From contig CAWFSV010000024.1 in NCBI GenBank assembly GCA_963818575.1, positions 65,319 through 129,318 of the forward strand: a stretch of 64,000 bases of DNA, written 5' to 3'. Within the stretch, counting starts at the first letter, position 1. Each line of letters begins with the position of its first letter. Below are positions 1 through 64,000 of the stretch, piece after piece. The position numbers and the translations under genes were made by a program. Under the pieces are notes generated by a model. That model saw nothing but the letters and a program-made list of their open reading frames with translations. It was not told the origin of the DNA and did no database searches. Origin of the DNA: an uncultured Chloroflexia bacterium (GTDB lineage Bacteria > Chloroflexota > Anaerolineae > Anaerolineales > E44-bin32).

Positions 1-686
1 ATCGTGTCCCCCAGGCGGACGCGAAGCATCGGGCCAGGGATCGTGCCATTGAAGGTGAAGTAGCTGAACGTCGTCCCGTCCGCCAGCTGGCCCTCGACTT
101 CCTTGGTGGTCAGATCGACGCGCACGTTCGTGGGACCACGCGAACCGATCGGCTTGGGGAGATCGGCCGGGTTGTGGACGACCGAGACGCCGGCGGCAAC
201 CTGCGGAGCAGGCTCGCCGACGACCAGTTTGCCGAACATGCCCGCCTGCCGGTGCCCGGGGACGGAGCAGTAGTAGACGAATTCGCCCTCCTGGTCGACA
301 CGGAAGGTGACCGTCTTGATCTGCCCCTGAAGGTCGACCGAGCCGGAGGCGACCTGCAGCTCGTCAATCGCCAGGTCGTGCATCACGCCGTCACCGTTGA
401 CCAGCGTGATCTCGACCACGTCACCCGGCTGCACCTGAAGGACAGGGTTGACTTGCTTGTCGATCGCTCCGCCGACGCCGACGAAGACCAGGGTGTTGGT
501 CCCTCCGCCCGTGACGAGCGTGAATTTCACGGTAGGGGTGAGGGCGGCGGGCGCAGGGGCGGCGGAGGTGGCAGGCAGGGCTGGCGGCGGCGGTGCGGCG
601 GTGGGCTCGGGTGTTCCGCCACAGGCGGCGAGCAACAGCGCGGCGCATGCCAGGATGAACATCGACCGGGTCGCGTGAGGCGTCAT
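1..686 (-). CDS. nirK: Copper-containing nitrite reductase (NirK-type) with lipoprotein signal and N-terminal fused cupredoxin domain; 3' end lies beyond the window
   Basis: Own minus-strand translation from ATG 686 (GGAG ~8 nt upstream). It reads MTPHATRSMFILACAALLLAACGG (signal + lipobox), then cupredoxin YYCSVPGHRQAGMFGKLVV, then VVHNPADLPKPIG...FTFNGTIPGPMLRVRLGDT as in NirK domain I. There is no stop in the window, so it is absent from the ORF track. Context: NnrU-like, Crp/Fnr, DUF1858. Confidence 0.7.
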   Translation of the reverse strand, partial: MTPHATRSMFILACAALLLAACGGTPEPTAAPPPPALPATSAAPAPAALTPTVKFTLVTGGGTNTLVFVGVGGAIDKQVNPVLQVQPGDVVEITLVNGDGVMHDLAIDELQVASGSVDLQGQIKTVTFRVDQEGEFVYYCSVPGHRQAGMFGKLVVGEPAPQVAAGVSVVHNPADLPKPIGSRGPTNVRVDLTTKEVEGQLADGTTFSYFTFNGTIPGPMLRVRLGDT

Positions 687-993
687 CGGTGTCTCCTTCG
701 GATGGTATCGGAATGCGATCTTCCCCGGACGGACGGCGGAGGCCGTCCAACCGGGCGCGGTAGTCTTGCAGGGTCACGCCATGCACGGCGAGGGCCTGAC
801 GAAGCGTATCGAATCGGCTGAAGTCGCAGCCCACGCACCCGAACCGTAGGGCGAGGAATACGGCCACAGCTTCGGGGCGGCGCACCAGGTAGTCGGCGAT
901 CGGCAGATCCAGGTCGGTATGAGCGAGCAGGGACGGATGGTCCACACTCCGACTGTATCCGGGTTGGCGAGTGCGGTCGTTGCGCTGGCGCAA
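421..993 (-). CDS. DUF1858 / hybrid-cluster-associated redox-disulfide domain protein; both ends uncertain
   Basis: ORF track 421..993 (TTG start). Core LPIADYLVRRPEAVAVFLALRFGCVGCDFSRFDTLRQALAVHGV has the CxxC DUF1858 pattern. Only ~700..945 looks genuine. The ORF reads through the nirK start in another frame. An alternative GTG start is at 945. Confidence 0.45.
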   Translation of the reverse strand: MRQRNDRTRQPGYSRSVDHPSLLAHTDLDLPIADYLVRRPEAVAVFLALRFGCVGCDFSRFDTLRQALAVHGVTLQDYRARLDGLRRPSGEDRIPIPSEGDTDDASRDPVDVHPGMRRAVARRLWRNTRAHRRTAAASPACHLRRPCARRPHPYREIHARHGRRDQHPGLRRRRRSDRQASQPCPSGAAG

Positions 994-1044
994 AGAGGCG
1001 GGCGGACGGCCTGCGTGGATCCGACAGGCGCCCGTCGACGGGGG

Positions 1045-1770
1045 TCAGGGAAGACGGGGCGGGTGCTCAGGGCGCGCCGGCGTGGGGGGCAGGTCGTCGG
1101 CAAGTGTCGCCAGGGCGTGCGTGTCCACAACCACCACGCGCTCACGTCCGATCAGGAGCAGGCCCTGGCGCTCCCATTCCTTCAGCGTCCGGCTGACCGT
1201 GAAGAGGCTGGTTCCGCTCAGCTCGGCCAGGGTCAAACGCGTGAGAGGGGCGTCCAGGAGCACTCCGTCCTCGGTGCGGCGGCCGATCTGGGCTGCCAGC
1301 CGAGAGATCGTGCGCGCCACACGACGTTCCGCGCGTTCCGTGGAGAGTTCGCGCAGCCGACTATGGACGGCACGCAGCTTGCCGGCGGCGAAGTGCAGGA
1401 GATTGATCGCCACCCGCGGATGCTGCACGAGCAGGTCTTCGAACTCGCGCGGGGTGATCGCCAGCGCGACGACATCGTCCAGCGCCACCGCGCTGCCGGG
1501 GTAGGTCCCGTCATCCAGATTGGGGAGGGCGCCGGCCAGATCGCCGGGGCCCAGCAAATGCAGGATGACCTCGAGCCCCTCGGGCGAGGTCTGGACGATC
1601 TTGACTCGGCCCTCTGCCAGAAGGAAGTACGCGTGCGCCCGGTGGCCTTCGTGGAACAAGGCCTCGTCGCGCGCGTAATGATGGGGGCGGAAGAGGTCGG
1701 CGATGAGACGAAGATCGGATTCGCCCACGCCGGCAAAGACCGGAGCGTGGGCAAAGGCCGTGATCGCCAC
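1045..1770 (-). CDS. Crp/Fnr family transcriptional regulator (possible NnrR/Dnr-type, by context only)
   Basis: ORF 1045..1770. It has a cNMP-binding-like fold (FHEGHRAHAYFLLAEGRVKIVQ) and a C-terminal HTH (LTLAELSGTSLFTVSRTLKEWERQGLL). It lies between nirK and the nnrU-like gene. Confidence 0.85.
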   Translation of the reverse strand: MAITAFAHAPVFAGVGESDLRLIADLFRPHHYARDEALFHEGHRAHAYFLLAEGRVKIVQTSPEGLEVILHLLGPGDLAGALPNLDDGTYPGSAVALDDVVALAITPREFEDLLVQHPRVAINLLHFAAGKLRAVHSRLRELSTERAERRVARTISRLAAQIGRRTEDGVLLDAPLTRLTLAELSGTSLFTVSRTLKEWERQGLLLIGRERVVVVDTHALATLADDLPPTPARPEHPPRLP

Positions 1771-1842
1771 GCTGATCCCGGATTACGTCCACGCAGCGAT
1801 TGTATCACGACCAATTCTGCCCTATAATGTGCGGGTTGGGGC

Positions 1843-2458
1843 TTACGAGGTGCGAGGGATAGATGCACGGGGCGGCCGCGGGATCAGGCCTGGCACCGCC
1901 GCCTGGTAGTCGGCATAGGCCTGCCCGAACTCGGCCAGGAGCCGGCGCTCCTCCAGCCTGCTTCCCACGATGATGTACAGGGTCAGCGACAGGTTGAGCG
2001 CCAGGATGCTGGTTGTCATCACCGGCGTGAGCCAGATGAGAAGCAAGCCGGCGGTGTATAGCGGATGCCGCACCCAGCGGTAAAGGCCGGTCACGATCAG
2101 GGTCCCGGGTTCAGCGGGCGCGCCATCCGTCACCTGACGCAGGCCCGAGAAACGACCACGGGTCGGTCTGCAGCAACCCTGCGGCCAACGTCATCAGCGC
2201 CGCCGCCTGCCCCGTGAGGGCGAGCGCCGACCAGGGCAGGCGCAGCTGGTAGATTGTCTTGCCGGGGAGCCAGGCCAGCAGTGCAAGCACAGGCACGAAG
2301 GAGACGACGGCGAACGCGTTGTACGCCAATCGGTAGAAACGATCCGTCCCGGGCCCCAAGTGTGACCGAGCCCACTGCTTCACCCCTACGGATGCCAGCA
2401 GGCTGTGGACCGCGCCGTAGGCGAGTACACCGGCAACGATGGCCAGCGGCTCGAACAT
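1843..2458 (-). CDS. NnrU-like / ICMT-PEMT-type methyltransferase family membrane protein; one frame break near 2125
   Basis: Fragments 2111..2458 (MFEPLAIVAGVLAYGAVHSLLASVGVKQW...) and 1843..2133 (GLYRWVRHPLYTAGLLLIW...) overlap and join into one ~200-aa polytopic protein. Confidence 0.65.
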
Positions 2459-2461
2459 CGA

Positions 2462-3001
2462 TCAGCCCGCCGGGGAGGCGGGATCGCTTCGCCCGACCAG
2501 CGCCGCCAGGCGCGGACGGATCGCCTGCCAGATCGGGCATCGGTCGGCCACGGCGGTGAACAGCACCACGCCGCCCACGCCGAGCAAGAAGGACGGATGG
2601 ACCGGCGCTCAAGCCCAGGATGACGATGGCTGCTCCGGCGGCCAACCGCACCAGCCGATCGCCGGACGCGATCCCGCGCCTCGCCGGCGCCTGCCCTGAG
2701 AGGGCGGTATCGAACAGGGCGCGCAGGTTGGCTTCCGAGCCGGCGCCTACCTTGCGTGCGATTTCTTTGCCGCGTTGAAGGCTACCAGGGTCGGAATCCC
2801 GATCACACCCAGCCCGCGCAGGACCTCCGGATCCTCGTCGGCGTTGACTCTCCACACGTCGACCCGGCCGTCGTATTCGCGCTCCAGGCGCTCGACCATC
2901 GGCGCCATCCAGCGACACGGAGCACACCAGGGAGCCCAAAGGTCGACGATCACCGGGCGTGTCTGCGCTGCCAATCGATCGGCAAAGGGCTGAGGGATCA
3001 T
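2462..3001 (-). CDS. Thioredoxin fused to a C-terminal DUF2892 (YgaP-like) membrane domain; two frame breaks (~2775, ~2590)
   Basis: ORF 2747..3001 gives VIVDLWAPWCAPCRWMAPMVE...GIPTLVAFN. The protein continues in a second frame (RGKEIARKVGAGSEANLRALF...DRLVRLAAGAAIVILGLSAG). A third frame (own translation) gives GVGGVVLFTAVADRCPIWQAIRP, with the stop at 2462. The first break is a missing c in aac(c)gcggc. Confidence 0.6.
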
Positions 3002-3064
3002 GACGTTCGCTCCAGAATCCGAGGGGGCGCATTGCGCCCCCTCAAGTCGAAGTGCGGTGAAGCC

Positions 3065-3274
3065 TTAGGCCGCCTTGATGGTGCGGACCTTGAAGATGGC
3101 GTAGATCGGGCAGAAGCCGATCAGCCCGGTGAGCAACGGCACGAAACCAATGACCTTGAGAAAGGTCCCCCAACCGCCGGTCACGACGCCCGCCCAGCCA
3201 AGATAGAGCAAGGCGACACCCAGCACAATGCGCACGATCCGATCCCAGCCTGCTTCATTCAAGTACTTCATCAC
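3065..3274 (-). CDS. DUF2892 (YgaP-like) small membrane protein
   Basis: Intact ORF: WDRIVRIVLGVALLYLGWAG...VIGFVPLLTGLIGFCPIYAIF, the typical DUF2892 pattern. Confidence 0.75.
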   Translation of the reverse strand: MMKYLNEAGWDRIVRIVLGVALLYLGWAGVVTGGWGTFLKVIGFVPLLTGLIGFCPIYAIFKVRTIKAA

Positions 3275-3377
3275 TCGATCCTCCGCGTGGTTGTCTGCCT
3301 ATTCGACGGGCGGAGGGGCGAAAGGTTACGCCGCAGGATCAGAGCGCCGGCCTTCTCACAGGATGGGGACGGGAGAG

Positions 3378-3626
3378 CTAGGAGGGGCGGTCCTTGTTCC
3401 CGGCCAGGGTGCGCTGCAAGCGCGCGAACAGGTCGGCGCGCCGTTCCACGGGGATGCCGCGGCGGCCGTTTTCCCGGTACAGCAGGATGGTCTGGCGCGT
3501 GGTGTCGAGCACCACGTGGCAGTTGCGGCAGGTGGCCAGGTGCTCGCTCGCCTCCGCCGTCAGTTCCTCGCTCAGGTCGCGGTCGATGTAGTCCGAGAGG
3601 TACTGGATGACCTGTTCGCAATTCAT
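3378..3626 (-). CDS. Zinc-binding anti-sigma factor (ZAS, RsrA-like, no TM segment)
   Basis: 82 aa. H-x3-C-x2-C motif (HLATCRNC) plus an N-terminal Cys. It overlaps the sigma gene stop by 4 nt. Confidence 0.75.
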   Translation of the reverse strand: MNCEQVIQYLSDYIDRDLSEELTAEASEHLATCRNCHVVLDTTRQTILLYRENGRRGIPVERRADLFARLQRTLAGNKDRPS

Positions 3627-4255
3627 GGCGTGCCACCTTCCCGGGGCATCCGCTCGGCGAAGTAGACGGACAAGCGCTCGCGCAATGCGAGCCGGGCCCG
3701 ATGCAGACGGACCTTGGCGGCACCCTCGGTCAGACCGAGCGCCTCGGCCGTCTCTTCGGTCGAGAGGCCCTCGATGTCCCGAAGGAGAAAGACGACGCGC
3801 AGACTCTCGGGCAGCTCGCCGATCGCCCGGTCGAGCTCGGCGGAAACTTCGCGGTCGGACATCCAGCGCTCCGGGGTCGTCGTCCAGTCGACGATCGACC
3901 GCGGAAGCGGAACGGCCTCGCCGGTTTCGGAATCGGCCTCCGGCTCGTCGGGCGGCAGGGGTTCGTCCGTCCGGCGCCTGAGGCGATCGAGCGAGGCGTT
4001 GTAGGCTACCCGATAGAGCCAGGTGCCGATACTGGAGCGTCCCTCGAATCGACTCAAGTGCGTCATGGCAGACAGGAAGGTTTCCTGGACGATGTCCTCC
4101 GCCGCCGCCGGATCACGCAGCACCCCCAGGGCCAGCCGGTAGATCCGGTCGGCAAAGGTCTCGAACAGGGCGCTGAGCGCAGACGGATCCCCCGCCCGGA
4201 GTGCATCCAGGGAAATCGCCGGAACCGCCATCGACCCCATCCCTTTGGACGGCAC
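3623..4255 (-). CDS. ECF-type RNA polymerase sigma-70 family factor
   Basis: Region 2 (DIVQETFLSAMTHLSRFEGRSSIGTWLYRVAYNASLDRLRRR) and region 4 (LPESLRVVFLLRDIEGLSTEETAEALGLTEGAAKVRLHRARLALR). GTG start at 4255; an internal ATG is also possible. Confidence 0.9.
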   Translation of the reverse strand: MPSKGMGSMAVPAISLDALRAGDPSALSALFETFADRIYRLALGVLRDPAAAEDIVQETFLSAMTHLSRFEGRSSIGTWLYRVAYNASLDRLRRRTDEPLPPDEPEADSETGEAVPLPRSIVDWTTTPERWMSDREVSAELDRAIGELPESLRVVFLLRDIEGLSTEETAEALGLTEGAAKVRLHRARLALRERLSVYFAERMPREGGTP

Positions 4256-4268
4256 TGCGCCCGCGAGG

Positions 4269-5339
4269 TTACACCGATCCCCGCAGGGACCTGGCCCCCG
4301 GCGGGGTTCGGCGAAGACGGGCCAGGGCGGCGCGCGCCGGGTCGGCCGTCAGCCAGAGCAGGAGAGTCTGCAGGATGGCCGACGTCAGGCACCAGGCGCA
4401 GGTCGCACCGAGGACGAAAGGTTCAAGGAACGTCAGGTAGACCGAGAACAGCGTCCCGACGACCGCCAGCGCAAACAACGCGAGGCGAAGCACATCCCGC
4501 AGTCGATCGGGGACGAAGCGTGAGGCGGACCACATCAGGATGAAGGCGGCGTAGCCGAGCACGCCCAGGACGCCGATCGGGATCACGCCGAACAGGAATG
4601 CATACGAGCTCTGCTGCACGACGTTGCAGTCGCCTACCGGCCCGCAGAATGCCGGATCCCCGGTCAATTCGATCAGCGTCAGGTAGGCCGCGATGGCCAG
4701 GCCGGCCGCAGCCAGCACGGGGCTGATCCAGATGGCGATCCGGGATTCGGAAACCGGGGCGCGCATCGCCCAGCGCCAGGCGACGGCGATCAGGCTCAGG
4801 AGCATACCGATCAGGACGACGATCGCCAGCGAGTTGCCCAGCGGATCCTGCTGCAGCCGCTCGGCGACCGACTTGGGCGCAGCCGGGGTGGGCTCCGGGC
4901 TTTCGGCGCCGGCCTGCATGGCAGCCAGCATCTCCGGCAACCCGGGGATCGCCGGCCAATCGATGCCGCCCTGCGCCATGCCCTGGTCGATGATGCCGGG
5001 AAACGTCTCGGGAATCTCGCCTGATCCGACGAGGACGACATCCCCGACGAAGAGCATCGGCACGCCGCGCCGGTCCTCGGGGACGCTGAAGGTGGCGATG
5101 GCCGAGGCGAACAACACCGAGCCCTCGGGCACGGTGACGTCGATGCCGACGATCGACAGCTGGTCGCCGTAGCTCTCGAACAACGGAGGTAAGACCTCCT
5201 GGATCACCGTCTTACAGTGGGCACAGGTCGGCGAGTAGAACAGGACGGCGTTCACCACCGGGGCCTGGGCAAGGGCGGCGGAGGGCAGCAGCAACGCGAT
5301 CAGGATGACGAGGCTGACCAGGCGGAGGGCTCGAGACAT
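4269..5339 (-). CDS. Secreted thioredoxin-like domain fused to a C-terminal vitamin K epoxide reductase (VKOR) membrane domain
   Basis: Start chosen at ATG 5339 (AAGGA RBS), inside ORF 4269..5450. It has a signal peptide, then LFYSPTCAHCK (CxxC), then a VKOR-like core (AFCGPVGDCNVV ... GATCAWCL). Confidence 0.8.
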   Translation of the reverse strand: MSRALRLVSLVILIALLLPSAALAQAPVVNAVLFYSPTCAHCKTVIQEVLPPLFESYGDQLSIVGIDVTVPEGSVLFASAIATFSVPEDRRGVPMLFVGDVVLVGSGEIPETFPGIIDQGMAQGGIDWPAIPGLPEMLAAMQAGAESPEPTPAAPKSVAERLQQDPLGNSLAIVVLIGMLLSLIAVAWRWAMRAPVSESRIAIWISPVLAAAGLAIAAYLTLIELTGDPAFCGPVGDCNVVQQSSYAFLFGVIPIGVLGVLGYAAFILMWSASRFVPDRLRDVLRLALFALAVVGTLFSVYLTFLEPFVLGATCAWCLTSAILQTLLLWLTADPARAALARLRRTPPGARSLRGSV

Positions 5340-5452
5340 GCGTGAATCCTTGTGGGTGAATCGGGTGGAGTGTATCACGCGGGCAGGAGCGCGGCCGACT
5401 CGGACGGGCCGGCATGATACAATCGCCCGAGGCCGCCGGTCTTTTTCCACTC

Positions 5453-5890
5453 ATGACCCCCTCGTCCGCATGCATCTTCTGTCGCATCGTTGCTGGTGAG
5501 GCCGAAGCCAGCCTGGTCTACCGGGACGAAGCGGTCACGGCGTTCATGGACGCGCACCCCGTCGCGGAAGGTCATCTGCTGGTGGTCCCCAACCGACATG
5601 CCGCCGGGCTGGAGGATCTGGACGCATCAGACGCTGCCCGGATGATCGCGGCCGCGCGCAAGCTGGCGGCGGCGCTGCGCCGTTCGGGCCTGCCGTGCGA
5701 CGGGGTGAACCTGCTGCTGGCCGACGGCCAGGCGGCGGGACAAACGGTCTTCCACTGTCATCTGCATGTGATCCCGCGCACGTCCAGGGATGGGTTTGGA
5801 TTTCGGCGTCCGCTGGGCGTCGGCCGTGATGCCTCGCGGGAGATGCGCGAGGCCGCCGCCGTCCGGATCCGTGCTCAGGTCAAGGTCTAG
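5453..5890 (+). CDS. HIT (histidine triad) family hydrolase
   Basis: CIFCRIVAGE...HLLVVPNRH...VFHCHLHVIPR (HxHxH motif). ATG 5453 lies within ORF 5414..5890. Confidence 0.9.
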   Translation: MTPSSACIFCRIVAGEAEASLVYRDEAVTAFMDAHPVAEGHLLVVPNRHAAGLEDLDASDAARMIAAARKLAAALRRSGLPCDGVNLLLADGQAAGQTVFHCHLHVIPRTSRDGFGFRRPLGVGRDASREMREAAAVRIRAQVKV

Positions 5891-5931
5891 CCCGGGCGCG
5901 GCCGCGGCTGGCGGAGCTCTCACGGGACGGA

Positions 5932-6543
5932 ATGGAGACGAGCGTGAAGCGCGTGGTGGTGTACTGCGGCTCGAGCGATGACATCCGGCCGGTCTACCTG
6001 GAGGCGGCGCGTGCGATGGGGCGGGCGTTGGTCGAGCGCGGCCTGACGCTGGTCTACGGCGGCGGCCGCACCGGGATGATGGGCGCCGTGGCCGAAGCCT
6101 CCCTGCAGGCCGGAGGGACGGTGGTTGGCATCATGCCGCGGCAATTCGACACGCCGGTTCTGGCCCATCCGGCGCTGAGCGAGATGATCGTGGTCGACTC
6201 CATGCACCAGCGTAAGGCGCGCATGGCGGAGATGGGGGATGCTTTCGTGGCGCTGCCCGGCGGATTCGGCACGTTCGAGGAGCTGTTCGAGATTCTGACC
6301 TGGGCTCAGATCGGGATGCACCGCAAGCCCATCGGCCTGCTGAATGTCGAGGGCTACTTCGATCCGCTCCTGGCGTTGATCGAGCATGCCCGCGCCGAGG
6401 GCTTCATCTACGCCATCCATCGCGCCCTGCTGGCCTGCGAACGCACCCCCGGTGCGCTGCTGGATCAGCTGGCCGCCTACGCGCCGCCGCAGGGTCTCGA
6501 GCGCTGGATCGATCGCGACGGCGGCACGGCCGGGACAGCATGA
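5932..6543 (+). CDS. LOG family (TIGR00730) nucleotide phosphoribohydrolase
   Basis: VVVYCGSS...LVYGGGRTGMMGAVA...FVALPGGFGTFEELFE (PGGxGTxxE motif). Confidence 0.9.
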   Translation: METSVKRVVVYCGSSDDIRPVYLEAARAMGRALVERGLTLVYGGGRTGMMGAVAEASLQAGGTVVGIMPRQFDTPVLAHPALSEMIVVDSMHQRKARMAEMGDAFVALPGGFGTFEELFEILTWAQIGMHRKPIGLLNVEGYFDPLLALIEHARAEGFIYAIHRALLACERTPGALLDQLAAYAPPQGLERWIDRDGGTAGTA

Positions 6544-7763
6544 CCGATCCCATCCGCATGCTGCACTTCGCCGATCTGCACGTCGGCATGGAGAATTACG
6601 GCCGACTGGATCCGGTCACCGGCACCTCCAGCCGGGTGCGCGACTTCCTCGAACGCCTGGACGAAGTCATCGACTATGCGCTGACGCATCAGGCCGACCT
6701 GGCGGTCTTCGCCGGAGACGCGTTCAAGAATCGCGAGCCCGATCCGACGCAGCAGCGCGAGTTTGCCCAGCGCATCAAGCGGCTGGCGGATCAGGTGCCG
6801 ACGCTGCTGCTGGTGGGCAATCACGACATGCCCGGGATGGCGGTCAAGGCCAGCGCCGTCGACATCTTCCAGGCGCTGGCAGTCCCCGGCGTGATCGTCG
6901 GGCACAAGAGCGGCTGGCAGGAAGTGGCCACGCGGCGCGGCCCGGTCTTCCTGGCCTGGATGCCGTACCCGATGCGCAACCGGCTGCTGGCACGTGAGGA
7001 GAATCAAAGCAAGACGATCGACGAGCTCGAGCTCGCCCTGCGCCAGACGGTATCCGACATCCTGAGCGAACTGGCGCAGGAAGCGGCGCGGCACGCGATG
7101 CCTCGCGTACTGGCCGGGCATTTCTCGGTCTCCGAGGCCAAGCTCGGATCCGAGCGTACGGTGATGCTCGGACGGGATGTGGCGGTGACGACTTCGACGC
7201 TGGCCGATCCGGCCTGGGACTACGTTGCCCTGGGCCACATCCATCGCCATCAGGACCTGAACCCGGGGGCGGCGCCACCGGTCGTGTACAGCGGCTCGCT
7301 CGAGCGAATCGATTTCGGCGAGGAGCACGAGCCCAAGGGATTCTGCTGGGTGGAGCTCGAGCGCGGTGCGGCGCGCTGGGAGTTCATCCCCGTTCGGGCG
7401 CGGGCGTTTCGCACGCTGCAAATCGACGCTCGCCAGGCGCCGGACGCCACGGCGGCCGTCGTCCAGGCGGTGTCGCAGGCCGAGGCGGACGGGGCGGTGG
7501 TGCGGGTGCAGGTTCAACTCCGACCGGATCAGCAGGCGACGTTCCGGGAAGCCGAGGTGCAGTCGGCGCTGGGCAAGGCGGCCAGCGTGAGCATCACGCG
7601 CGAGGTGGAAACCGAAGCGCGCACACGCTTGGGTGACCTGGCGCCGGAGGCGCTGACGCCTCTCGAGCTGTTGCAGCGCTACTTTGAGTCACGCCAGGTG
7701 GACGAGGCGCGCAAGCTCGCGCTGCTGGCGCGGGCGGAGGACCTGCTGCGTGATCCCGACTGA
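6540..7763 (+). CDS. sbcD: Exonuclease SbcD (Mre11-type metallophosphoesterase)
   Basis: MLHFADLHVGM...VFAGDAFKN...LLVGNHD...GHIH. The start overlaps the LOG stop (ATGA). Confidence 0.9.
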   Translation: MTDPIRMLHFADLHVGMENYGRLDPVTGTSSRVRDFLERLDEVIDYALTHQADLAVFAGDAFKNREPDPTQQREFAQRIKRLADQVPTLLLVGNHDMPGMAVKASAVDIFQALAVPGVIVGHKSGWQEVATRRGPVFLAWMPYPMRNRLLAREENQSKTIDELELALRQTVSDILSELAQEAARHAMPRVLAGHFSVSEAKLGSERTVMLGRDVAVTTSTLADPAWDYVALGHIHRHQDLNPGAAPPVVYSGSLERIDFGEEHEPKGFCWVELERGAARWEFIPVRARAFRTLQIDARQAPDATAAVVQAVSQAEADGAVVRVQVQLRPDQQATFREAEVQSALGKAASVSITREVETEARTRLGDLAPEALTPLELLQRYFESRQVDEARKLALLARAEDLLRDPD

Positions 7764-9843
7764 GATCGAGGTCGAGAACTTCCTGGCCTATCGCTCGCCG
7801 GGCACGCTGCGGCTGGAGGGCATCCATATCGCCTGCCTGTCCGGCCCGAACGGAGCCGGCAAGTCGTCACTGCTGGACGCCATTACCTGGGCGCTGTGGG
7901 GGAAGGCGCGCAGCAACTCGCCGGATGAACTGGTGCATCAGGGCGCACGCAACATGCAGGTGCGCCTGGCCTTCGAGCAGGCCGGTGGGCGCTACCAGGT
8001 CATCCGACAGCGCAAGGCCGGCAAGCAGGGTGTCTCCGGCTTGTCGTTCCACGTCTGGGACGCGGACGGGGAGGCGTGGCGCGACCTTTCGGCGGCGCGC
8101 CTGGTCGACACCCAGAAGAAGATCGAGGCGCTTCTGCGCCTGGACTACGACACCTTCATCAACTCCGCTTTCCTGATGCAGGGGCGGGCGGATGAGTTCA
8201 CCACCAAGACCCCCGCGCAGCGCAAGCAGGTGCTGGCCACGATTCTCGGCCTGTCGAAGTGGGACGTGTATGAGGCTCGGGCCAAGGATCGGATCGGCGT
8301 TACGCGGGCCGAGATGCACCGGACGGAAGGGCGGCTGGAGGAAATCGATCGCGAGCTGGCGAGGCGGGAGGAACATCAAGGGGCCCTGCAGACGGCGGAG
8401 GCTGAGGCACAGGTCGCGACCGAGCGCCTGGCGGAGGCCGAGTCGCAGTGGGCCAGCATCCAACAAGTCCGACAGGACCTGGTGACCCTCCAGCGACAGA
8501 TCGACGACCGGACGCGTCGGATCACCGCCACCGAGCGCGAGGTGGCCGAGGCGGAGCGCGAACGATCGGCCGTCGGGGCACGTGCCGACCGGGCGGCGCT
8601 GCAAGCGGCGCTCGATGCGGTGCGGGCTGAGCTGGTCGGGTTCGACACGCTGCAGGCGCAGAAAGAGATGGTCGTCGGGCAGCAGCGGGAGGCGGGCCAG
8701 GAGGCGGCCAGGCTGCGGGGCGTGAACGAGCTGCTCGGCCCGCAGACGGAACCGCTCAAGGCTCGCGCCGTGACGCTCGAATCATCGAGCGAGCCGGTGT
8801 GCCCGACTTGCGGCCAGGCCCTGACCGACGATCATCGCCATCGCCTGCTGGAGGAACTGCAGGTCGAGATTGAAGGGCGGCGGGAGGCATACCGGCTCAA
8901 CCAGCTTCGGCTGCGCGAGCTGGAGGCGCAGGTCAAGTCGCTGGAGGCGGATCACCAGGCACTGGAGAAAGCCCTGAGCCAGCGCCCGGAGCGCGCCCGC
9001 CGTGTCGGCGAGCTGCAGGCATTCCTGGATCATGCCGGCGAGGCCGAACGGCAAGCAGCCGTACTGGCGGAGCGGATCGCGCGCTGGCAGACGGAGCTCA
9101 GCGCGGAGCGGGTGGAGCGCGCCGGCCTGGAAGCGCAGGTGGAGAAGAGCGAGACGCAGCTGCGGGCCGCCTCGCTTACGCCGGAAGCCGTCGAGCGGCT
9201 GCGACTGCAGAAACGGATGGGCGACGAGCGCGTCGGCGGGGCACGCCAACAACTCGCCGCCCTGGAGGCCTTCGAGCGCCAACGGGCCGAGCGGCGGGCC
9301 GACCTGGAGCGTCTGGCTCACGACCTTGGGTTGGACGAGGAGCTGCGCGAGGCCTTCGGGAAGCGCGGCGTGCCGGCCATGATCATCGAGACCGCCGTGC
9401 CCGAGCTCGAGGCGTCGGCCAACGAACTCCTCAACCGCATGACCGACGGGCGGATGCACGTGCGCATCGAGACGCAGAAGGAGATCAAGACCGGCGAGGT
9501 GCGCGAGGCGTTGGATATCCTGATCTCGGACGAGCTCGGCACCCGCGCCTACGAGCTGTACTCGGGAGGCGAGGCCTTCCGGGTGAACTTCGCCATCCGC
9601 ATTGCACTGTCGCGGCTGCTGGCGCGACGCGCCGGGGCCCAATTGCGCAGCCTCTTTATCGACGAGGGCTTTGGCACGCAGGACGCTCGGGGCCGGGAAC
9701 ACCTGGTGGCGGCGATCAACAGCATCCAGGACGATTTCGATCGGATCCTGGTGATCACACACATCGACGAGCTGCGCGACGCCTTCCCGGCGCGTATCGA
9801 AATCACCAAGACCCCGCAAGGCTCGATCTTCCGCCTAAGCTGA
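7750..9843 (+). CDS. sbcC: Exonuclease SbcC / Rad50-like ATPase (short, ~697 aa)
   Basis: GTG 7750 overlaps the sbcD end. Walker A LSGPNGAGKSSLLDAI, a long coiled coil with a zinc hook CPTCGQ, signature YSGGEAFRVNFAIRIAL, and Walker B LFIDEGFG. Confidence 0.88.
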   Translation: MIPTEIEVENFLAYRSPGTLRLEGIHIACLSGPNGAGKSSLLDAITWALWGKARSNSPDELVHQGARNMQVRLAFEQAGGRYQVIRQRKAGKQGVSGLSFHVWDADGEAWRDLSAARLVDTQKKIEALLRLDYDTFINSAFLMQGRADEFTTKTPAQRKQVLATILGLSKWDVYEARAKDRIGVTRAEMHRTEGRLEEIDRELARREEHQGALQTAEAEAQVATERLAEAESQWASIQQVRQDLVTLQRQIDDRTRRITATEREVAEAERERSAVGARADRAALQAALDAVRAELVGFDTLQAQKEMVVGQQREAGQEAARLRGVNELLGPQTEPLKARAVTLESSSEPVCPTCGQALTDDHRHRLLEELQVEIEGRREAYRLNQLRLRELEAQVKSLEADHQALEKALSQRPERARRVGELQAFLDHAGEAERQAAVLAERIARWQTELSAERVERAGLEAQVEKSETQLRAASLTPEAVERLRLQKRMGDERVGGARQQLAALEAFERQRAERRADLERLAHDLGLDEELREAFGKRGVPAMIIETAVPELEASANELLNRMTDGRMHVRIETQKEIKTGEVREALDILISDELGTRAYELYSGGEAFRVNFAIRIALSRLLARRAGAQLRSLFIDEGFGTQDARGREHLVAAINSIQDDFDRILVITHIDELRDAFPARIEITKTPQGSIFRLS

Positions 9844-10044
9844 GACTTCTACCGTCGCGAACGGGCGCTCGCCTCGCGGCCTGCGCTGGATCGAACACGC
9901 ACCTACACCGACAGCGGATAGCACCCCGTGGCGATGATGGATGCCCTGCGCGCGCGATTCCCATGTGCTTCCGGCATGCAGAGTCCTGAAGATGCCCGGA
10001 TACCTTCGAATCCCCACCGCCTTTCCATGAGCCGTTGGCCCCGC

Positions 10045-10110
10045 GTAGGGGCGAAGCATGCCCACGCGCGATCGCCATGTCGGTCCATGTCGGGCATGCT
10101 TCGCCCCTAC
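10045..10110. repeat. REP-like element: perfect 19-bp inverted repeat GTAGGGGCGAAGCATGCCC / GGGCATGCTTCGCCCCTAC with a 28-nt spacer
   Basis: Read directly: arms at 10045..10063 and 10092..10110, in the convergent sbcC / histidine-kinase junction. Confidence 0.8.
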
Positions 10111-13100
10111 AAGGCCCGGCATGGTCTCGTCGCCCATGAATCCCGGTCGGCCATTTCTCGCGCAGGCAGGGGCACGGCATGCCGTGCCCCGTCCGGGAGA
10201 TCGAGCGCCGCTTGCGGGGCGGTTAGGGCGGAAGCCGCCGGACGGGCGGCGCTTGGAATCCAGACGCTGAAGGTCGCACCGTGCCCGGCGACCCCGTCGC
10301 TCTCGAGGGAAATCCGTCCGCCGTGCAGCTCGGCGATCTCCTTGCAGATCGCCAGGCCCAGCCCGGTCCCCGCCGCGCCGGTGCGGTGGCTGGCACGCCC
10401 GCGGAAGAAGCGGCGGAACAGCAAGGGCTGCTCTTCGGGAGGGATGCCGGGGCCGGTGTCGCTGACCTCGCCGACGATCCATTCGCCTTGCGCCGTGGAT
10501 CGGCGGCGTGTCGACAGCGTGATCCGGCCGCCGTCCGGCGTGTAGTTCATGGCGTTGGTCAGCAGATTGGTGAAGACCTGGGCAAGCAGGCGATGGTCGG
10601 CGAGCGCCGGAGGCAGATCGGGCTCGCACTGCAGATCGAGCAACAGGCCGCGCTTGGCGGCCAGCGTGCGCCGGTCCTGTACCAGCGCGGCCAGAAGTTG
10701 GCTGAGGTCGACCGGTGCGACGTTCAGGGGGGTGGCCTTGGCTTCCAGGCGCGAGAGCGAGAGCAGGTCGTCGATCAGGTGCGCCAGGCGCTCGCTCTCC
10801 CGGGTCAGCGTGTCCAGGTAGGTCGTCGTCTTGGCGCGGTCGCTGGTCTCCCGCAGCAGGTCGAGGTACAGGCGGATGTTCGTCAACGGCGTGCGCAACT
10901 CATGCGAGACGTCCGAGACGAACTGCGACTTGAGGCGGTCGAGTTCCTTGTGGGCGCTGATATCGTATTGCACGCCCACGTAGTTGATCACCTCGCCCTG
11001 GTCGGAGATCACGGGGGTGATGGTCACGGCCGCATCGTAGGTGCTGCCATCCTTGCGTCGGTTGATCAGCTCGCCGCGCCAGGTGCGCCCCTCCCGAATG
11101 GTCTCGGCGATCTCGCGGTAGTGCTCGGGCGGATGGCGGCGGCTTTGAACCACGCCCACCGGCTGGCCGATCGCCTCGCCGGGCTGGAAGCCATGCAGCC
11201 GTTCCCAGGCCGGATTGACGTACTCGATGGTCAGGTCGAGGCGCGAGACCAGGACGGCGTCGCCGATGTTGGCCAGGATCGCCCGCAGCCGGTCGCGCTC
11301 CGCCTGCAGCGCGGCCTCGAGCGATTTTCGGTCGGAGACGTCGAACACCAGGCCCATGATGCCCTGCGGCTTGTTCTCGGCGTCGGGGATGATGCTGGTC
11401 GCCGCCAACGCATACAACGTGCGCCCGTCGGGCCGGACGTATTCGAGCTCGGTCACTTCGTGCAGCGGCAGCTCGCCCCGCAATCGGGCGAGGAAGCGCT
11501 CGCGGATCACCTGGCGCTGGTCCTCGGGGAACATGTCGACCAGGACGCTCCCGATCAGGCGATCGGCCGGGAGTCCGATCTGGTCGAGGAACGCCTGGTT
11601 GGCATACAGCACGCGGCCGCGCAGGTCGCACTGGAAGATCCCCGCCACCGACGTCTCGACCAGCGAGCGGTAGCGCGCCTCCGATTCGGCCAACTGGCGC
11701 GTGCGGCGGGTGACCTCCGACTCGAGGGTGTGGGCCTGGGAGGCGATCTGGCCGTACAGGTCGGCGTTCTCGATGGCAATGGCCGCGTGCGCACCCAGGG
11801 CCGAGAGGAGATTGATGTCGTCTTCGGTGTAGGGCACATCCTGGCTGAAGCGCAGGACGGTCATCACCCCGATGGTCCGCTGGCGGATCAGGAGCGGCAC
11901 CAGGGCCAGCACCTCGGGCTCATCCTCGGGGGTCCCGGGGATGTGGACGGCCATCGGGAACAGGCCGGGATCGTTGACCAGGATGGGTTTGCCGGTCTTG
12001 AACACGGTACCGGTGAGGCCGACGCCGGGGGTGAACTGCACGGCCATCAACTGCGTCGGAATCGGGATGCAGGGCGACGACGCAGCGCAGCACGCCCAGA
12101 TGGGGGTCGAACAAATGGATGCGCGAGCCCATCGGACTTGAGCAGCGCCTTGGCCTGCTCGGCGATCAGGTTGAGGACGGTCTGGAGTTCGAGCGACGAG
12201 GAGATCGAGCGCGCCGTCTGGATCAGGGCCTGTGACTCCTCGGCCCGATGCGTGGCCTGTGTGTACAGGCGGGCGTTTTCGATGGCAATGGCGGCGTGGG
12301 CGGCGAAGGCCGAGAGCAGGTGGACGTCATCCGGCGTGTAGGGCACATCCTGGCTGAAGCGCAGGACGGTCATCACGCCGATCGACTGCTCGCGGAAGAG
12401 CAGGGGGACGAGGGCCAGGACCTCGGGTTCGTCCTCCGGGGTTCCGGGGACGTGCACGGCGTTCGGGAACTCGTGCGGGTTGTTGACGATGGTGGGCGTG
12501 CCGGACTGGAACACGGCGCCGGTCAACCCCGTGCCCGGTGCGACCTGGACGGCCATGACCGCCTCGGCATCCGGGTGCAGGGCGACGACGCAGTGCAGCA
12601 GGCCCTTGGCGGAGTCGAACAGATGGATGCGCGAGCCATCGGACTTGAGCAGCGCCTTGGCCTGCTCGGCGATCAGGTTCAGCGTGGTCTGGAGCTCGAG
12701 CGACGAGGAGATCGAGCGGGCGGTTTGGATCAGCGCCTGCGATTCCTCGGCGCGCTGCGTGGCCTGCATGTACAACCTGGCGTTCTCGATGCCGATGGCT
12801 GCCAGGCGGGCGATGGTCGTCACCGTCTCCACCTGGTCGCGAGTGAAGGCGACCTGCGGCCGTTTGGCGAACAACACCATCGCGCCGCTGGCGCGTTCGC
12901 CGATCAGGATCGGCACGCCGATCAAAGCGCGCAGGCCGGCCTTCACCCAGGCCGGGGCGGCCTCCGGGTAGGAGCTGTAGTCCGGAAGGAGCACGGGCTG
13001 CGCCGTGCGGATGACTTTCCAGGCCACCGGCTCGGGGCTGGCGGACGACAGATCGGGCGGGACCGGCGGGAGGCCAAACGTGCACGGATACTCCAGACGG

Positions 13101-13837
13101 CGCAGGCCGGAATCGACGATCGCCACCGCGCCGGCATCGGCGTCGATCGCCTCCGCCGCCAGGTGCAGCACACGCTCGAGGACACTCGGAAGGTCGAGGG
13201 CACTGGTGACGGCTTCGACCACCTGGTGACGGAGCTGTTCGCGTTCCAGGGCCCGGTGCAAGTTCTCTTGCGTCCTGGCGTTGCCGATGGAGATGGCGAT
13301 GTGGTCGGCCAGGGCATTCATCATCGGCACGTCAAGCGGCGTGAGCCAGCGGGCGGAGACGTTGATGGCGCCGATGGGCTTGCCGCTCAGAATCAGCGGC
13401 GAGACGATGACCGGGTCGCTGCCGAGCAGGCGCACGATGCGCGGCAGCAGATGCTTCAGGATCCCGGGCGTCATCTGGCGGACGGTCTCGGTGCGGTCGG
13501 GTGCGTAGGCCGCTTCGCCGGTGGTGAGGGCCTGGCGGTACAGGTCGACCTGCTGAGGATCGAAGCTGAAGCCTTCGATGGCTCTGCCGGAGAGGCGCTG
13601 CAAGGCGTGCTCGGCCGATTGGCTGATGGAGCGGGTGCGGATCTCGAGCCTGCCGTCGGGACGGAGCAGGCTGACGCCGCCGCGCAGCCTCAGCCGGCGC
13701 AGTTCCTCCGTGACCGAGCGCAGGACATCCTGCTCGCTGAAGGCGGCCTGGCGCGCCACGCCGGCGGCGGCACGAAGGGCGGAGGCCCAGATGTTCTCGC
13801 GATCGTCGAGCACGGACGTGCTGGATCGTTCGTCCAC
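10107..13837 (-). CDS. Multi-GAF / PAS sensor histidine kinase (~1240 aa); two frame breaks (~12129, ~12050)
   Basis: ORFs 12047..14053, 11920..12132 and 10107..12050 join into one protein. It has several GAF domains, two PAS domains, HisKA (FVSDVSHELRTPLTNI) and HATPase (DTGPGI...GTGLGLAICKEI). Start set at GTG 13837 (GGAGGGG RBS), just after the upstream gene stop. The break at 12128-12130 is ccc versus cc in the sister repeat. Confidence 0.8.
10169..10190. repeat. Perfect 22-bp palindrome GGGGCACGGCATGCCGTGCCCC
   Basis: Read directly. It lies in the 3' tail of the kinase ORF. Confidence 0.8.
11768..12787 (-). repeat. Tandem ~510-bp duplication encoding two near-identical GAF modules inside the kinase gene
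   Basis: Long identical strings recur with a ~510-nt period, for example ggcacatcctggctgaagcgcaggacggtcatcac and gcgcgagcc(c)atcggacttgagcagcgccttggcctgctcggcgatcaggtt. Confidence 0.8.
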
Positions 13838-13890
13838 CGGTGGGATTCCCCTCCGCGGCCTGGGCCCGCGCCGGCAAAGTCTAGCATGGA

Positions 13891-14920
13891 TCAAGGCGGG
13901 GCCGCCTCTCCGGCCGGCGCGGGCAGGGCGCCAATGCGCACGAGCCAGGCGTAGGTCTCCTGCGCCGCCTGGCGGTACGACCTGGCGGGAGGCAGGCCGA
14001 GCTCGATCTGGGACTTGCGCGTGTCGTAGAAGAAGTAGTAACCGGCAAGCCACAGCAGGCTGGGTTCGATCGGGAGCCTCAGGATCGCTCGCGCCGGGTG
14101 CAGCAGCCGCCGGAGCACGGGAACCGCACGGAGCGGAATTCGCAGCCGGGGAGGCCGGCGTTCGACGACCTGCGACGTGATTCGAAACAGGTCGGGCAGC
14201 GTCAGGTTCTCCCCGCCGAGGATGTAGCGTTCGCCGGTGCGACCGCGATCGACGGCGGCCAGGTGTCCGGCGATGACGTCGTCGATGTGCACGGCGTTGA
14301 GGCCGCCGGCAATCAACGGTGTCAGCGACCCCCGGCCGAGGTGCGCAACCAGGCTCTTCGAGGTGCGGTACCAGTCGCCGGCGCCGAACACGGCCGACGG
14401 GTTGACGATGACCGCCTGCAGGCCGTCCTCCACCGCCCGCTGGACCTCAAGTTCGGAGCTGTGTTTGGCGAATGCATACGGCCAACGCTCGGGCAGGTAG
14501 TTCCACACATGACGCTCGTCAAGCAGCGGGGCATTCCTGGCCGAGGAAGACGGCGGGACATCCGGGACGCCGAGTGCCGCGACCGACGAGGTGTGGATCA
14601 GCCGACGGACCCCGGCGCGGCGTGCGGCCTGCAAGACGTGGCGTGTACCCAGAACGTGGGCCTCGATGGCCGTCCGGCCGTCGGCCTCCGGCCGCATCGG
14701 CGCGGCGGTATGAAAGACCACCTCGACACCGTCGAAGGCATCCGGCCAGGGACTCGGGGTCGAGCATGTCGCCGACGACGCGCTGGACGGGCAAACCTTC
14801 GAGCCCGGCGAGGAGCGAGGTCGGCCGGTGCAGCGCGATCACCTCGTGATCCTGGGCGCACAATGCGCGGCACAGGCACGAGCCGATGAAGCCTGAGGCG
14901 CCGGTGACAAGGATGCGCAT
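13891..14920 (-). CDS. HpnA-like NAD-dependent epimerase/dehydratase-family reductase; one frame break near 14745
   Basis: Fragments 14519..14920 ([14 protein letters not shown]...) and 13891..14721 (VVFHTAAPM...YAFAKHSSE...[13 protein letters not shown]...). Confidence 0.8.
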
Positions 14921-14952
14921 GGGTCAGCGCTGGAGAGGGACGCGCGCCGGGG

Positions 14953-16179
14953 TCAGGCGCCGATCCACTCGACGATCGTCGCCTCGCCCTGACCGACGCC
15001 GACGCACAGCGCGGCCAGCCCGAAGTACGGGCGCGCCTTCGCCTGGGAGCGCGGCGGCGCATCTCGTGCAGCAGCGTGGTCAGGATGCGCGCCCCGGAAC
15101 AGCCCAGCGGATGGCCGAGGGCGATGGCGCCGCCGTTGACGTTGGTGATCTCCGGGGACAGGCCGAGGTCCTGCAGGACGGCCAGCGACTGGACGGCGAA
15201 GGCTTCGTTCAGCTCGACCAGGCGGATGGCCTGCGGCTCGAGGCCGGCGCGCTGCAGCGCCTTGCGCGTGGCGGGCACCGGACCGAGGCCCATCAGGCGC
15301 GGCTCGACGCCGGCGGCGGCCGAGGCGACGACGCGCGCCCAGGGCGTGAGCCCCAGGTCGGCGGCCTTGCGGTCGCTCATCAACACCAGCGCCGCCGCCC
15401 CGTCGTTGAGTCCGGAGGAATTCCCGGCGGTCACCGATCCGCCGTCGCGGAAGGCGGGCTTGAGGCGGGCGAGCGATTCGATCGTCGTGTCGCGCCGCGG
15501 CCGCTCGTCGGTCGTCACCAACACGGGATCGCCTTTGCGTTGAGGGATCGGCACCGGGACGATCTCCTCGGCGAAGCGGCCGGAATCGATGGCCGCCACG
15601 GCGCGGCGGTGGCTCTCGGCGGCGAAGGCGTCCTGGTCCTGACGCGTGATCGACGGCCGCTGGGCGAAGATGTTCTCCGCCGTCTCGCCCATCGAATCGA
15701 TCCCGTACTGGGCTTCGATGCGCGGGTTCGGGTAGCGCCAGCCGAGCGTCGTATCCCAGGCGGTCAGGTTGCCCCAGGCGAAAGGCTTTGTCGGCCTTGG
15801 GCACCGAGTACGGGGCGCGCGACATGCTCTCGACGCCGCCGGCGATGTAGACCTCGCCCTCGCCGGCCTTGATTGCCCGAGCGGCGGCATTGACCGCCTG
15901 CAGCCCGGAGGCGCACAACCGGTTGAAGGTCACGCCGGCGACGTGCACCGGGAACCCGGCCAGCAGCACCGCCATGCGCGCCACGTTGCGATTGTCCTCG
16001 CCCGCCTGGTTGGCGCAGCCCAGGTACACCTCTTCGACTTCCCCCGGATCGACCCCGGCGCGGCGCGCCGCTTCGGCGATCACCAGCGCCGCCAGATCGT
16101 CCGGCCGGACCGCGGCCAGCGCACCGCCATGGGCGCCGATCGGCGTGCGGACGGCGGAGACGATCACGGCTTCAGGCAT
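14953..16179 (-). CDS. Acetyl-CoA C-acetyltransferase (thiolase); two frame breaks (~15785, ~15055)
   Basis: ATG 16179 (GGAGG RBS). [15 protein letters not shown]...[11 protein letters not shown] in frame 1; the middle ([10 protein letters not shown]...[18 protein letters not shown]...NEAFA...[20 protein letters not shown]) is in the ORF 14598..15890 frame; the end [18 protein letters not shown] returns to frame 1. Confidence 0.85.
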
Positions 16180-16357
16180 GCTGACCTCCGGGGTGGGTGC
16201 GAGCGGATTGTAGCATCGGGCCGGTGAGCGTCCGGCCGGACCTGACGCCATCGGAGTTGCCACAAACGAGGGGGGCGATTCGATCCAGCACCGGGCGTTC
16301 GACAACGTCTCAGCCCACCCAGTCCCGCTGAGGGGGATTACGCCTTCTGGTTCCCCC

Positions 16358-16386
16358 TTGACATCGCCGGAATAGGAGTATAGAAT
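16358..16386 (+). promoter_or_regulatory. Sigma-70-type promoter: TTGACA, 17 nt, TAGAAT
   Basis: Read directly: -35 at 16358..16363 and -10 at 16381..16386, in an AT-rich patch ~40 nt upstream of ATG 16424. Confidence 0.6.
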
Positions 16387-16412
16387 ACTCTGTAGTAACA
16401 GAGTACTCTATA
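16379..16412. promoter_or_regulatory. Operator candidate: 15-bp-arm inverted repeat TATAGAATACTCTGT-AGTA-ACAGAGTACTCTATA (14/15 match)
   Basis: It overlaps the -10 box and predicted transcription start and abuts the AAGGAG RBS (16413..16418). The operon encodes a wHTH regulator two genes downstream. Confidence 0.6.
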
Positions 16413-16423
16413 AGGAGTCCCCC

Positions 16424-16993
16424 ATGGACATCTCCCCCAGCGAGGCGGAAGAGAATCTGGCGGCCATCCAGGCCGTGATGCAGAAGACCCGCCACTCGAT
16501 CGCCAGCAGCGGCACCTACGTCACCCTGATCGTCACCGGCATCGTCTGGCTGGTCGGCTTCGTGTCCACCCAGTTCCTGCCCGGAGAGATCGTCGGATAT
16601 GTCTGGACCGGGCTGAGCATCTTCGGCACCATCCTGGGCACCGTCTGGGGCTTCCGGATGGGCAGGCGCGTCCGCAGCCCGTCGATGGCTGACATGGCTA
16701 AGCGGGCCGGCCTTTACTGGCTGTTCCTGGTCTTCTTCTGCATCGTCACGATTGCGGTCGCCTGGCCGCTGGACGGGAAACAGGTGACCGTGCTCATCGT
16801 CCTGTTTGCCATGATCGGCCATCTGGCCATGGGCCTGCTGCTCTCCTTCGCCGCCGTCTGGTGGCCGCTGCCGATCACCGCCCTGGTGTTGATCAGCTAC
16901 TTCCTGTTGCCGGATCTGTTCTACTTGTGGATGGGCATCCTGGGTGGCGGCGGGATGATCGCCCTGGGCTTGTACATCCGCCATAGGTGGTGA
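16424..16993 (+). CDS. Hypothetical polytopic membrane protein (189 aa)
   Basis: Intact ORF with a strong RBS and ~5 hydrophobic helices. No family recognised. Confidence 0.6.
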   Translation: MDISPSEAEENLAAIQAVMQKTRHSIASSGTYVTLIVTGIVWLVGFVSTQFLPGEIVGYVWTGLSIFGTILGTVWGFRMGRRVRSPSMADMAKRAGLYWLFLVFFCIVTIAVAWPLDGKQVTVLIVLFAMIGHLAMGLLLSFAAVWWPLPITALVLISYFLLPDLFYLWMGILGGGGMIALGLYIRHRW

Positions 16994-16996
16994 GCC

Positions 16997-17291
16997 ATGA
17001 CCAACCTGAACGAGACCATCCATCAGCCGGTGCGCCTGCGGATCATGGCCGCCCTGGTCACCCTGGAGGCGGGCAACGAAGTGGACTTCTCCTACCTGCG
17101 CGACCTGCTGCGAGGTCACCGACGGCAACCTGGGCGCCCACCTGCGCAAACTGGAAGACGCCGGCTACATCGCCGTCAACAAGACCTTCGTCGACCGCAA
17201 ACCGCGCACCTTCGTCGCCGCCACCGTCGCGGGACGCCAGGTCTTCCAGGAGCACGTGGCGGCATTGAAATCGATCTTGAAAGGCAAGTGA
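16997..17291 (+). CDS. Winged-helix (HTH_34/ArsR-like) transcriptional regulator; one frame break near 17112
   Basis: MTNLNETIHQPVRLRIMAALVTLEAGNEVDFSYLRDLL, then (own translation, +1) EVTDGNLGAHLRKLEDAGYIAVNKTFVDRKPRTFVAATVAGRQVFQEHVAALKSILKGK, with the stop at 17289. Confidence 0.7.
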
Positions 17292-17299
17292 GGCTCGAG

Positions 17300-18224
17300 A
17301 TGGACACCATCGTGCAAGTGGAAGGACTGCGCAAGGTCTACGGCGCGACCGTCGCCGTGGAGGATGTGTCCTTCGAGGTCCGCGAAGGCGAGATCTTCGG
17401 GATGGTCGGCCCGAACGGTGCCGGCAAGACCACCACCATCGAATGCCTGGAGGGCCTGCGCAAACCGGACCAGGGGATGGTCCGCGTTCTGGGCATGGAT
17501 CCTCAGCGCGACGGCCAGATCCTGCGGGAGCGCACCGGAATACAGTTGCAGCAGTCCAACCTGCCGGAGCGCATGCGCGTCTGGGAGGCGCTGGACCTGT
17601 ATGCCTCGTTCTACCCCAAAGCGGCCGACTGGAAGGTGCTGCTCGCCCAACTGGGGCTGGAGGAGAAACGCAATGCCCCCTTCGCCAAGCTGTCCGGCGG
17701 GCAGAAGCAGCGCCTGTTCATCGCCCTGGCGCTCCTTCCGGATCCACAGCTGGTCTTCCTGGACGAGCTGACCACCGGTCTCGATCCCCAGGCGCGGCAC
17801 GCCATCTGGGACCTGGTGCGCGATGTGCGCGCCAAGGGCAAGACGGTCCTTCTGACCACCCACTTCATGGAAGAAGCCGAGCGCCTGTGCGACCGGGTAG
17901 CCATCCTCGACCACGGCCGCATCGTCGCGCTCGACACGCCGGCCGCCCTGATCCGCGCCCTGGGGGCGGAAGAACGTGTCGTCTTCAGCCTGGACGGGAC
18001 GCTGCCGGCCGGCTTCGAAGACAGCCCTTCCGGGCGCCGTCCGGCTCGAGGTCCAGGGAGAACAGGTGACCATCCACGGAACGAACGGCGTCCAGGGTTC
18101 GCTGGTGAGCGAGGTGGTCAGCCTGCTGACGAAACAGGGGGTCCCGTTCCGCGATCTGCGCACCGAGCAGCCGAGCCTGGAGGATGTCTTCCTGAACCTG
18201 ACCGGCCGTCAGATCAGAGAGTGA
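17300..18224 (+). CDS. ABC transporter ATP-binding protein (ABC-2/DrrA-like), copy 1; one frame break near 18028
   Basis: GPNGAGKTTT, LSGGQKQRL, LVFLDELTTGLD in ORF 16997..18235. The C-terminus is in ORF 17976..18224 (RDLRTEQPSLEDVFLNLTG). Confidence 0.85.
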
Positions 18225-18231
18225 GGCGGAG

Positions 18232-18975
18232 ATGAAGAGCCTGTGGAAGATGACCTGGATGGAGGCCAAGCTGTTCCTGCGTGAGCCGATGAGCGCCTTC
18301 TTCACGCTGGTGTTCCCTTTGATGTACCTGTTCCTGTTCGGCGCCATTTCCGGCAACGAACCCACGCCGCAGTTCGGAGGTCAGCGGACGATCGACGCCT
18401 CCATCCCGGGCCTCACCGCCATGATCATCTGCATCGCCGGACTGATGTCGACCACCATGACGATGTCCACCTACCGGGAGAAGGGTGTGCTGCGCCGCCT
18501 GCGGACCACGCCGGTCAGCCCGCTGGTCGTCCTGGTCGCGCAGGTGATCGTGGTCTTCACCATGACCGGCCTGGGAATGCTTCTGCTGGTCACCGCCGGG
18601 AAACTGGTCTACCACGTGCGCTTCGAGGGCGACCCCTTCAGCATGCTGGCGGGCTTCGTCCTGAGCAGCCTGAGCTTCTTCGGGATCGGATTCATCCTGG
18701 CCGGCACGATGCCCACGGTGCGCAGTGCCTGGGTTGTCGGTATGGTGCTGCTGTACCCGATGCTGCTCCTCTCCGGCGCGTTCTTCACCGTCGAACTGCT
18801 GCCCGCAGCCGTCCAGAGGGTCTCGGCGTTCCTGCCGCTGACCTACGTGGTCAACCTGCTGCGCGGCCTGTGGGCCGGGCAGCCCTGGGGAGAACACCTG
18901 TTGGATGTCGGCGTGCTGACGGGCCTGCTTCTCCTGGGGACGATCGTCTCGGTGAAGATCTTCCGCTGGGAGTAG
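18232..18975 (+). CDS. ABC-2 type transporter permease, copy 1
   Basis: Intact 247-aa ORF with 6 TM segments, paralogous to 20192..20935. Confidence 0.85.
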   Translation: MKSLWKMTWMEAKLFLREPMSAFFTLVFPLMYLFLFGAISGNEPTPQFGGQRTIDASIPGLTAMIICIAGLMSTTMTMSTYREKGVLRRLRTTPVSPLVVLVAQVIVVFTMTGLGMLLLVTAGKLVYHVRFEGDPFSMLAGFVLSSLSFFGIGFILAGTMPTVRSAWVVGMVLLYPMLLLSGAFFTVELLPAAVQRVSAFLPLTYVVNLLRGLWAGQPWGEHLLDVGVLTGLLLLGTIVSVKIFRWE

Positions 18976-19272
18976 TCGCAAGCCGGCGAGGCACACGCAT
19001 CACCCCCCCGCCGACACAATTCAGGCTAAACTCCAGATGTTGCCGAAGCGCCGGGTCGTGGTGCGCGCCTCGTGACGACCGGTTCGCCGACGCCGCCTGG
19101 CAAGTGATCACCAGTGATTCCCGAAAAGAGCGACGCCTTCGTCTGCTTCGCCGGGATCCGGTCGATCGTTCGCGGGTTTGACGGAGAATGGCCTTCAGAC
19201 GCTCTTTGAAGGGCAGGCAGCAACCCGGTGCCGCCACAGATGGCGAGGCCGACCGGGGAAAGGCAGGGACGG

Positions 19273-20187
19273 ATGTCGATCGTTGTGGAAGTCGAAGGAT
19301 TGCAGAAGGCCTACGGGCCGACCCGCGCCGTCGACGGCGTCTCCTTCACCGTTGAGCAGGGCGAGGTGTTCGGGATGGTCGGGCCAAACGGCGCCGGCAA
19401 GACGACGACCATCGAGTGTGTCGAGGGCCTGCGCCGCCCGGATGCCGGACGCGTGCGCGTCCTCGGCCTGGATCCCGGTGGCGATCGTCGGGCTCTGGCC
19501 GAGCGCATCGGGATCCAACTCCAGCAGGCGAACCTTCCGCCTCGGCTGCGGGTGGGGGAAGCGCTCAACCTGTTTGGGGCATTCTACAAGACGGCCGCTT
19601 CGCCGCGCGACCTGGTCGAGCGCCTGGGGCTCTCCGAGAAGTGGTCGGCGCCGGTGACCAAGCTGTCCGGCGGACAGCGGCAACGGCTGTTCATCGCCCT
19701 GGCCCTGGTCAACCAGCCCGAGTTGGTCTTCCTGGATGAGTTGACCACCGGGCTGGATCCGCAGGCGCGCCGATCGATGTGGGATCTGGTCCGCGAAGTG
19801 CGCCAGCAGGGACGGACGGTGTTCCTGACCACGCACTTCATGGAGGAGGCCGAGCGCCTGTGCGATCGCGTGGCGATTCTGGATCACGGACGGATCGTGG
19901 CGCTGGATCGCCCCGAGGCGCTCGTGCGCTCGCTGGCCGTTGAAACCCGGGTCGTCTTCACCGTCGTGGGGGAGATGCAGGACCTGCGGCTGGCATCGCT
20001 CGCCGGCGTCCAGCGGGTCGAGACCAGCGGTGAGCGGGTGATCGTGCACGGATCGGGAGACCAGTTCGTCAGCCGCGTCGTGTCGGCCCTGGAGGCGAAC
20101 CGGATCGCCTTTCGCGATCTGCGGACGGAACAGCCGACGCTCGAAGACGTATTCCTCACCCTGACCGGACGTGAGTTGAGGGAGTAG
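19273..20187 (+). CDS. ABC transporter ATP-binding protein, copy 2 (intact)
   Basis: ATG 19273 within ORF 19228..20187. Walker A, signature and Walker B motifs as in copy 1, with high similarity throughout. Confidence 0.9.
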   Translation: MSIVVEVEGLQKAYGPTRAVDGVSFTVEQGEVFGMVGPNGAGKTTTIECVEGLRRPDAGRVRVLGLDPGGDRRALAERIGIQLQQANLPPRLRVGEALNLFGAFYKTAASPRDLVERLGLSEKWSAPVTKLSGGQRQRLFIALALVNQPELVFLDELTTGLDPQARRSMWDLVREVRQQGRTVFLTTHFMEEAERLCDRVAILDHGRIVALDRPEALVRSLAVETRVVFTVVGEMQDLRLASLAGVQRVETSGERVIVHGSGDQFVSRVVSALEANRIAFRDLRTEQPTLEDVFLTLTGRELRE

Positions 20188-20191
20188 AACC

Positions 20192-20935
20192 ATGCGCGGA
20201 CTCATGCAACTGACCGCGACGTCCTTCAAGCTCTACCTGCGCGAACCGATCGCCACGTTCTTCACCATGGCGTTCCCGGCTCTGATGCTGATCCTGTTCG
20301 GCTCGATCTACGGGAACGATCCGAGCCCGTTGTTCGGGGGCCACGGGACGATCGATGTGTCGATGCCGAACTACACCGGGCTGATCCTGGGGACCGTGGC
20401 GCTGATGAGCATCCCGATCACCACCGCCGGCTACCGGGAGCAGGGGATCCTCAGGCGCTTCCGGGCCACGCCGATGCGGCCTCTCACCTACATCGCCGCC
20501 GATGTGTGTACCAATCTGGCGATGACCATGGTCGGGATGCTGCTGCTGCTCGGGCTGGGATGGGTCCTGTACCGCGTCCAGTTCGAGGGGCAATTCCTCA
20601 GCTATCTGGGGGCGGTGGTCCTGGGATGCCTGGCCATGTTCTCCCTCGGCTACCTGATCGCCAGCGTGGCGCCGGGGGCGCGCATGGCGCAGGTCATCGG
20701 CATGGTGATCTTCTACCCGATGCTCTTCCTGTCCGGCGCCGGCATGCCGATCGAGATCCTGCCCGAGTCGATCCGCAAGATCTCCGCCTTCCTGCCGCTG
20801 ACCTACGCCGTCAACCTGCTGCGGGGAATGTGGTTCGGGGAGGCGTGGTCGGCGCACCTCCTGGATGTGGCCGTGCTGCTGGCGATGCTGGTCGTGATCG
20901 GCGGGCTGGCCGTGCGCGCCTTCCGCTGGGAGTGA
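20192..20935 (+). CDS. ABC-2 type transporter permease, copy 2
   Basis: Intact 247-aa ORF, colinear with copy 1. Confidence 0.85.
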   Translation: MRGLMQLTATSFKLYLREPIATFFTMAFPALMLILFGSIYGNDPSPLFGGHGTIDVSMPNYTGLILGTVALMSIPITTAGYREQGILRRFRATPMRPLTYIAADVCTNLAMTMVGMLLLLGLGWVLYRVQFEGQFLSYLGAVVLGCLAMFSLGYLIASVAPGARMAQVIGMVIFYPMLFLSGAGMPIEILPESIRKISAFLPLTYAVNLLRGMWFGEAWSAHLLDVAVLLAMLVVIGGLAVRAFRWE

Positions 20936-21096
20936 CTCCGGAGGCGGGCGGCGGTGCCGGGGTGTCGCCTGCAAGCTAGCGGCCGTCGGCCAAAGTCCCG
21001 ACGATGGGCACCCGCTCGAGCATGGCTGCGGTATGGGGCGCAGCCTCGATCTCGCCGGTCAGATCCTTGGCACGAGCGGAAGCACGTCGGTGTTCC

Positions 21097-21125
21097 TTTA
21101 CGCGGTGCGTGCCGGCTGGTACACT
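21097..21125 (+). promoter_or_regulatory. Possible promoter: TTTACG, 17 nt, TACACT (TG-extended)
   Basis: Read directly, ~30 nt upstream of ATG 21154. Confidence 0.3.
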
Positions 21126-21153
21126 GCCTCCACCTCAAGCGGTGAGGATCCCC

Positions 21154-22156
21154 ATGGAGTTGCTGCGCAACTGGAAAGAAGTCCTCGACACGGTCAACCT
21201 GTCGCCGGACCGCAAGATGGACGTCGTCAGCCGCTGGCTGATCATCACCCGGGCGGCGGTGCTGACCATGACCGCCACCTCGGGGCTGATCGGCGGGCTG
21301 CTGGCCGTGGCCACCGTCGATCGTCCGAACTGGGTCAACTTCGCCCTGGCGCTGGTCGGGCTGCTGATCGCCCACGGCGCCAACAACATGACCAACGACT
21401 ACTTCGATCTCGAAGGCGGCGTCGACACCGATGAGTACACGCGGGCGCTGTACGCGCCGCATCCGGTGCTCGGCGGCCTGGTCTCCAAGGCCGGACTGCG
21501 CAACGCCATCCTGCTGTTCAATCTGGCCGACCTGGCGATCCTGGTGCGTGCTGTGGCTGCGCACCGGCTGGCCGGTGGTGATCTTTGCGCTGTTGGGATT
21601 GTTCATCAGCGTGTTCTACGTCGCCCCGCCGATCAAGCTCAAGCATCACGGGCTGGGCGAACCGGCGGTCTTCATCGTCTGGGGACCGCTGATGATCGGC
21701 GGCACGTATTACGTCACCGCCGGTCTGCTGCCGCCGGCCGGCGTGTGGTGGGCGATGGTGCCCTATGCGCTGGTCGTCACCACGGTCCTCTTCGGCAAAC
21801 ACATCGATAAGCTCGAGGTCGACAAGGCCAAGGGGATCCACACGCTGCCGGTGCTCATCGGCGCCACGGCCTCGAAGTGGGCCAACGTCATCATGATGAT
21901 CGGTTACTACGTCGTGATCGCCGCACTGGTGCTGACCGGCACGCTTGGGGTGTGGGTGCTGCTCGTCGTGCTGGCGCTGCCGCGCCTGGTGCGGGTGCTC
22001 AAGATCTACCGCGACCCGAAGCCGAGCCAGCCGCCGCCGGATTATCCGGTCTGGCCCCTGTGGTACGTCTCGGCCGCCTTCTACCACAACAAGCTGGCCG
22101 GCGGTTTGTTTGTCCTCGGGCTGATCGTCAATCTGATTCTGCCGATCCGTCTGTAG
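21154..22156 (+). CDS. UbiA-family (MenA-like) aromatic prenyltransferase; one frame break near 21545
   Basis: ORF 21004..21810 from ATG 21154 (LIAHGANNMTNDYFDLEGGVD) joins ORF 21431..22156 (FYVAPPIKLKHHGLGEP...). Confidence 0.75.
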
Positions 22157-22237
22157 GAATTCACACCGTCAGGGAAATGAAGAGCGACCGGCGCCGTTGT
22201 GGCGCCGGTCGCTTTGCTTGCGTGAGCCTGGGGTGGG

Positions 22238-22663
22238 TCATGCCTCGGCCGCCACCGGCTGCTCGGCCACCCACTGGAGCAGAGCCGCAGGGTGGGCGGG
22301 CAAGCCGTGCTCGACGCTGTCGTGCGCCTCCCAGTGATCGGCGACCCGCGTGACCCAGGCTTCGGGCGCAGCCTCCCAGACCAGCGAGGCGTGCCCGACG
22401 GGACGGCACTCCACCAGGCGACCCTGCGGGAGCAAGGCCACGACCGATCCCGAGCGCCGGGCGACGATCTGGGCGCGCTGCCAGTGCCAGATCAGCGCCG
22501 GAGGCACCTCCCACACCACGGCGACCAACTGTCCGTAGCGCGGGCGCGTCTGCCGGTCGGCGCGTCGATCGACGTGCACCTCGACGATTGCCTCGGTCTC
22601 CAGAAGCCGCACCCGGCACCCGTCTCCGAGGCAGGCGCGGATAAGTCCTAGTTGAATGTTCAT
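22238..22663 (-). CDS. Hypothetical protein (141 aa)
   Basis: ATG 22663 within ORF 22238..22789, with GC3-rich codon usage. No family recognised. Confidence 0.45.
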   Translation of the reverse strand: MNIQLGLIRACLGDGCRVRLLETEAIVEVHVDRRADRQTRPRYGQLVAVVWEVPPALIWHWQRAQIVARRSGSVVALLPQGRLVECRPVGHASLVWEAAPEAWVTRVADHWEAHDSVEHGLPAHPAALLQWVAEQPVAAEA

Positions 22664-22792
22664 GCGCTTCCTCTTCGGTGGCCGGAGATCTCGCTGGGAG
22701 ACTCCGCCGGTGACGCTAGCAGGGCTAGCTCTCGGATCCTGCCCGCCGGCCCTTCCTGCCTGCCGGCCGGGCGGAATCCGCGCCGGCACGGG

Positions 22793-22826
22793 GAAGGAAA
22801 ACAGGACCGCGGGCGCCTGCCCGCGG
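22793..22826 (-). terminator. Intrinsic terminator or attenuator: CCGCGGGC-aggc-GCCCGCGG followed by TCCTGTTTTCC (minus strand)
   Basis: 8-bp GC stem (22807..22814 / 22819..22826) and a U-rich tail, 30 nt after the small-ORF stop and upstream of gene 22663. Confidence 0.5.
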
Positions 22827-22857
22827 CTCTTGGGCCTTGAAAGGTCGCTCCGGCTGA

Positions 22858-22944
22858 CTAGTCGAGCAGGGTGAGGGAAACGCCGGAGGGGCGAGCCGCG
22901 GGATGGCGGTTCAGGCGGACGAACACGAAGCCGATGCTGGACAT
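22858..22944 (-). CDS. Small ORF (28 aa: MSSIGFVFVRLNRHPAARPSGVSLTLLD) with its own promoter, SD and terminator
   Basis: AAGGAGG lies 5 nt before ATG 22944. The promoter is at 22999..23028 and a terminator hairpin follows. The ORF is the tail of ORF-track entry 22858..23262. Confidence 0.45.
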   Translation of the reverse strand: MSSIGFVFVRLNRHPAARPSGVSLTLLD

Positions 22945-22998
22945 GCGCCCCTCCTTCTTGGGGATTCGGATCTCGGCCCGCTCCGGGCCGACCGGATG

Positions 22999-23028
22999 AC
23001 TATACCGCGAATGCGGTGGGGGAGTCAA
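22999..23028 (-). promoter_or_regulatory. Sigma-70-type promoter (minus strand): TTGACT, 18 nt, TATAGT
   Basis: Read directly: -35 is the reverse complement of 23023..23028 and -10 the reverse complement of 22999..23004. Confidence 0.55.
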
Positions 23029-23029
23029 G

Positions 23030-23070
23030 CCCCGACTTCCGAAGCCCCGCGGGACTTCGGAAGTCCGGGG
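23030..23070. repeat. REP-like imperfect inverted repeat built on GACTTCCGAAG / CTTCGGAAGTC
   Basis: CCCCGACTTCCGAAG-ccccgcgg-GACTTCGGAAGTCCGGGG. A sister element is at 27959..27995. Confidence 0.7.
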
Positions 23071-23080
23071 CAGAATGAGA

Positions 23081-23103
23081 GCGGCTCCCAGCGAGGGAGC
23101 CGC
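23081..23103 (-). terminator. Hairpin GCGGCTCCC-agcga-GGGAGCCGC downstream of the DHOD-like gene
   Basis: Perfect 9-bp stem. It is followed by TCTCATTCTG on the minus strand, a weak U tract. Confidence 0.4.
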
Positions 23104-23135
23104 CCGTTTCTGTGGAGCGAGGAGAAGCTGCCAGA

Positions 23136-24122
23136 CTACTTCTGCGACAGCAGCAGGCGCACGTACTGGGCGCGCTCGAAGGCGAACGGGTCGGCGGCCT
23201 GCTTCTGGCTGAGCTTGCCCCGGAAGTCGGCCACGGAGGTGTACCCCTTCTCGGTCATCCACTCCTCAAGCTGACGGAGCATCGTCGAGACGTACGGCAA
23301 GCCGTTCTTGATCACGGCCGAAGCGGTCTGCACGACGGTGGCTCCGGCCAGGAGCCCCTTGGCGACGTCCGTGCCGCTGTGCACGCCGGTGCTCAATGCC
23401 AACTCGGACTTGATCCGGCCGTAGAGCAGCGCCGTCCAGCGCAGCGGCAGCTTGAGTTCCTCCGGACCGCTGAGCACCATCTCGCTCGACAGGCTCTCCG
23501 TGGCCGGATCGATGTCGGGCTGCAGGAAGCGATTGAACAACACCAGGCTGGAGGCGCCGCGCTTGTCGAGCTCCGAGGCGATGTAGGCGACCGAGGTGTA
23601 GAACGGGCTGAGCTTGATCGCCAGGGGGATCTTCACCTGCTGCTTGACGGCTTCGACCACCTCGAACAGCGCCACCTCGATGGCCGTTCCCGACCGGCGC
23701 GCGTCGGCCGCAACCGAGTACACATTCAGCTCCAGACCATTGACGCCGGTGCCCTCCAACTGCCTGGCGTACTCGATCCAGACGCCCGGGCTGACGGCGT
23801 TCAGGCTGGCCAGCAGCGGGAACGTCACCGCCTTGCGCGCCTTCTCCACCCACATCAGGTGTTCCTTGGCATCGCCATGCTTCATGTTGGGGAAGTAGGT
23901 CAGCGCCTCGGCAAAGCTCTCCGAACCGACGGCGAGCGACTCCTCCATGCGCAGGGCGTCGAACTGGATCTGCTCCTCGAACAGCGAGCGGATGACCAGC
24001 GCGCCGGCACCGACCTGCTCGGCCATCTTGATCTTGTCCAGCATCCCGGAAATCGAACTGGCCCCCACGACAATCGGGCTGCGGAGGGGAATCCCCATGT
24101 AGGTGGTCTTGAGGTCGGGCAT
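23136..24122 (-). CDS. Dihydroorotate dehydrogenase-like (class 1 fold) flavoprotein, the PFOR-associated type
   Basis: Intact 328-aa ORF: GIPLRSPIVVGASS...GAGALVIRSLFEEQ...ELNVYS...IPLAIKLSPF...LVLFNRF. It is divergent from nifJ. Confidence 0.75.
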   Translation of the reverse strand: MPDLKTTYMGIPLRSPIVVGASSISGMLDKIKMAEQVGAGALVIRSLFEEQIQFDALRMEESLAVGSESFAEALTYFPNMKHGDAKEHLMWVEKARKAVTFPLLASLNAVSPGVWIEYARQLEGTGVNGLELNVYSVAADARRSGTAIEVALFEVVEAVKQQVKIPLAIKLSPFYTSVAYIASELDKRGASSLVLFNRFLQPDIDPATESLSSEMVLSGPEELKLPLRWTALLYGRIKSELALSTGVHSGTDVAKGLLAGATVVQTASAVIKNGLPYVSTMLRQLEEWMTEKGYTSVADFRGKLSQKQAADPFAFERAQYVRLLLSQK

Positions 24123-24213
24123 GAAGCCTCCATCGGTGTCGTGCAGGACAGGCCCTTCTCAGGCCTGCTTTGCCAGGTTCGAGGGTCGTCGCAAATCGCA
24201 GGATCGGTAATAG

Positions 24214-24225
24214 TGACAATTGTCA
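24214..24225. promoter_or_regulatory. Perfect 12-bp palindrome TGACAATTGTCA in the DHOD-like/PFOR divergent intergenic region (operator candidate)
   Basis: Read directly in a locally AT-rich patch. The cognate regulator is unknown. Confidence 0.35.
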
Positions 24226-24355
24226 TCCAGTTTCGTCTGCGCTTCAGCACTATTGCCCGGGGGTGGGGGTCCCTAGACTTGGGAAGTTGACTGACCCCCG
24301 ACGCGCCCCTCGCGCCCACCACCTGGCCGCGCGCCGGTCACCCAAGGAGCTATGC

Positions 24356-27940
<3,585 letters not shown>

Positions 27941-27958
27941 GGACGTACGGCCTTGAAG

Positions 27959-27995
27959 ACCGACTTCGGAAGTCCCAAGGACTTCCGAAGTCGGT
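27959..27995 (+). terminator. Perfect 17-bp-arm hairpin ACCGACTTCGGAAGTCC-caa-GGACTTCCGAAGTCGGT, 19 nt after the nifJ stop (REP-like; terminator role inferred)
   Basis: Read directly. There is no U tract. It is of the same family as 23030..23070. Confidence 0.5.
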
Positions 27996-28084
27996 GGCAA
28001 GTCGATGCGAGATCCCGGGGGCACGCACGCGCGTGCCCCCGTTTGGTCTTCCACACCGGCACGGTGTGACACCTCACCCCCTGG

Positions 28085-28187
28085 CCCCCTCTCCGCCGAC
28101 GAAAGCCTCTATCACGAAGGAGCGTGGCGGAGAGGGGGCATGAGATTTGTGGGATGGGGGTGCGAAGCTCCCCCATCCCACACAAAT
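28085..28187. repeat. REP-like cluster: CCCCCTCTCCGCC-N29-GGCGGAGAGGGGG plus ATTTGTGGGATGGGGG/CCCCCATCCCACACAAAT
   Basis: Arms at 28085..28097 / 28127..28139 and 28145..28160 / 28170..28187, in the convergent nifJ/feoB gap. The CCCTCTCCGC family recurs at 47979 and 60448. Confidence 0.8.
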
Positions 28188-28288
28188 CCCCGCCCCCTGC
28201 CAATTCTGTGGGGCCGCGAAAGTCAGCCCATGCAGGGGGAGGGGTGAGGGGAGGGGGTTGGATAGGGACCCCGGTCTTCCGGGTCCGG

Positions 28289-30204
28289 CTAGATTCCGGC
28301 GAGGAAGAGCCCGCCGCGGACGGCCAGCGCCACGACCAGCGCCACGACGGTGGCCAGGGCGGCCACGGAACCCATGGCGCGCCAGCCGAGCTCGCGGCGC
28401 AGGACGACCAGCGTCGCCAGGCACGGGATGTAGAACACGACGAAGACGGCGAAGGTGATCATCTGCGTCTGGGTCAGCACAAGGTTGAAGTCCAGCGTCC
28501 CCAGCGCCTGGCCGAGCATCACCAGCGAGAGCTCCTTGCGCAGGATGCCGAAGGCCAGCGGCACGCCGGTGGCGGCGGGCAAACCGAGCACCCAGGTCAG
28601 CGGGCGGACCAGCAGGTCGAGCATGGGCGTCAGTCCGAAGAAGGTCAGCAGCGCGAGGACGACGCTGCCGGCGATCAAGCGCCGGCCAGGCCTCGACCAT
28701 GAACTCGCGCACACGGTACCAGGCCTTGGCCAGGACGGAGCGGGCGGACGGCATGCGGTAGGGCGGGATCTCGAGGATCAGCCCCGGCGACTCCTCGTGC
28801 ATCATGCCGCTGAGCACGCGGCCGGTGAGGGCGATCATGAACAGGTTGAGGACGTAGATGGCCGCCGCGGCCCACGGGCCGACGTATGCCGCCACCAGGC
28901 CGAACACCACCACCAATCGCGCCGAACACGGGATGAGCGTCGAGAGGGCCGCCGCCAGGTAGCGATCGCGCCGGTTCTCCAGGATGCGGGTCGACATGAC
29001 CGCCGGGACCGAGCAGCCGTAGCCCAGGATGAAGGGGACGACGCTCTTGCCGTGCAAACCCATGCGGTGCATGAGCGCATCCATCAGGAACGCCAGGCGC
29101 GGCAGGTAGCCGACGTCTTCGAGGAACCCCAGGCCGAGCAGGAACGGGATCAGGTAGGGCATGACGATCGCCGCACCGCCGGCCACGCCTTGCAGCAGGC
29201 CGATGGCGACGGTGTCCAGAAACGACTGTCCGGCCAGGGTGGCGTGCAGGCGGGTGGTCCATGTCCCAAACAGGGCCAGGAGCGGCGGCTCGATCGCGTT
29301 TCCGGTGGCGTATACCACCTGGAAGAAAGCGAGCAGGATCAGGATCAGCGCAAGATACCCGGCGACCGGGTGAAGCAGGACGTCGTCGAGCCGGTCGCGC
29401 CATGACGTGCGGCGCTCACCCTGCGTGACGACCAGATGCTCGAGGTTCCCGGCCAGGCCGTGCCGTTCGCCCCAGACCACCCAGCGTGCAGGTTGGCCGC
29501 GACGTTCGGCCAGGTCGCGCTGCGCCTGCTCGGCCTTCGGTGCCGAGGGCCGGCGTGATGCGCTCGGTCTCGGCGGCCAATTCGTTGTCGCCTTCGAGCA
29601 GCTTGAGGGCCGTCGCCTCGGGGTGGAGTGGTGTCGGCGTGCCGCGCAGCGCCTCGGCCAGCCCGGCCAGGGCGTCCTCGACATCGCGACCGTAGCGAGG
29701 GCGCGTGATCGGCTGAGGGTTGCGCGCGGCCTGGAAGGCGGCGTTGAACAGCGTGCGCACGCCACGGCCCTTGCTGGCCACCAGCGGCAGGACGGGCACA
29801 CCGAGCTCGCGCTGAAGGCGCGGGCCGTCGATCCGCAGCCCGAGGCGATCGGCCTCGTCCAGCAGGTTGACGGCCAGGATCAGCGGCCTCTGCAGCTCGA
29901 GCAGCTCGAGCGTCATGTCCAGGCCCTGGGACAGGTGCGTGGCGTCGAGCACGTTGATGATCACATCCACGTCGGTCGACGCCAGATAGCGCAGCGTCAC
30001 GCGTTCGGCGGGGTTGGTGCCGGCCAGCGTGTAGGTGCCCGGCAGGTCGACGACGTCGACGACTTCGCCCTGCAGGCGCACCTTGCTCTCGGTGTACGCG
30101 ACCGTCGTGCCCGGGAAGTTGCCCGTGTGCGCCTTGTAGCCGGCCACCTGGTTGAAGAGCGTGCTCTTGCCGCAGTTCGGCTGGCCGACGAGGGCGATGC
30201 GCAT
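28289..30204 (-). CDS. feoB: Ferrous iron transporter FeoB; two frame breaks (~29545, ~28690)
   Basis: N-terminal GTPase MRIALVGQPNCGKSTLFN (ORF 29416..30537 frame), membrane core in the ORF 28074..29801 frame, and C-terminus in ORF 28289..28714. Confidence 0.85.
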
Positions 30205-30452
30205 CAGTCGGCGACCGTTCCGGGGGCAGGGACCGGGGAGACCTCCAGGCCGGAGGCGATCTTCCAGCCCAGGGCGATGATGCGACCGTCCACCTCGAGG
30301 AGCAGGGGTCCGTGGAATGGGGCGCGCCGGAGCAGGCGGACGGCGCCTCCGGGGAGCAGGCCGAGCGAGCGCACCTGTCCTTCGGCGGCCGGGTTCGCTG
30401 GCAGGCCCTGCAGGATCAATTGGTCGCCGGTCCGGGCATCGGTGAGTCTCAC
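30204..30452 (-). CDS. feoA: FeoA family protein
   Basis: Intact 82-aa SH3-like FeoA ORF. The stop overlaps the feoB ATG (TGATG). Confidence 0.8.
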   Translation of the reverse strand: MRLTDARTGDQLILQGLPANPAAEGQVRSLGLLPGGAVRLLRRAPFHGPLLLEVDGRIIALGWKIASGLEVSPVPAPGTVAD

Positions 30453-30804
30453 AGCTGCAACCTGTCGCTGCCGGATGCATTCGTCCGGCTGCGCGAGTGA
30501 ACCATTGTAACGCGGGGAGGCGGGGCACAGCGACCACCGACGGTGGGAGCGGGCACGGCGGCCGGCGCCCGACGAGCGAGGTGAAAGTTGAAGATCAGCA
30601 TCTGAGCCTGAATCAGAGCCTCAGCTGGCGCAAGTGCGGAGCGAACTGAGATGTGCTTTCACTACATGTCAGGCCTCCGTGCACGGGATGCCAAGAGCGC
30701 GTGCGGAAAAGGCGGGGAAGCATCACGAGGTCGACGCTCGAGGAGCGCGTATTGCGTTTCTCCTTTCGTCCTCTCCCAGGAGGGGACCCTCGGGCGGGGC
30801 GGGT

Positions 30805-31876
30805 TCACTCAAGGAACTTCTTCAGACCGTACTGCAGCAGCGTGATGACGACCGGCAGAACCAGCGCCGCCACGAGACTGCGCATCGTCTCGGCCCGCCA
30901 GGGCCAGGTGGGGATGCGTTCGATCACCGCCCGGGCGCGCTCGAGGGCCAACAGGGTCGTGTTGACGCGGTCGGCGGCAGCCAGGTCGCCCTGGTCGACG
31001 CGGCGGTAGACCTCGCTCATGCACTTCTGCCAGCGGAGGCTGAGATCGGAAAGCTCCTGGTCCTTGGTCTGAACCAGCCGCCGGTGCAGCCCCATCAGCG
31101 GGAGCAGGAAGGCCAGGATGGCCATCAGGGAGAAGAGGGCGGCCGCCGACATGAACGGGCCCACGAGACCCTCGGGCGTGATCAAGACTGCGGCCGAGAT
31201 AATCAGCAAGCCGCCGATGGCCGTATGCGCAGTCAGGGTCGAGAAGGCGACCAGGGGAGCCACGTTGTGCAGATCGACCCGAGTGCTCGTGGCATACAAC
31301 CGGTTGACCAGGCGCAATTGGCGGATGGAGTGGTAGATGTACAGGCCGGCGAACACGACGGAGGCGTAGAACTGAAGCCGGTCCAGGACTCCGAAGGCGG
31401 AGGTGGTTGTCCAGGAGATGCTGACGTACACCCCGAGAAGCAGCGCCACCAGGCTCGCCGCCGCGGCGGGTCGGGCGGGCAGCGTGGTGAGCTGCCAGCG
31501 GATGCCTCGGAGCCTCAGCCTCGTTGCCGGTGAAGGCCGGCCGGTACTCCTCCAGCGACGCGGCTGCCCTGCGGTCGAGGTAGTGAAGCAGCCAGAAGCC
31601 GTAGAAGGGTACGGAATGAGCATAGAGCACGGCAGGCGTCAGGAGTTCTCCCTCCAGGTTCAGCAAGACGCCCGCCAGGCCGAGGAACGCCAGGCACACC
31701 ACGAGATACGGCAGCCAGTACGGTCCCGGGAGTTGGTCGATGCGGCGAGCAAGGCGGTCGAACCAGCTCGGTCGATAAGGCGGGACGAAGGCAGGAGCCG
31801 GTGGGGTGACGGTGGGAACCGATCTCGGTCGCGGCTGAGAGGGTCTTTCAGCACGGGTCGATATGCGCCGGGTCAT
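30805..31876 (-). CDS. Paralog A of an unrecognised ~7-TM membrane protein family (PPYPPSW...IPTWPW); 1 frame break (~31500)
   Basis: ORF 30809..31876 gives the N-terminus (PAFVPPYRPSWFDRLARRIDQLPGPYW). ORF 30805..31623 gives the rest (WQLTTLPARP, IYHSIRQLRLVNRLY, ERIPTWPWRAETMRSLVAALVLPVV). ATG 31876 overlaps the stop of B (ATGA). Confidence 0.7.
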
Positions 31877-32978
31877 CCGAGCAGCCTCTGAAGGACGTAT
31901 TGAATCAGCCAGAGGAGCACCGGGAGCAGGAAGGCCGCCATCAGATTGCGGAACATCCCGCGCGGCCAGGGCCAGGTGGGGATCTTCTCCAGGGCGGCCG
32001 ACTCGAGCTCGAGCGTGGCCAACGCCTTGTGGAACTCATCCATGCCGCTCAGGGGCTCGCGTTCGAGCTCGCTGGTGGAATCGCTGGGTGATGGATTCTC
32101 GCCGGTGGCCAACGTTGGCCAGCTCCGCTTCCTTGCGCTCGACCAGGATGCGGTGCGCGCCCCACAACGGCCAGACGAAGATCAGGATCGGCCACACGTA
32201 GAACGGAACGGTCAAGAAGGACGACCATGACGTAGGACGAGGGCATGGCTCCGGGCTGAACGCCCGGGTCGGCCAGCCATGGGTAGGTGTAGACGGCGAA
32301 CCCGAGCGCGGTCAGCGCGGTCAGCCCGGCCAGGGCGTACACCGGCTGCAGGCGATACAGGTCCACCTGGGTTTGATGGGTATAGATGCGGCTGACGGTT
32401 CGCATCTGGTGGATGGTGTGGTAGATCAGCGTGAACCAGAACCACAGGGTTGGGATGAAGGTGATCAAGCATGAAGGCGAACGCGGTCGGCGAGGCATTC
32501 AAGCCGAACATCGGATAGTCGCTGAAGATCCACCTGACCGGCCGCGACGGAGATGGCGCCAAAGGCGAAACCGATGAGTCCAGCCACGATCGTCGGGCGG
32601 GGAGGCAGCGTCGTCAATTCGTATTGCAGGCGCGGATAGGGTGAAGCGTCGGGCCGCAGCGCCGGCCGGAAACGTTCGAGGGCCGTGATAGCCCGCCGGT
32701 CGAAGGCGTGCATCAGGAAGATCGCCAGGACGTAGTTGACGGGAAAGAAGAACTGGAAGAACTGGACGCCGTGCGTGGCGAAGATGCCATCCCGCCACAG
32801 GATCGTCACCTGGATGCACCTCGAGGAGGAGGGCCACGATCAGGTAGAACGACCACCACGGGATGGGCAGGCGATCGACCCAGTCGGTGAACCGGTCGAC
32901 CCAGGAAGGGGGATAGGGCGGAACGAAGGCCGGCACCGGAGTCCGGGGTGGAGACGAGCGCTTGGATTTGGGAGGCAT
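31873..32978 (-). CDS. Paralog B of the same family; ~5 frame breaks
   Basis: Pieces 32499..32978 (MPPKSKRSSPPRTPVPAFVPPYPPSWVDRFTDWVDRLPIPWW), 32465..32809 (YELTTLPPRPT), 32212..32562, 32049..32498 (IYHTIHQMRTVSRIY, LYRLQPVYA), an unlisted piece (WPLWGAHRILVERKEAEL) and 31873..32112 (EKIPTWPWPRGMFRNLMAAFLLPVLLWLIQYVLQRLLG). Confidence 0.65.
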
Positions 32979-33056
32979 TGGTCCTCGGTTTGCGTTCTTG
33001 ACCCTTGGCTCTGATCGCGGGCGACTGACCGCAGACGACAGTTCGATGCCGGCTCC

Positions 33057-34164
33057 CTACTGCAGCATCCTTCCAAGACCGAACTGAATGAGCCACACGG
33101 TGATGGGAAGGAGCACGGCGGCCAGAAGCCCGCGCGGCGTGCCGGGCGACCAGGGCCATGTGGGGATGCGGTTCACGTCGGCCGCCTCCATCTCGAGCAC
33201 CGCCAATGCCTTGTGGGACGCTTCGATGGCCCGCGCCTGGCTGTTGTCGAGCGAGGAGGTGGAAGCTGGCGTACGCAACCTGTTTCCGCCGCGCAATCTC
33301 CGTCAGGGCCTCGGCCTTTCGCTGCACCAGACACCCGGTGCACCCCCCACAGTGGGGAGAGGAAGATGAAGGCGGCCAGGACGGCGTCGAATGCCGTCCA
33401 GATGATCTGCACCCCAACCCCGACCCCGGTCGGCTGCGACAGCAGGAACCAGCCGGCGCCAAAGAGGATCCAGATCGCGGCGGTGACGGCGGTGACGTTG
33501 GAGAAGGCGTACAGCGGGCGGAGGTGGAACAGGTCGGCCTGGACGCGGCGGGTGAGGAGATCGTTGATGACCCACAGCTGATGGAACGAATGGACGACGA
33601 AGATCGGGAAGAGAGTGATGTTGATGACCCCGACAACCGTGGCCGCCACTCGGGCGAAAGTGGTAAGCGCGCCGGAGGCGAAGAACTCGTAGAACCCCGA
33701 TTGGCAGGATGATCGAGAGACCCGCACCGACCAGGATCGCCCAGCGCACTGACGAGGCAGGTAGTGTCGTCAAGCGATAGCGAAGGACCTGCGTCTCATC
33801 GTCAGAATTGTGCAAGAGCGGTCGAGTAGCATCCAGCGCGGTTCCCGCCAGGCGGTCGATGTAGTGCATGAAACAGAAGGCGAGCGCGGGTTGGATGGCG
33901 GTGACGAAGTCGGTGTAGTCGCCTCCCCGGTAGACGGCGCCGGTGACACGCAGGGCGAGCTGCCACGGCGGCTGGGGGTAGGGCCATCAAGGCGTAGGCC
34001 AACCAGGCGGGAATGGGAAGGCGGTCGACCCAGGCCGTGAAGCGATCGAAGGCGCTGGGGGGGTAGGGCGGGAGGAACCGTGGCTTGGTGGACGAAGATG
34101 CGCCGGCCGCCGGCTTCGCCGAGCGAACACGTGGCGTCGAGCGGGCGTTGGTCGGTCGTTTCAT
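33057..34164 (-). CDS. Paralog C of the same family; ~4 frame breaks
   Basis: ATG 34164 (MKRPTNARST...PRFLPPYPPSAFDRFTAWVDRLPIPAW), 33303..33869 (RYRLTTLPASS), 33173..33727 (VHSFHQLWVINDLL, LFHLRPLYAFS, SPLWGVHRV) and 33057..33296 (NRIPTWPWSPGTPRGLLAAVLLPITVWLIQFGLGRMLQ). The ATG overlaps the stop of D (ATGA). Confidence 0.65.
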
Positions 34165-35231
34165 CCCAACAGCCTCCCCAATCCAAACTGGACCAGCCAC
34201 AACAGGACGGGCAGGAGGACCGCCCCCACCAGGTTGCGCAGCGTTCCCGCCGCCCAGGGCCATGTGGGGACTTTGCTTATTTCGGCGTGCTCGGCCTGGA
34301 AGGCGTCCAGAGCCTTGTGGAGTGGATCCACCTTCTCGAGCTCCCCGGCATCCAGAGCCTGGCGGAGCTGAGCGCGCCCGGAGGCCTTTCGCCGCGGCGA
34401 GCTCGGCCAACGCCGCGTCCTTGGCCTCGGAGAGTTGACGATGGGCGCCCCACAGGGGCCAGGCGAAGATCACCACGACGGCGACAAGATTGAAGAGCGT
34501 TTCAACGACGGTGACCGGATTGAGCGGATCGCCCCCCGGCTGGGCCAGAAACCAGCCGTAATTGAAGATCACGATGCCGATCGCCGTCAGGCTCGGTCAC
34601 GCGCGACAGGGCGTACATCGGCCGGATCGTCGAAAGGCGAACCTGGGCGTGATCGCGGTGCAGGCGATGGATCTCCCGCAGCTGATACCAAATGTGAAAG
34701 AAGAACGGGTAAGAGGAAAGATACAGGAAGGTGAGGATGACGAGGAAGAGGACCGGGAGGCGCTCGAGCCCCCCGGTCTGGAGCTGGGACATCTCCCATT
34801 GCCCCAGTGGAAGGCTGATGATCGTTCCGACGGCGGTGAAGATGAGCGTCGGCCGGGCGGGCAGCGTCGTGATGCGGTAGACAGCGGTGGCAAAGGCTCG
34901 GTCGTCGCCGCGGAAGGCGGGACGGAAGCGCTGCATGGCCGAGGCCGCCGCATGGTCCAAGGCGTGCGTCAGGGCGAGCAGATAGACCGCCAGCGTCGGC
35001 AGCCAGATCTGCATCGGGTGGAACCCCACGGCGGCGTAGACCCCGGTCTGCCGCAGCGCCAGGGCGATGGCGCCGCAGTAGGCGAGCGCAAGCAGGACAT
35101 AGAAGAGCCACCACGGGATGGGCAGACGGTCAACCCAGTCGGTGAAACGGTCGACGAAGCTCGGCGGGTAGGGCGGAACGATGGCCCCCGCAGTGGAGTG
35201 GGCCGTGGGGTTCGACGTCTGATCGTGCCAT
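34161..35231 (-). CDS. Paralog D of the same family; at least 3 frame breaks
   Basis: ATG 35231 with a GGAGG RBS is out of frame with the body. The body lies in the 34502..35479 frame (IVPPYPPSFVDRFTDWVDRLPIPWW, YRITTLPARPT, FHIWYQLREIHRLH, IRPMYALS), then the 33802..34572 frame (AWPLWGAHRQL). Own translation of the end gives KVPTWPWAAGTLRNLVGAVLLPVLLWLVQFGLGRLLG. Confidence 0.65.
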
Positions 35232-35775
35232 GGTGCCTCCCGGCAGGGCCTCCCACGACGGAACGGGTGCGGTCCGACCGCCAAGTTCTTCAGGGGTAAT
35301 CGCGTCGATGTGCGAAGGGGTGGCGCGTAGCCACGGTCGCCCGGCGTTGCGCCTGCGGCCTTGAGGTCGGCGGCAGGGCGAGCAAGCACAGGGCGAGGGC
35401 GGATTCGCCGGTCCTGTCTGTGGGATTCCTGGGAGGGTCGCTGGAGTCCGTGAGGGAGCGCAATCACGAGTAAGCCCACCGCAATAGGCGTAGTTTACTA
35501 CGCAAGGTGGGTTTTGACGTGAAGTGGGTAGCTCGGCCTTACCCGCCGCAGGGACCCTCCAGGATTACCGCCTGACTGCAATTCGGCCGCAGGCTGCTTC
35601 AGCAGACCGATCTCGGGCCTGTTGGGGGAGCGTATCGAGGGCGGACTCGCGTCGCGCTGCTCTATGGGCGCAGCTGAAGCTCGGCCAGGTGCCCCGGACG
35701 GCTAGGGGGAGATGGACCACCGGAGGCCCGAAGGCGACTTCGTTGCGGCCCGAACCCGGGCGGCGCAGTCGTCGC

Positions 35776-36953
35776 CTACGGAAGGACCCGCTGGAGGATG
35801 TACTGGACCAGCCAGATCACGAGCGGGAGCACGAGCGTGACCGCCACGCCGCGCAGTGTGCCGGGCTCCCACGGCCAGGTGGGGATACGTTGGAGGGCCG
35901 CTCGCTCGATCTCCAGGCTGCTGAGCGTCTTGTTGAGGTCATCCATCTTCGTCATGGCCTTCTTGTCTACCCGCTGGTGCAGTTCGGTCACGGCCGCCTC
36001 GAAACGGCGGGCGCTCTCCGCCAGCGCTTTCCTCTTCTCCGCCACCAGCCGGCGATGGATCCCGAGCAGCGGCCAGGCGAAGATCACGGCCGACGCCACG
36101 GCAAAGAAGATGCCCAAGACGATGCTGATGGGCTGAGCGAGGAACTCAGGGCCCGCCGCGAACCAGGTGTAGTTGTACAGGATCAATCCGCCCGAGGTGA
36201 TGGCGGCCGGCACGGAGAACGCGTACAGCGGCTGCAGTCGATACAGGTTCAGCCGGGCGAAGGTCAGGTAGATGCGGCTGATCTCCCGGAGCTGATGGAT
36301 CGAGTGGTAGATGAAGACGCCGGCGACGGCCTCGGAGAACGCCATCTGGATCAGGAAGACGGCCATGGCGCCCGGCGAGGTCGACATGCGACCCCAGGCG
36401 AAGGCGGCCGTCAGGGAATAGGTCGTCGCGCCGGGAGGGCGGAAGACAAGCAGGGGGATGACAACGCCCAGGAGCACGCCGGCCAGAGACGCCCACAGCG
36501 TCGGCCAAGGGGGCAAGGTCGTCAGGCGGTAGCGCAACTCCTCCAGGGAGGATCCCTTGTCCGCAGGACCTTCCCGTGATCGACGGGGAAGATCGAGGAC
36601 GGGACGGAAGGTCTCGAGGGCGGCGGCCGCCGATCGGTCGAGGAGACTCATCAAGCCCAGCAGGTAGGCGAATTGCGAGCCCAGAAAGAGGTGAAGGACG
36701 AGGTACTTCCCCGGATGGTAGGCGCCGGCGAGCATCTGCACCCCGATCAGCACGAGCATCCCGGCCACTCCCAACAGCAGGTAAGCCAGCCAGGATGGAC
36801 CGGGCAGGCGGTCGATCCGCCTGGCTAGCCGGTCGTACCAGCTCGGCGGGTAGGGCGGGACGAAAACAGCCGGAGGCGTAGCCGAAGCTTGAGGCTGGAC
36901 CGCCTTCGGCGGCTTTCGCCTTACGGGAGAGTGTTGAGGCACGTCGAACTCAT
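35776..36953 (-). CDS. Paralog E of the same family (best preserved; 1 break near 36922)
   Basis: The last ~383 codons of ORF 35776..37563 are one frame: VFVPPYPPSWYDRLARRIDRLPGPSW, RYRLTTLPPWPT, IYHSIHQLREISRIY, LYRLQPLYAFS, AWPLLGIHRRL, QRIPTWPWEPGTLRGVAVTLVLPLVIWLVQYILQRVLP. ATG 36953 overlaps the stop of F (ATGA). Confidence 0.75.
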
Positions 36954-38132
36954 GGGAGCAGCCTTTCCGCACCAAGCTGGATCGCCCAGATGAGGATGGG
37001 GAAGATGAGCGCCACGAGCAGGCCGCGAGCGTTCCTTGCTCCCAGGGCCATGTGGCGATACGGGATAGAGCACTGCGCTCGAGGTCAAGACTTGCCAGGG
37101 CCTTATTCAGTTCATCCATGCCTATCAGGTTTCGGCGGTCCATCCGCGCGTGAAGATCGGCAATCCCGGATTCCAGACGGCGGGTGTTCTCCTCGAGCAG
37201 GCGCTCCTTCTCGGCAGCGAGCAGGCGGTGCACGCCCAACAGCGGCCAGGCGAAAGTAACGGCGACGATGGCAGCCCAGAGGATCCCGCCCAGGAGCAAG
37301 AAGGCAGGTTGGGCTCGGAATCCGGAGGCTGTCAGGCTGAAGATGTAGAAGAAGCAAATCGTCCCGATCGTCGTCTGCTGCGTGACACGAGAGAAGGCAT
37401 ACAGGGGACCAAGGTGCAGCAGGCGAACGCGGGTGTGTCGGGTGTAGATGCGACTGATCACGCGCAACTGATGGATCGTGTGATAAAGGAATACGGCGAT
37501 CGTCCACCACACCACCAGGAGCACCAGCGACGACCACAGAGACGGAGAGAGGTGTCGGGGCAATCTGAAAGAGCTGGGGCCCGAGGTCGATAATACTCAC
37601 CCGGCTTCCCGGCCGGAGAATCCAATCTGTCGAACAGCATCAGAAGGCTATTCACCAGCACCAGCCCAGCGGCAAGGCGCGTCGTCGGCCTGGCGGGGAG
37701 CGTCGTCAAGCGGTACTGCAGGTCGCGGCTTGTCGCCGGGGTGGCCAGCGAGAGCGGGGCGGAATTGATCGAAGGCGCTGGCGGCCAGACGGTCCAAGTA
37801 ATGCGTCAGTGCCAGCATGAACGGGGACCATGCGGCGAACAAGACGTGGAACGGCCGGATCTCGCCGGGCGGGTAGCCGCCTTCGCGCCACTGGATCAGC
37901 GTCAACATCCCAAAGATCACCAGTCCAAAGAGCCCGTAAACAACGTAGGCGGAGATACGGAGCCGGTCCAGGCGCGCGCTGCAGCCGGTCGAACCAACTC
38001 GGTGGGTAGGGCGGGATGAAAGGCGGCTGCTCCGCCGACGGCGCCGAGGCGCGCCGTTCGCCCGGCCTTCTTCGGCGCCTCTTCGGGCAGGCCGGAACGG
38101 AAGGGGAGGGTTGGACTCTTGCGTTTGCTCAT
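36950..38132 (-). CDS. Paralog F of the same family; ~5 frame breaks
   Basis: ATG 38132 lies 3 nt after the reductase stop. Pieces: 37917..38132; a short piece IPPYPPSWFDRL; the tail of 37648..38754 (ARLDRLRISAYVVYG...FDQFRPAL); 37458..37709 (YRLTTLPARPTT); the head of 35776..37563 (LYHTIHQLRVISRIY, AWPLLGVHRLL, SRIATWPW). The final 25 codons are in another frame (RGLLVALIFPILIWAIQLGAERLLP). Confidence 0.65.
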
Positions 38133-38135
38133 CTC

Positions 38136-39121
38136 TCAGACCACTCCGTGCGCCCGGTACCAGGCCAGGGCTTCGACGATCGCCTGGCGCGCCGTCCGCG
38201 TGCGCGCCAGGCCGAGCTCGGCTGCGCGCCTTGGACGTGTCGCAGAACAAACGGTGACGGCTGAGGCGGAGCTGGTTGCCATCCAATGGCATGGGCACCA
38301 CGCTCCGGACGAGGTCGAGCGCCGTCGCCGCCGGCTCGATGGCCCAGTTCGGAAGGCGAAGCCACGGCGGCTGGGAGCCGACCACCTCCGCCAGCAGCGT
38401 GAAGAGCTGCAAGTGAGTCAGGTTCTCACCACCGAGGATGTAGCGCTCGCCGCTGCGGCCTCGTTCGGCAGCCGCCAGGTGCCCGGCGGCGACATCGTCG
38501 ATGTGGACGATGTTGGTGCCGCCGCCGGTGTACAGAAACGTCCGCCCGCGCGCCGCCTGGATCACAAGCGACCCGCTGATCTGGTGCACGTCGCCGGCGC
38601 CGATCACGATCGACGGGTTGACGACCACCACCTCGAGCGACTCGCCGGCGTCCTTCAACGCCTCGAGCTCTGCCTGGCGTTTGGCATAGCCATAGGGGAA
38701 GCGCTTGGCCGGCAGGTTGAAGGTGTGCGCCTCGGTGAGCAGCTCGCTTGCCAACGGGTACGCCCAGCGCCGCCATCGACGAGGTCAGGATCAATCGCTC
38801 GACGCCGGCTTGCCGGCAGGCGAGCACGATGTTGCGCGTCCCCTCGACCGCCCCGCGGATCACCTGCTCGGGCCGCAGGCGCCAGTAGGCCGCCACGGCC
38901 GCGGCGTGGAACACCCAGCGCACCCCGGCGACGGCGGGAGCCAGGGACTCGGGATCGAGGATGTCGCCGACGCGGCGGTCGACGCGCAGGCCCTCCAGCG
39001 CGGAGAGGTCGGACGAGGGACGGTGCAGGGCACGGACCTCGAGGCCCTGCTGGGCCAGGTGGCGGCAGACGGCCGATCCGAGGAAGCCGCTGGCGCCGGT
39101 GACCAGGACCGGGTCAGGCAA
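38136..39121 (-). CDS. HpnA-like NAD-dependent epimerase/dehydratase-family reductase, paralog 2 (possible 3-keto reductase); 2 frame breaks (~38760, ~38230)
   Basis: ORF 38426..39121 (TTG start; [12 protein letters not shown]...) joins ORF 37648..38754 (YGYAKRQAE...[13 protein letters not shown]...). Own translation of the end gives AAELGLARTRTARQAIVEALAWYRAHGVV, with the stop at 38136. Confidence 0.75.
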
Positions 39122-40296
39122 TCAGGCCCAGCCCCCGGCCGACCTCGCCCAGGATCGACAGGGCGCGGTCGATCTGCTCGTCGGTGTGGGTGGCCATGTA
39201 GCTCGTCCGCAGCAGGCACTGATCCGCGGGAACCGCCGGCGAGATGACGGCGTTGACGTACAGCCCGGCCTCGTAGCAGCAGCTTCCAGGCTTCCATCGT
39301 GCGGTCGAGGGTGCCGGTGATGATCGGGATGATCGGCGTGACGCTGGGGCCCATGTTGAATCCCAGCGCCACCAGCCCGGCGCGCATGCGCTCGGTGACC
39401 GCCCACAGGCGGTCGACGCGCTCGGGCTCGCGCTCCATGATGTCGAGGGCGGCCAGGACGGCGGCCACGTTGGAGGCGGGCATCGAGGCGCTGAAGATCA
39501 GCGAGCGGGCGTGGTGCTGGATGTAGTGGATCGGGTCCTCGTCGCCGGCGATGAAGCCTCCCAGCGAAGCGAAGGACTTGCTGAAGGTGCCCATGATCAG
39601 GTCGACCTGATCGGTGACGCCGAAGTGGGCGGCCGTGCCGCGGCCGCGGGCCATCACGCCCAGGCTGTGGGCATCGTCGACCATCAGGCGCGCGCCGTGC
39701 TTGCGGCAGATCGGGACGATCTCCGGCAGCGGCGCCAGGTCGCCGCCCATGCTGTACACGCCGTCGACGACGACCAGCCGCCCGGCCTTGGGGTCGATGC
39801 CGGCCAGCTGCCGGTCGAGGTGGGCCATGTCGTTGTGCGAGAAGCGGCGCATCTCGCCGAAGGACAGCATGCAGCCGTCGACGATGCTGGCGTGGTCATC
39901 CTTGTCGGCCAGGACGATGTCGCCGCGGGCGACGATGGACGAGATCGTGCCCAGGTTGGTCTGGTAGCCGGTGCTGAAGACCAGGGCCGCCTGCTTGCCG
40001 ACGAAGGCCGCCAGGCGCGCCTCGAGTTCCTGGTGCAGCGCCAGCGTGCCGTTCAGGAAACGCGAACCGGTGCAGGAGGTGCCGTAGCGGGCGATGGCGT
40101 CGATGGCTGCCTGGCGGACGCGGGCGTCGGTGGTCAGGCCCAGATAGTTGTTCGAGCCGATCATCAGCAGCCGCCGGCCGCCGATGGTCACCTCGGTCCC
40201 TTCGGTGTCCTCCAGGGGCAGGAAATACGGATAGTAGCCGGCGGCCTTCGCCAGCTTGGCGTCCATATACGACTGGGCCTTCTCGAAGATATCCAT
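39114..40296 (-). CDS. PLP-dependent alpha-oxoamine synthase, serine palmitoyltransferase-like; 1 frame break (~39265)
   Basis: ATG 40296 within ORF 38860..40815. SNNYLGLT, GSRFLNGT (SPT-like rather than BioF/KBL-like as far as I recall), DDAHS, GTFSKSF (PLP lysine). Own translation of the end gives EAGLYVNAVISPAVPADQCLLRTSYMATHTDEQIDRALSILGEV, with the stop at 39114. Confidence 0.75.
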
Positions 40297-40372
40297 ACCG
40301 TCTCCCTGGGAGCGCAACGATGCCGGAGGTGATGGGTGAGGCTGGCGGGTCCCCTGGCGAAGGGGTCCCGCA

Positions 40373-40401
40373 AGGATACGGGAGCCGGAGGGGAAAGTCA
40401 A
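40373..40401 (-). promoter_or_regulatory. Promoter candidate for the SPT-like operon (minus strand): TTGACT, 17 nt, TATCCT
   Basis: Read directly: -35 is the reverse complement of 40396..40401 and -10 the reverse complement of 40373..40378, ~75 nt upstream of ATG 40296. Confidence 0.45.
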
Positions 40402-40461
40402 CGCTGGACGGGCCGCATCCCCCGGGCGCGGCGGCGAAGGATGCGCCGGCGCGGCGACCGA

Positions 40462-40489
40462 TTGACGACTTCCGGGCAACCGGTATAAT
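40462..40489 (+). promoter_or_regulatory. Near-consensus sigma-70 promoter: TTGACG, 16 nt, TATAAT, driving the serS leader
   Basis: Read directly: -35 at 40462..40467 and -10 at 40484..40489. Confidence 0.65.
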
Positions 40490-40495
40490 CTGGGC

Positions 40496-40813
40496 CACAA
40501 ATCAGCGGCGCAGCATGCGAAGCATGCGCCGTCTTCGACGAGCGCGGAGAACAGTACGGGGCCGCGTCCTACCAGAGAGCCGCCGGCCGACGGGTGCGAG
40601 GCGGCAGGACCGGAACCGGAATCCACTCCGCCGCCCCACCGGGGCCGTCGCTCCCGCAGGAGCCCCGCAGGGGGCTGTAAGGGAGCCGGGTTCGCCCGAT
40701 AACGCGAGCACAGGCCGCCGTCTGGCGAGGGCGGCGAACGCAGGTGGCACCACGAGCGCCCTCTCGTCCTGCAGGATGAGGGGGCGTTGCCTTCGGGCCA
40801 CCGGGAGGTCGGC
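40496..40813 (+). promoter_or_regulatory. T-box leader (tRNA-Ser sensing, UCC specifier) upstream of serS
   Basis: In the expected order: AG bulge AGAGA (40574..40578), distal loop GGUGCGA (40593..40599), specifier context GAA-UCC-A (UCC 40622..40624), T-box sequence AACGCAGGUGGCACCACGAG (40737..40756). A long hairpin CGCCCUCUCGUCC-UGCA-GGAUGAGGGGGCG follows, just before SD GGGAGG (40803..40808). Confidence 0.7.
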
Positions 40814-42092
40814 ATGCAGGACTTGCAGGAGATCCGTGCCCATCCCGATCAGGTGCGGGCGTCGCTCGCCCGGCGCGGGATCGAGCCGCCGATCGATACG
40901 CTGCTGGCGCTGGATTCCGACCGGCGGGCGCTGCTGACGCAGGTCGAGCAGCTCAAGGCCGAGCGCAATCGCGTCTCGAAAGAGATCGGCCAGATGAAGG
41001 ACGCCGCCGGCCGCGAGGTGCGCATCGGCGAGATGCGCGCCATCGGGCAGCACATCGAGGCGCTGGACGTCAGCGTGCGCGAGAAGGAAACGGCGCTGCA
41101 CGAGCTGCTGGCGGGGCTGCCGAACGTGCCCGACGCCGACGTCCCCGACGGACCGGACGAGACGTTCAACGTCGTCGAGCGTACCGTCGGCGAGCCGAAG
41201 CGTTTCGACTTCGAGCCGCGCCCGCACTGGGACCTCGGGCCGGCGCTCGGCATCCTGGACTTCGAGCGCGGGGTCAAGCTGACCGGTTCGCGGTTCTACG
41301 TGCTGAGCGGCGCCGGGGCGCGCCTGCAGCGGGCGCTGATCGCCTGGATGCTCGACCTGCACATCGCGGCAGGGCTACCTGGAGAAGTACACGCCGTTCG
41401 TCGTGCGTGAGGAGACGCTCTTCGCCGCCGGGCAGCTGCCGAAGTTCCGGGACAACCTGTACCACGACCACGAAGAGAACCTGTGGCTGGTTCCCACGGC
41501 CGAGGTGCCGCTGACCGGGCTGCACATGGACGAGATCCTCGACGGGGGCACGCTGCCCCGAAGGTACACCGCCTACACGCCGTGCTTCCGGCGCGAGAAG
41601 ATGTCGGCCGGGCGCGACGTGCGCGGCATCAAGCGCGGCCACCAGTTCGACAAGGTCGAGATGTACACCTTCTGCGCGCCGGAGGACTCGGAGGCCGAGC
41701 TCGAACGCATGCTGTCGCACGCCGAGCAGACGTGCGCCGACCTCGGCTTCGCCTACCGGGTCAAGAAGCTGTGCGCCGGCGACCTGGGCTTCTCGGCGCG
41801 CAAGACCTACGACGTCGAGGTCTGGGCGCCGGGGTGCGGCGAGTGGCTCGAAGTCTCGTCGGTCTCGAACTGCGGCGACTTCCAGGCGCGGCGCGCCAAC
41901 GCCCGCTACCGGCGGGAGCTGGGCGCCAAACCGCAGCTGGTGCACACGCTGAACGGGTCGGGGCTGGGGCTGCCGCGCACGCTGATCGCCGTGCTGGAGA
42001 ACTACCAGCAGGCGGATGGCACGGTCATCGTGCCGGCCGTGCTGCGGCCGTGGATGGGCGGCGTGGACATGCTCACCCCCGAAAGCGCCTGA
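40814..42092 (+). CDS. serS: Seryl-tRNA synthetase; 1 frame break (~41365)
   Basis: ORF 40787..41410 from ATG 40814 (coiled-coil arm, HWDLG...[15 protein letters not shown]) joins ORF 41403..42092 ([11 protein letters not shown]...TAEVPLTG...[28 protein letters not shown]...[11 protein letters not shown]). Confidence 0.9.
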
Positions 42093-42654
42093 TGCCCGAA
42101 ACGCTGTGGGCGATTCCGGCCGGGCTGTTCATGCTGATCGGATTGATCGGCACGCTGCTGCCGGCCGTGCCGGATCTGGTGTTGATCTGGGCGACGGCGT
42201 TGGGCTACGGGCTGCTGGCCGGGTGGGGGATTGGGGTCCGTGGCTGTTCGCCGGGATCAGCCTGCTGTGCGGCGTCGGGCTGCTGTCGGAGGTGCTGACG
42301 AGCAGCGCCGGGGCGCGCATCGGGGGTGCGTCGGTCTGGAGCATCGTCGGCGGTGTGGCGGCCGGCGTGATCCTGCTCTTCGCCGCCGGGCCGCTGGGCG
42401 CGCTGATCGCGCTGCTGGCCGGCATCTTCCTGCTCGAGTGGCGCAAGGACCGCGACACCCGGCGGGCAGGCCAGGCCGTCCTGGGAACGGCCGTCGGGTA
42501 CGTGGCCTCGTTCTTCGTCAAGTTCGCCCTTGGATTCGCCTGCGTCGGACTGTGGGTGATCTGGGTGATCGTTCCTGAAGGCCTGAGCTGTCGGAACCGA
42601 GATGCGACGTGCGCCTGCCCATCGGGCAGGCGCATCGATTCCGGAACACGATGA
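42092..42654 (+). CDS. DUF456 family membrane protein; 1 frame break (~42235)
   Basis: The ATG overlaps the serS stop (TGATG). [33 protein letters not shown], then the ORF 42016..42654 frame. Confidence 0.55.
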
Positions 42655-42665
42655 CGGCTGCGATC

Positions 42666-43245
42666 TCAGGGCGGGAAGTACACCATCCCGAGCCCGCGGC
42701 GCTCGAGGCCGTCCACGGCCCAGTGCTCGACCATGCTCGAGTCGTCATCCAGCGCGGCGTACAGCGCCGGGACGGCGTCGGGATCCTGGTTGAACGCCAG
42801 GGCGCGCACGGCGCCGATGCGGACGGCGGCGGACGATGAGCTGCGCCGCCTGCGCCAGGGCGGGCGAGGCCGACCGAGCCCATCGCCGCCAGCGCATCGC
42901 CCGCCAACCGGGAGAGCAGGCTGTCCGCGCTGTCGAGCAGGCTCACCAGCCGCGGGATGGCCGCCGCCAGCGGCCGATCGCGCAGCGCCAGCGCGGCCGC
43001 CTGGCGGACGGAAACGTCCGCATCGTCCAGCCCCTCGAAGCAGCCTGTCATCGGCGTCGCGGGTGATAGACGTCGGTCAGGCAGCGCAGCGCCCACCAGC
43101 GATGGTCGGGGATTTCGGATTGCGCCAGGCGCAGGAGCGCGGGGAGCGCCTCGAGTCCGTGCGAGGCAAGCGCAGTGCGCGCCCGTTCGGCGCGCACGTC
43201 ATCTCCGGAGCCAAGTTCGGCGATCAGGTTGGAGAGTTCGGTCAC
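42666..43245 (-). CDS. HEAT-repeat protein; ~3 frame breaks
   Basis: ORF 43048..43245 and part of 42518..43096 (DDADVSVRQAAALALRD...AIPRLVSLL). Own translation of the end gives AVRALAFNQDPDAVPALYAALDDDSSMVEHWAVDGLE, with the stop at 42666. Confidence 0.5.
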
Positions 43246-43252
43246 ACGGCGG

Positions 43253-43477
43253 TCAGACGTTGGGGGGCGGGACCGGCAGGTCGGCCTCGGAGACCTTGAC
43301 CCACTTGTCCCCCTCGTCGATGAGCATCACGGGGATGTCATCCACGATCGGGTACTTGCGTCCGCAGCCGGGCTCCTGGCATACCAGCCAGGAATCGCGG
43401 ACCACCTTCAGCAGGCCTTCCTTGTCCTGGACGCAGTGAGGGCAGCGCAGGATTTCCAGCAGGTCGGCATGGATCAT
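43253..43477 (-). CDS. Trm112 family (DUF343) small zinc-ribbon-like protein
   Basis: Intact 74-aa ORF: LLEILRCPHC...YPIVDDIPVMLIDE. Confidence 0.75.
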   Translation of the reverse strand: MIHADLLEILRCPHCVQDKEGLLKVVRDSWLVCQEPGCGRKYPIVDDIPVMLIDEGDKWVKVSEADLPVPPPNV

Positions 43478-43525
43478 GGGGTCGCCTCCGCGCGCGTCCG
43501 GATTCTATCACGCCCGGCCGAGCGG

Positions 43526-45375
43526 TCAGTCGTCCTCGGTCTTGGCGCCTTCGGGGAGCTCGGTGCCCGGGCCGTACTCGTAGATCGCCCGCCACGGCAG
43601 GTAGTGCGTGCGGATGACGTCGTTGTGCAGCGTCTGCCCGTCGCGCAGCACGGTGCGCGTGACGGTGATGTCGGCGCCGTCGGCCTCCCAGTCGACCTGC
43701 TTGATCTTGCCCTCGGACAGGTCGGAGTTCTCCTTGTACAGCGGCTCGGGCGCCTCGACGACGTTGCGGGCGCCGGTCGTTTCCCACGAGACCACCCGGC
43801 CGTCCTTGGCGGAGTAGAACTTCCACTCCAGCGCGTTGCCGTACATGTAGGTTTCCATCAACAGCCAGTGGTCGGTGTCGTTGGTGAACTTGAAATCGAC
43901 CAGCGGGGCGAAGACGGTCGCATCCAGCCCCGGGCCGGGGGAGTTCGGGCCCTGTTCGTAGTAGCCGACGCGGTAGGCGTGCGGGTAGCGCTCGTCGATC
44001 TGGTAGCCGCCGTAGAAGGCGGCGCGGAACAGCGTCGTGCTGACCTGGCACACGCCGCCGCCGACGCCCTTGACGGTGCGGTTGCCGATGATGATCAGCG
44101 CTTCGGCGTAGCCCGAGTCGAGGCTGATGTCGCCCAGCCCGTCGGCCATGGAGAGCGTCTGTCCCGGCGCCACGAGCAGGCCGTGAAAGGCGGACGAGGC
44201 GAGGCGGATGTTCTGAATCCGTTCGGGGCTCGAGCCGGTGAAGTAGGTCTTGGTGCTGACGACCAGCTCGGTGATCCCCAGATCGGCGGCGGTGGCCGTC
44301 CCGGGGACGGCCGGCGTCTCGGTCTGGAAGGCCAGGCCGATCGAGTGCTCGCCGATCGCCAGGCCGTTGTTGATCGCCTCGATCGTGCCGGGGATATCGA
44401 GCACGCGGCCGTCGACCGAGTCCTGGAGCAGGTCGAGCTGGCGCGTGTCGTCGTTGAAGATGAAGCGCGCGTTCTGGGGGCCGCGCTCGAGCCCGGCCGC
44501 CAGCGGCCCCAGGAAATCGGCCATGATCTGCGGTTGGACGCCGATCTGGTAGCGCCCGCCCTGCGTGTCCTGGACCAGGTTGAAGCTCAGCATGCCGGCG
44601 AGTGCCGGCGGATCGAACGACCACGGGCCGGCGCCGTCGGCGGTCAGCGTGAGGGGCTGGCTGAGGATGCGGCGCGCCACGGCCGCCTGTTCGGAGGCGT
44701 CGAGCACCAGTGGCGGTGTCTCGCGCACGACGAGCGGCAGGTCGGCGTCGATCAGCTGGGCGACGCTCGGCTCGATCACCATCAGCGTGGCATCGATGTC
44801 CAGCCGCCGCCCGATCTGGCCGGGCTGCATGATGACCTCGAGCCCGTTGATGCCCAGCGTCGCCTCGAACTGCGGCTTGTCGATCGTCGCCGCCAGACGA
44901 TCTGAAGGTAGGCGGCGCCGCGCGCCTGGTCGAAGACGATCACGGCGGAGACGTCGGCGCCGGAGAGCCAGGCGTCGATCTGCTCCTGCAGGCGCAGGCC
45001 GAGCGAACCGCGGCGCCCGACGGCCAGGGCGCGCTCGGCCACCGCCGCGCCGTCGATGCTGACGCCCAGCTCGGCCGGATGCGCCGTCCACACCGAGGCG
45101 CCGTCGCGCAGCGCCAGCAGGCCGGTCTGCGGATAGGTGTAGGCCTCGGCGACGGCGGCGGCGATCTGCTCGGCCGACTTTCCGCTCAGCCCGACTTCGC
45201 CCGAGCGCACGCCGGGCAGGGCGCGGCCGATGAACAGCACGCGCATGGCGAGCAGGAAGAACAACAGCGCCGCCAGGAAGGAGGCGCCGGCGACGAACGC
45301 CGCCAACAGCAGGCGCGTCAGCAGCGTCAGGGCGTCGGTGGAGTTGCGCGGGAGCAGCGAAGCGGTTCGCATCAT
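43526..45375 (-). CDS. VanW family protein with N-terminal membrane anchor; 1 frame break (~44905)
   Basis: ATG 45375 (MMRTASLL..., TM segment) in the ORF 44782..46293 frame, then ORF 43526..45091 (GGGVCQVSTTLFRAAFYGG...RVGYYEQ...DFKFTNDT). Confidence 0.8.
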
Positions 45376-45445
45376 GGGACCCAGATGGAGGCGGATTCTA
45401 CCACCGGGGTTGACGCCGTCCGCCGCGGTGTGGTTCCCGGAAACC

Positions 45446-46388
45446 TCAGCGCGCCAGGTAGACGTCGACGCTGCTGTAGTGCAGGATGCCGGGCGGTGTA
45501 GATGGCCTGTTCGTAGACCGCGATCCGGCCGTACTGCGAGGCATCCAGGCTGTACGGCACCTGGACTTCGAACGAGCCGACCTCGCCCGGGTTCGTGGTC
45601 GAGAGCGGCACGGTGGCGGAGCCGACGACGTTGCCGCTGCGGTCGAGCACCTCGACGACCAGCGGGCCGGGCGTGTCGAGCCAGCCGCCGCCGCGCACCG
45701 TCACCGGGCTGCCGCGCACGTAGCCGTTGGCGCGCGGCGAGAAGATGGCGATCTTCTCCGCGCCGCCGATGCCCGGGTAGAGCAGGGCGATCCCTTTGGT
45801 GAGCAGCACGACCGAGCGCGTGGCCAGATGATCCATCTGGCCGTCGCGGATGCTGAAGGTGCGCACCTCCAGGCGTGCCGTCTGCGCCACCCACGGGAAG
45901 CTGAACTCGAGATCGGTGAAGATCCGGCCGGCGAGGTCCGGCATCGCCTGCAGGAAGGTCGTGCGGTCGGCGAGGATGTCGCCCTGCTCGCCGATCAGGC
46001 GCAGCCGGACGTGCCCCTTCCAACTCGGGCCGCCGAAGCCGGTGACGCGCAGAGGGCTGACGGCCTGCGAGCCGGGGCCGGGATCGTAGATCGACAGACG
46101 TTCCGCCGGCAGGCCGATGCTGGGCGTCGGAGGGATGGGCGTCGGCGATGGGAGCGGGACCTCGAGCACGATCGGCGGCGTGGCGTCGGTGTAGGGCGGA
46201 GGCGTGGGGCTGGGGACCGGCGTCTCGGTCGGGACGTCGGTGGGCGGCAGAGTGACCGGCGTCGGCGTGGAGGCCGGAGGCGGCGCGCTGCACGCGCCGA
46301 CGAACGCGGCAAGCAGCATCAGCCTCAGCAGGCGCGAGGCGCGCCGGCCGGCTGCGGGCCGCGATTCAGGCGAGCGTTTCCCGGACAT
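45446..46388 (-). CDS. Lipoprotein with Gmad2-like Ig-fold domains; 1 frame break near the 3' end (~45490)
   Basis: ORF 45372..46388: lipobox LLAAFVGAC, a Pro/Thr-rich linker and two Gmad2-like segments. Own translation of the end gives GILHYSSVDVYLAR, with the stop at 45446. Confidence 0.55.
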
Positions 46389-47457
46389 CCAGCTTGCGGG
46401 CCACGCGTTCGATCACTTCGTCGGTGAAGCCCTTCGTTCCGGTGTGGCCCCCGAGATCGGGCGTGGCGATGCCTTCGGCCAGGGCGTCGAAGGTGGCGGC
46501 GTAGATGGCGCGCGAGGCGCGATCGGCGGCCGAGGTCCCGAGGTAGGTCAGCAGCGCGGCGGCGGCCAGGATCATGCCCATCGGGTTGGCGATGTCCTTG
46601 CCCTGCAGCGCCGGGGCGGTGCCGTGCGGCGCCTCGGCCACGGCCACGCGCACCTGGATGGCGTCGTCGTCGAAGGCCAGGACCATCAACTCGGAGCCGG
46701 CGATCGAGCCGTACATCTGGAGCACCAGGTCGGACAGGCAGTCGCCGTCGCGGTTGAGCGCCGGGATGACCAGCGCCTCGCCGGCGGACTGCAGCAGCAG
46801 CGCGTAGGTGGCGTCGATCAGGTGCGGCTCGTAGCGCACGCCGGGGTGGCGCAGCGCGGCGGCGTCGAGCTCTTCCTTGAGCATGCCCTCGTAGACCGGG
46901 CTGACGGTGTACTTCGGCCCGCCGAACACCTTGGCGCCGGTCTTCTCGGCGTGCTGGAAGGAGAACTCGGCCACGGCCCGGCAGGTCTTGCGCGAGATGC
47001 GTTCGATGCGCTGGGCGATCTCGTCGCCGTCGTCATCGAACTTGCGCCACTCGCGGGCCCCGTAGGCATCGCCGACGGCCATGCGCACGACGGCGATCGG
47101 CGCGTGCACGCCGCCGACCGGGCGGACGCCCGGCAGCCGGCGCCCGGTGCGCAGGATGACCTTGCCGTCGATCGCCTCGCGCAGGATGGCGTTCGGGCTG
47201 GAGACGTCGTCCGGCTCCTCGGGCGTGATCGTGGCCGCCTTGAGGCCCAGGCCGTGGCGGCGCAGCGCCTCGGCCGCCTGCTGGATGACCTCGTTGCGCG
47301 TCCGGCGGCGGTTGTCGAGGCTGAGGTCGAAATGGACGAAGGCCAGCGGCAGGCGGATGACCGCCGGGTCGAGGACCCGCAGGGCCTCGAGCAGCAGCTC
47401 CTGCCCGGTCTGGTCGCCATCGAGCACGACGATCGTGCGGCTGGGTACGTCGATCAT
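46366..47457 (-). CDS. Isocitrate/isopropylmalate dehydrogenase family protein
   Basis: Intact 363-aa ORF with NRDGDCLSDL and APHGTAPALQGKDIANP motifs. Substrate not assigned. Confidence 0.8.
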   Translation of the reverse strand: MIDVPSRTIVVLDGDQTGQELLLEALRVLDPAVIRLPLAFVHFDLSLDNRRRTRNEVIQQAAEALRRHGLGLKAATITPEEPDDVSSPNAILREAIDGKVILRTGRRLPGVRPVGGVHAPIAVVRMAVGDAYGAREWRKFDDDGDEIAQRIERISRKTCRAVAEFSFQHAEKTGAKVFGGPKYTVSPVYEGMLKEELDAAALRHPGVRYEPHLIDATYALLLQSAGEALVIPALNRDGDCLSDLVLQMYGSIAGSELMVLAFDDDAIQVRVAVAEAPHGTAPALQGKDIANPMGMILAAAALLTYLGTSAADRASRAIYAATFDALAEGIATPDLGGHTGTKGFTDEVIERVARKLDVRETLA

Positions 47458-47494
47458 GTGCGGATCTCCTGCCCGAACGAGCGCATGAGCAGAC

Positions 47495-47896
47495 TCAACC
47501 GGCGGCGGTGCCGACGGCGCGCAGGCTGAGGGCGGTCAGCAAGAAGAGCAGGAAGGCGTACGACCACTGGGCGCGGTTGTCGTCGCGGCCGCGGGTGATG
47601 ACGTAGAAGACGGGCAGGGTGAGCGCCGTCAGGGCGCCGTACAGGATGTGGATCCCGCGGCCGGGGCGCTCGCCGCCGATGTAGAGCAGCACGCCGAGGA
47701 CGCCCTGTGCCAGGAACAGGAGTTCGCCGACGCCGAGGATGCCCCAGTAGCCCGCTTCGACCGGCCGGCGGCGCAGCGCCGCCACCAGGCCCCAAAGGCC
47801 GGCCAGCACGGTGAACAATGCCACCGTGCCGGCCAGACGAGCATGCAGAAGTGCCAAGGTGATCCTCCGCCGGGGCCGGATGCTGCGTCGACCCAT
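47495..47896 (-). CDS. Hypothetical membrane protein (~133 aa, 4 TM)
   Basis: ATG 47896 within ORF 47495..47950. Hydrophobic helices; no family recognised. Confidence 0.45.
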   Translation of the reverse strand: MGRRSIRPRRRITLALLHARLAGTVALFTVLAGLWGLVAALRRRPVEAGYWGILGVGELLFLAQGVLGVLLYIGGERPGRGIHILYGALTALTLPVFYVITRGRDDNRAQWSYAFLLFLLTALSLRAVGTAAG

Positions 47897-47978
47897 CCGC
47901 GGACTGATTGTAGCATCGCCGCCGCGCGGCGCGGCCGGCATGTTCCGCAAGGATAGATTTGCGACTCACCCTCTGCCT

Positions 47979-48029
47979 CCCTCTCCGCCGCGAGGACGCT
48001 CTCGGCCGCGCGGTGCGTGGCGGAGAGGG
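47979..48029. repeat. REP-like inverted repeat CCCTCTCCGCC-N29-GGCGGAGAGGG
   Basis: Arms at 47979..47989 and 48019..48029. It has the same family and spacer length as 28085..28139. Confidence 0.8.
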
Positions 48030-48040
48030 GTGGAGGAACT

Positions 48041-48073
48041 GAAAAGAGGCGGGGACCATTGGTCCCCGCCTCT
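48041..48073 (-). terminator. Intrinsic terminator of the M32 gene: AGAGGCGGGGACC-loop-GGTCCCCGCCTCT followed by TTTTC (minus strand)
   Basis: Perfect 13-bp stem (48045..48057 / 48061..48073). The A-run at 48042..48045 on the plus strand gives the U tract on the minus strand. Confidence 0.7.
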
Positions 48074-48164
48074 ATCGGCAACCTTCCCGCTTCCCGGTTC
48101 GACTGCCTCGGATGGAGGCCCCGACTTGCCGGAGAAGTGTGTGCGGGCGGGTTACCGCAGGCGA

Positions 48165-49673
48165 TTAGTGCAGCTCGTACACCTCGCCGAACTTGGCGCG
48201 CAGGTAGCGCAGGTACGGCTCGGGCGTCAGGCTCTGGCCGGTGACCTGCCGCAGCAGCTCATCCGGATAGAACTTGGCGCCGTGGCGGTGGACCTTCTCG
48301 CGCAGCCAGCCGAGCAGCCCGCCGAACTCGGCGCGCTCGATCTGCGAGGTGAGATCGGGGATGTCCTTCTCGATCACCTCCCACAGCTGCGCCGCCACCA
48401 GGTTGCCCAGGGCGTAGGTGGGGAAGTAGCCGAACCCGCCGAACGACCAGTGCACGTCCTGCAGCACGCCCTGGGCGTCGTCGGGCGGCGTGATGCCCAG
48501 GTAGTCGCGCACGCGCGTGTTCCACGCCTCGGGCAGGTCCTTCACCGCCAGCGTGCCGCTCATCAGCTCGATCTCGAGCTCGAAGCGCAGCATGATGTGC
48601 AGGTTGTAGGTCGCTTCGTCGGCCTCGACCCGGATCAGCGACGGCTCGACGGTGTTGATCGCCCGGTAGAAGTCGTCCAGCTTGACGTCGCCCAGCGACT
48701 CGGGGAAGAGCTTCTTGAGCCGCGGGTAGAAGGCGATCCAGAACGGGCGGCTGCGGCCGACGAAGTTCTCCCACATGCGCGACTGCGACTCGTGGATCGC
48801 CATCGACGTGCCGGTGGCCAGCGGCGTGCGGTCGAGGTGCACGGCGATGCCCTGCTCGTACAGCCCGTGGCCGGTCTCGTGGATCGTGCCGAACAGCGCC
48901 GGGTTGAGGAACTTGGGATCGAGGCGGGTGGTGATGCGCACGTCGCGCACGCCGAAGGAGGTGGTGAAGGGATGGACCGACTTGTCCTGGCGGCCGGCGT
49001 TGAAGTCGTAGCCCAGCTTGCGGATGACCTCGACGCCGAAGGTCCACTGGCGCTCGACGTCGAAGGCGCGGTGCAGGACGGCGTCGGAGACCTTGCGGCC
49101 GCGTTCGGCCGTGGCGCGCACCAGCTCGACCTGCTGCGGCCGCAGCGCGTCGAAGACCGCCTTGACCTGCTTGGTGGGCATCGCCGGTTCGAAGTCGTCG
49201 AGCAGCGGATCGTAGACGTGGTCGTAGGGGGCGAAGAAGCCGGCGTAGTCGCGGCGCATGGTGACGATCTGTTCGAGCGACGGGCGGAAGTGGGCGAAGT
49301 TGGCGTCGGCGCGGGCCTTCTCCCAGATCGGGTGGGCGAGCGTCGTCAGGCGGGTGAACTCGGCGACGTACTCGGACGGGACGCGGCGCTGCTTGTCGAA
49401 ATCGCGGGCGGCGCGGCGGACGAGGGCGGCGTCGTCGATCTCCGGCGGCTGCCCGGCGACCTCGGCCTGGGCGGCCTGGAGCGCCTCGCCGAACTCGTCG
49501 GAGACGAACATGTCGTGCGACAGCTTGCTGAGCGTCGCCAGCTGCATCGAGCGCCCTTCGGCGCCGGCCGGCGGCATGTAGGTCTGCTGGTCCCAGCTGA
49601 GCAGGGCCGAGGCGGCGTTCAGGTCGAAGATCTCGCCCAGCAGCTGGCGCAGGTGGTCGGTCTTGGCTCCCAT
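48165..49673 (-). CDS. Carboxypeptidase Taq-like M32 metallopeptidase
   Basis: ATG 49673 (GGAGGG RBS) within ORF 48165..49778. HETGHGLYE (HExxH) and IHESQSRMWEN motifs. Intact. Confidence 0.9.
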   Translation of the reverse strand: MGAKTDHLRQLLGEIFDLNAASALLSWDQQTYMPPAGAEGRSMQLATLSKLSHDMFVSDEFGEALQAAQAEVAGQPPEIDDAALVRRAARDFDKQRRVPSEYVAEFTRLTTLAHPIWEKARADANFAHFRPSLEQIVTMRRDYAGFFAPYDHVYDPLLDDFEPAMPTKQVKAVFDALRPQQVELVRATAERGRKVSDAVLHRAFDVERQWTFGVEVIRKLGYDFNAGRQDKSVHPFTTSFGVRDVRITTRLDPKFLNPALFGTIHETGHGLYEQGIAVHLDRTPLATGTSMAIHESQSRMWENFVGRSRPFWIAFYPRLKKLFPESLGDVKLDDFYRAINTVEPSLIRVEADEATYNLHIMLRFELEIELMSGTLAVKDLPEAWNTRVRDYLGITPPDDAQGVLQDVHWSFGGFGYFPTYALGNLVAAQLWEVIEKDIPDLTSQIERAEFGGLLGWLREKVHRHGAKFYPDELLRQVTGQSLTPEPYLRYLRAKFGEVYELH

Positions 49674-49843
49674 GACGGGTGTCCCTCCAAAGGGTGAAGT
49701 GGATGTCAGGTGACAGGTGTCCCAATGATACTGCGTCAGGCGGGCGGGGGAGGCAAGGGGCACATGAGTGTCAGCCATCGGGCAGTTGGAGGATACGTCT
49801 TACAGCCCCTCGCGATATCGGTTGTGCATGGAGAGCAAGCAGG

Positions 49844-50754
49844 CTAAGCAGCAGCCTTGAAGCGGTCGAAGCGCCACCCAAGTGCCTCGGGACTCGGCCA
49901 GTCGCCTTCCGAGTGGGGAAGAGCCAGCCGGTTCCCATCAAGGAGCTTGCAGCCCGTACTTGAGGATGGGGCCGTCGGTCTCATCGAGTACATCGCGCCG
50001 AACGTGTACTGTGTAGTCAGGCGCCACCCCAATGATGAAGCTGTCGAACGCGGCGTGATGCAGCTTGCATAAGGCAATGCCGTTGGTAATGCTCGGTTCG
50101 CCTTCGGGGGCTGTGTCGGGGATGATGTGCGCTGCGTCCAGGAGCTCCTCGTGTCTCAGCCTGCAGAGCGAGCATTGGGAGCGATAGGCCGCGATGACTC
50201 TCTCCCTGAATGATCGCTGATGCAAGCGAACGCGAGTCGTGGCGGTGACATACGCGCGCCGTGCGGTTGCCCTATCGTCAGCAAGCGCACGCTGCATGGG
50301 TTGCGCGACGTAAGCGACGTCATCCACTGCCACGCGAAAGGTCAGCGTGTTCTGATCGTCGCCTGCAACATAGACTGGCCAGATGGCCAAGTACTTGCCG
50401 GGGACGATTCCATGAAAGTAGACCAGCGGTAGCTGGAGGGCCATGGCACGGCGTAGCCCCTGGTTGTCCGGGTGAGATGGGTCAGTGCCTCTGTACTTGT
50501 AGGCGAGGAGACCATCGGGACCAAAGGAGTCGTGGTAAGGACCCTTCGGTGTAGTGGTGATGCTCAAAGGGAACCGCATGAGCACGCGGCTTGAATATCC
50601 CTTGGGGGGCAACTAGGGGGATCCGTTCACCCTCGAACTCAAAGCCCTCCTGGAGCAGCGCACGAGGCAGGACGTCTCCGTGGACCTCTGCCGCCTCGGC
50701 AAGCCAGCGGAAGGCCTCCAGGCGGACTGCAATATCGTGGTCGTCTCCGGTCAT
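49844..50754 (-). CDS. COG3440-type predicted restriction endonuclease with C-terminal HNH (HNH_2) nuclease; 2 frame breaks (~50585, ~49940)
   Basis: ORFs 50482..50817 (from ATG 50754), 49938..50612 (CSLCRLRHEELLDAAHIIPDT...NGIALCKLHHAAFD) and 49844..50077 (C-terminal tail). Lower-GC island. Confidence 0.7.
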
Positions 50755-50951
50755 GAACAGCAACCTACTGGGTATGCCTACCAGGCCTCGAGCTACTCGT
50801 CCTGCGGAAGTGAACACATCCGTATCGACCCGAGGGCATGCAGGCGGGAATGACGGCCCCGCACGGGCACGACCCGCGGGTCATTTTCGGCAAGATGCTC
50901 TGGCGGTCTGAGAAGGCAACGGGACAACTATGCGCTCGGGTCGGAACTCCA

Positions 50952-52662
50952 TTAGAGACGAATCTGGCCGAGCAACCTCCGCGCCGTGTTCGATAGGATC
51001 TTGGTGACCATCGTCTTAGTAGTCGAGGAAGCGATGTTGTGGCCCGATGTATTGCTCCCAAGAGAGTGCTCGGGCGTCCTGTAGATTTGTCCGGAAACCT
51101 CGGCTCCTGCCTGCGGCCCCTTCTCAGGTGCCCAACAACCATCCTCGCTGTGGTAGTCGACGGAGGTGTGGAACTTGCGGCAGTGCAGCGTGTGTTAAGC
51201 TCGGTACCAGTGTTCTCCTTCAGAGAGGCTGTCAGTCATGAGGCGCTTATTGACCTTGCTATGACGTCGATCCGCGGGTTGTGTTGTAGTCCAGAGGTTC
51301 GAACTCGAAGAGCTGGGGACGGAGGGCGAAGACGGTTGTGAATAGACCGAACAGTTCCGACTCGTTGCGGGGCGCAAGGAGTGTCACTTCGTCGAGCCTA
51401 GCCACCTCTCGGCCCTTCAGGTTTTTGATGCGCCTGGTAAACTCCTCCTTCTCCCGCTCGCGAGTAGTCTCCTCCTCTTGCCAAGACTTGAGCGTATAAA
51501 GGTTCTCCTTGATGAGATCCGAGTCCACGTCAGCGATAATGCGTTGAACGGATTCGCGAAGCTCCTCAAGGATCGCAGGGTCGGTATTTGCGACAGTGCC
51601 CCTATTGGCAGTGAGCTCGAGATGCTGACAATTGACGAACGCGTGAAGGAGGACGAACACGTTCGATCCTGACCCGAACCCGGTAATCCACTCGTTCACC
51701 CGGTCGACGGGAATGTTGTCGCGACACACCCATAGCCCGTATCGGTCCGCCACACGGTATCGCCCCGTGTCTGGCCGGTTGCGCTCCCGGATCATCGGGT
51801 TATATCGGCGCTTGACCTCAGTCACCCTCGACAGAAACGACCACCTGGAATGTGACCTCCGGATGAGCGGGAAGGCGCTCATTGAAGATCTTGCGTTTGA
51901 CGTACCAGTCTGGGGCTTCGACGCCCTTGTCGTCCCATAGGCTCTCTATGGAGCCACTCTCTGGAGGGAATACGTGGCCGAATTAAATCTCCTCGGGGTC
52001 TGGCTTGTCCCAGTCGAGACACCGAAGGGTCAGGCGGAAGCCGTCGTGATCGTGGATGCCGAAGATCTGCTCAACCGACCCCATCTTGGTGAACCACTGG
52101 ATGTAGTCCTTGACGATACTCTGAACAATGGGCCTCTTTGATTATCGTTGTAGCCTGTTATGGTGATCTCGGTTCCGAATTTATCAAGGAACGGGGGGAT
52201 GGCACGGACACGAGGCCGGTGGAGCTCTCTTCGAGCTAGGGCGCGGAGCGGATGTTCACAGATGGCTTCGAAGGCACCTTCGGATCCTTGTGTTCGAACG
52301 TGGACAAGGTCCGACCGGAGGTAGATCTTTGTACCGTGCCCCTTCATCCCGATCTTGCCAGCTATCCCGCGGGATTTCGAGTAGCCGAGCCCCCAGAAAT
52401 CCTTGGAGATGACTTCCTTGAGCATTCCCTCGCCGTTGTCGCAGAGGGTAATTACGAGCCTTCGCGATCCATCGATCTCCTTCACCTCGAACGCAATGTC
52501 CATGAACGTGGCCTTGGCGTCAAAGGCGTTAGAGATCGCTTCCCTTAGAAGTTCAAGCGGATCTCCGAAGTCGTTGACGATCTCGACGAATTCAGCTTTT
52601 AGTTGACCTCTGGTGTGATTTCGCTCCCAAGGTGCATGGTCGGGAGCTAGGTCTTGAACCAC
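50952..52662 (-). pseudogene. GHKL (HATPase_c_3, MORC-like) ATPase fused to a PD-(D/E)xK-like C-terminal module; multiple frame breaks plus in-frame TAA codons
   Basis: GTG 52662 with an AAGGAGG RBS. LLREAISNAFDA, CDNGEGM, GMKGHGTK in ORF 52030..52662. It continues in other frames (IVQSIVKDYIQWF...EEI-TAA(51983..51985)-FGHVFPPES) and in ORF 51259..51882 (...FEFEPLDYNTTRG). Own translation of the end gives IDVIARS, EGEHWY, ELKHTLHCRKFHTS, up to TAA 50952. Confidence 0.6.
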
Positions 52663-52810
52663 CTGTTCCTCCTTTCACGCCGAATCCAAGATCCGGATGA
52701 CGGCCGAGCATTGGCCGCCGAACGGTCTCGAGAGAAGCTGAGAGAGAGTAACTGGCAGACCTCGCCGGAGGCTCCGCTAGGTCAGCGTCCGCGAGTTGTT
52801 AGGCGGCAGT

Positions 52811-53274
52811 TTAGTTCAGTGCCTTCCTGATACCGCGAATCGTCCTCTCGTGATCCCTTAGAACCTCGCGAAGGATTCTGTTGAGATCGCCGTCTCGAGG
52901 GACCTTGCCTTTGGCCCGGTTGCCGGGCGTGTCGACAAGTTGGCTTATGAGTGTCTCAATGTCCTTTAGGATACGTAGACTCTCCGTATCCTGAAGATAA
53001 TGAACTGATCCCACTTGCCTGCATGACGATCCTTTGTGTGGTGCCTGATCCTGCCATGTAGATTGCTTGTCAGCCCAATATAGTAGAGCTTACTTCCTCT
53101 GTAGAGGGCATAGATGCCGGCGTACTTCCGCATCATTTGCCGAAGGCGTTGTTCAAACAAGGGACTCTCCAAGATCTCGCTTGGGAGTCGCCGGGACATT
53201 CCCTTGATAAGGGCGCCTTTCGTGCTTCTTCGGCGGGAAGTGCGAGGCTGCTTCTTCTGATCTGTGCCTGGCAT
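52811..53274 (-). CDS. GIY-YIG nuclease domain protein; 1 frame break (~52985)
   Basis: ATG 53274 within ORF 52966..53481: GIYALYRGSKLYYIGLTSNLHGRIRHH...WDQFIIF. The C-terminus is in ORF 52811..53014 (ESLRILKDIETLISQLVDTPGN). Confidence 0.65.
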
Positions 53275-53461
53275 ATGAGACCCCCAAACTCGTGTGCCGC
53301 TGGCCGCCCAATGGCCTCGGGCGATGCTGCCCGGCAGAAGTGGGCAGATCTGCAGGATTCTACGCCTACTCGGCTTGCTGAACAAGCGTTCACGAAAGCG
53401 CCGCCCGCCGGGCGGCCTCAGCGAGTTGTTGGGGGGCACGTGGCTTGAGGCGCGCCTGCAA

Positions 53462-54019
53462 TCAGGCACGCCATCGCACATCTGAGAGGAGCTCGGCGGT
53501 AATCCTCGTGCGCTGTGCGAGCCTCGACGAGCCGCTTGTGTGGAGTCAGGCCATGGTAGAGATGGATCAGGACGCCTTCGTTCTTCGCGACGGTCACGGC
53601 CGGGAGGAGGTCGCTGTCTCCGGCGATGAGGACAGCATGACTGATCTGCTGTTTAGCACTGAGGAGGACTAGGTCGACGCCCAGTTGCAGGTCAACTCCC
53701 TTTTGTACGTAGATCGGTTTGCCCTTATCATCATTGCCTGGATCTACGAAGGCGTACCTTCTCGGACCTCGAATCTCGGGAGTGCCCTGAGCGCAGTGTG
53801 GAATCCCTGAGCTTGTGCGAACCTCGCGGCTTCTTCGGGTGCAGGCTGTGGACGCTGATACGGTAGGCAGTTGTAATAGTAGGTTCTGAGGATATCTACG
53901 CCGCCCGCGATCTCTGGGCAAGCTTTGCGTAGTCGATCCTTCCGTCCGCCGCAAGATTCGCGAACTGTGGCGTCAAGATAGCCGCCATCGATGAAGATCG
54001 CAACTCGTGTCGTATTCAT
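53462..54019 (-). CDS. NYN / LabA-like (DUF88) predicted RNase domain protein; 2 frame breaks (~53760, ~53520)
   Basis: ATG 54019 within ORF 53744..54097 (RVAIFIDGGYLD...) joins ORF 53418..53954 (QKGVDLQLGVDLVLLS...VLIAGDSDLLPAV). Own translation of the end gives RITAELLSDVRWRA, with the stop at 53462. Confidence 0.65.
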
Positions 54020-54119
54020 GGAAACCCCCTGGAAAGACAAAGGCCACCCTTGCGGATGGCCTACGAATGCCACAGCCCGAGTCATCGCGAATCGCAACGC
54101 CGGGGCGGATCACATTGAT

Positions 54120-54147
54120 ATTGTAGTCACTAGAGCGAGATTGTCGA
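54120..54147 (-). promoter_or_regulatory. Promoter candidate for the island (minus strand): TCGACA, 16 nt, TACAAT
   Basis: Read directly, ~95 nt upstream of the NYN start. Confidence 0.3.
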
Positions 54148-54400
54148 ACGTAGTACATGTGTTCTACCGAGGCATCACACGCCGTCACGGACATGCGGGC
54201 AAGGCCGTCAACACCGATTTGTCCTTATGTCCACGTTGCCGCCCAACCTGAGGATTCTACATCGTCGCACGCCCCGCAGGCCGCCCGGCGGTACTGGTCG
54301 CCCAACCGCCTCACCTCGTCCAGGCACGCATCATCGTTCGGATTGCGGTCGATAGGCGGTGGCGAACCAGGCGTCGAGGATCTCCTCCGTCTGCGCCTCG

Positions 54401-54959
54401 CTACGCCGCGACCTCGCCGCTCAGCACGCCGTACACCTCCATGTCGTCGATCGTGCCCCACTTGACGGTGTGCTGCCGAAGCGTGCCCTCGTGGCGCATG
54501 CCGACCTTCTCCATCACCCGCCCGGAGGCCGGGTTGCGGCCGTAGTGCTGGGCGAAGACGCGGCGCAGCCCGAGCACGTCGAACGCAAAGCGCACGACGG
54601 CGAGCGCCGCCTCGGTGCAGTAGCCCTGGTTCCAGTAGGGCTTGCCGATCCAGTAGCCGAGCTCGGCACGCTGCATCTCGGCGTTGATCTCGAGCCCGAT
54701 CGCCCCGACCAGCGCGCCGTCCTCGAGGCGCTCGATGCCGAAGACGACGCCGCTCGCCGCGCGCATACCGGTCAGCATGCGTTCCGATCCAGGCCTCGGC
54801 CGCCCCGTCGGGATACGGGTGCGGGATCGTGGCGGTCGTCTCGGCGACGGCGCGATCACCGGCCAGCCGCTGGACGTCGGCGGCGTCGGCCAGCGTCAGC
54901 GGCCGCAGCACCAGCCGCTTCGTCGTCAGCCGCGGGATGGAGGCCGGCGCGGCGGTCAC
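54401..54959 (-). CDS. GNAT family (RimJ/RimL-like) N-acetyltransferase; 1 frame break (~54785)
   Basis: GTG 54959 overlaps the stop of the upstream gene (GTGA). LTTKRLVLRPLTLADAADV in the ORF 54225..55460 frame, then ORF 54401..54859 (GAIGLEINAEMQRAELGYWIGKPYWNQGYCTEA). Confidence 0.75.
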
Positions 54960-56904
54960 GGCTCGACCTCCAGGCTGACGAACAGCGGCAGATGGTCGGA
55001 GGCGGTCGTCGCCGGGACGACGGCGTCGACGGCGCGCAAATCGGGCGTGTGCCACACCCAGTCGATGCGCTCGAACGGACCGACGGCCGGCCAGGTCAGC
55101 CCGTCGCCCGTGCCGGCTTCGGCCCACGAATTGACCCACCCGGCGTCGGCGATCAACTGCATCTCGGCATAATCCGGCTCGGAGTTCAGGTCGCCGAGCA
55201 GGATCGAATACGGCCGCCCGTCCCAGAAGTCGAGCAGCACCGGCACCTGCGCCAGCCGCGGCGCGTGCTCGCTCTCGACGTGGTGCAGGTGGGTGACGAT
55301 GACCAGCAGCGGCTCGGGCAGCCCGGCGTCGATCGACGCCCACAGGTAGCCGCGCGGGAAGTGCGTGCCGGCCAGCGGCAAGCGGCGCCGAGCCGCTCTC
55401 GCGGATCGGCAGGCGCGTCAGCAGCGCGTTGCCCCAGACCGGGTCGGTCGTGCCCGGCAAAGAGCACCTGCATCTCGAGCCGATCCGCCAGCCAGGCGAC
55501 CAGGTCGGTCGAGCCGTCGAGCAGCCAGCCGCGCGACACCTCTTGCAGGGCGACGATGTCGGCCTCGGTCGATTCGATCACGCGGGCGATCGCCTCGGGG
55601 TCCTGCGCGCCGGCGCTGTCGTAGGCCGAATGGATGTTGTAGGTCAGCACGCGCAGTGGTGCACCGGTCGGCGAGACCGCGGCGGGCGGGATCCGGCTGC
55701 ACCAGCGAGAAGACCATCACGGGCAGGAAGACGCCGGCGACGGCGATGAAGGCGGCGGCGGAGGCGGATCGCGGCAGGCCGCGCACGGGCAGGCGGACGG
55801 TGGCGGCGACGACGGTCAGGCCGAAGGCGACCGCCGCCGCGGGCAGAAGCGACTCGCGCGAGACGGGCAGCGGCAGGTCGAGCGAGACGTAGTACGCAAA
55901 CGTCAGCCCAAGGAAGACGATCAGCCCGAGGTTCAGGCTGATGGAGGTGCGCGCCATCCCGCCGGTCGTCGGCGGTGCGGTCGCCATGGCGATGGCCGCC
56001 AGGCTCCAACCGACGACGAACTGGGCGATGACGAGGTTGATGGTGAAGGCGGGTGTGATCTGGGTGGCGACGCTGGCCGAAAGCGCCAGACAGGCGATGC
56101 CCAGAAACGCCGGTCAGCGGTCGCAGCGCGAACGGGCGCGTCAGCCCGGTCCACAGGCCGGCCGCCAGCACCAGGTTGCCGATCATCGCCAGGACGAACG
56201 CCGCCGCGGCCGACAGCCCGGCGACCTGTGCGATCCAGCCCTGGTTCTGGTAGACCATCGCCTGCAGGAACAGGAGCGGGCCGATGCCGAGCAGTGGCAG
56301 AGCGGCGGGCCAGCCGACCTCGCTCTCGACGCCCGGCCCGACCGCCGGCTCGCGGCGCACGAGGTACAGCACGGCGGCGCATTCGGCGGCGATGACGACG
56401 AGGGCGACGATGCCGCGCGACCAGCTCAGGTCGAGCGTGCCGCCGAAACCCTTGATCGCCGTATCGAGCGCCAGGCCCAGCGCCAGCCCGCCGGCCAATC
56501 GAATCGCAGCCGTCGGCGCATCGCGAGGCGCGCAGGTGAGCGATGAGCGCCGGCAGTGCGATCAGAAACACGACGGTGCCGAGCAGGCTCAGGCCGAGAT
56601 CGACCGCCGGGTCGTGCACGATCTGTTCGGCCAGGCGCACGAGCGCCAGCCCTCCCACGGAGTAGCGCAGCATGGCGGTGGGGCCCAGCGCGCGGCGCAG
56701 CGGTGCGGCGATGAACCCGAGCAGAAACGTGCCGAAGGCGCACGCGCCGAGCACCGCCGAACCGACGCCCAGCGTGTCGCGCAGATACCAGGCCAGGCTG
56801 GGGATGAAGACCCGCAGCAGCTGCAGCCCGAGTGTCACCACGAGCGCGGGCAGCGCCAGGCGGGTGAGGTCGGTGCGCAGTTGTGCCTGCGGCGGAGTGT
56901 CCAT
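54956..56904 (-). CDS. Polytopic membrane domain (~430 aa) fused to a C-terminal endonuclease/exonuclease/phosphatase (EEP) domain; ~5 frame breaks
   Basis: ATG 56904 (MDTPPQAQLRTDLTRLALPALVV...). Membrane pieces lie in ORFs 55933..57435, 55644..56498 and 55418..55987. EEP pieces: 55186..55650 (LTYNIHSAYD...DIVALQEV), the head of 54225..55460, and 54956..55381 (LLGDLNSEP...IDWVWHT...SDHLPLFVSL). Confidence 0.6.
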
Positions 56905-56997
56905 GGGCTCTCCCTCGTCTGACCGAAGAGTGTAGCGCATCCGCCTGCGGCCGACGCGCTTGTGGGATAATGGAAAGTCGTCCGCGGGGGAAGCCAC

Positions 56998-58281
56998 GTG
57001 CGTTTCCAGACGATCTGCGTCCTCGGGCTGGGCTACATCGGCCTGCCGACGGCCAGCACCTTCGCCAACTCCGGCCTGAAGGTCATCGGCGTCGATGTCA
57101 ACGAGCGCATCGTCGCCGGCCTGCGCCAGGGCGAGCTGCACATCGAGGAGCCGGGGCTGCGCACGCTGGTCCAGGCGGCGCTGGCCTCCGGCAACCTGCG
57201 CATCGCCGCACAGCCCGAGCCGGCCGACGCCTTCCTGATCGCCGTGCCGACGCCGGTGCGCTTCGACAAGCGCGCCGACCTGAGCGCCGTCGTCGCCGCC
57301 GCCGAGTCGATCGTCCCGCACCTGCGCCGCTCGAACCTGGTGGTGCTCGAATCGACCTCCCCGCCGCGCACGACGGTCGACGTCATCGCCCCGATCCTCG
57401 AGCGCTCGGGGCTGCGCGCCGGCGTCGATTTCCACCTGGCCTACTCACCCGAACGCGTCCTGCCCGGCCAGATCCTGCGCGAGCTGGTCGAGAACGCCCG
57501 CGTCATCGGCGGGTTCGACCGGGCGTCGGCCGAGGCCGGGCGCGATCTGTACGCCGCCTTCGTGCGCGGCGAGATCGTGCTCACCGACGCCACGACGGCC
57601 GAGATGGTCAAGCTGATGGAGAACACCTACCGCGACGTCAACATCGCCGCGGCCAACGAGTTCGCCCGCCTGGCCGATCGCTTCGGCGTCGACGTGTGGG
57701 AGGCGATCGCCCTGGCCAACCGCCACCCGCGGGTCGAGATCCTGCGCCCGGGCCCGGGCGTGGGCGGGCACTGCATCAGCGTCGACCCGTGGTTCCTGGT
57801 CGAGTCGGCGCCCGAGCTGACGGCGCTCATCCGCCAGGCGCGGCAGGTGAACGATGCGCAGCCGGCGTTCGCCGCCGGGCTGATCGAACGGGCGCTGGGC
57901 GGGCTGCGCGGGCGGTCGATCGCCGCCCTCGGGCTGGCCTACAAGCCGGATGTGGATGACCTGCGCGAAAGCCCGGCGATCGAGGTCGCCAGGCTGTTGG
58001 CGAATGGCGGGGCGCGGGTGACGACCTTCGAGCCGTTCGCCCCGGAGACGGTCGTCCCCGGCTGCGAAACGGCGGCGTCGCTCGAGGCGGCGCTCAAGGA
58101 TGCCGAGGCGGTCGTGCTGCTGGCGGATCACCGCGCCTTCATCGATCTCGATCCGGCGCGTGTCGCAGCGATGATGCCCGGGCGCGTGGCGGTCGATACG
58201 CGCGGCCGCTGGGATCGCGCGCGGTGGACGGCGGCCGGGTTCCGACTGCACGTCCTCGGGGCGGGCGAGCGCGATGGCTGA
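56998..58281 (+). CDS. wecC: UDP-N-acetyl-D-mannosamine dehydrogenase
   Basis: Intact 427-aa ORF (GTG start). ICVLGLGYIGLPTASTFA...GELHIEEPGL closely parallels the E. coli WecC N-terminus. Catalytic GGHCI present. Confidence 0.85.
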   Translation: MRFQTICVLGLGYIGLPTASTFANSGLKVIGVDVNERIVAGLRQGELHIEEPGLRTLVQAALASGNLRIAAQPEPADAFLIAVPTPVRFDKRADLSAVVAAAESIVPHLRRSNLVVLESTSPPRTTVDVIAPILERSGLRAGVDFHLAYSPERVLPGQILRELVENARVIGGFDRASAEAGRDLYAAFVRGEIVLTDATTAEMVKLMENTYRDVNIAAANEFARLADRFGVDVWEAIALANRHPRVEILRPGPGVGGHCISVDPWFLVESAPELTALIRQARQVNDAQPAFAAGLIERALGGLRGRSIAALGLAYKPDVDDLRESPAIEVARLLANGGARVTTFEPFAPETVVPGCETAASLEAALKDAEAVVLLADHRAFIDLDPARVAAMMPGRVAVDTRGRWDRARWTAAGFRLHVLGAGERDG

Positions 58282-59402
58282 ACGCAGCGCTGCGCGTCCT
58301 GTCGGTCTTCGGCACGCGGCCCGAAGCGGTCAAGATGGCGCCGGTCGTCCTGCGCCTGCGCCAGACGCCGGGCGTCGACTCGCTCGTGTGCGTCACCGCC
58401 CAGCACCGGCAGATGCTCGATCAGGTGCTCGACCTGTTCCACCTCAAGCCGGACTTCGACCTCGACCTGATGCAGCCGGACCAGTCGCTGGCCGATACGG
58501 CGGCGGCGGTGTTCACCGGGCTCGATCCGGTCCTGGCGAAGGTGCAGCCGGACTGGGTGCTGGTGCAGGGCGACACGACGACGGTGGTGGCGGCGGCGCT
58601 GGCGGCCTACTACCGCAAGATCCGCCTGGGTCACGTCGAGGCCGGGCTGCGCACCGGCGACAAGTGGCGCCCGTTCCCCGAGGAGATCAACCGGCGCGTC
58701 GCCGGCGTGGTCGCCGATCTGCACTTCGCCCCCACCGACTGGGCGCGGGACAACCTGCTGCGCGAGGGCGTGCCCGACGAGCGGATCGTGGTGACCGGCA
58801 ACCCGGTCATCGATGCGCTGCAGATGATCGTGGCGCTGCCGTACGATTTCGAGAGCGGGCCTTTGGCGAACATGAATCCTGACCGCCGGCTGATCCTGGT
58901 CACCGCCCACCGGCGCGAGAGCTTCGGCAAGCCGCTGGAGGACATCTTCCGCGCGCTGAAGGAGCTGGCGAAGAAGTACGCCACGCAGGCGGAGATCCTG
59001 TACCCGGTGCACCTCAACCCGAACGTCGCCGAGCCGGCTATGCGCATCCTGGGCAGCTCGACCAACGTGCGGCTGGTCGACCCGCTCGACTACCACACGA
59101 TGGTGCACTGCATGCAGCGCGCCTATCTGGTGCTGTCCGACTCGGGCGGCGTGCAGGAAGAAGCGCCGGCGCTCGGGACGCCGGTGCTCGTGCTGCGCGA
59201 GGTGACCGAGCGCCCGGAGGCGCTCGAGGCGGGCACGGCGCGGCTGGTCGGCACCGACACCGAGCGGATCGTGGCCGAGGCGTCGCGCCTGATGGACGAT
59301 CCGCAAGCCCACGCCGCCATGGCCAAAGCGGCCAACCCCTACGGCGACGGCCACGCCGCCGAACGCATCGTCGACGCGCTGCTGGCCGCCTCCCGAGCGT
59401 GA
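58224..59402 (+). CDS. wecB: UDP-N-acetylglucosamine 2-epimerase (non-hydrolysing)
   Basis: VLSVFGTRPEAVKMAPVV...VTAQHRQMLDQV...GHVEAGLRTG...HRRESFG...YPVHLNPNV...[10 protein letters not shown]. Start uncertain: either GTG 58224 (58-nt overlap with wecC) or ATG 58274 with an early 1-nt indel. Confidence 0.88.
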   Translation: MDGGRVPTARPRGGRARWLNAALRVLSVFGTRPEAVKMAPVVLRLRQTPGVDSLVCVTAQHRQMLDQVLDLFHLKPDFDLDLMQPDQSLADTAAAVFTGLDPVLAKVQPDWVLVQGDTTTVVAAALAAYYRKIRLGHVEAGLRTGDKWRPFPEEINRRVAGVVADLHFAPTDWARDNLLREGVPDERIVVTGNPVIDALQMIVALPYDFESGPLANMNPDRRLILVTAHRRESFGKPLEDIFRALKELAKKYATQAEILYPVHLNPNVAEPAMRILGSSTNVRLVDPLDYHTMVHCMQRAYLVLSDSGGVQEEAPALGTPVLVLREVTERPEALEAGTARLVGTDTERIVAEASRLMDDPQAHAAMAKAANPYGDGHAAERIVDALLAASRA

Positions 59403-59496
59403 CCTGCATCGAGCGAATGCCTCGACGCCGTAGCCCCAGGACGCAATTGCATTCCAGCCGGCCGGTCGTCCCAACAGCCGTCGCTGCGGACCCAAT

Positions 59497-60354
59497 CGAC
59501 CTCAAGCCAGTTCCCTCGACCTGATGCAGCCGGACCAGTAGCTGCCGTGATGACGGGATCATTATGGGCTGAGATCTAAGAGGTAGGACTGGGTGCTGAG
59601 AGAGAACACGAGAGTGGAGCTGCCTTGGCTACTACCACAGATGCGCTCGGCAGTGAGGCGACTGGCACGGAAAATGGCGATTGAGGAGATCAACTCGAGT
59701 GCATGCGTTATGCAGACTGCACTTTGCTACATGCGCGGGAAAACCGCTGAGAGCGTGGACATGTGTTAAGAATAGTATGATGACTGCAGATATTTGGTAG
59801 GTAATTCAGAGCGGGTTCTGGCAACATGAATCGCCGACGCCGGCTGATCCTGGTCACCGCCCACCGGCGCGAGACTTCGGCAAGCCGCTGGAGGATATTT
59901 CGAGCGCTGAAGGAGCTGGCGAAGAAATACGCCACGCAGGCGGAGATCGTGTACCCAGTGCATCTAACCCGAACGTGCGCCGAGCCGGCTGAGCGCATCT
60001 GAGCAGCTGACAAACGTGCGACTGGTCGACCCGCTCGACTACCACGATGATGGTGCACTGCATGCAGCGCGCCTATCTGGTGCTATCCGATTCGGGCGGA
60101 GTGCAGGAAGAAGCGCCGGCGCTCGGGACGCCGGTGCTCGTGCCTGCGCGAGGTGACCGAGCGCCCGGAGGCGCTCGAGGCGGGCACGGCGCGGCTGGTG
60201 GGCACCGACACCGAGCGGATCGTGGCCGAGGCGTCGCGCCTGATGGACGATCCGCAAGCGCACGCCGCCATGGCGCAAAGCGGCCAACCCCTACGGCGAC
60301 GGCCACGCCGCCGAACGCATCGTCGACGCGCTGCTGGCCGCCTCCCGAGCGTGA
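59497..60354 (+). pseudogene. Degenerate tandem second copy of wecB (from about codon 70 to the stop), with indels and a divergent AT-rich middle
   Basis: 59821..60440 matches 58866..59490 at roughly 95% with several 1-nt indels. 59497..59546 matches 58438..58492. The 59547..59815 stretch retains only islands of identity (gactgggtgctg, gaggagatcaac, agagcggg). Confidence 0.75.
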
Positions 60355-60447
60355 CCTCGCTCGAGCGAATGCCTCGACGCCGTAGCCACAGGACGCAATT
60401 GCATTCCAGCGGGCGATCGTCCCAACAGCTCGCTCCTGCGACCTCCA

Positions 60448-60501
60448 CCCCCTCTCCGCTGCGTTACTTCTCGTCACAGGCTGTGGTCCGCGGAGAGGGG
60501 G
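60448..60501. repeat. REP-like inverted repeat CCCCCTCTCCGC-N30-GCGGAGAGGGGG
   Basis: Arms at 60448..60459 and 60490..60501. This is the third member of the CCCTCTCCGC family in the window. Confidence 0.8.
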
Positions 60502-60637
60502 CAGGGGGGTGAGGCGGCAATCCGCATGCTCCGCGCACCGCTGCCCATGCGCACATCCTGCGGCCTTGCCTGCGCAGGCAGGGCAGGCGACAATCGCACT
60601 CGCGCCCTCGGCGCACGATGATGAGCGACCGCGTTCG

Positions 60638-61667
60638 ATGAACCCACGCCGCCTGTGCCTGGTCTCCCGCATCCCCGGCGTCGCCGGGCCGGCGGGCTTT
60701 CAACGCCGGCTGGCGGACGGGCTGGCGCGCCGCGGCATCGGCGTCACCTACGACCTGGACGACGAGCCCTACGACGCGGCGCTCGTCATCGGCGGCACGC
60801 GCCAGTTGGCCGGGCTGTGGCGCGCCCGGCGTCGCGGCGTCGCCGTGCTCCAGCGCCTGAACGGCATGAACTGGATCCACCGCCGGCGCCGCACCGGGCT
60901 GAGGCACTTCGTCCGCGCCGAAGCCAACAACCTCGTGCTGCAGTTCATCCGCCGCCGCGTGGCGACGCACGTCGTCTACCAGAGCGAGTTCGCCCGCGCC
61001 TGGTGGGACCGCAAGCATCTGCCGGCGCCGGTGCCGACCTCGGTCGTCTCTGAACGGCGTGCCGCTCGATGTGTACACGCCGAGCGGGCCGGAGACACCG
61101 CCCGTCGATCGCATCCGGCTGCTCGTCGTCGAGGCCAACCTGGACGCCGGCTACGACATCGGGCTGACCTGGGCGCTCGAACTCGCGGGCAGGCTGCAGA
61201 CGCATTCCGGGCGCAAGGTCGAACTGATCGTCGCCGGGCGCGTGCCCGAAACGCTCCGACAGCAGGCCGATGCATCTGCGCCGGGCCCGATCACATGGCT
61301 GGGCGTCGTGCCGCCGGGCTCGATCCCGGCGCTCGATCGCTCCGCCCACCTGCTGTTCGCCTCGGATGTCATGCCCGCCTGCCCCAACTCGGTCGTCGAG
61401 GCGCTGGCCTGCGGGCTGCCGGTCGTTTCGTTCGACACCGGTGCGCTGCCCGAGCTGGTCACCGGCGACGCCGGGCGGATCGTGGCCTACGGCGGCGATG
61501 CGTGGAGGCTGGATCCGCCGGACCTCGATTCGCTGGCCTCGGCGGCGGCCGAAGTGATCGACGGCGGCGAACGCTTTCGACGCGCGGCGCGAGCGCGGGC
61601 CGAGGCCGGGCTGAACGTCGAGACGATGATCGACGGCTACCTGTCCGCGCTGGGCTGGGAGGCCTAG
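60638..61667 (+). CDS. Glycosyltransferase (GT-B fold, family 4/1-like); 1 frame break (~61050)
   Basis: ATG 60638 in the ORF 60509..62641 frame (MNPRRLCLVSRIPGVAGPAGF...) joins ORF 61059..61667 (ACPNSVVEALACGLPVVSFDTGALPELV). Confidence 0.7.
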
Positions 61668-61676
61668 GCCCGATCG

Positions 61677-62781
61677 ATGGCCGAAGCGACGCGCTTCCCC
61701 GGGAAGGTCTGCCTGCAGCAGCGCGTGCTGCCGGACTACCGCGCGCCGTTCGTCGAGGCGCTCGCCGGCCGGTGCGACGGAGGCCTGAGCGTCTTCGCCG
61801 GGACGCCGCGCCCGGACGAGTCGATCCGCACCTCCGCTCCGCTGAGCCACGCGCGATGGACGCGAGCGGAAAACCGGCAGCTGTTCGGTGGGCGGCTGGC
61901 GCTGCACACCCAACCGGGATTGCTCGAATGGCTGGCGCGCGAACAGCCCGACGTGCTCGTGTTGGAAGCCAACCCGCGCTACCTGAGCAACCTGACCGCC
62001 CGGCGCTGGATGCACGCAAATGGAAAACCGGTGGTGGGTTGGGGGCTGGGAGCACCGCCGGCGTCCGGGCTGCGTGCGTGGTTTCGGCGGAGCTACCTGG
62101 ATGGTTTCGACGCATTGATCGCCTACAGCACGCTGGGCGCGGCGCAGTACCGTGCTCTGGGTTTCCCGTCCGAGCGTGTCTTCGTCGCACCGAACGCCGC
62201 CACGCCGGCGCCGCGGCAGATGCCCGAGCGCCAACCCGGACGCGATCGACCGCTGCGCCTGCTGTTCGTCGGGCGGCTGCAGGAACGCAAACGCCTCGAC
62301 CTGCTCTTCGAGGCCTGCCGCGAGCTCGACCCGCGACCGGAGCTCCTGATCGCCGGCGATGGCCCCGATCGGCCCGGCTCGAAGCGCTGGCGGCAAGCAC
62401 GTCTGTCCAACGTGCAGTTTCCTCGGCGACCTGCGCGGCGAAGCGCTGGATGCCGCCTATGCGCGGGCGGACCTGTTCGTCCTGCCGGGGACGGGTGGGC
62501 TGGCGCTGCAGCAGGCGCTGGCGGCCGGTCTGCCTGCCATCGCCGCACAGGGCGACGGTTCGCAGCAGGACATGGTCACGCCGGACAACGGCTGGCTCGT
62601 GCGCCCCGGCGATCTGGCCGATCTGCGCGCGGCGCTGGTGAAGGCGATGGCACTCAACGACGACCAACTGCGGGCCATGGGTGCGGCGTCGTTTCGGCTG
62701 GCTCAAACGCGCTTCAACCTGGAGGCGATGACGGACGCGTTCGTCGCCGCGCTGTGCGCGACGACGCGGCGGAGGGCCTGA
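61677..62781 (+). CDS. Glycosyltransferase family 1/4; 1-3 frame breaks (62375-62425)
   Basis: ORF 61677..63380, first ~235 codons (LLFVGRLQERKRLDLL...LLIAGDGPDR), joins ORF 62359..62781 (FLGDLRGEALDAAYARADLFVLPGTGGLALQQALAAGLPAIA). Confidence 0.7.
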
Positions 62782-63994
62782 GTGCGCCTGCTCTACTACG
62801 CCGATGCCCGAAGCCCGATCGCCCGGAGCTGGGTGGAGCACTTCATTCGCGCCGGGCACGAGGTGCACTGGGTCTCGAGCTTTCCGGCGGCGCCGATCGA
62901 AGGGCTGGCTTCCTTTCAGGTCGTTCCGGTTGCGTTCAGCGGTCGTGCATCTCAGCCACCATCCGGCCGCGCCACCGGCGGCGCAAGCGGGCTTCGCCTG
63001 CGGCTGGCATTGCGCCACTGGTTGGGGCCGCTGACCGTCGGCGCGGCGGCCGGCGGGCTGCGCCGGATCATCGACCAGGTGCGCCCCGATCTGGTGCACG
63101 CGCTGCGCATCCCGTTCGAGGGCATGACGGCCGCGCAGGCATCCGGCGGCCGCCCGCTGGTGATCTCGACCTGGGGCAACGACTTCACGCTCCATGCGCC
63201 GTCGTCGCCCGGGATGCTGAACCTGACGCGGCGAGCACTCGGCGCCGCGGCCGGGCTGCACAGCGACTGCCGGCGCGACCTGGCCCTGGCCACGCGCTGG
63301 GGCTACCCGAGCGGACGTCCGTCGATCGTGCTGCCCGGCAACGGCGGGGTACGGCGGGAGGTCTTCTTCCCTGCCGGTGAGGCGCCTGAGCAAAGATCTG
63401 ACCGATTGTCGGCCGCGCTGGCCGGCATCCCGGCCTCGGCGCCGATCGTCGTCAACCCACGCGGCTTTCGAGCCTACGTGCGCAGCGACACGTTCTTCCG
63501 GGCGATCCCGCGCGTCCTGCAGCGCAAGCCCGGCGTCGTCTTCGTCTGCCCGACGATGGCCGGCGACCCGCAGGCCGAGCGCTGGCTGCAGCGGCTGGGC
63601 GTCGGAGCGATCCGTGCGCCTGCTCCCGTCGTTGGAACCGGCCGAGATGGCGGCGCTCTTCCGGCGCGCACAGGTGAGCGTCTCACCCAGCACGCACGAC
63701 GGCACGCCCAACACGCTGCTGGAGGCGATGGCCTGCGGCTGCTTCCCGATCGCCGGCGATCTGGAATCGATCCGCGAGTGGCTGGTGCGCGGCGAGACCG
63801 GGTTGATCGTCGATCCGGCGGACGATGAAGGCCTGGCGTGGGCGATCCTGCGCGCGCTGGACGACGACGGCCTGCGTCAGGGCGCCGCGCGCCGCAACGT
63901 CGAGGTCATCCGCCAGCGGGCGGACTACCCGGCCTGCATGCAGCAGGCCGAGGCGTTCTACCGTCAGGTGGTCGAGGCAGGGCCGGTGCTATAA
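62782..63994 (+). CDS. Glycosyltransferase family 4-like; 1 frame break (~63610)
   Basis: GTG 62782 (MRLLYYADARSPIARSWVEHF...) in ORF 62782..63828 joins ORF 63377..63994 (VSVSPSTHDGTPNTLLEAMACGCFPIAGDLESIREWL). Confidence 0.7.
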
Positions 63995-64000
63995 TGCCGC

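Follow-up and report, generated by a model that had tools for sequence, protein, structure and literature searches.

Two neighbouring genes in a Chloroflexota genome of the class Anaerolineae, encoding a predicted serine palmitoyltransferase (SPT) of the alpha-oxoamine synthase family (AOS) and an extended-SDR reductase (SDR), probably constitute a sphingoid-base module, as judged from their sequences and those of their relatives. This interpretation takes the frame breaks in both genes as assembly errors and places the six membrane protein genes that follow outside the pathway. Sphingolipids were long held to be rare in bacteria; sediments, sludge and deep water harbour large numbers of Chloroflexota (Anaerolineae). 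To our knowledge, ceramide production in the Anaerolineae has so far been inferred only from metagenome-lipid correlations. The locus and its comparative context provide a concrete set of candidate genes: an SPT of the Bacteroidota type, a reductase that resembles HpnA and differs from the known CerR, and a YghO-type acyltransferase encoded elsewhere in the genome.

Organization of the locus

The window, i.e. the whole stretch of DNA analysed here, is 64,000 nucleotides long and belongs to a genome estimated to be 76% complete. All features listed in a first-pass annotation of the window were recovered, all on the minus strand. They are given below with a second SDR copy from the window and an acyltransferase candidate from another contig.

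40373..40401, minus strand: promoter candidate, sigma-70-like, TTGACT-17-TATCCT (consensus match)
39117..40296, minus strand: AOS, SPT-like alpha-oxoamine synthase, 393 aa after bridging one frame break (ATG 40296, TGA 39117)
38136..39121, minus strand: SDR (SDR1), HpnA-like extended SDR, 331 aa after bridging two frame breaks (TTG start 39121, TGA 38136)
36950..38132, minus strand: paralog 1 of an unnamed seven-helix membrane family, several frame breaks (tblastn with family members from relatives)
35776..36953, minus strand: paralog 2, the best-preserved copy (tblastn; 450 bits to the family profile)
34161..35234, minus strand: paralog 3, frameshifted, start uncertain, frame open up to 35479 (tblastn)
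33057..34164, minus strand: paralog 4, frameshifted, ATGA-coupled to paralog 3 (tblastn)
31873..32978, minus strand: paralog 5, frameshifted (tblastn)
30805..31876, minus strand: paralog 6, ATGA-coupled to paralog 5, last gene of the block (tblastn)
13930..14923, minus strand: SDR2, second HpnA-like SDR copy, one frame break (tblastn, 43-46% identity)
C19:49057-50185, outside the window: bCerS/YghO-like N-acyltransferase, best candidate (homology to YghO)

The promoter previously proposed to precede the block is found at 40401..40373, 77 nt upstream of the AOS start codon. It matches 9 of the 12 consensus positions and is the sole occurrence of TTGACT-17-TATCCT in the window (0.01 expected by chance); as a consensus match, it is a putative promoter. 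An Rfam search for riboswitches and other RNAs gave no match in the window, including the 500-nt spacer between serS and AOS. The tight spacing described at first was also seen: AOS and SDR overlap by 5 nt at the stop codon of the former and the start codon of the latter, and the ATG of paralog 1 at 38132 follows the SDR stop codon with a spacing of 3 nt. Paralogs 1 and 2 likewise overlap, with stop and start codon merged in ATGA.

Frame breaks in AOS and SDR

As assembled, neither AOS nor SDR is an intact open reading frame. One frame change is located near 39283 in AOS and two near 38757 and 38222 in SDR, and each is a +1 shift by one extra base. The density of the breaks, three within 2.2 kb and no fewer than ten further ones in the paralogs, speaks for real lesions in decaying pseudogenes, which would then comprise AOS, SDR and the majority of the paralogs. 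We consider such decay highly improbable, since the next-door gene serS, which is essential, is broken as well; this points to assembly noise. Breaks were also present in DUF456, in a second AOS gene on another contig (AOS2) and in YghO-like genes, and at least 211 candidate breaks of the +1 type were evenly spread across the contigs. Nearly all were of one kind, with one extra base, indicating a systematic consensus error. There were no in-frame stops or deletions, and the codon bias was intact in each fragment. The stitched products matched intact homologues end to end (AOS, 393 aa, 100% coverage; SDR homologues, 328-341 aa), and the stitched AOS was 95% identical to an intact protein of 393 aa (P0001). 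The three breaks are thus most likely assembly errors rather than signs of gene decay.

Quadruplet or programmed +1 decoding was considered and rejected. All three breaks in AOS and SDR are at CGAG, directly after the C, and this 4-mer was observed 29 times against 4.8 expected among the in-frame 4-mers of the 211 candidate +1 windows. The 4-mers CCTG, GGAG, GCTG and GCAG were equally enriched; in all of them a frequent codon is preceded by C or G, a pattern that any window read out of phase would give. In serS, the break lies at a sequence other than CGAG.

Probable assignment of AOS to the serine palmitoyltransferases

The translated AOS contains the motifs reported earlier, GSNNYLGLT at residues 47-55 and GSRFLNGT at residues 77-84, and family scores, structure matches, phylogeny and active-site residues place it much nearer to the SPTs than to BioF, KBL, ALAS or CqsA, as originally suggested with respect to BioF and KBL. 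Among the NCBIfam models, the highest score was for NF047600, SPT-CFB (524 bits), followed by SPT-beta (422 bits), the BioF/Kbl-related family TIGR01825 (378 bits), BioF (373 bits) and KBL (337 bits). The top score is below the curated cut-off of 640 bits, as are the KBL and BioF scores below theirs (NF005394, 460; TIGR00858, 426.45) and those of all other families scored. With no curated SPT cut-off reached, the family call therefore rests on the ranking, the tree and the residues. Ranking of PDB entries gave the SPT of Sphingobacterium multivorum first (431 bits), then the Sphingomonas SPTs (about 290-300 bits), cysteate acyltransferase (CFAT; 249 bits), KBL (about 230 bits), BioF (about 210 bits), ALAS (192 bits) and CqsA (112 bits).

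The S. multivorum enzyme (PDB 3A2B, 8GUH) is 51% identical to AOS over 375 aa and similar in length (about 393-398 aa), and both lack a dedicated ACP beside the gene; small open reading frames next to the SPT gene in 25 loci encode FmdB-type zinc ribbons, not ACPs. AOS differs in having a host from the Chloroflexota rather than the Bacteroidota and in its score below the NF047600 cut-off. Using the list of active-site residues in S. multivorum SPT (PMC10196870), we found 16 of the 18 to be identical in AOS. The shared set includes the PLP lysine (K240), the histidine stacked on PLP (H135) and the Asp/His pair (D207 and H210), as well as the substrate loop GSRFLN (Gly80-Asn85), and the two changes, F114Y and M271I, are the same as in the Spt of E. 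coli BL21. In a maximum-likelihood tree with a small reference set (S. multivorum SPT and E. coli BL21 Spt, Kbl, BioF), the two SPTs and 26 AOS proteins from Anaerolineae were separated from BioF, Kbl and AOS2 with support of 100/99, in line with the PDB ranking.

We also considered that AOS is another alpha-oxoamine synthase (KBL, BioF, a CFAT for sulfonolipids or some other amino-ketone synthase), the product of which is reduced by SDR. This would fit with NCBIfam scores that are all below the cut-offs and with the close relationship of CFATs to SPTs (PMC13692747), but the scores for KBL, BioF and CFAT are roughly half of that for SPT, the tree places AOS apart from BioF and Kbl, and the substrate loop is that of the S. 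multivorum SPT, the CFATs having been reported with a remodelled pocket (PMC13692747). Neither threonine dehydrogenase (tdh) nor biotin (bio) genes adjoin AOS. Moreover, the genome contains a true KBL-type gene in AOS2, on contig C19, which passes the KBL and BioF cut-offs with 529.6 and 566.8 bits, has its best matches to Thermus BioF/KBL and E. coli KBL, and carries AVRTI where the loop in AOS and S. multivorum SPT (Gly80-Leu84) has GSRFL. We thus regard a different synthase as very unlikely; AOS is most likely an SPT-like protein of the soluble CFB type with a predicted SPT activity.

The SDR and its association with the SPT gene

SDR matched PF01370 (E = 1e-33), and its translation contains VTGASGFLG, corresponding to the Rossmann motif TGxxGxxG, LTSS with the catalytic Ser, and YGYAK. 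The best NCBIfam match was HpnA (TIGR03466; 279 bits, cut-off 367.65), compared to 48.7 bits for GalE and 29.7 bits for dTDP-glucose dehydratase. The best PDB matches were 3wj7, a putative oxidoreductase of the Gluconobacter type (225 bits, full length), and cinnamoyl-CoA/flavonol reductases, whereas GalE chains scored about 33-35 bits and NDUFA9 chains only about 30 bits. A sugar epimerase had been named at the outset as the identity to test against; with reductases as the nearest solved relatives and GalE/RmlB types far weaker, the comparison supports a predicted lipid keto-reductase rather than a sugar-nucleotide epimerase. A role of SDR in hopanoid synthesis, suggested by the HpnA match, was rejected: the score is under the cut-off and no squalene-hopene cyclase was found above cut-off in the genome, at 76% completeness. 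The genomic partner of SDR is the SPT gene and not, as for HpnA, hopanoid genes.

The protein was first described as a reductase of the CerR class. It does share with CerR the extended-SDR motif, the Ser/Tyr/Lys residues, a best NCBIfam match to HpnA and a linkage to spt and bcerS, but it is not a CerR orthologue. In a comparison with NDUFA9-like CerR references (CC_1164 / ECD_02852), SDR aligned to the E. coli BL21 homologue only across the N-terminal 120 aa, at 33% identity; the CerR sequence fell outside the Anaerolineae SDR clade in the tree, and the genome's best CerR-like matches are weak and map to other loci. No signal peptide was found in SDR, so that the reduction would be cytoplasmic, while CerR has been reported to be periplasmic.

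To quantify the association with the SPT gene, we used a sample of 201 genomes from the class, with 122 SPT-positive and 78 SPT-negative genomes. At a threshold of E <= 1e-50, SDR orthologues were present in 69 of the 122 and 5 of the 78, respectively (raw counts, ignoring kinship), leaving 53 of the 122 below the threshold. In 16 other genomes, which represent 5 other families, the SDR and SPT genes lie side by side, with an order and orientation that vary, and SDR was the only recurrent neighbour when 25 SPT loci were compared. In six genomes (G187, G158, G085, G042, G125 and G051) it is located between a YghO-like GNAT gene and spt. Linked and unlinked copies of SDR formed a single clade, and SDR2 was sister to SDR1 and its close relatives (support 100/99); judged from this placement, SDR2 is a lineage-specific duplicate of the Spt-linked SDR. 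Taken together, the sequence comparisons support an evolutionary coupling of SDR to the SPT gene.

The SDR might instead have no part in sphingolipid synthesis and stand beside SPT incidentally, being an HpnA-like enzyme, a sugar-type enzyme or a lipid ketoreductase of general function. HpnA is indeed its best family, the SDR orthologue lies apart from the SPT gene in most genomes, and other Anaerolineae have different reductases as partners of the SPT gene, those of G027 and G080 being outside the clade. Against this stand the missing squalene-hopene cyclase, the very low GalE-type scores, the difference in co-occurrence, the adjacency in 16 genomes with shuffled gene order and the six genomes in which the gene is flanked by a bCerS-like GNAT and Spt. 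An incidental neighbour is therefore unlikely. If the assignment as a sphingoid-base reductase is true, homology screens for CerR and KDSR alone under-count complete pathways.

The only bacterial reductase of this step that is genetically proven is CerR. That SDR is not orthologous to it counts against the reading of the two genes as a module, as do the 53 SPT-positive genomes with no SDR orthologue at the threshold.

Acyltransferase candidates and the proposed pathway

As noted in the first-pass annotation, no GNAT-type ceramide synthase is adjacent to the two genes, and we found no YghO/bCerS-type GNAT on this contig. The genome-wide search proposed there did yield a YghO-like candidate on another contig, at C19:49057-50185. 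This protein is 30-35% identical to E. coli YghO over residues 8-378, of the YghO / CC_1154 double-GNAT type, and 41-43% identical to the Spt-linked protein from G187. The latter, from the gene trio of that genome, itself aligns with E. coli YghO along the full length, at 35.5% identity. YghO is a homologue of the ceramide N-acyltransferase (PMC9386255). YghO-like GNATs were found in 111 of the 122 SPT-positive genomes compared to 22 of the 78 SPT-negative genomes (raw counts, ignoring kinship). The assignment of the acyltransferase is uncertain: this genome has four YghO-like paralogs, and YghO-like proteins are also present in a family whose genomes lack SPT (f13). The genome search revealed no dedicated AcpR or AasR.

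From the family placements, conserved catalytic residues, conserved linkage and co-occurrence computed here, we infer substrates, step order and final lipid as follows. AOS would condense L-serine with a long-chain acyl thioester, probably acyl-CoA since no dedicated AcpR or AasR was found, to yield 3-ketodihydrosphingosine. The translationally coupled, cytoplasmic SDR would then use NAD(P)H to reduce the 3-keto group of either the free base or the N-acylated base. A YghO-like N-acyltransferase encoded elsewhere, with the protein on C19 as the best candidate, would complete dihydroceramide.

Comparison with known systems

The ceramide cluster of Caulobacter and E. coli BL21(DE3) consists of spt, acpR, cerR (epi), aasR and bcerS (aca/yghO) (PMC9386255, PMC11087976). 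The Anaerolineae gene set resembles it in combining AOS with an extended-SDR reductase and a YghO-type N-acyltransferase, adjacent to each other in six genomes. It differs in that AcpR and AasR were not found here and in that the acyltransferase candidate is unlinked in this genome.

The lineage was called unexpected in the first-pass annotation. This no longer holds: the text of Ding et al. (2024, ISME J) reports Spt-like proteins in 218 Chloroflexota MAGs from the Black Sea, links the Anaerolineae to ceramides and names the Chloroflexota as putative sphingolipid producers (PMC11334938). The phylum, the class and the type of prediction are the same as here, with SPT-like AOS proteins placed with known SPTs by phylogeny, and CerR and bCerS were sought by homology to proteobacterial references (PMC11334938). 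The main text describes neither an HpnA-like SDR partner nor this operon, and the supplementary tables give no CerR or bCerS results for individual MAGs in text form (PMC11334938). Sphingolipid capacity in this group has thus already been predicted and the locus adds another case. In the literature searched, we found no report of a sphingolipid in cultured Anaerolineae.

The six membrane paralogs

The block does contain six copies of one membrane protein family, as initially described, running down to 30805. The earlier proposal that they serve as acyltransferases, flippases or scaffolds gained no support: the family is equally common with and without SPT, occurring in 12 of the 122 SPT-positive and 9 of the 78 SPT-negative genomes, and is co-located with the SPT gene in close relatives only. 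In none of the 200 other genomes of the class did it share a contig neighbourhood with the SPT gene. The family had no match in Pfam or NCBIfam and no acyltransferase motif. A structural model with seven helices was confident (pLDDT 90.4), and Foldseek gave no significant fold match in PDB. The top matches were to the seven-transmembrane ion channel (7TMIC) fold of insect gustatory (Gr) and odorant (OR) receptors, all non-significant (E 0.17-1.5, TM about 0.30-0.33; the best with E 0.17 and TM 0.30) and with no sequence similarity.

What favours a pathway role, be it as an unconventional ceramide synthase, a flippase/exporter or a scaffold for a sphingoid lipid, is the tight operon geometry behind SDR, with the 3-nt spacer and the ATGA-coupled pairs, and the order AOS-SDR-paralog(s)-ABC ATPase, which is the same in five close relatives. 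With the distribution across genomes, the empty family and fold searches and the extra copies on C19 and C8 on the other side, we judge such a role distinctly improbable. The paralogs are co-transcribed neighbours in a narrow clade only and are not counted as part of the pathway, which removes a tempting but unsupported link of six membrane genes to sphingolipids.

The boldest reading would have SDR as a third, independently recruited 3-keto reductase, in addition to the classical SDRs of the KDSR type and to CerR, which is NDUFA9-like, and the seven-helix family as a new class of sphingolipid-handling proteins in a narrow clade (replacing a ceramide synthase, or acting as a flippase or as a channel gated by lipids). 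We give this combination very little credence. Downstream of paralog 6, the block is followed by feoA and feoB.

Organization of the locus

On sequence grounds, the locus is credibly a sphingoid-base module that would combine a serine palmitoyltransferase (SPT) with a putative 3-keto reductase. The host lineage is already predicted to make sphingolipids, and what is modestly new is the type of reductase, which is unlike CerR; the substrate, the order of the steps and the final lipid we infer. The region contains the following features:

40401..40373, minus strand: sigma-70-like site TTGACT-17-TATCCT, the single occurrence in the window
40296 (ATG) to 39119-39117 (TGA), minus strand: alpha-oxoamine synthase (AOS) gene, motifs GSNNYLGLT and GSRFLNGT
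39121 (TTG start) to 38136 (stop), minus strand: extended SDR gene, motif VTGASGFLG
38132 (first start) down to 30805, minus strand: six paralogous membrane genes with three ATGA-coupled pairs
28074-30620, minus strand: feoA and feoB (feoB frameshifted), directly downstream of the block
24125-27940, plus strand: pyruvate:ferredoxin oxidoreductase gene, downstream of the block

The first paralog starts at 38132, 3 nt past the SDR stop at 38136, and the block ends after the sixth copy since feoA, feoB and the pyruvate:ferredoxin oxidoreductase gene follow. Paralogs 2 and 3 are separated by as much as about 540 nt (35234-35776), a stretch that may hold an internal promoter or could instead encode an N-terminal extension of paralog 3, for which the frame is open up to 35479. 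The 500-nt spacer shared with the divergent serS gene also contains a strong promoter-like site facing serS (TTGACG-16-TATAAT, 40462-40489, plus strand, 11 of 12 consensus positions). Three relatives have a MarR-type regulator at the spacer position, which is absent in the window.

Neither the AOS nor the SDR gene is a single open frame, with one extra base at each of three breaks (AOS near 39283; SDR near 38757 and 38222). The essential seryl-tRNA synthetase gene serS (40814-42083, plus strand) has a +1 break near 41370, the DUF456 gene that follows it (42113-42573) is also broken, and a second AOS gene (AOS2) and the YghO-like genes of the genome are interrupted in the same way. A conservative genome-wide scan yielded at least 211 candidate breaks of the +1 type, evenly distributed across 26 contigs. 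All fragments retained a strong third-position GC bias, and the stitched AOS of 393 aa aligned over its entire length to intact proteins of 393 aa, which numbered in the hundreds and reached 95% identity. Since the breaks also affect serS, the DUF456 gene and an even spread of other sites, they point to indel noise, and we read them as consensus errors in a noisy metagenome-assembled genome (3.19 Mb, 67% GC, 76% complete). All three AOS and SDR breaks occur at C|GAG, with the extra C right before a GAG (Glu) codon. Special decoding at this motif was rejected using a genome-wide 4-mer test, in which every motif of C or G plus a common codon was enriched alike, indicating a phase artefact.

Identity and distribution of the alpha-oxoamine synthase

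The best NCBIfam model for the AOS was the Bacteroidota-type SPT (524 bits), followed by SPT-beta (422), the BioF/Kbl-related TIGR01825 (378), BioF (373) and KBL (337), with scores below the curated cut-off for all of these families. Among solved structures, the SPT of Sphingobacterium multivorum ranked first (431 bits, 51% identity over 375 residues), ahead of Sphingomonas SPTs (about 290-300 bits), Thermus BioF/KBL (273), cysteate acyltransferase (249), KBL (about 230), BioF (about 210), ALAS (192) and CqsA (112). Sixteen of the 18 active-site residues set out for the S. multivorum enzyme by Ikushiro and colleagues (PMC10196870) are identical in the AOS, including the PLP lysine, His138, Asp210, His213 and the entire Gly80-Leu84 loop, which gives the amino-acid pocket its shape; AOS2 has AVRTI in the equivalent loop. 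The two differences, F114Y and M271I, are both present in Spt of E. coli BL21.

In the maximum likelihood tree, a split with 100/99 support separated the AOS, S. multivorum SPT, E. coli BL21 Spt and 25 Anaerolineae homologues from E. coli BioF, E. coli Kbl and AOS2. The phylogeny proposed in the first-pass annotation thus bears out, together with the structure ranking and residues, its placement of the AOS closer to SPT than to BioF or KBL, and by sequence the protein is SPT-like. AOS2 (contig C19, about 223050-224239) scored above the KBL cut-offs and best matched Thermus BioF/KBL and E. coli KBL, so that the housekeeping function is covered elsewhere in the genome.

Homologues with 80-85% identity came from assemblies labelled Anaerolineales or Chloroflexota. 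Of 201 genomes sampled from the host's class, 123 had an SPT orthologue (at least 58% identity), making the gene common across the class, while the rest had only KBL-like matches (41-49% identity). Nor is the lineage as unexpected as it had first seemed: Ding et al. 2024 placed Spt-like proteins of 218 Chloroflexota assemblies in an SPT clade and found Anaerolineae in the deep Black Sea to be correlated with ceramides, Gly-ceramides and Lys-ceramides (PMC11334938). In two unrelated genomes (loci L015 and L025) a 78-aa FmdB-type zinc-ribbon ORF adjoins the SPT gene.

The putative reductase and its coupling to SPT

The SDR carries a Rossmann motif, the catalytic Ser and YGYAK. Its best NCBIfam model was HpnA (279 bits, below the cut-off of 367.65), followed by the lipid enzymes SdmB and OleD. 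GalE and RmlB models scored far lower, and the nearest structures were the putative oxidoreductase 3wj7 (225 bits) and, next, reductases of cinnamoyl-CoA and flavonoids, in agreement with the earlier view of the protein as a reductase; NDUFA9 structures gave only about 30 bits. A squalene-hopene cyclase was not found in the 76% complete genome, which counts against a hopanoid role.

As the CerR reference we used the E. coli BL21(DE3) cluster yghO-aasR-epi-acpR-spt, the genes of which have been equated with the Caulobacter ceramide genes (PMC9386255). The suggested correspondence to CerR did not extend to orthology: identity to the E. coli CerR homologue was 33% and confined to the N-terminal 120 residues, and the best CerR-like matches of the genome were weak and at other loci. 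E. coli CerR also had HpnA as its best NCBIfam model (95 bits), and judged by sequence the two proteins are distant cousins in one neighbourhood of the extended-SDR superfamily rather than orthologues.

Functional coupling of the SDR to SPT is well supported. SDR orthologues (E<=1e-50) occurred in 69 of the 122 other class genomes with an SPT orthologue versus 5 of the 78 without. Outside this genome, 16 genomes of five further families had an orthologue directly beside the SPT gene, in varying order and orientation. SPT-linked and unlinked copies formed a single clade (98/96 support). A second copy in the window (13930-14923, minus strand, one frame break), 46-49% identical to the Spt-linked SDR, is a lineage-specific duplicate. 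The Spt-adjacent SDRs of two genomes, G027 (locus L022) and G080 (L021), fell outside this HpnA-like clade, the former grouping weakly with E. coli CerR, so the SPT gene has several types of reductase partner in the class.

The membrane paralogs

The six paralogs are genuine genes and belong to a single family of proteins about 350 aa long; in relatives, one to six copies occupy this position and an ABC ATPase comes after them. Searches of Pfam and NCBIfam gave no match to the family. A confident AlphaFold model from 43 sequences (pLDDT 90.4) contained seven long helices and had no significant Foldseek match in the PDB, the top matches being insect gustatory and odorant receptors below significance (E 0.17-1.5, TM about 0.3). 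The family occurred in only 21 other class genomes, 12 of the 122 with SPT and 9 of the 78 without, and in none of these was it near the SPT gene. Further partial copies outside the operon (C19:78998-79594 and contig C8:103987-104520) expand it to at least 8 in this genome. Given these extra copies and the lack of association with SPT across the class, the initial proposal that the paralogs are lipid-pathway parts has its sole link in operon position within one narrow clade.

Candidate acyltransferases

A double-GNAT protein of 380 aa adjoins the SDR and Spt in six genomes, of which five belong to one family and the sixth to another. The one in genome G187 aligned with E. coli YghO along its whole length at 35.5% identity and had matches (E<=1e-70) in 111 of the 122 genomes with SPT versus 22 of the 78 without. 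The first-pass annotation had proposed a genome search for ceramide synthase (bCerS), ACP and acyl-ACP synthetase genes, which was successful in part. Four members of the YghO-like GNAT family were identified, the best candidate being C19:49057-50185 (41-43% identity to the Spt-linked G187 protein, 30-35% to YghO), in an unrelated gene context. Genes resembling AcpR or AasR were not found in the genome, which fits a CFB-type SPT that would use acyl-CoA. Six genomes of family f13 (G011, G058, G100, G137, G170 and G196) contained a strong YghO/bCerS-like GNAT, 53-56% identical to the G187 protein, and no SPT orthologue, indicating that this acyltransferase family also serves at least one function other than SPT-based sphingolipid synthesis.

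Follow-up and report, generated by a model that had tools for sequence, protein, structure and literature searches.

GHKL and HNH Nucleases With Probable Roles in Restriction and Defense

ParaMORC3 proteins, described by Iyer, Abhiman & Aravind (2008), combine a GHKL ATPase module and an S5 domain with a C-terminal restriction-endonuclease-fold domain that bears a D-ExK motif (PMC2292703). They have been reported mainly from Proteobacteria and Bacteroidetes, often stand alone without a conserved gene neighborhood, and have a patchy distribution attributed to lateral transfer; the same authors speculated that the standalone forms may have functions unrelated to restriction-modification (R-M; PMC2292703). 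VcSduA, a single-gene defense system of Shedu type I-D from Vibrio cholerae that is experimentally anti-phage, is a single polypeptide whose GHKL ATPase precedes a clamp-like middle domain, with a PD-(D/E)xK nuclease at the C-terminus (PMC12137116). For both proteins, the proposed mechanism is that of an ATP-gated nuclease (PMC2292703; PMC12137116). TagI and ScoMcrA (PDB 6ghs, 5zmm) are SRA-HNH restriction endonucleases of type IV, i.e., modification-dependent (PMC7461809; PMC6224610).

The locus considered here is a cluster of four genes, each with a nuclease or ATPase domain, in a 64,000-nucleotide stretch of a Chloroflexota metagenome assembly (the window). It lies between the genes for an M32 carboxypeptidase and a GNAT protein, an intergenic site that is best read as a strain-variable hotspot of independent modules. 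Two of the four nucleases are probably restriction-type defense enzymes, and the island as a whole is best regarded as an ordinary example whose interest is modest.

A Strain-Variable Island Between Two Core Genes

A first-pass annotation of the window had noted a drop in base composition between the M32 and GNAT genes and had placed an island at 49780–54150. Windowed GC bears out the drop, 0.580 vs 0.683 in the rest of the window, and the island is indeed there, with slightly wider limits. Homology with the sister MAG L001, which is ~94% identical in nucleotide sequence across the flanks, ends at 49762 and restarts at 54252, delimiting a low-GC variable island of ~4.49 kb (49763–54251). The lowest GC of any equally sized stretch elsewhere in the window is 0.651 (sd 0.016); the island lies about 6 sd under such stretches, the deviating base composition by which islands are recognized. 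The flanking genes are core genes, all on the minus strand: an intact M32 carboxypeptidase gene (48165–49673; Pfam Peptidase_M32, 3.4e-178), with zero frameshifts against L001, and a block encoding a membrane protein, an EEP phosphatase/nuclease-fold protein and the GNAT protein (54404–57057).

The content of the site differs among close relatives, another hallmark of islands. At the identical position L001 has a different low-GC insert of 3.3 kb, which encodes an intact HNH homolog of 302 aa together with an aldo/keto reductase and an uncharacterized protein of 249 aa; the HNH gene is the only one common to the two inserts, and its copies share 76% nucleotide identity, against the much closer match of the flanks. 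In a more distant relative (L003) the site is empty, with a GNAT–M32 gap of ~260 bp at native GC; the sample thus comprises one empty and two occupied states. Two further relatives (L004 and L005) carry a native dehydrogenase gene there, and the L002 contig stops exactly at the M32 start. Comparison of orthologous loci thus upholds the suspected insertion between the M32 and GNAT genes. The three signatures of mobility that the first-pass annotation had failed to see were all searched for and not found: there is no tRNA in the window, no integrase ORF in the window or in L001, and no flanking direct repeat at the island boundaries.

The island is a real, strain-variable, foreign-looking insert between two core genes. 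It resembles other hotspots between core genes in its fixed flanks, atypical composition and nuclease-rich cargo that varies among close relatives, and differs from them in having no integrase, tRNA, repeat boundary or recognized named defense system.

A GHKL ATPase With a Nuclease-Type C-Terminus

The gene at 50932–52662 (minus strand) encodes a GHKL ATPase with an S5-like transducer domain and a C-terminal domain of the PD-(D/E)xK nuclease type (Pfam HATPase_c_3, 1.8e-6, and HATPase_c). Its family, ~570 aa in length and represented by 788 homologs of which the best is 79% identical, extends to Chloroflexi (Dehalococcoides) and many metagenomic lineages. The ISNAFDA, DNGEGM and GMKGHG motifs can be read directly in the open reading frame at 52030–52662, and E41, N45, D48, D75xGxG79 and G105..G110 do not vary across the family; the protein thus has the Bergerat-fold motifs I–III and the transducer (S5) domain that define GHKL enzymes. 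A Foldseek search with its AF2 model retrieves Hsp90, TopoVI-B, SMCHD1, MutL, GyrB and MORC3 over 400–600 columns. MORC3 ranks only about 30th (TMt 0.50), after Hsp90 and TopoVI-B, and a profile search of the PDB gives MORC4 an E-value of 0.54. The original description, a MORC-like GHKL ATPase with a restriction-endonuclease-like C-terminus, stands as to GHKL, ISNAFDA, DNGEGM and the D..ExK residues of the family; the label "MORC-like" adds no precision to "GHKL plus transducer."

In the C-terminal domain D466, E486 and K488 are invariant throughout the family and fall within an alpha-beta-beta-beta pattern of secondary structure in the AF2 model. The catalytic string GIDVIAR ... ELK, previously read in the window, is found there in part. 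GIDVIAR is nearly present, as TTRG and, beyond a frameshift, DVIAR, but an intact ELK is absent from the window, where one frame gives RA* and another TELN; the broken site corresponds to the E486-x-K488 that is invariant in homologs. This domain has no match in Pfam and no sequence-profile match in the PDB. DUF4263 (PF14082) is not detected by Pfam at E ≤ 10 in either the isolated domain or the full protein, and Shedu models have no match in PADLOC at E ≤ 10 and none by PDB profile. Membership in Shedu (SduA), whose hallmark is the DUF4263 nuclease domain, was accordingly rejected. BbrUII/HgiDII restriction enzymes (NF050001) and REase_II are the best NCBIfam and PADLOC matches to the N-terminus. 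The former share a GHKL-type ATP-binding motif at their N-terminus with the island protein, but the match reaches 29–33 bits vs a cut-off of 550 and is confined to ~60 residues around Bergerat motifs I–II, and membership in this group was rejected as well.

The island ATPase is best read as a GHKL nuclease resembling paraMORC3 and VcSduA, an assignment that compares architectures. By the published description, it shares with paraMORC3 the GHKL module, the S5 domain, a restriction-endonuclease-fold domain with D-ExK residues and the standalone habit; one difference lies in distribution, since the island family reaches Chloroflexi and metagenomic lineages beyond the Proteobacteria and Bacteroidetes. 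With VcSduA it shares a GHKL ATPase, a clamp-like domain in the middle and a C-terminal nuclease on a single polypeptide, but its C-terminus has no detectable DUF4263, so the likeness is one of analogous architecture and does not imply homology of the nuclease domains. Gene neighborhoods vary among homologs of the ATPase and often include R-M genes, e.g., a C5 methyltransferase (MTase), AlwI, NgoFVII with a D12 MTase, and an N6_N4 MTase with DpnI. The GHKL nuclease would most likely dimerize like other GHKL enzymes, and ATP binding and hydrolysis would gate its C-terminal nuclease on foreign DNA.

An HNH_2 Endonuclease With a Predicted SRA-Like Domain

The HNH_2 nuclease that the earlier reading had recognized is confirmed by Pfam (1.4e-10). 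Its gene (49847–50754, minus strand), with frameshifts near 50583 and 49943, encodes a protein of a family ~300 aa in length that has 81% amino-acid identity to the intact L001 homolog. This family has at least 350 representatives of 50%-identity clusters at E < 1e-30; Pfam HNH_2 is found in 42/42 members, and C196, C199, H211, N226, C231, H234 and H235 are invariant. The family profile matches TagI and VcaM4I in their HNH regions, and the C-terminal nuclease has the catalytic His/Asn and Cys residues of SRA-HNH type IV enzymes. NCBIfam PT-DNA_restrict (NF045808) scores 66.6 bits vs a cut-off of 180 and covers residues 173–297, the HNH part only; an SBD-HNH phosphorothioate-dependent restriction endonuclease was rejected on these grounds.

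The first-pass annotation had suggested a search of the N-terminal domain for SRA/PUA-like readers, and its outcome is divided. A structure model built from the truncated ORF aligns over its full length to TagI (Foldseek, E 1.8e-4), and its N-terminal domain matches the SRA domain of SUVH5 with probability 1.0 (TMt 0.43, rmsd 3.5–4.3, ~95 columns), as well as those of SUVH6 and ScoMcrA. Pfam SAD_SRA, however, matches none of the 42 family members, which sets the family apart from TagI and ScoMcrA; the domain is SRA-like by predicted fold only. The arrangement of a predicted N-terminal beta-barrel reader followed by an HNH_2-type nuclease is that of TagI and ScoMcrA, and TagI, too, is encoded by a standalone gene for ~300 aa. 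The island enzyme is most likely a type IV, modification-dependent one, in which the reader domain would bind modified DNA and the HNH domain would cut.

Small GIY-YIG and NYN Genes

Both of the remaining gene assignments held up. The small GIY-YIG nuclease-family gene (52814–53274, minus strand; ~153 aa) has one frameshift, near 52977, and agrees with an intact homolog (P0121) at 142/152 residues. The Pfam GIY-YIG model gives 22.2 bits on the fragment, just below the 22.6 cut-off, and 23.5 bits on P0121. The family has 455 homologs of ~155 aa, and R-M, toxin-antitoxin (TA) and integrase contexts are seen among homologs. The NYN/LabA-like gene (53465–54019, minus strand; ~185 aa) has four frameshifts, at 53941, 53913, 53755 and 53522, and is identical to the homolog P0241 at 143/180 residues, with Pfam NYN at 1.1e-6 on the fragment and 4.7e-16 on P0241. 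This family has 469 homologs, some of which lie amid housekeeping genes.

Independent Modules or One System

The reading that probably holds is that of a hotspot of four independent modules, in which the HNH and GHKL proteins are defense-type nucleases and the frame breaks are mainly assembly errors. The M32–GNAT hotspot would, in the window genome, hold four single-gene modules that were independently acquired and are independently transcribed. The four genes are indeed not one system: they are unrelated single-gene nucleases, independent because their families (all large and well conserved) are mostly standalone, because homologs of the NYN, GIY-YIG and HNH genes occur at 0/83 ATPase loci (485 kb of flank searched), and because the NYN and GIY-YIG homologs have contexts unlike one another's and unlike that of the window. 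The other three island genes are likewise absent from the nine NYN loci and the five GIY-YIG loci.

An integrated, previously unnamed multi-gene defense system would account for the shared strand and adjacency of the genes, the nuclease or ATPase domain in each and the lack of a named system that matches them, yet it is very improbable. The first-pass annotation had offered the four genes as a combination and had named beforehand, as grounds for dropping it, that they never co-occur in other genomes; in the loci examined they never do, which largely refutes a single system. The nearest relatives of the GIY-YIG and ATPase genes adjoin genes other than those in the window, L001 retains the HNH gene alone amid entirely different ones, and intergenic gaps of 150–190 bp suggest separate transcription units and not tight operon coupling. 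Single-strand genes with similar spacers in the window and L001, cargo that differs at a fixed site, and short spacer modules common to the fronts of different genes could also point to an integron-like cassette array (CALIN) of promoterless cassettes with attC sites and an integrase encoded elsewhere. This is highly unlikely, and was disfavored, as the spacers have no R''/R' (RYYYAAC...GTTRRRY) pairs, fold as ssDNA no better than shuffles (z −1.5 to +1.2) and yield nothing with Rfam; neither the window nor L001 has an integrase, as described above. Somewhat less remote, though still improbable, is a generic horizontally acquired island without a defense role, with selfish or homing GIY-YIG and HNH genes, an NYN gene for RNA metabolism and a GHKL gene for some other DNA transaction. 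The earlier statement that no named defense system fits agrees with PADLOC, in which no named-system model matches any of the four proteins and, beyond a generic HNH match (6e-18), only weak ones to REase_II, NYN, HEC-09 and PDC-S14 were obtained; this result, the housekeeping neighbors of NYN homologs and the speculation of Iyer et al. on standalone paraMORC3 (PMC2292703) all favor an island with no part in defense. It is opposed by the TagI- and ScoMcrA-like build of the HNH protein, by the recurrence of ATPase homologs beside MTases and restriction endonucleases, by the anti-phage activity of the similarly built VcSduA (PMC12137116) and by the contexts of the GIY-YIG homologs. The proposal of a candidate defense island is upheld as to a variable nuclease island whose gene families elsewhere adjoin R-M, integrase, TA and prophage genes, and not as to any named system.

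Every island gene has frame breaks, as had been noted: frameshift-aware alignment gives at least 9 in the ATPase gene (against P0001), 2 in the HNH gene, 1 in the GIY-YIG gene and 4 in the NYN gene, 16 in total. Two in-frame stops, both TAA, lie in the ATPase gene; the one read before at 51983–51985 is real in the sequence, and a second is at 51197–51195. Four pseudogenes decaying after an old acquisition would explain the frameshift density of the island, 4.4 per kb (16 in 3.65 kb) or about three times the 1.44 per kb of native genes (18 in 12.5 kb), and the crowding of breaks in the nuclease domain of the ATPase (51270–50930), whose catalytic ExK motif has been lost. They would also fit the TAA at 51985, which differs from TCA (Ser in P0002) by a simple substitution and may be a true nonsense mutation. 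Some real decay may have contributed, given this density, but decay as the general explanation is unlikely. The GNAT/EEP/membrane block, which serves as a control for assembly noise, has 7 frameshifts in 2.65 kb vs L001 (56523, 56108, 55690, 55455, 55382, 55021 and 54752), or 2.6 per kb, with GNAT and EEP themselves disrupted; disruption specific to the island genes was not found. Indels against the two sister MAGs are mostly not multiples of three throughout the assembly (88/91 vs L001; 48/50 vs L002), the TAA at 51197 arises from two small nearby deletions, one of them in an A-run, and consensus errors should be more frequent in a strain-variable region, where fewer reads would be expected to support the assembly. 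Between the breaks, the island genes keep their conserved motifs and 73–93% amino-acid identity to intact homologs. Since the flanks are also broken and the indels are mostly non-triplet, the frame breaks are attributed to long-read assembly error; errors in the consensus of a noisy long-read metagenome assembly would mainly account for the frameshifts and for one or both of the stops, without implying gene death, and the suggestion that the ATPase gene is truly dead and the island partly decayed was not sustained. Upstream of the NYN gene, on the same minus strand as all four island genes, lies a sigma-70-like promoter candidate by consensus, TCGACA-16-TACAAT (54120–54147; 10/12 positions matched).

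A strain-variable site between the M32 and GNAT genes

Between an intact M32 carboxypeptidase gene (48165-49673/49778) and the GNAT gene to its right, GC content falls from 0.69-0.73 to 0.55-0.61 over the interval from ~49750 to ~54250. The refined island, 49763-54251, has a GC of 0.580 vs 0.683 in the rest of the window, where equally sized windows have a minimum of 0.651. The island codes on the minus strand throughout, and a Pfam run on raw ORF fragments places four domain sets on this strand: HNH_2 (49938-50612), HATPase_c_3 with HATPase_c (52030-52662), GIY-YIG (52966-53481, borderline on the fragment) and NYN (53418-53954). The first-pass annotation was thus right in its physical observation of a low-GC island carrying four minus-strand nuclease/ATPase genes. 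It also reported neither tRNA nor flanking direct repeats, which stands: a tRNA scan of the window found none, and a search of the island ends found neither direct nor inverted repeats. No integrase is present at the locus.

Relatives were found with an M32 protein scan of one-genome-per-species contigs, which returned two very close matches, both MAGs labelled "uncultured Chloroflexia" whose isolate names carry the prefix MFD, presumably from the Danish long-read soil and sediment MAG series. The contig of one sister MAG, L001, is collinear with the window on both sides of the island at ~92-94% identity (blastn; window 42661-49674 = L001 17052-10027 on the left, 54319-59493 = 6732-1566 on the right). 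Between these blocks, 4.6 kb of the window is replaced by a different 3.3-kb stretch in L001 (GC 0.57-0.63), which encodes an aldo/keto reductase, an intact 302-aa HNH homolog and a 249-aa protein; by sensitive blastn, homology breaks off at 49762 and resumes at 54252. The HNH gene is common to both inserts, at 76% nucleotide identity, far under that of the flanks. In a more distant relative with an M32 protein 79% identical (L003), GNAT is followed by M32 after ~260 bp of native GC, i.e., the site is empty, and two other relatives have a native dehydrogenase gene at the island position. The proposed insertion between the M32 and GNAT genes is therefore borne out by the different insert in L001 and the empty site in L003, and the M32|GNAT site is a genuine strain-variable hotspot of an uncultured Chloroflexi lineage, its cargo turning over between genomes ~94% identical. 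Because integrase and repeats are absent, homologous recombination through the flanking core genes would be the most economical route of island turnover.

The contig of the second sister MAG, L002, begins (position 1 = window 49673) at the M32 start, exactly at the island boundary, which would fit an assembly interrupted at the hotspot by heterogeneity among strains. The 249-aa protein of L001 (9135-9884) lies between HNH and M32; it has no match in Pfam or NCBIfam and a weak PADLOC match to REase_II (16.5 bits).

Turnover could also be pictured as the exchange of cassettes in an integron-like array (CALIN), as the island genes lie on one strand, spacers are regular in both the window and L001, and short spacer modules are common to the two genomes ahead of different genes. 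One such module (window 53412-53305, L001 7947-8053) includes the hairpin CTGCCCNCTTCNGCCGGGCAG, which lies upstream of a different gene in each genome, GIY-YIG in the window and HNH in L001. However, the spacers carry no attC cores, fold as single-stranded DNA no better than shuffled sequence and have no match in an Rfam search, and the cassette array is rejected. The common modules could be recombination or promoter modules; at the GNAT-side boundary, window 54275-54252 and L001 6775-6798 share a conserved, -10-like GTAGAATCC element.

Four standalone gene families

Each island gene is a member of a large, well-conserved family of standalone proteins. The ATPase family (typically ~570 aa) gave 788 cluster matches among 8,000 candidates scored, with a best identity of 79%; the GIY-YIG family (~155 aa) 455 matches, up to 89%; the NYN family (~185 aa) 469 matches, up to 73%; and the HNH family (~300 aa) at least 350 cluster representatives at E<1e-30. 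Co-occurrence was sampled by tblastn in 80 metagenomic ATPase loci together with loci from an exact-protein look-up. Across 83 ATPase loci and 485 kb of flank, homologs of NYN, GIY-YIG, HNH and the L001 249-aa protein were found in none, and the remaining island genes were likewise absent from the NYN and GIY-YIG loci examined. Within this sample the genes never co-occur elsewhere, an outcome that the first-pass annotation itself had named as refuting, and the novel four-gene combination suggested there is rejected as a system. With spacers of 150-190 bp, the island genes look like separate transcription units.

The island is plausible as a defence-type island, a fresh instance of a known feature type with nothing surprising in kind. 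Its modest interest lies mainly in two widespread standalone nuclease families, both large and uncharacterised, namely a divergent SRA-like-HNH family and a paraMORC3/VcSduA-like GHKL nuclease family, neither of which was classified by the PADLOC 2.0 models tried, and in a lesson about assembly noise.

The smaller genes, GIY-YIG and NYN, are both confirmed as families. GIY-YIG homologs adjoin integrases, and one is the last gene of a type IIG-like MTase/SNF2 module, with TA genes alongside. A conserved GIY-YIG partner was sought among its neighbours and rejected, the neighbouring proteins of 176, 172 and 195 aa being mutually unrelated; at the locus of the closest GIY-YIG relative (L187), a different gene follows. 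This unannotated gene (L187 617-1201) encodes a product with a PD-(D/E)xK-like stretch (PDGFAFD...WYVIEAEL) and no Pfam match. Homologs of NYN occur on a prophage-like contig, among housekeeping genes, and, alongside HEPN_AbiU2, in an island rich in nucleases whose GIY-YIG protein is of another family than that of the window. Viral contigs scanned with single NYN and GIY-YIG proteins yielded no relatives. On present evidence, we would not call NYN a defence gene.

A GHKL ATPase with a predicted C-terminal nuclease domain

The Bergerat motifs are invariant in the ATPase family (E41, N45, D48; D75-G-x-G; G105..G110), and an AF2 model (pLDDT 76) matches Hsp90, TopoVI-B, SMCHD1, MutL, GyrB and MORC3 over the GHKL and transducer domains. 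"MORC-like", as the protein was first described, is acceptable, but with Hsp90, TopoVI-B and GyrB among the matches it says no more than "GHKL + S5". Within the last ~150 residues, G-I-D466 and E486-x-K488 are invariant and lie in an alpha-beta-beta-beta setting, which makes a PD-(D/E)xK signature; the intact ELK motif read earlier in the island copy was not confirmed. Sequence searches of Pfam, PADLOC and PDB with the C-terminal domain gave no match, and the family as a whole escapes both the PADLOC 2.0 models tried and every Pfam nuclease model.

The ATPase resembles two described cases in architecture and standalone habit. The first is the paraMORC3 family, a prediction of Iyer et al. (2008; PMC2292703). 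The second is VcSduA, which belongs to Shedu type I-D, combines a GHKL domain and a clamp with a DUF4263 nuclease, and has been validated experimentally as a single-gene defence (PMC12137116). Unlike in VcSduA, DUF4263 is undetected by Pfam in the ATPase, and PADLOC and PDB profiles give no Shedu match, also with the isolated C-terminal domain. Membership of Shedu is accordingly rejected, and the ATPase is said to "work like" Shedu: by analogy, it would likely dimerise into a clamp, driven by ATP, through which the nuclease is licensed to act on foreign DNA.

The genomic company of ATPase homologs is varied: a C5 MTase with Fic; AlwI with NgoFVII and a D12 MTase; a RelA_SpoT gene; nothing notable; and, in one case, a Caballeronia plasmid. 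In 8-10 of the ~36 loci with enough flank (including L111, L115-L117, L121, L125, L126 and L154), the gene, in a subclade of the family, follows an N6_N4 DNA methyltransferase and precedes a gene of the DpnI/Dam-replacing family (PF06044 + PF17726), an arrangement that looks like a recurrent three-gene R-M-like module. Tentatively, and with more doubt than confidence, the family may be read as very widespread single-gene, ATP-gated anti-phage or restriction nucleases, with Shedu type I-D (VcSduA) as a functional analogue whose nuclease domain is unrelated; one subclade would then act alongside an N6/N4 methyltransferase and a DpnI-like enzyme.

A 120-bp stretch of the L001 249-aa protein region is 75% identical in nucleotides to the ATPase 3' region of the window, which raised the idea that the ATPase 3' end is fused to a gene like that of the L001 249-aa protein. 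At the protein level, this end scores 167 against the ATPase family vs 57 against the 249-aa protein, and the chimera is rejected.

A probable SRA-like-HNH protein

HNH_2 is present in 42/42 aligned members of the HNH family, as their sole Pfam domain. A PDB search with the single sequence returned nothing but spurious matches to lignin peroxidase. With the family profile, the matches were limited to the HNH regions of two modification-dependent enzymes, TagI (6ghs) and VcaM4I (6yex). An AF2 model built from the window ORF and 42 homologs has a mean pLDDT of 75.8, with ~90 in N-domain residues 10-105. Foldseek aligns this model with TagI over both domains (E 1.8e-4), with the SRA domain of SUVH5 (probability 1.0, rmsd 3.5-4.3 Å, ~95 columns), with those of SUVH6 and SUVH9, and with the SBD-SRA fragment of ScoMcrA. 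By eye, the family consensus, Y.YRG.D...DN..LR.A....PLIYF.GV..G.Y....PV.IV, resembles what we take to be the SRA pattern, Y.G.GG...N.AL...PVRV...YDG.Y.V. The N-domain, which the first-pass annotation suggested searching for SRA/PUA-like readers, looks SRA-like in its predicted fold, and we conclude that the protein is probably an SRA-like-HNH, type IV-like enzyme, the SRA part coming from the predicted structure. A PT-dependent (sulfur-binding-domain) identity is rejected, as the NCBIfam PT-DNA restriction model (NF045808) matches the HNH half alone, with a score under the cut-off.

Frame breaks: decay or assembly noise

Each island gene was compared with its nearest intact homolog using a frameshift-aware protein-to-DNA aligner written for this analysis. 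On the minus strand, the ATPase (52662-50932) has 412/563 residues identical to its homolog P0001, with 9 frameshifts and 2 in-frame TAA codons; HNH (50754-49847) has 242/300 identical to the L001 protein, with 2 frameshifts; GIY-YIG (53274-52814) has 142/152 identical to P0121, with 1; and NYN (54019-53465) has 143/180 identical to P0241, with 4. The island total, 16 frameshifts in 3.65 kb (4.4 per kb), compares with 18 in 12.5 kb (1.44 per kb) in native window genes, aligned in the same way to open L001 ORFs, and with 7 in 2.65 kb (2.6 per kb) in the membrane, EEP and GNAT block adjoining the island, where the GNAT and EEP frames are visibly broken in the ORF list. One-base indels are frequent in the native genes of the window assembly. 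GC3 phase tracking proved too noisy for frameshift counts across the window.

These breaks had been taken as partial decay, with at least the ATPase gene perhaps dead, a reading undercut by the broken native neighbours and by the nature of the indels, 88/91 events between the window and L001 and 48/50 between the window and L002 not being multiples of three. Such non-triplet indels in core genes are unlike those of real ~94%-identical genomes, and therefore at least one assembly is error-prone; the ORF patterns suggest that both the window and L001 are. In L001, e.g., an extra G opposite window 55020 fuses EEP to GNAT. Lower read support for a strain-variable segment would account for the higher frameshift density in the island, which is marked above all at 51270-50930. 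Of the two stops in the ATPase, the TAA at 51197 is the product of two small deletions, homologs implying TGGTACATCGAGCTTAAACAC where the window has TGGTAC--CGAGCTTAA-CAC; that at 51985 (ATT TAA TTC) is a single substitution from TCA, Ser in the homolog P0002, and could be real or an error. Some true decay may have occurred, but a "partly decayed" island is unproven and not the likeliest reading. Any pseudogene call in the window requires confirmation at the read level and, more generally, frameshifts and in-frame stops within an island of a noisy long-read MAG are no evidence for pseudogenisation unless native neighbours are clean.

Other features of the window

At the left end of the left collinear block, ~1.57 kb of L001 (17052-18618) corresponds to only ~80 bp of the window (42581 to 42661), so that the two genomes differ here by a further indel or insertion. 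To the right of the island, a direct duplication of ~610 bp (58869-59478 and 59823-60429; 84-98% identity, spacing ~951 bp) has both copies aligning to one L001 stretch (1559-2194), and the 325-bp filler between them (59494-59818, GC 0.57) is missing from L001; part of a gene may truly have been duplicated or inserted here, or the assembly may be at fault. Finally, ~7 kb at 30500-38000 has a lowered GC of 0.61-0.68, strongly positive GC and AT skew, and fragmented minus-strand ORFs without Pfam matches, and may likewise be of foreign origin or else be very dense in errors; the only family match near it is an Epimerase ORF at 37648-38754.
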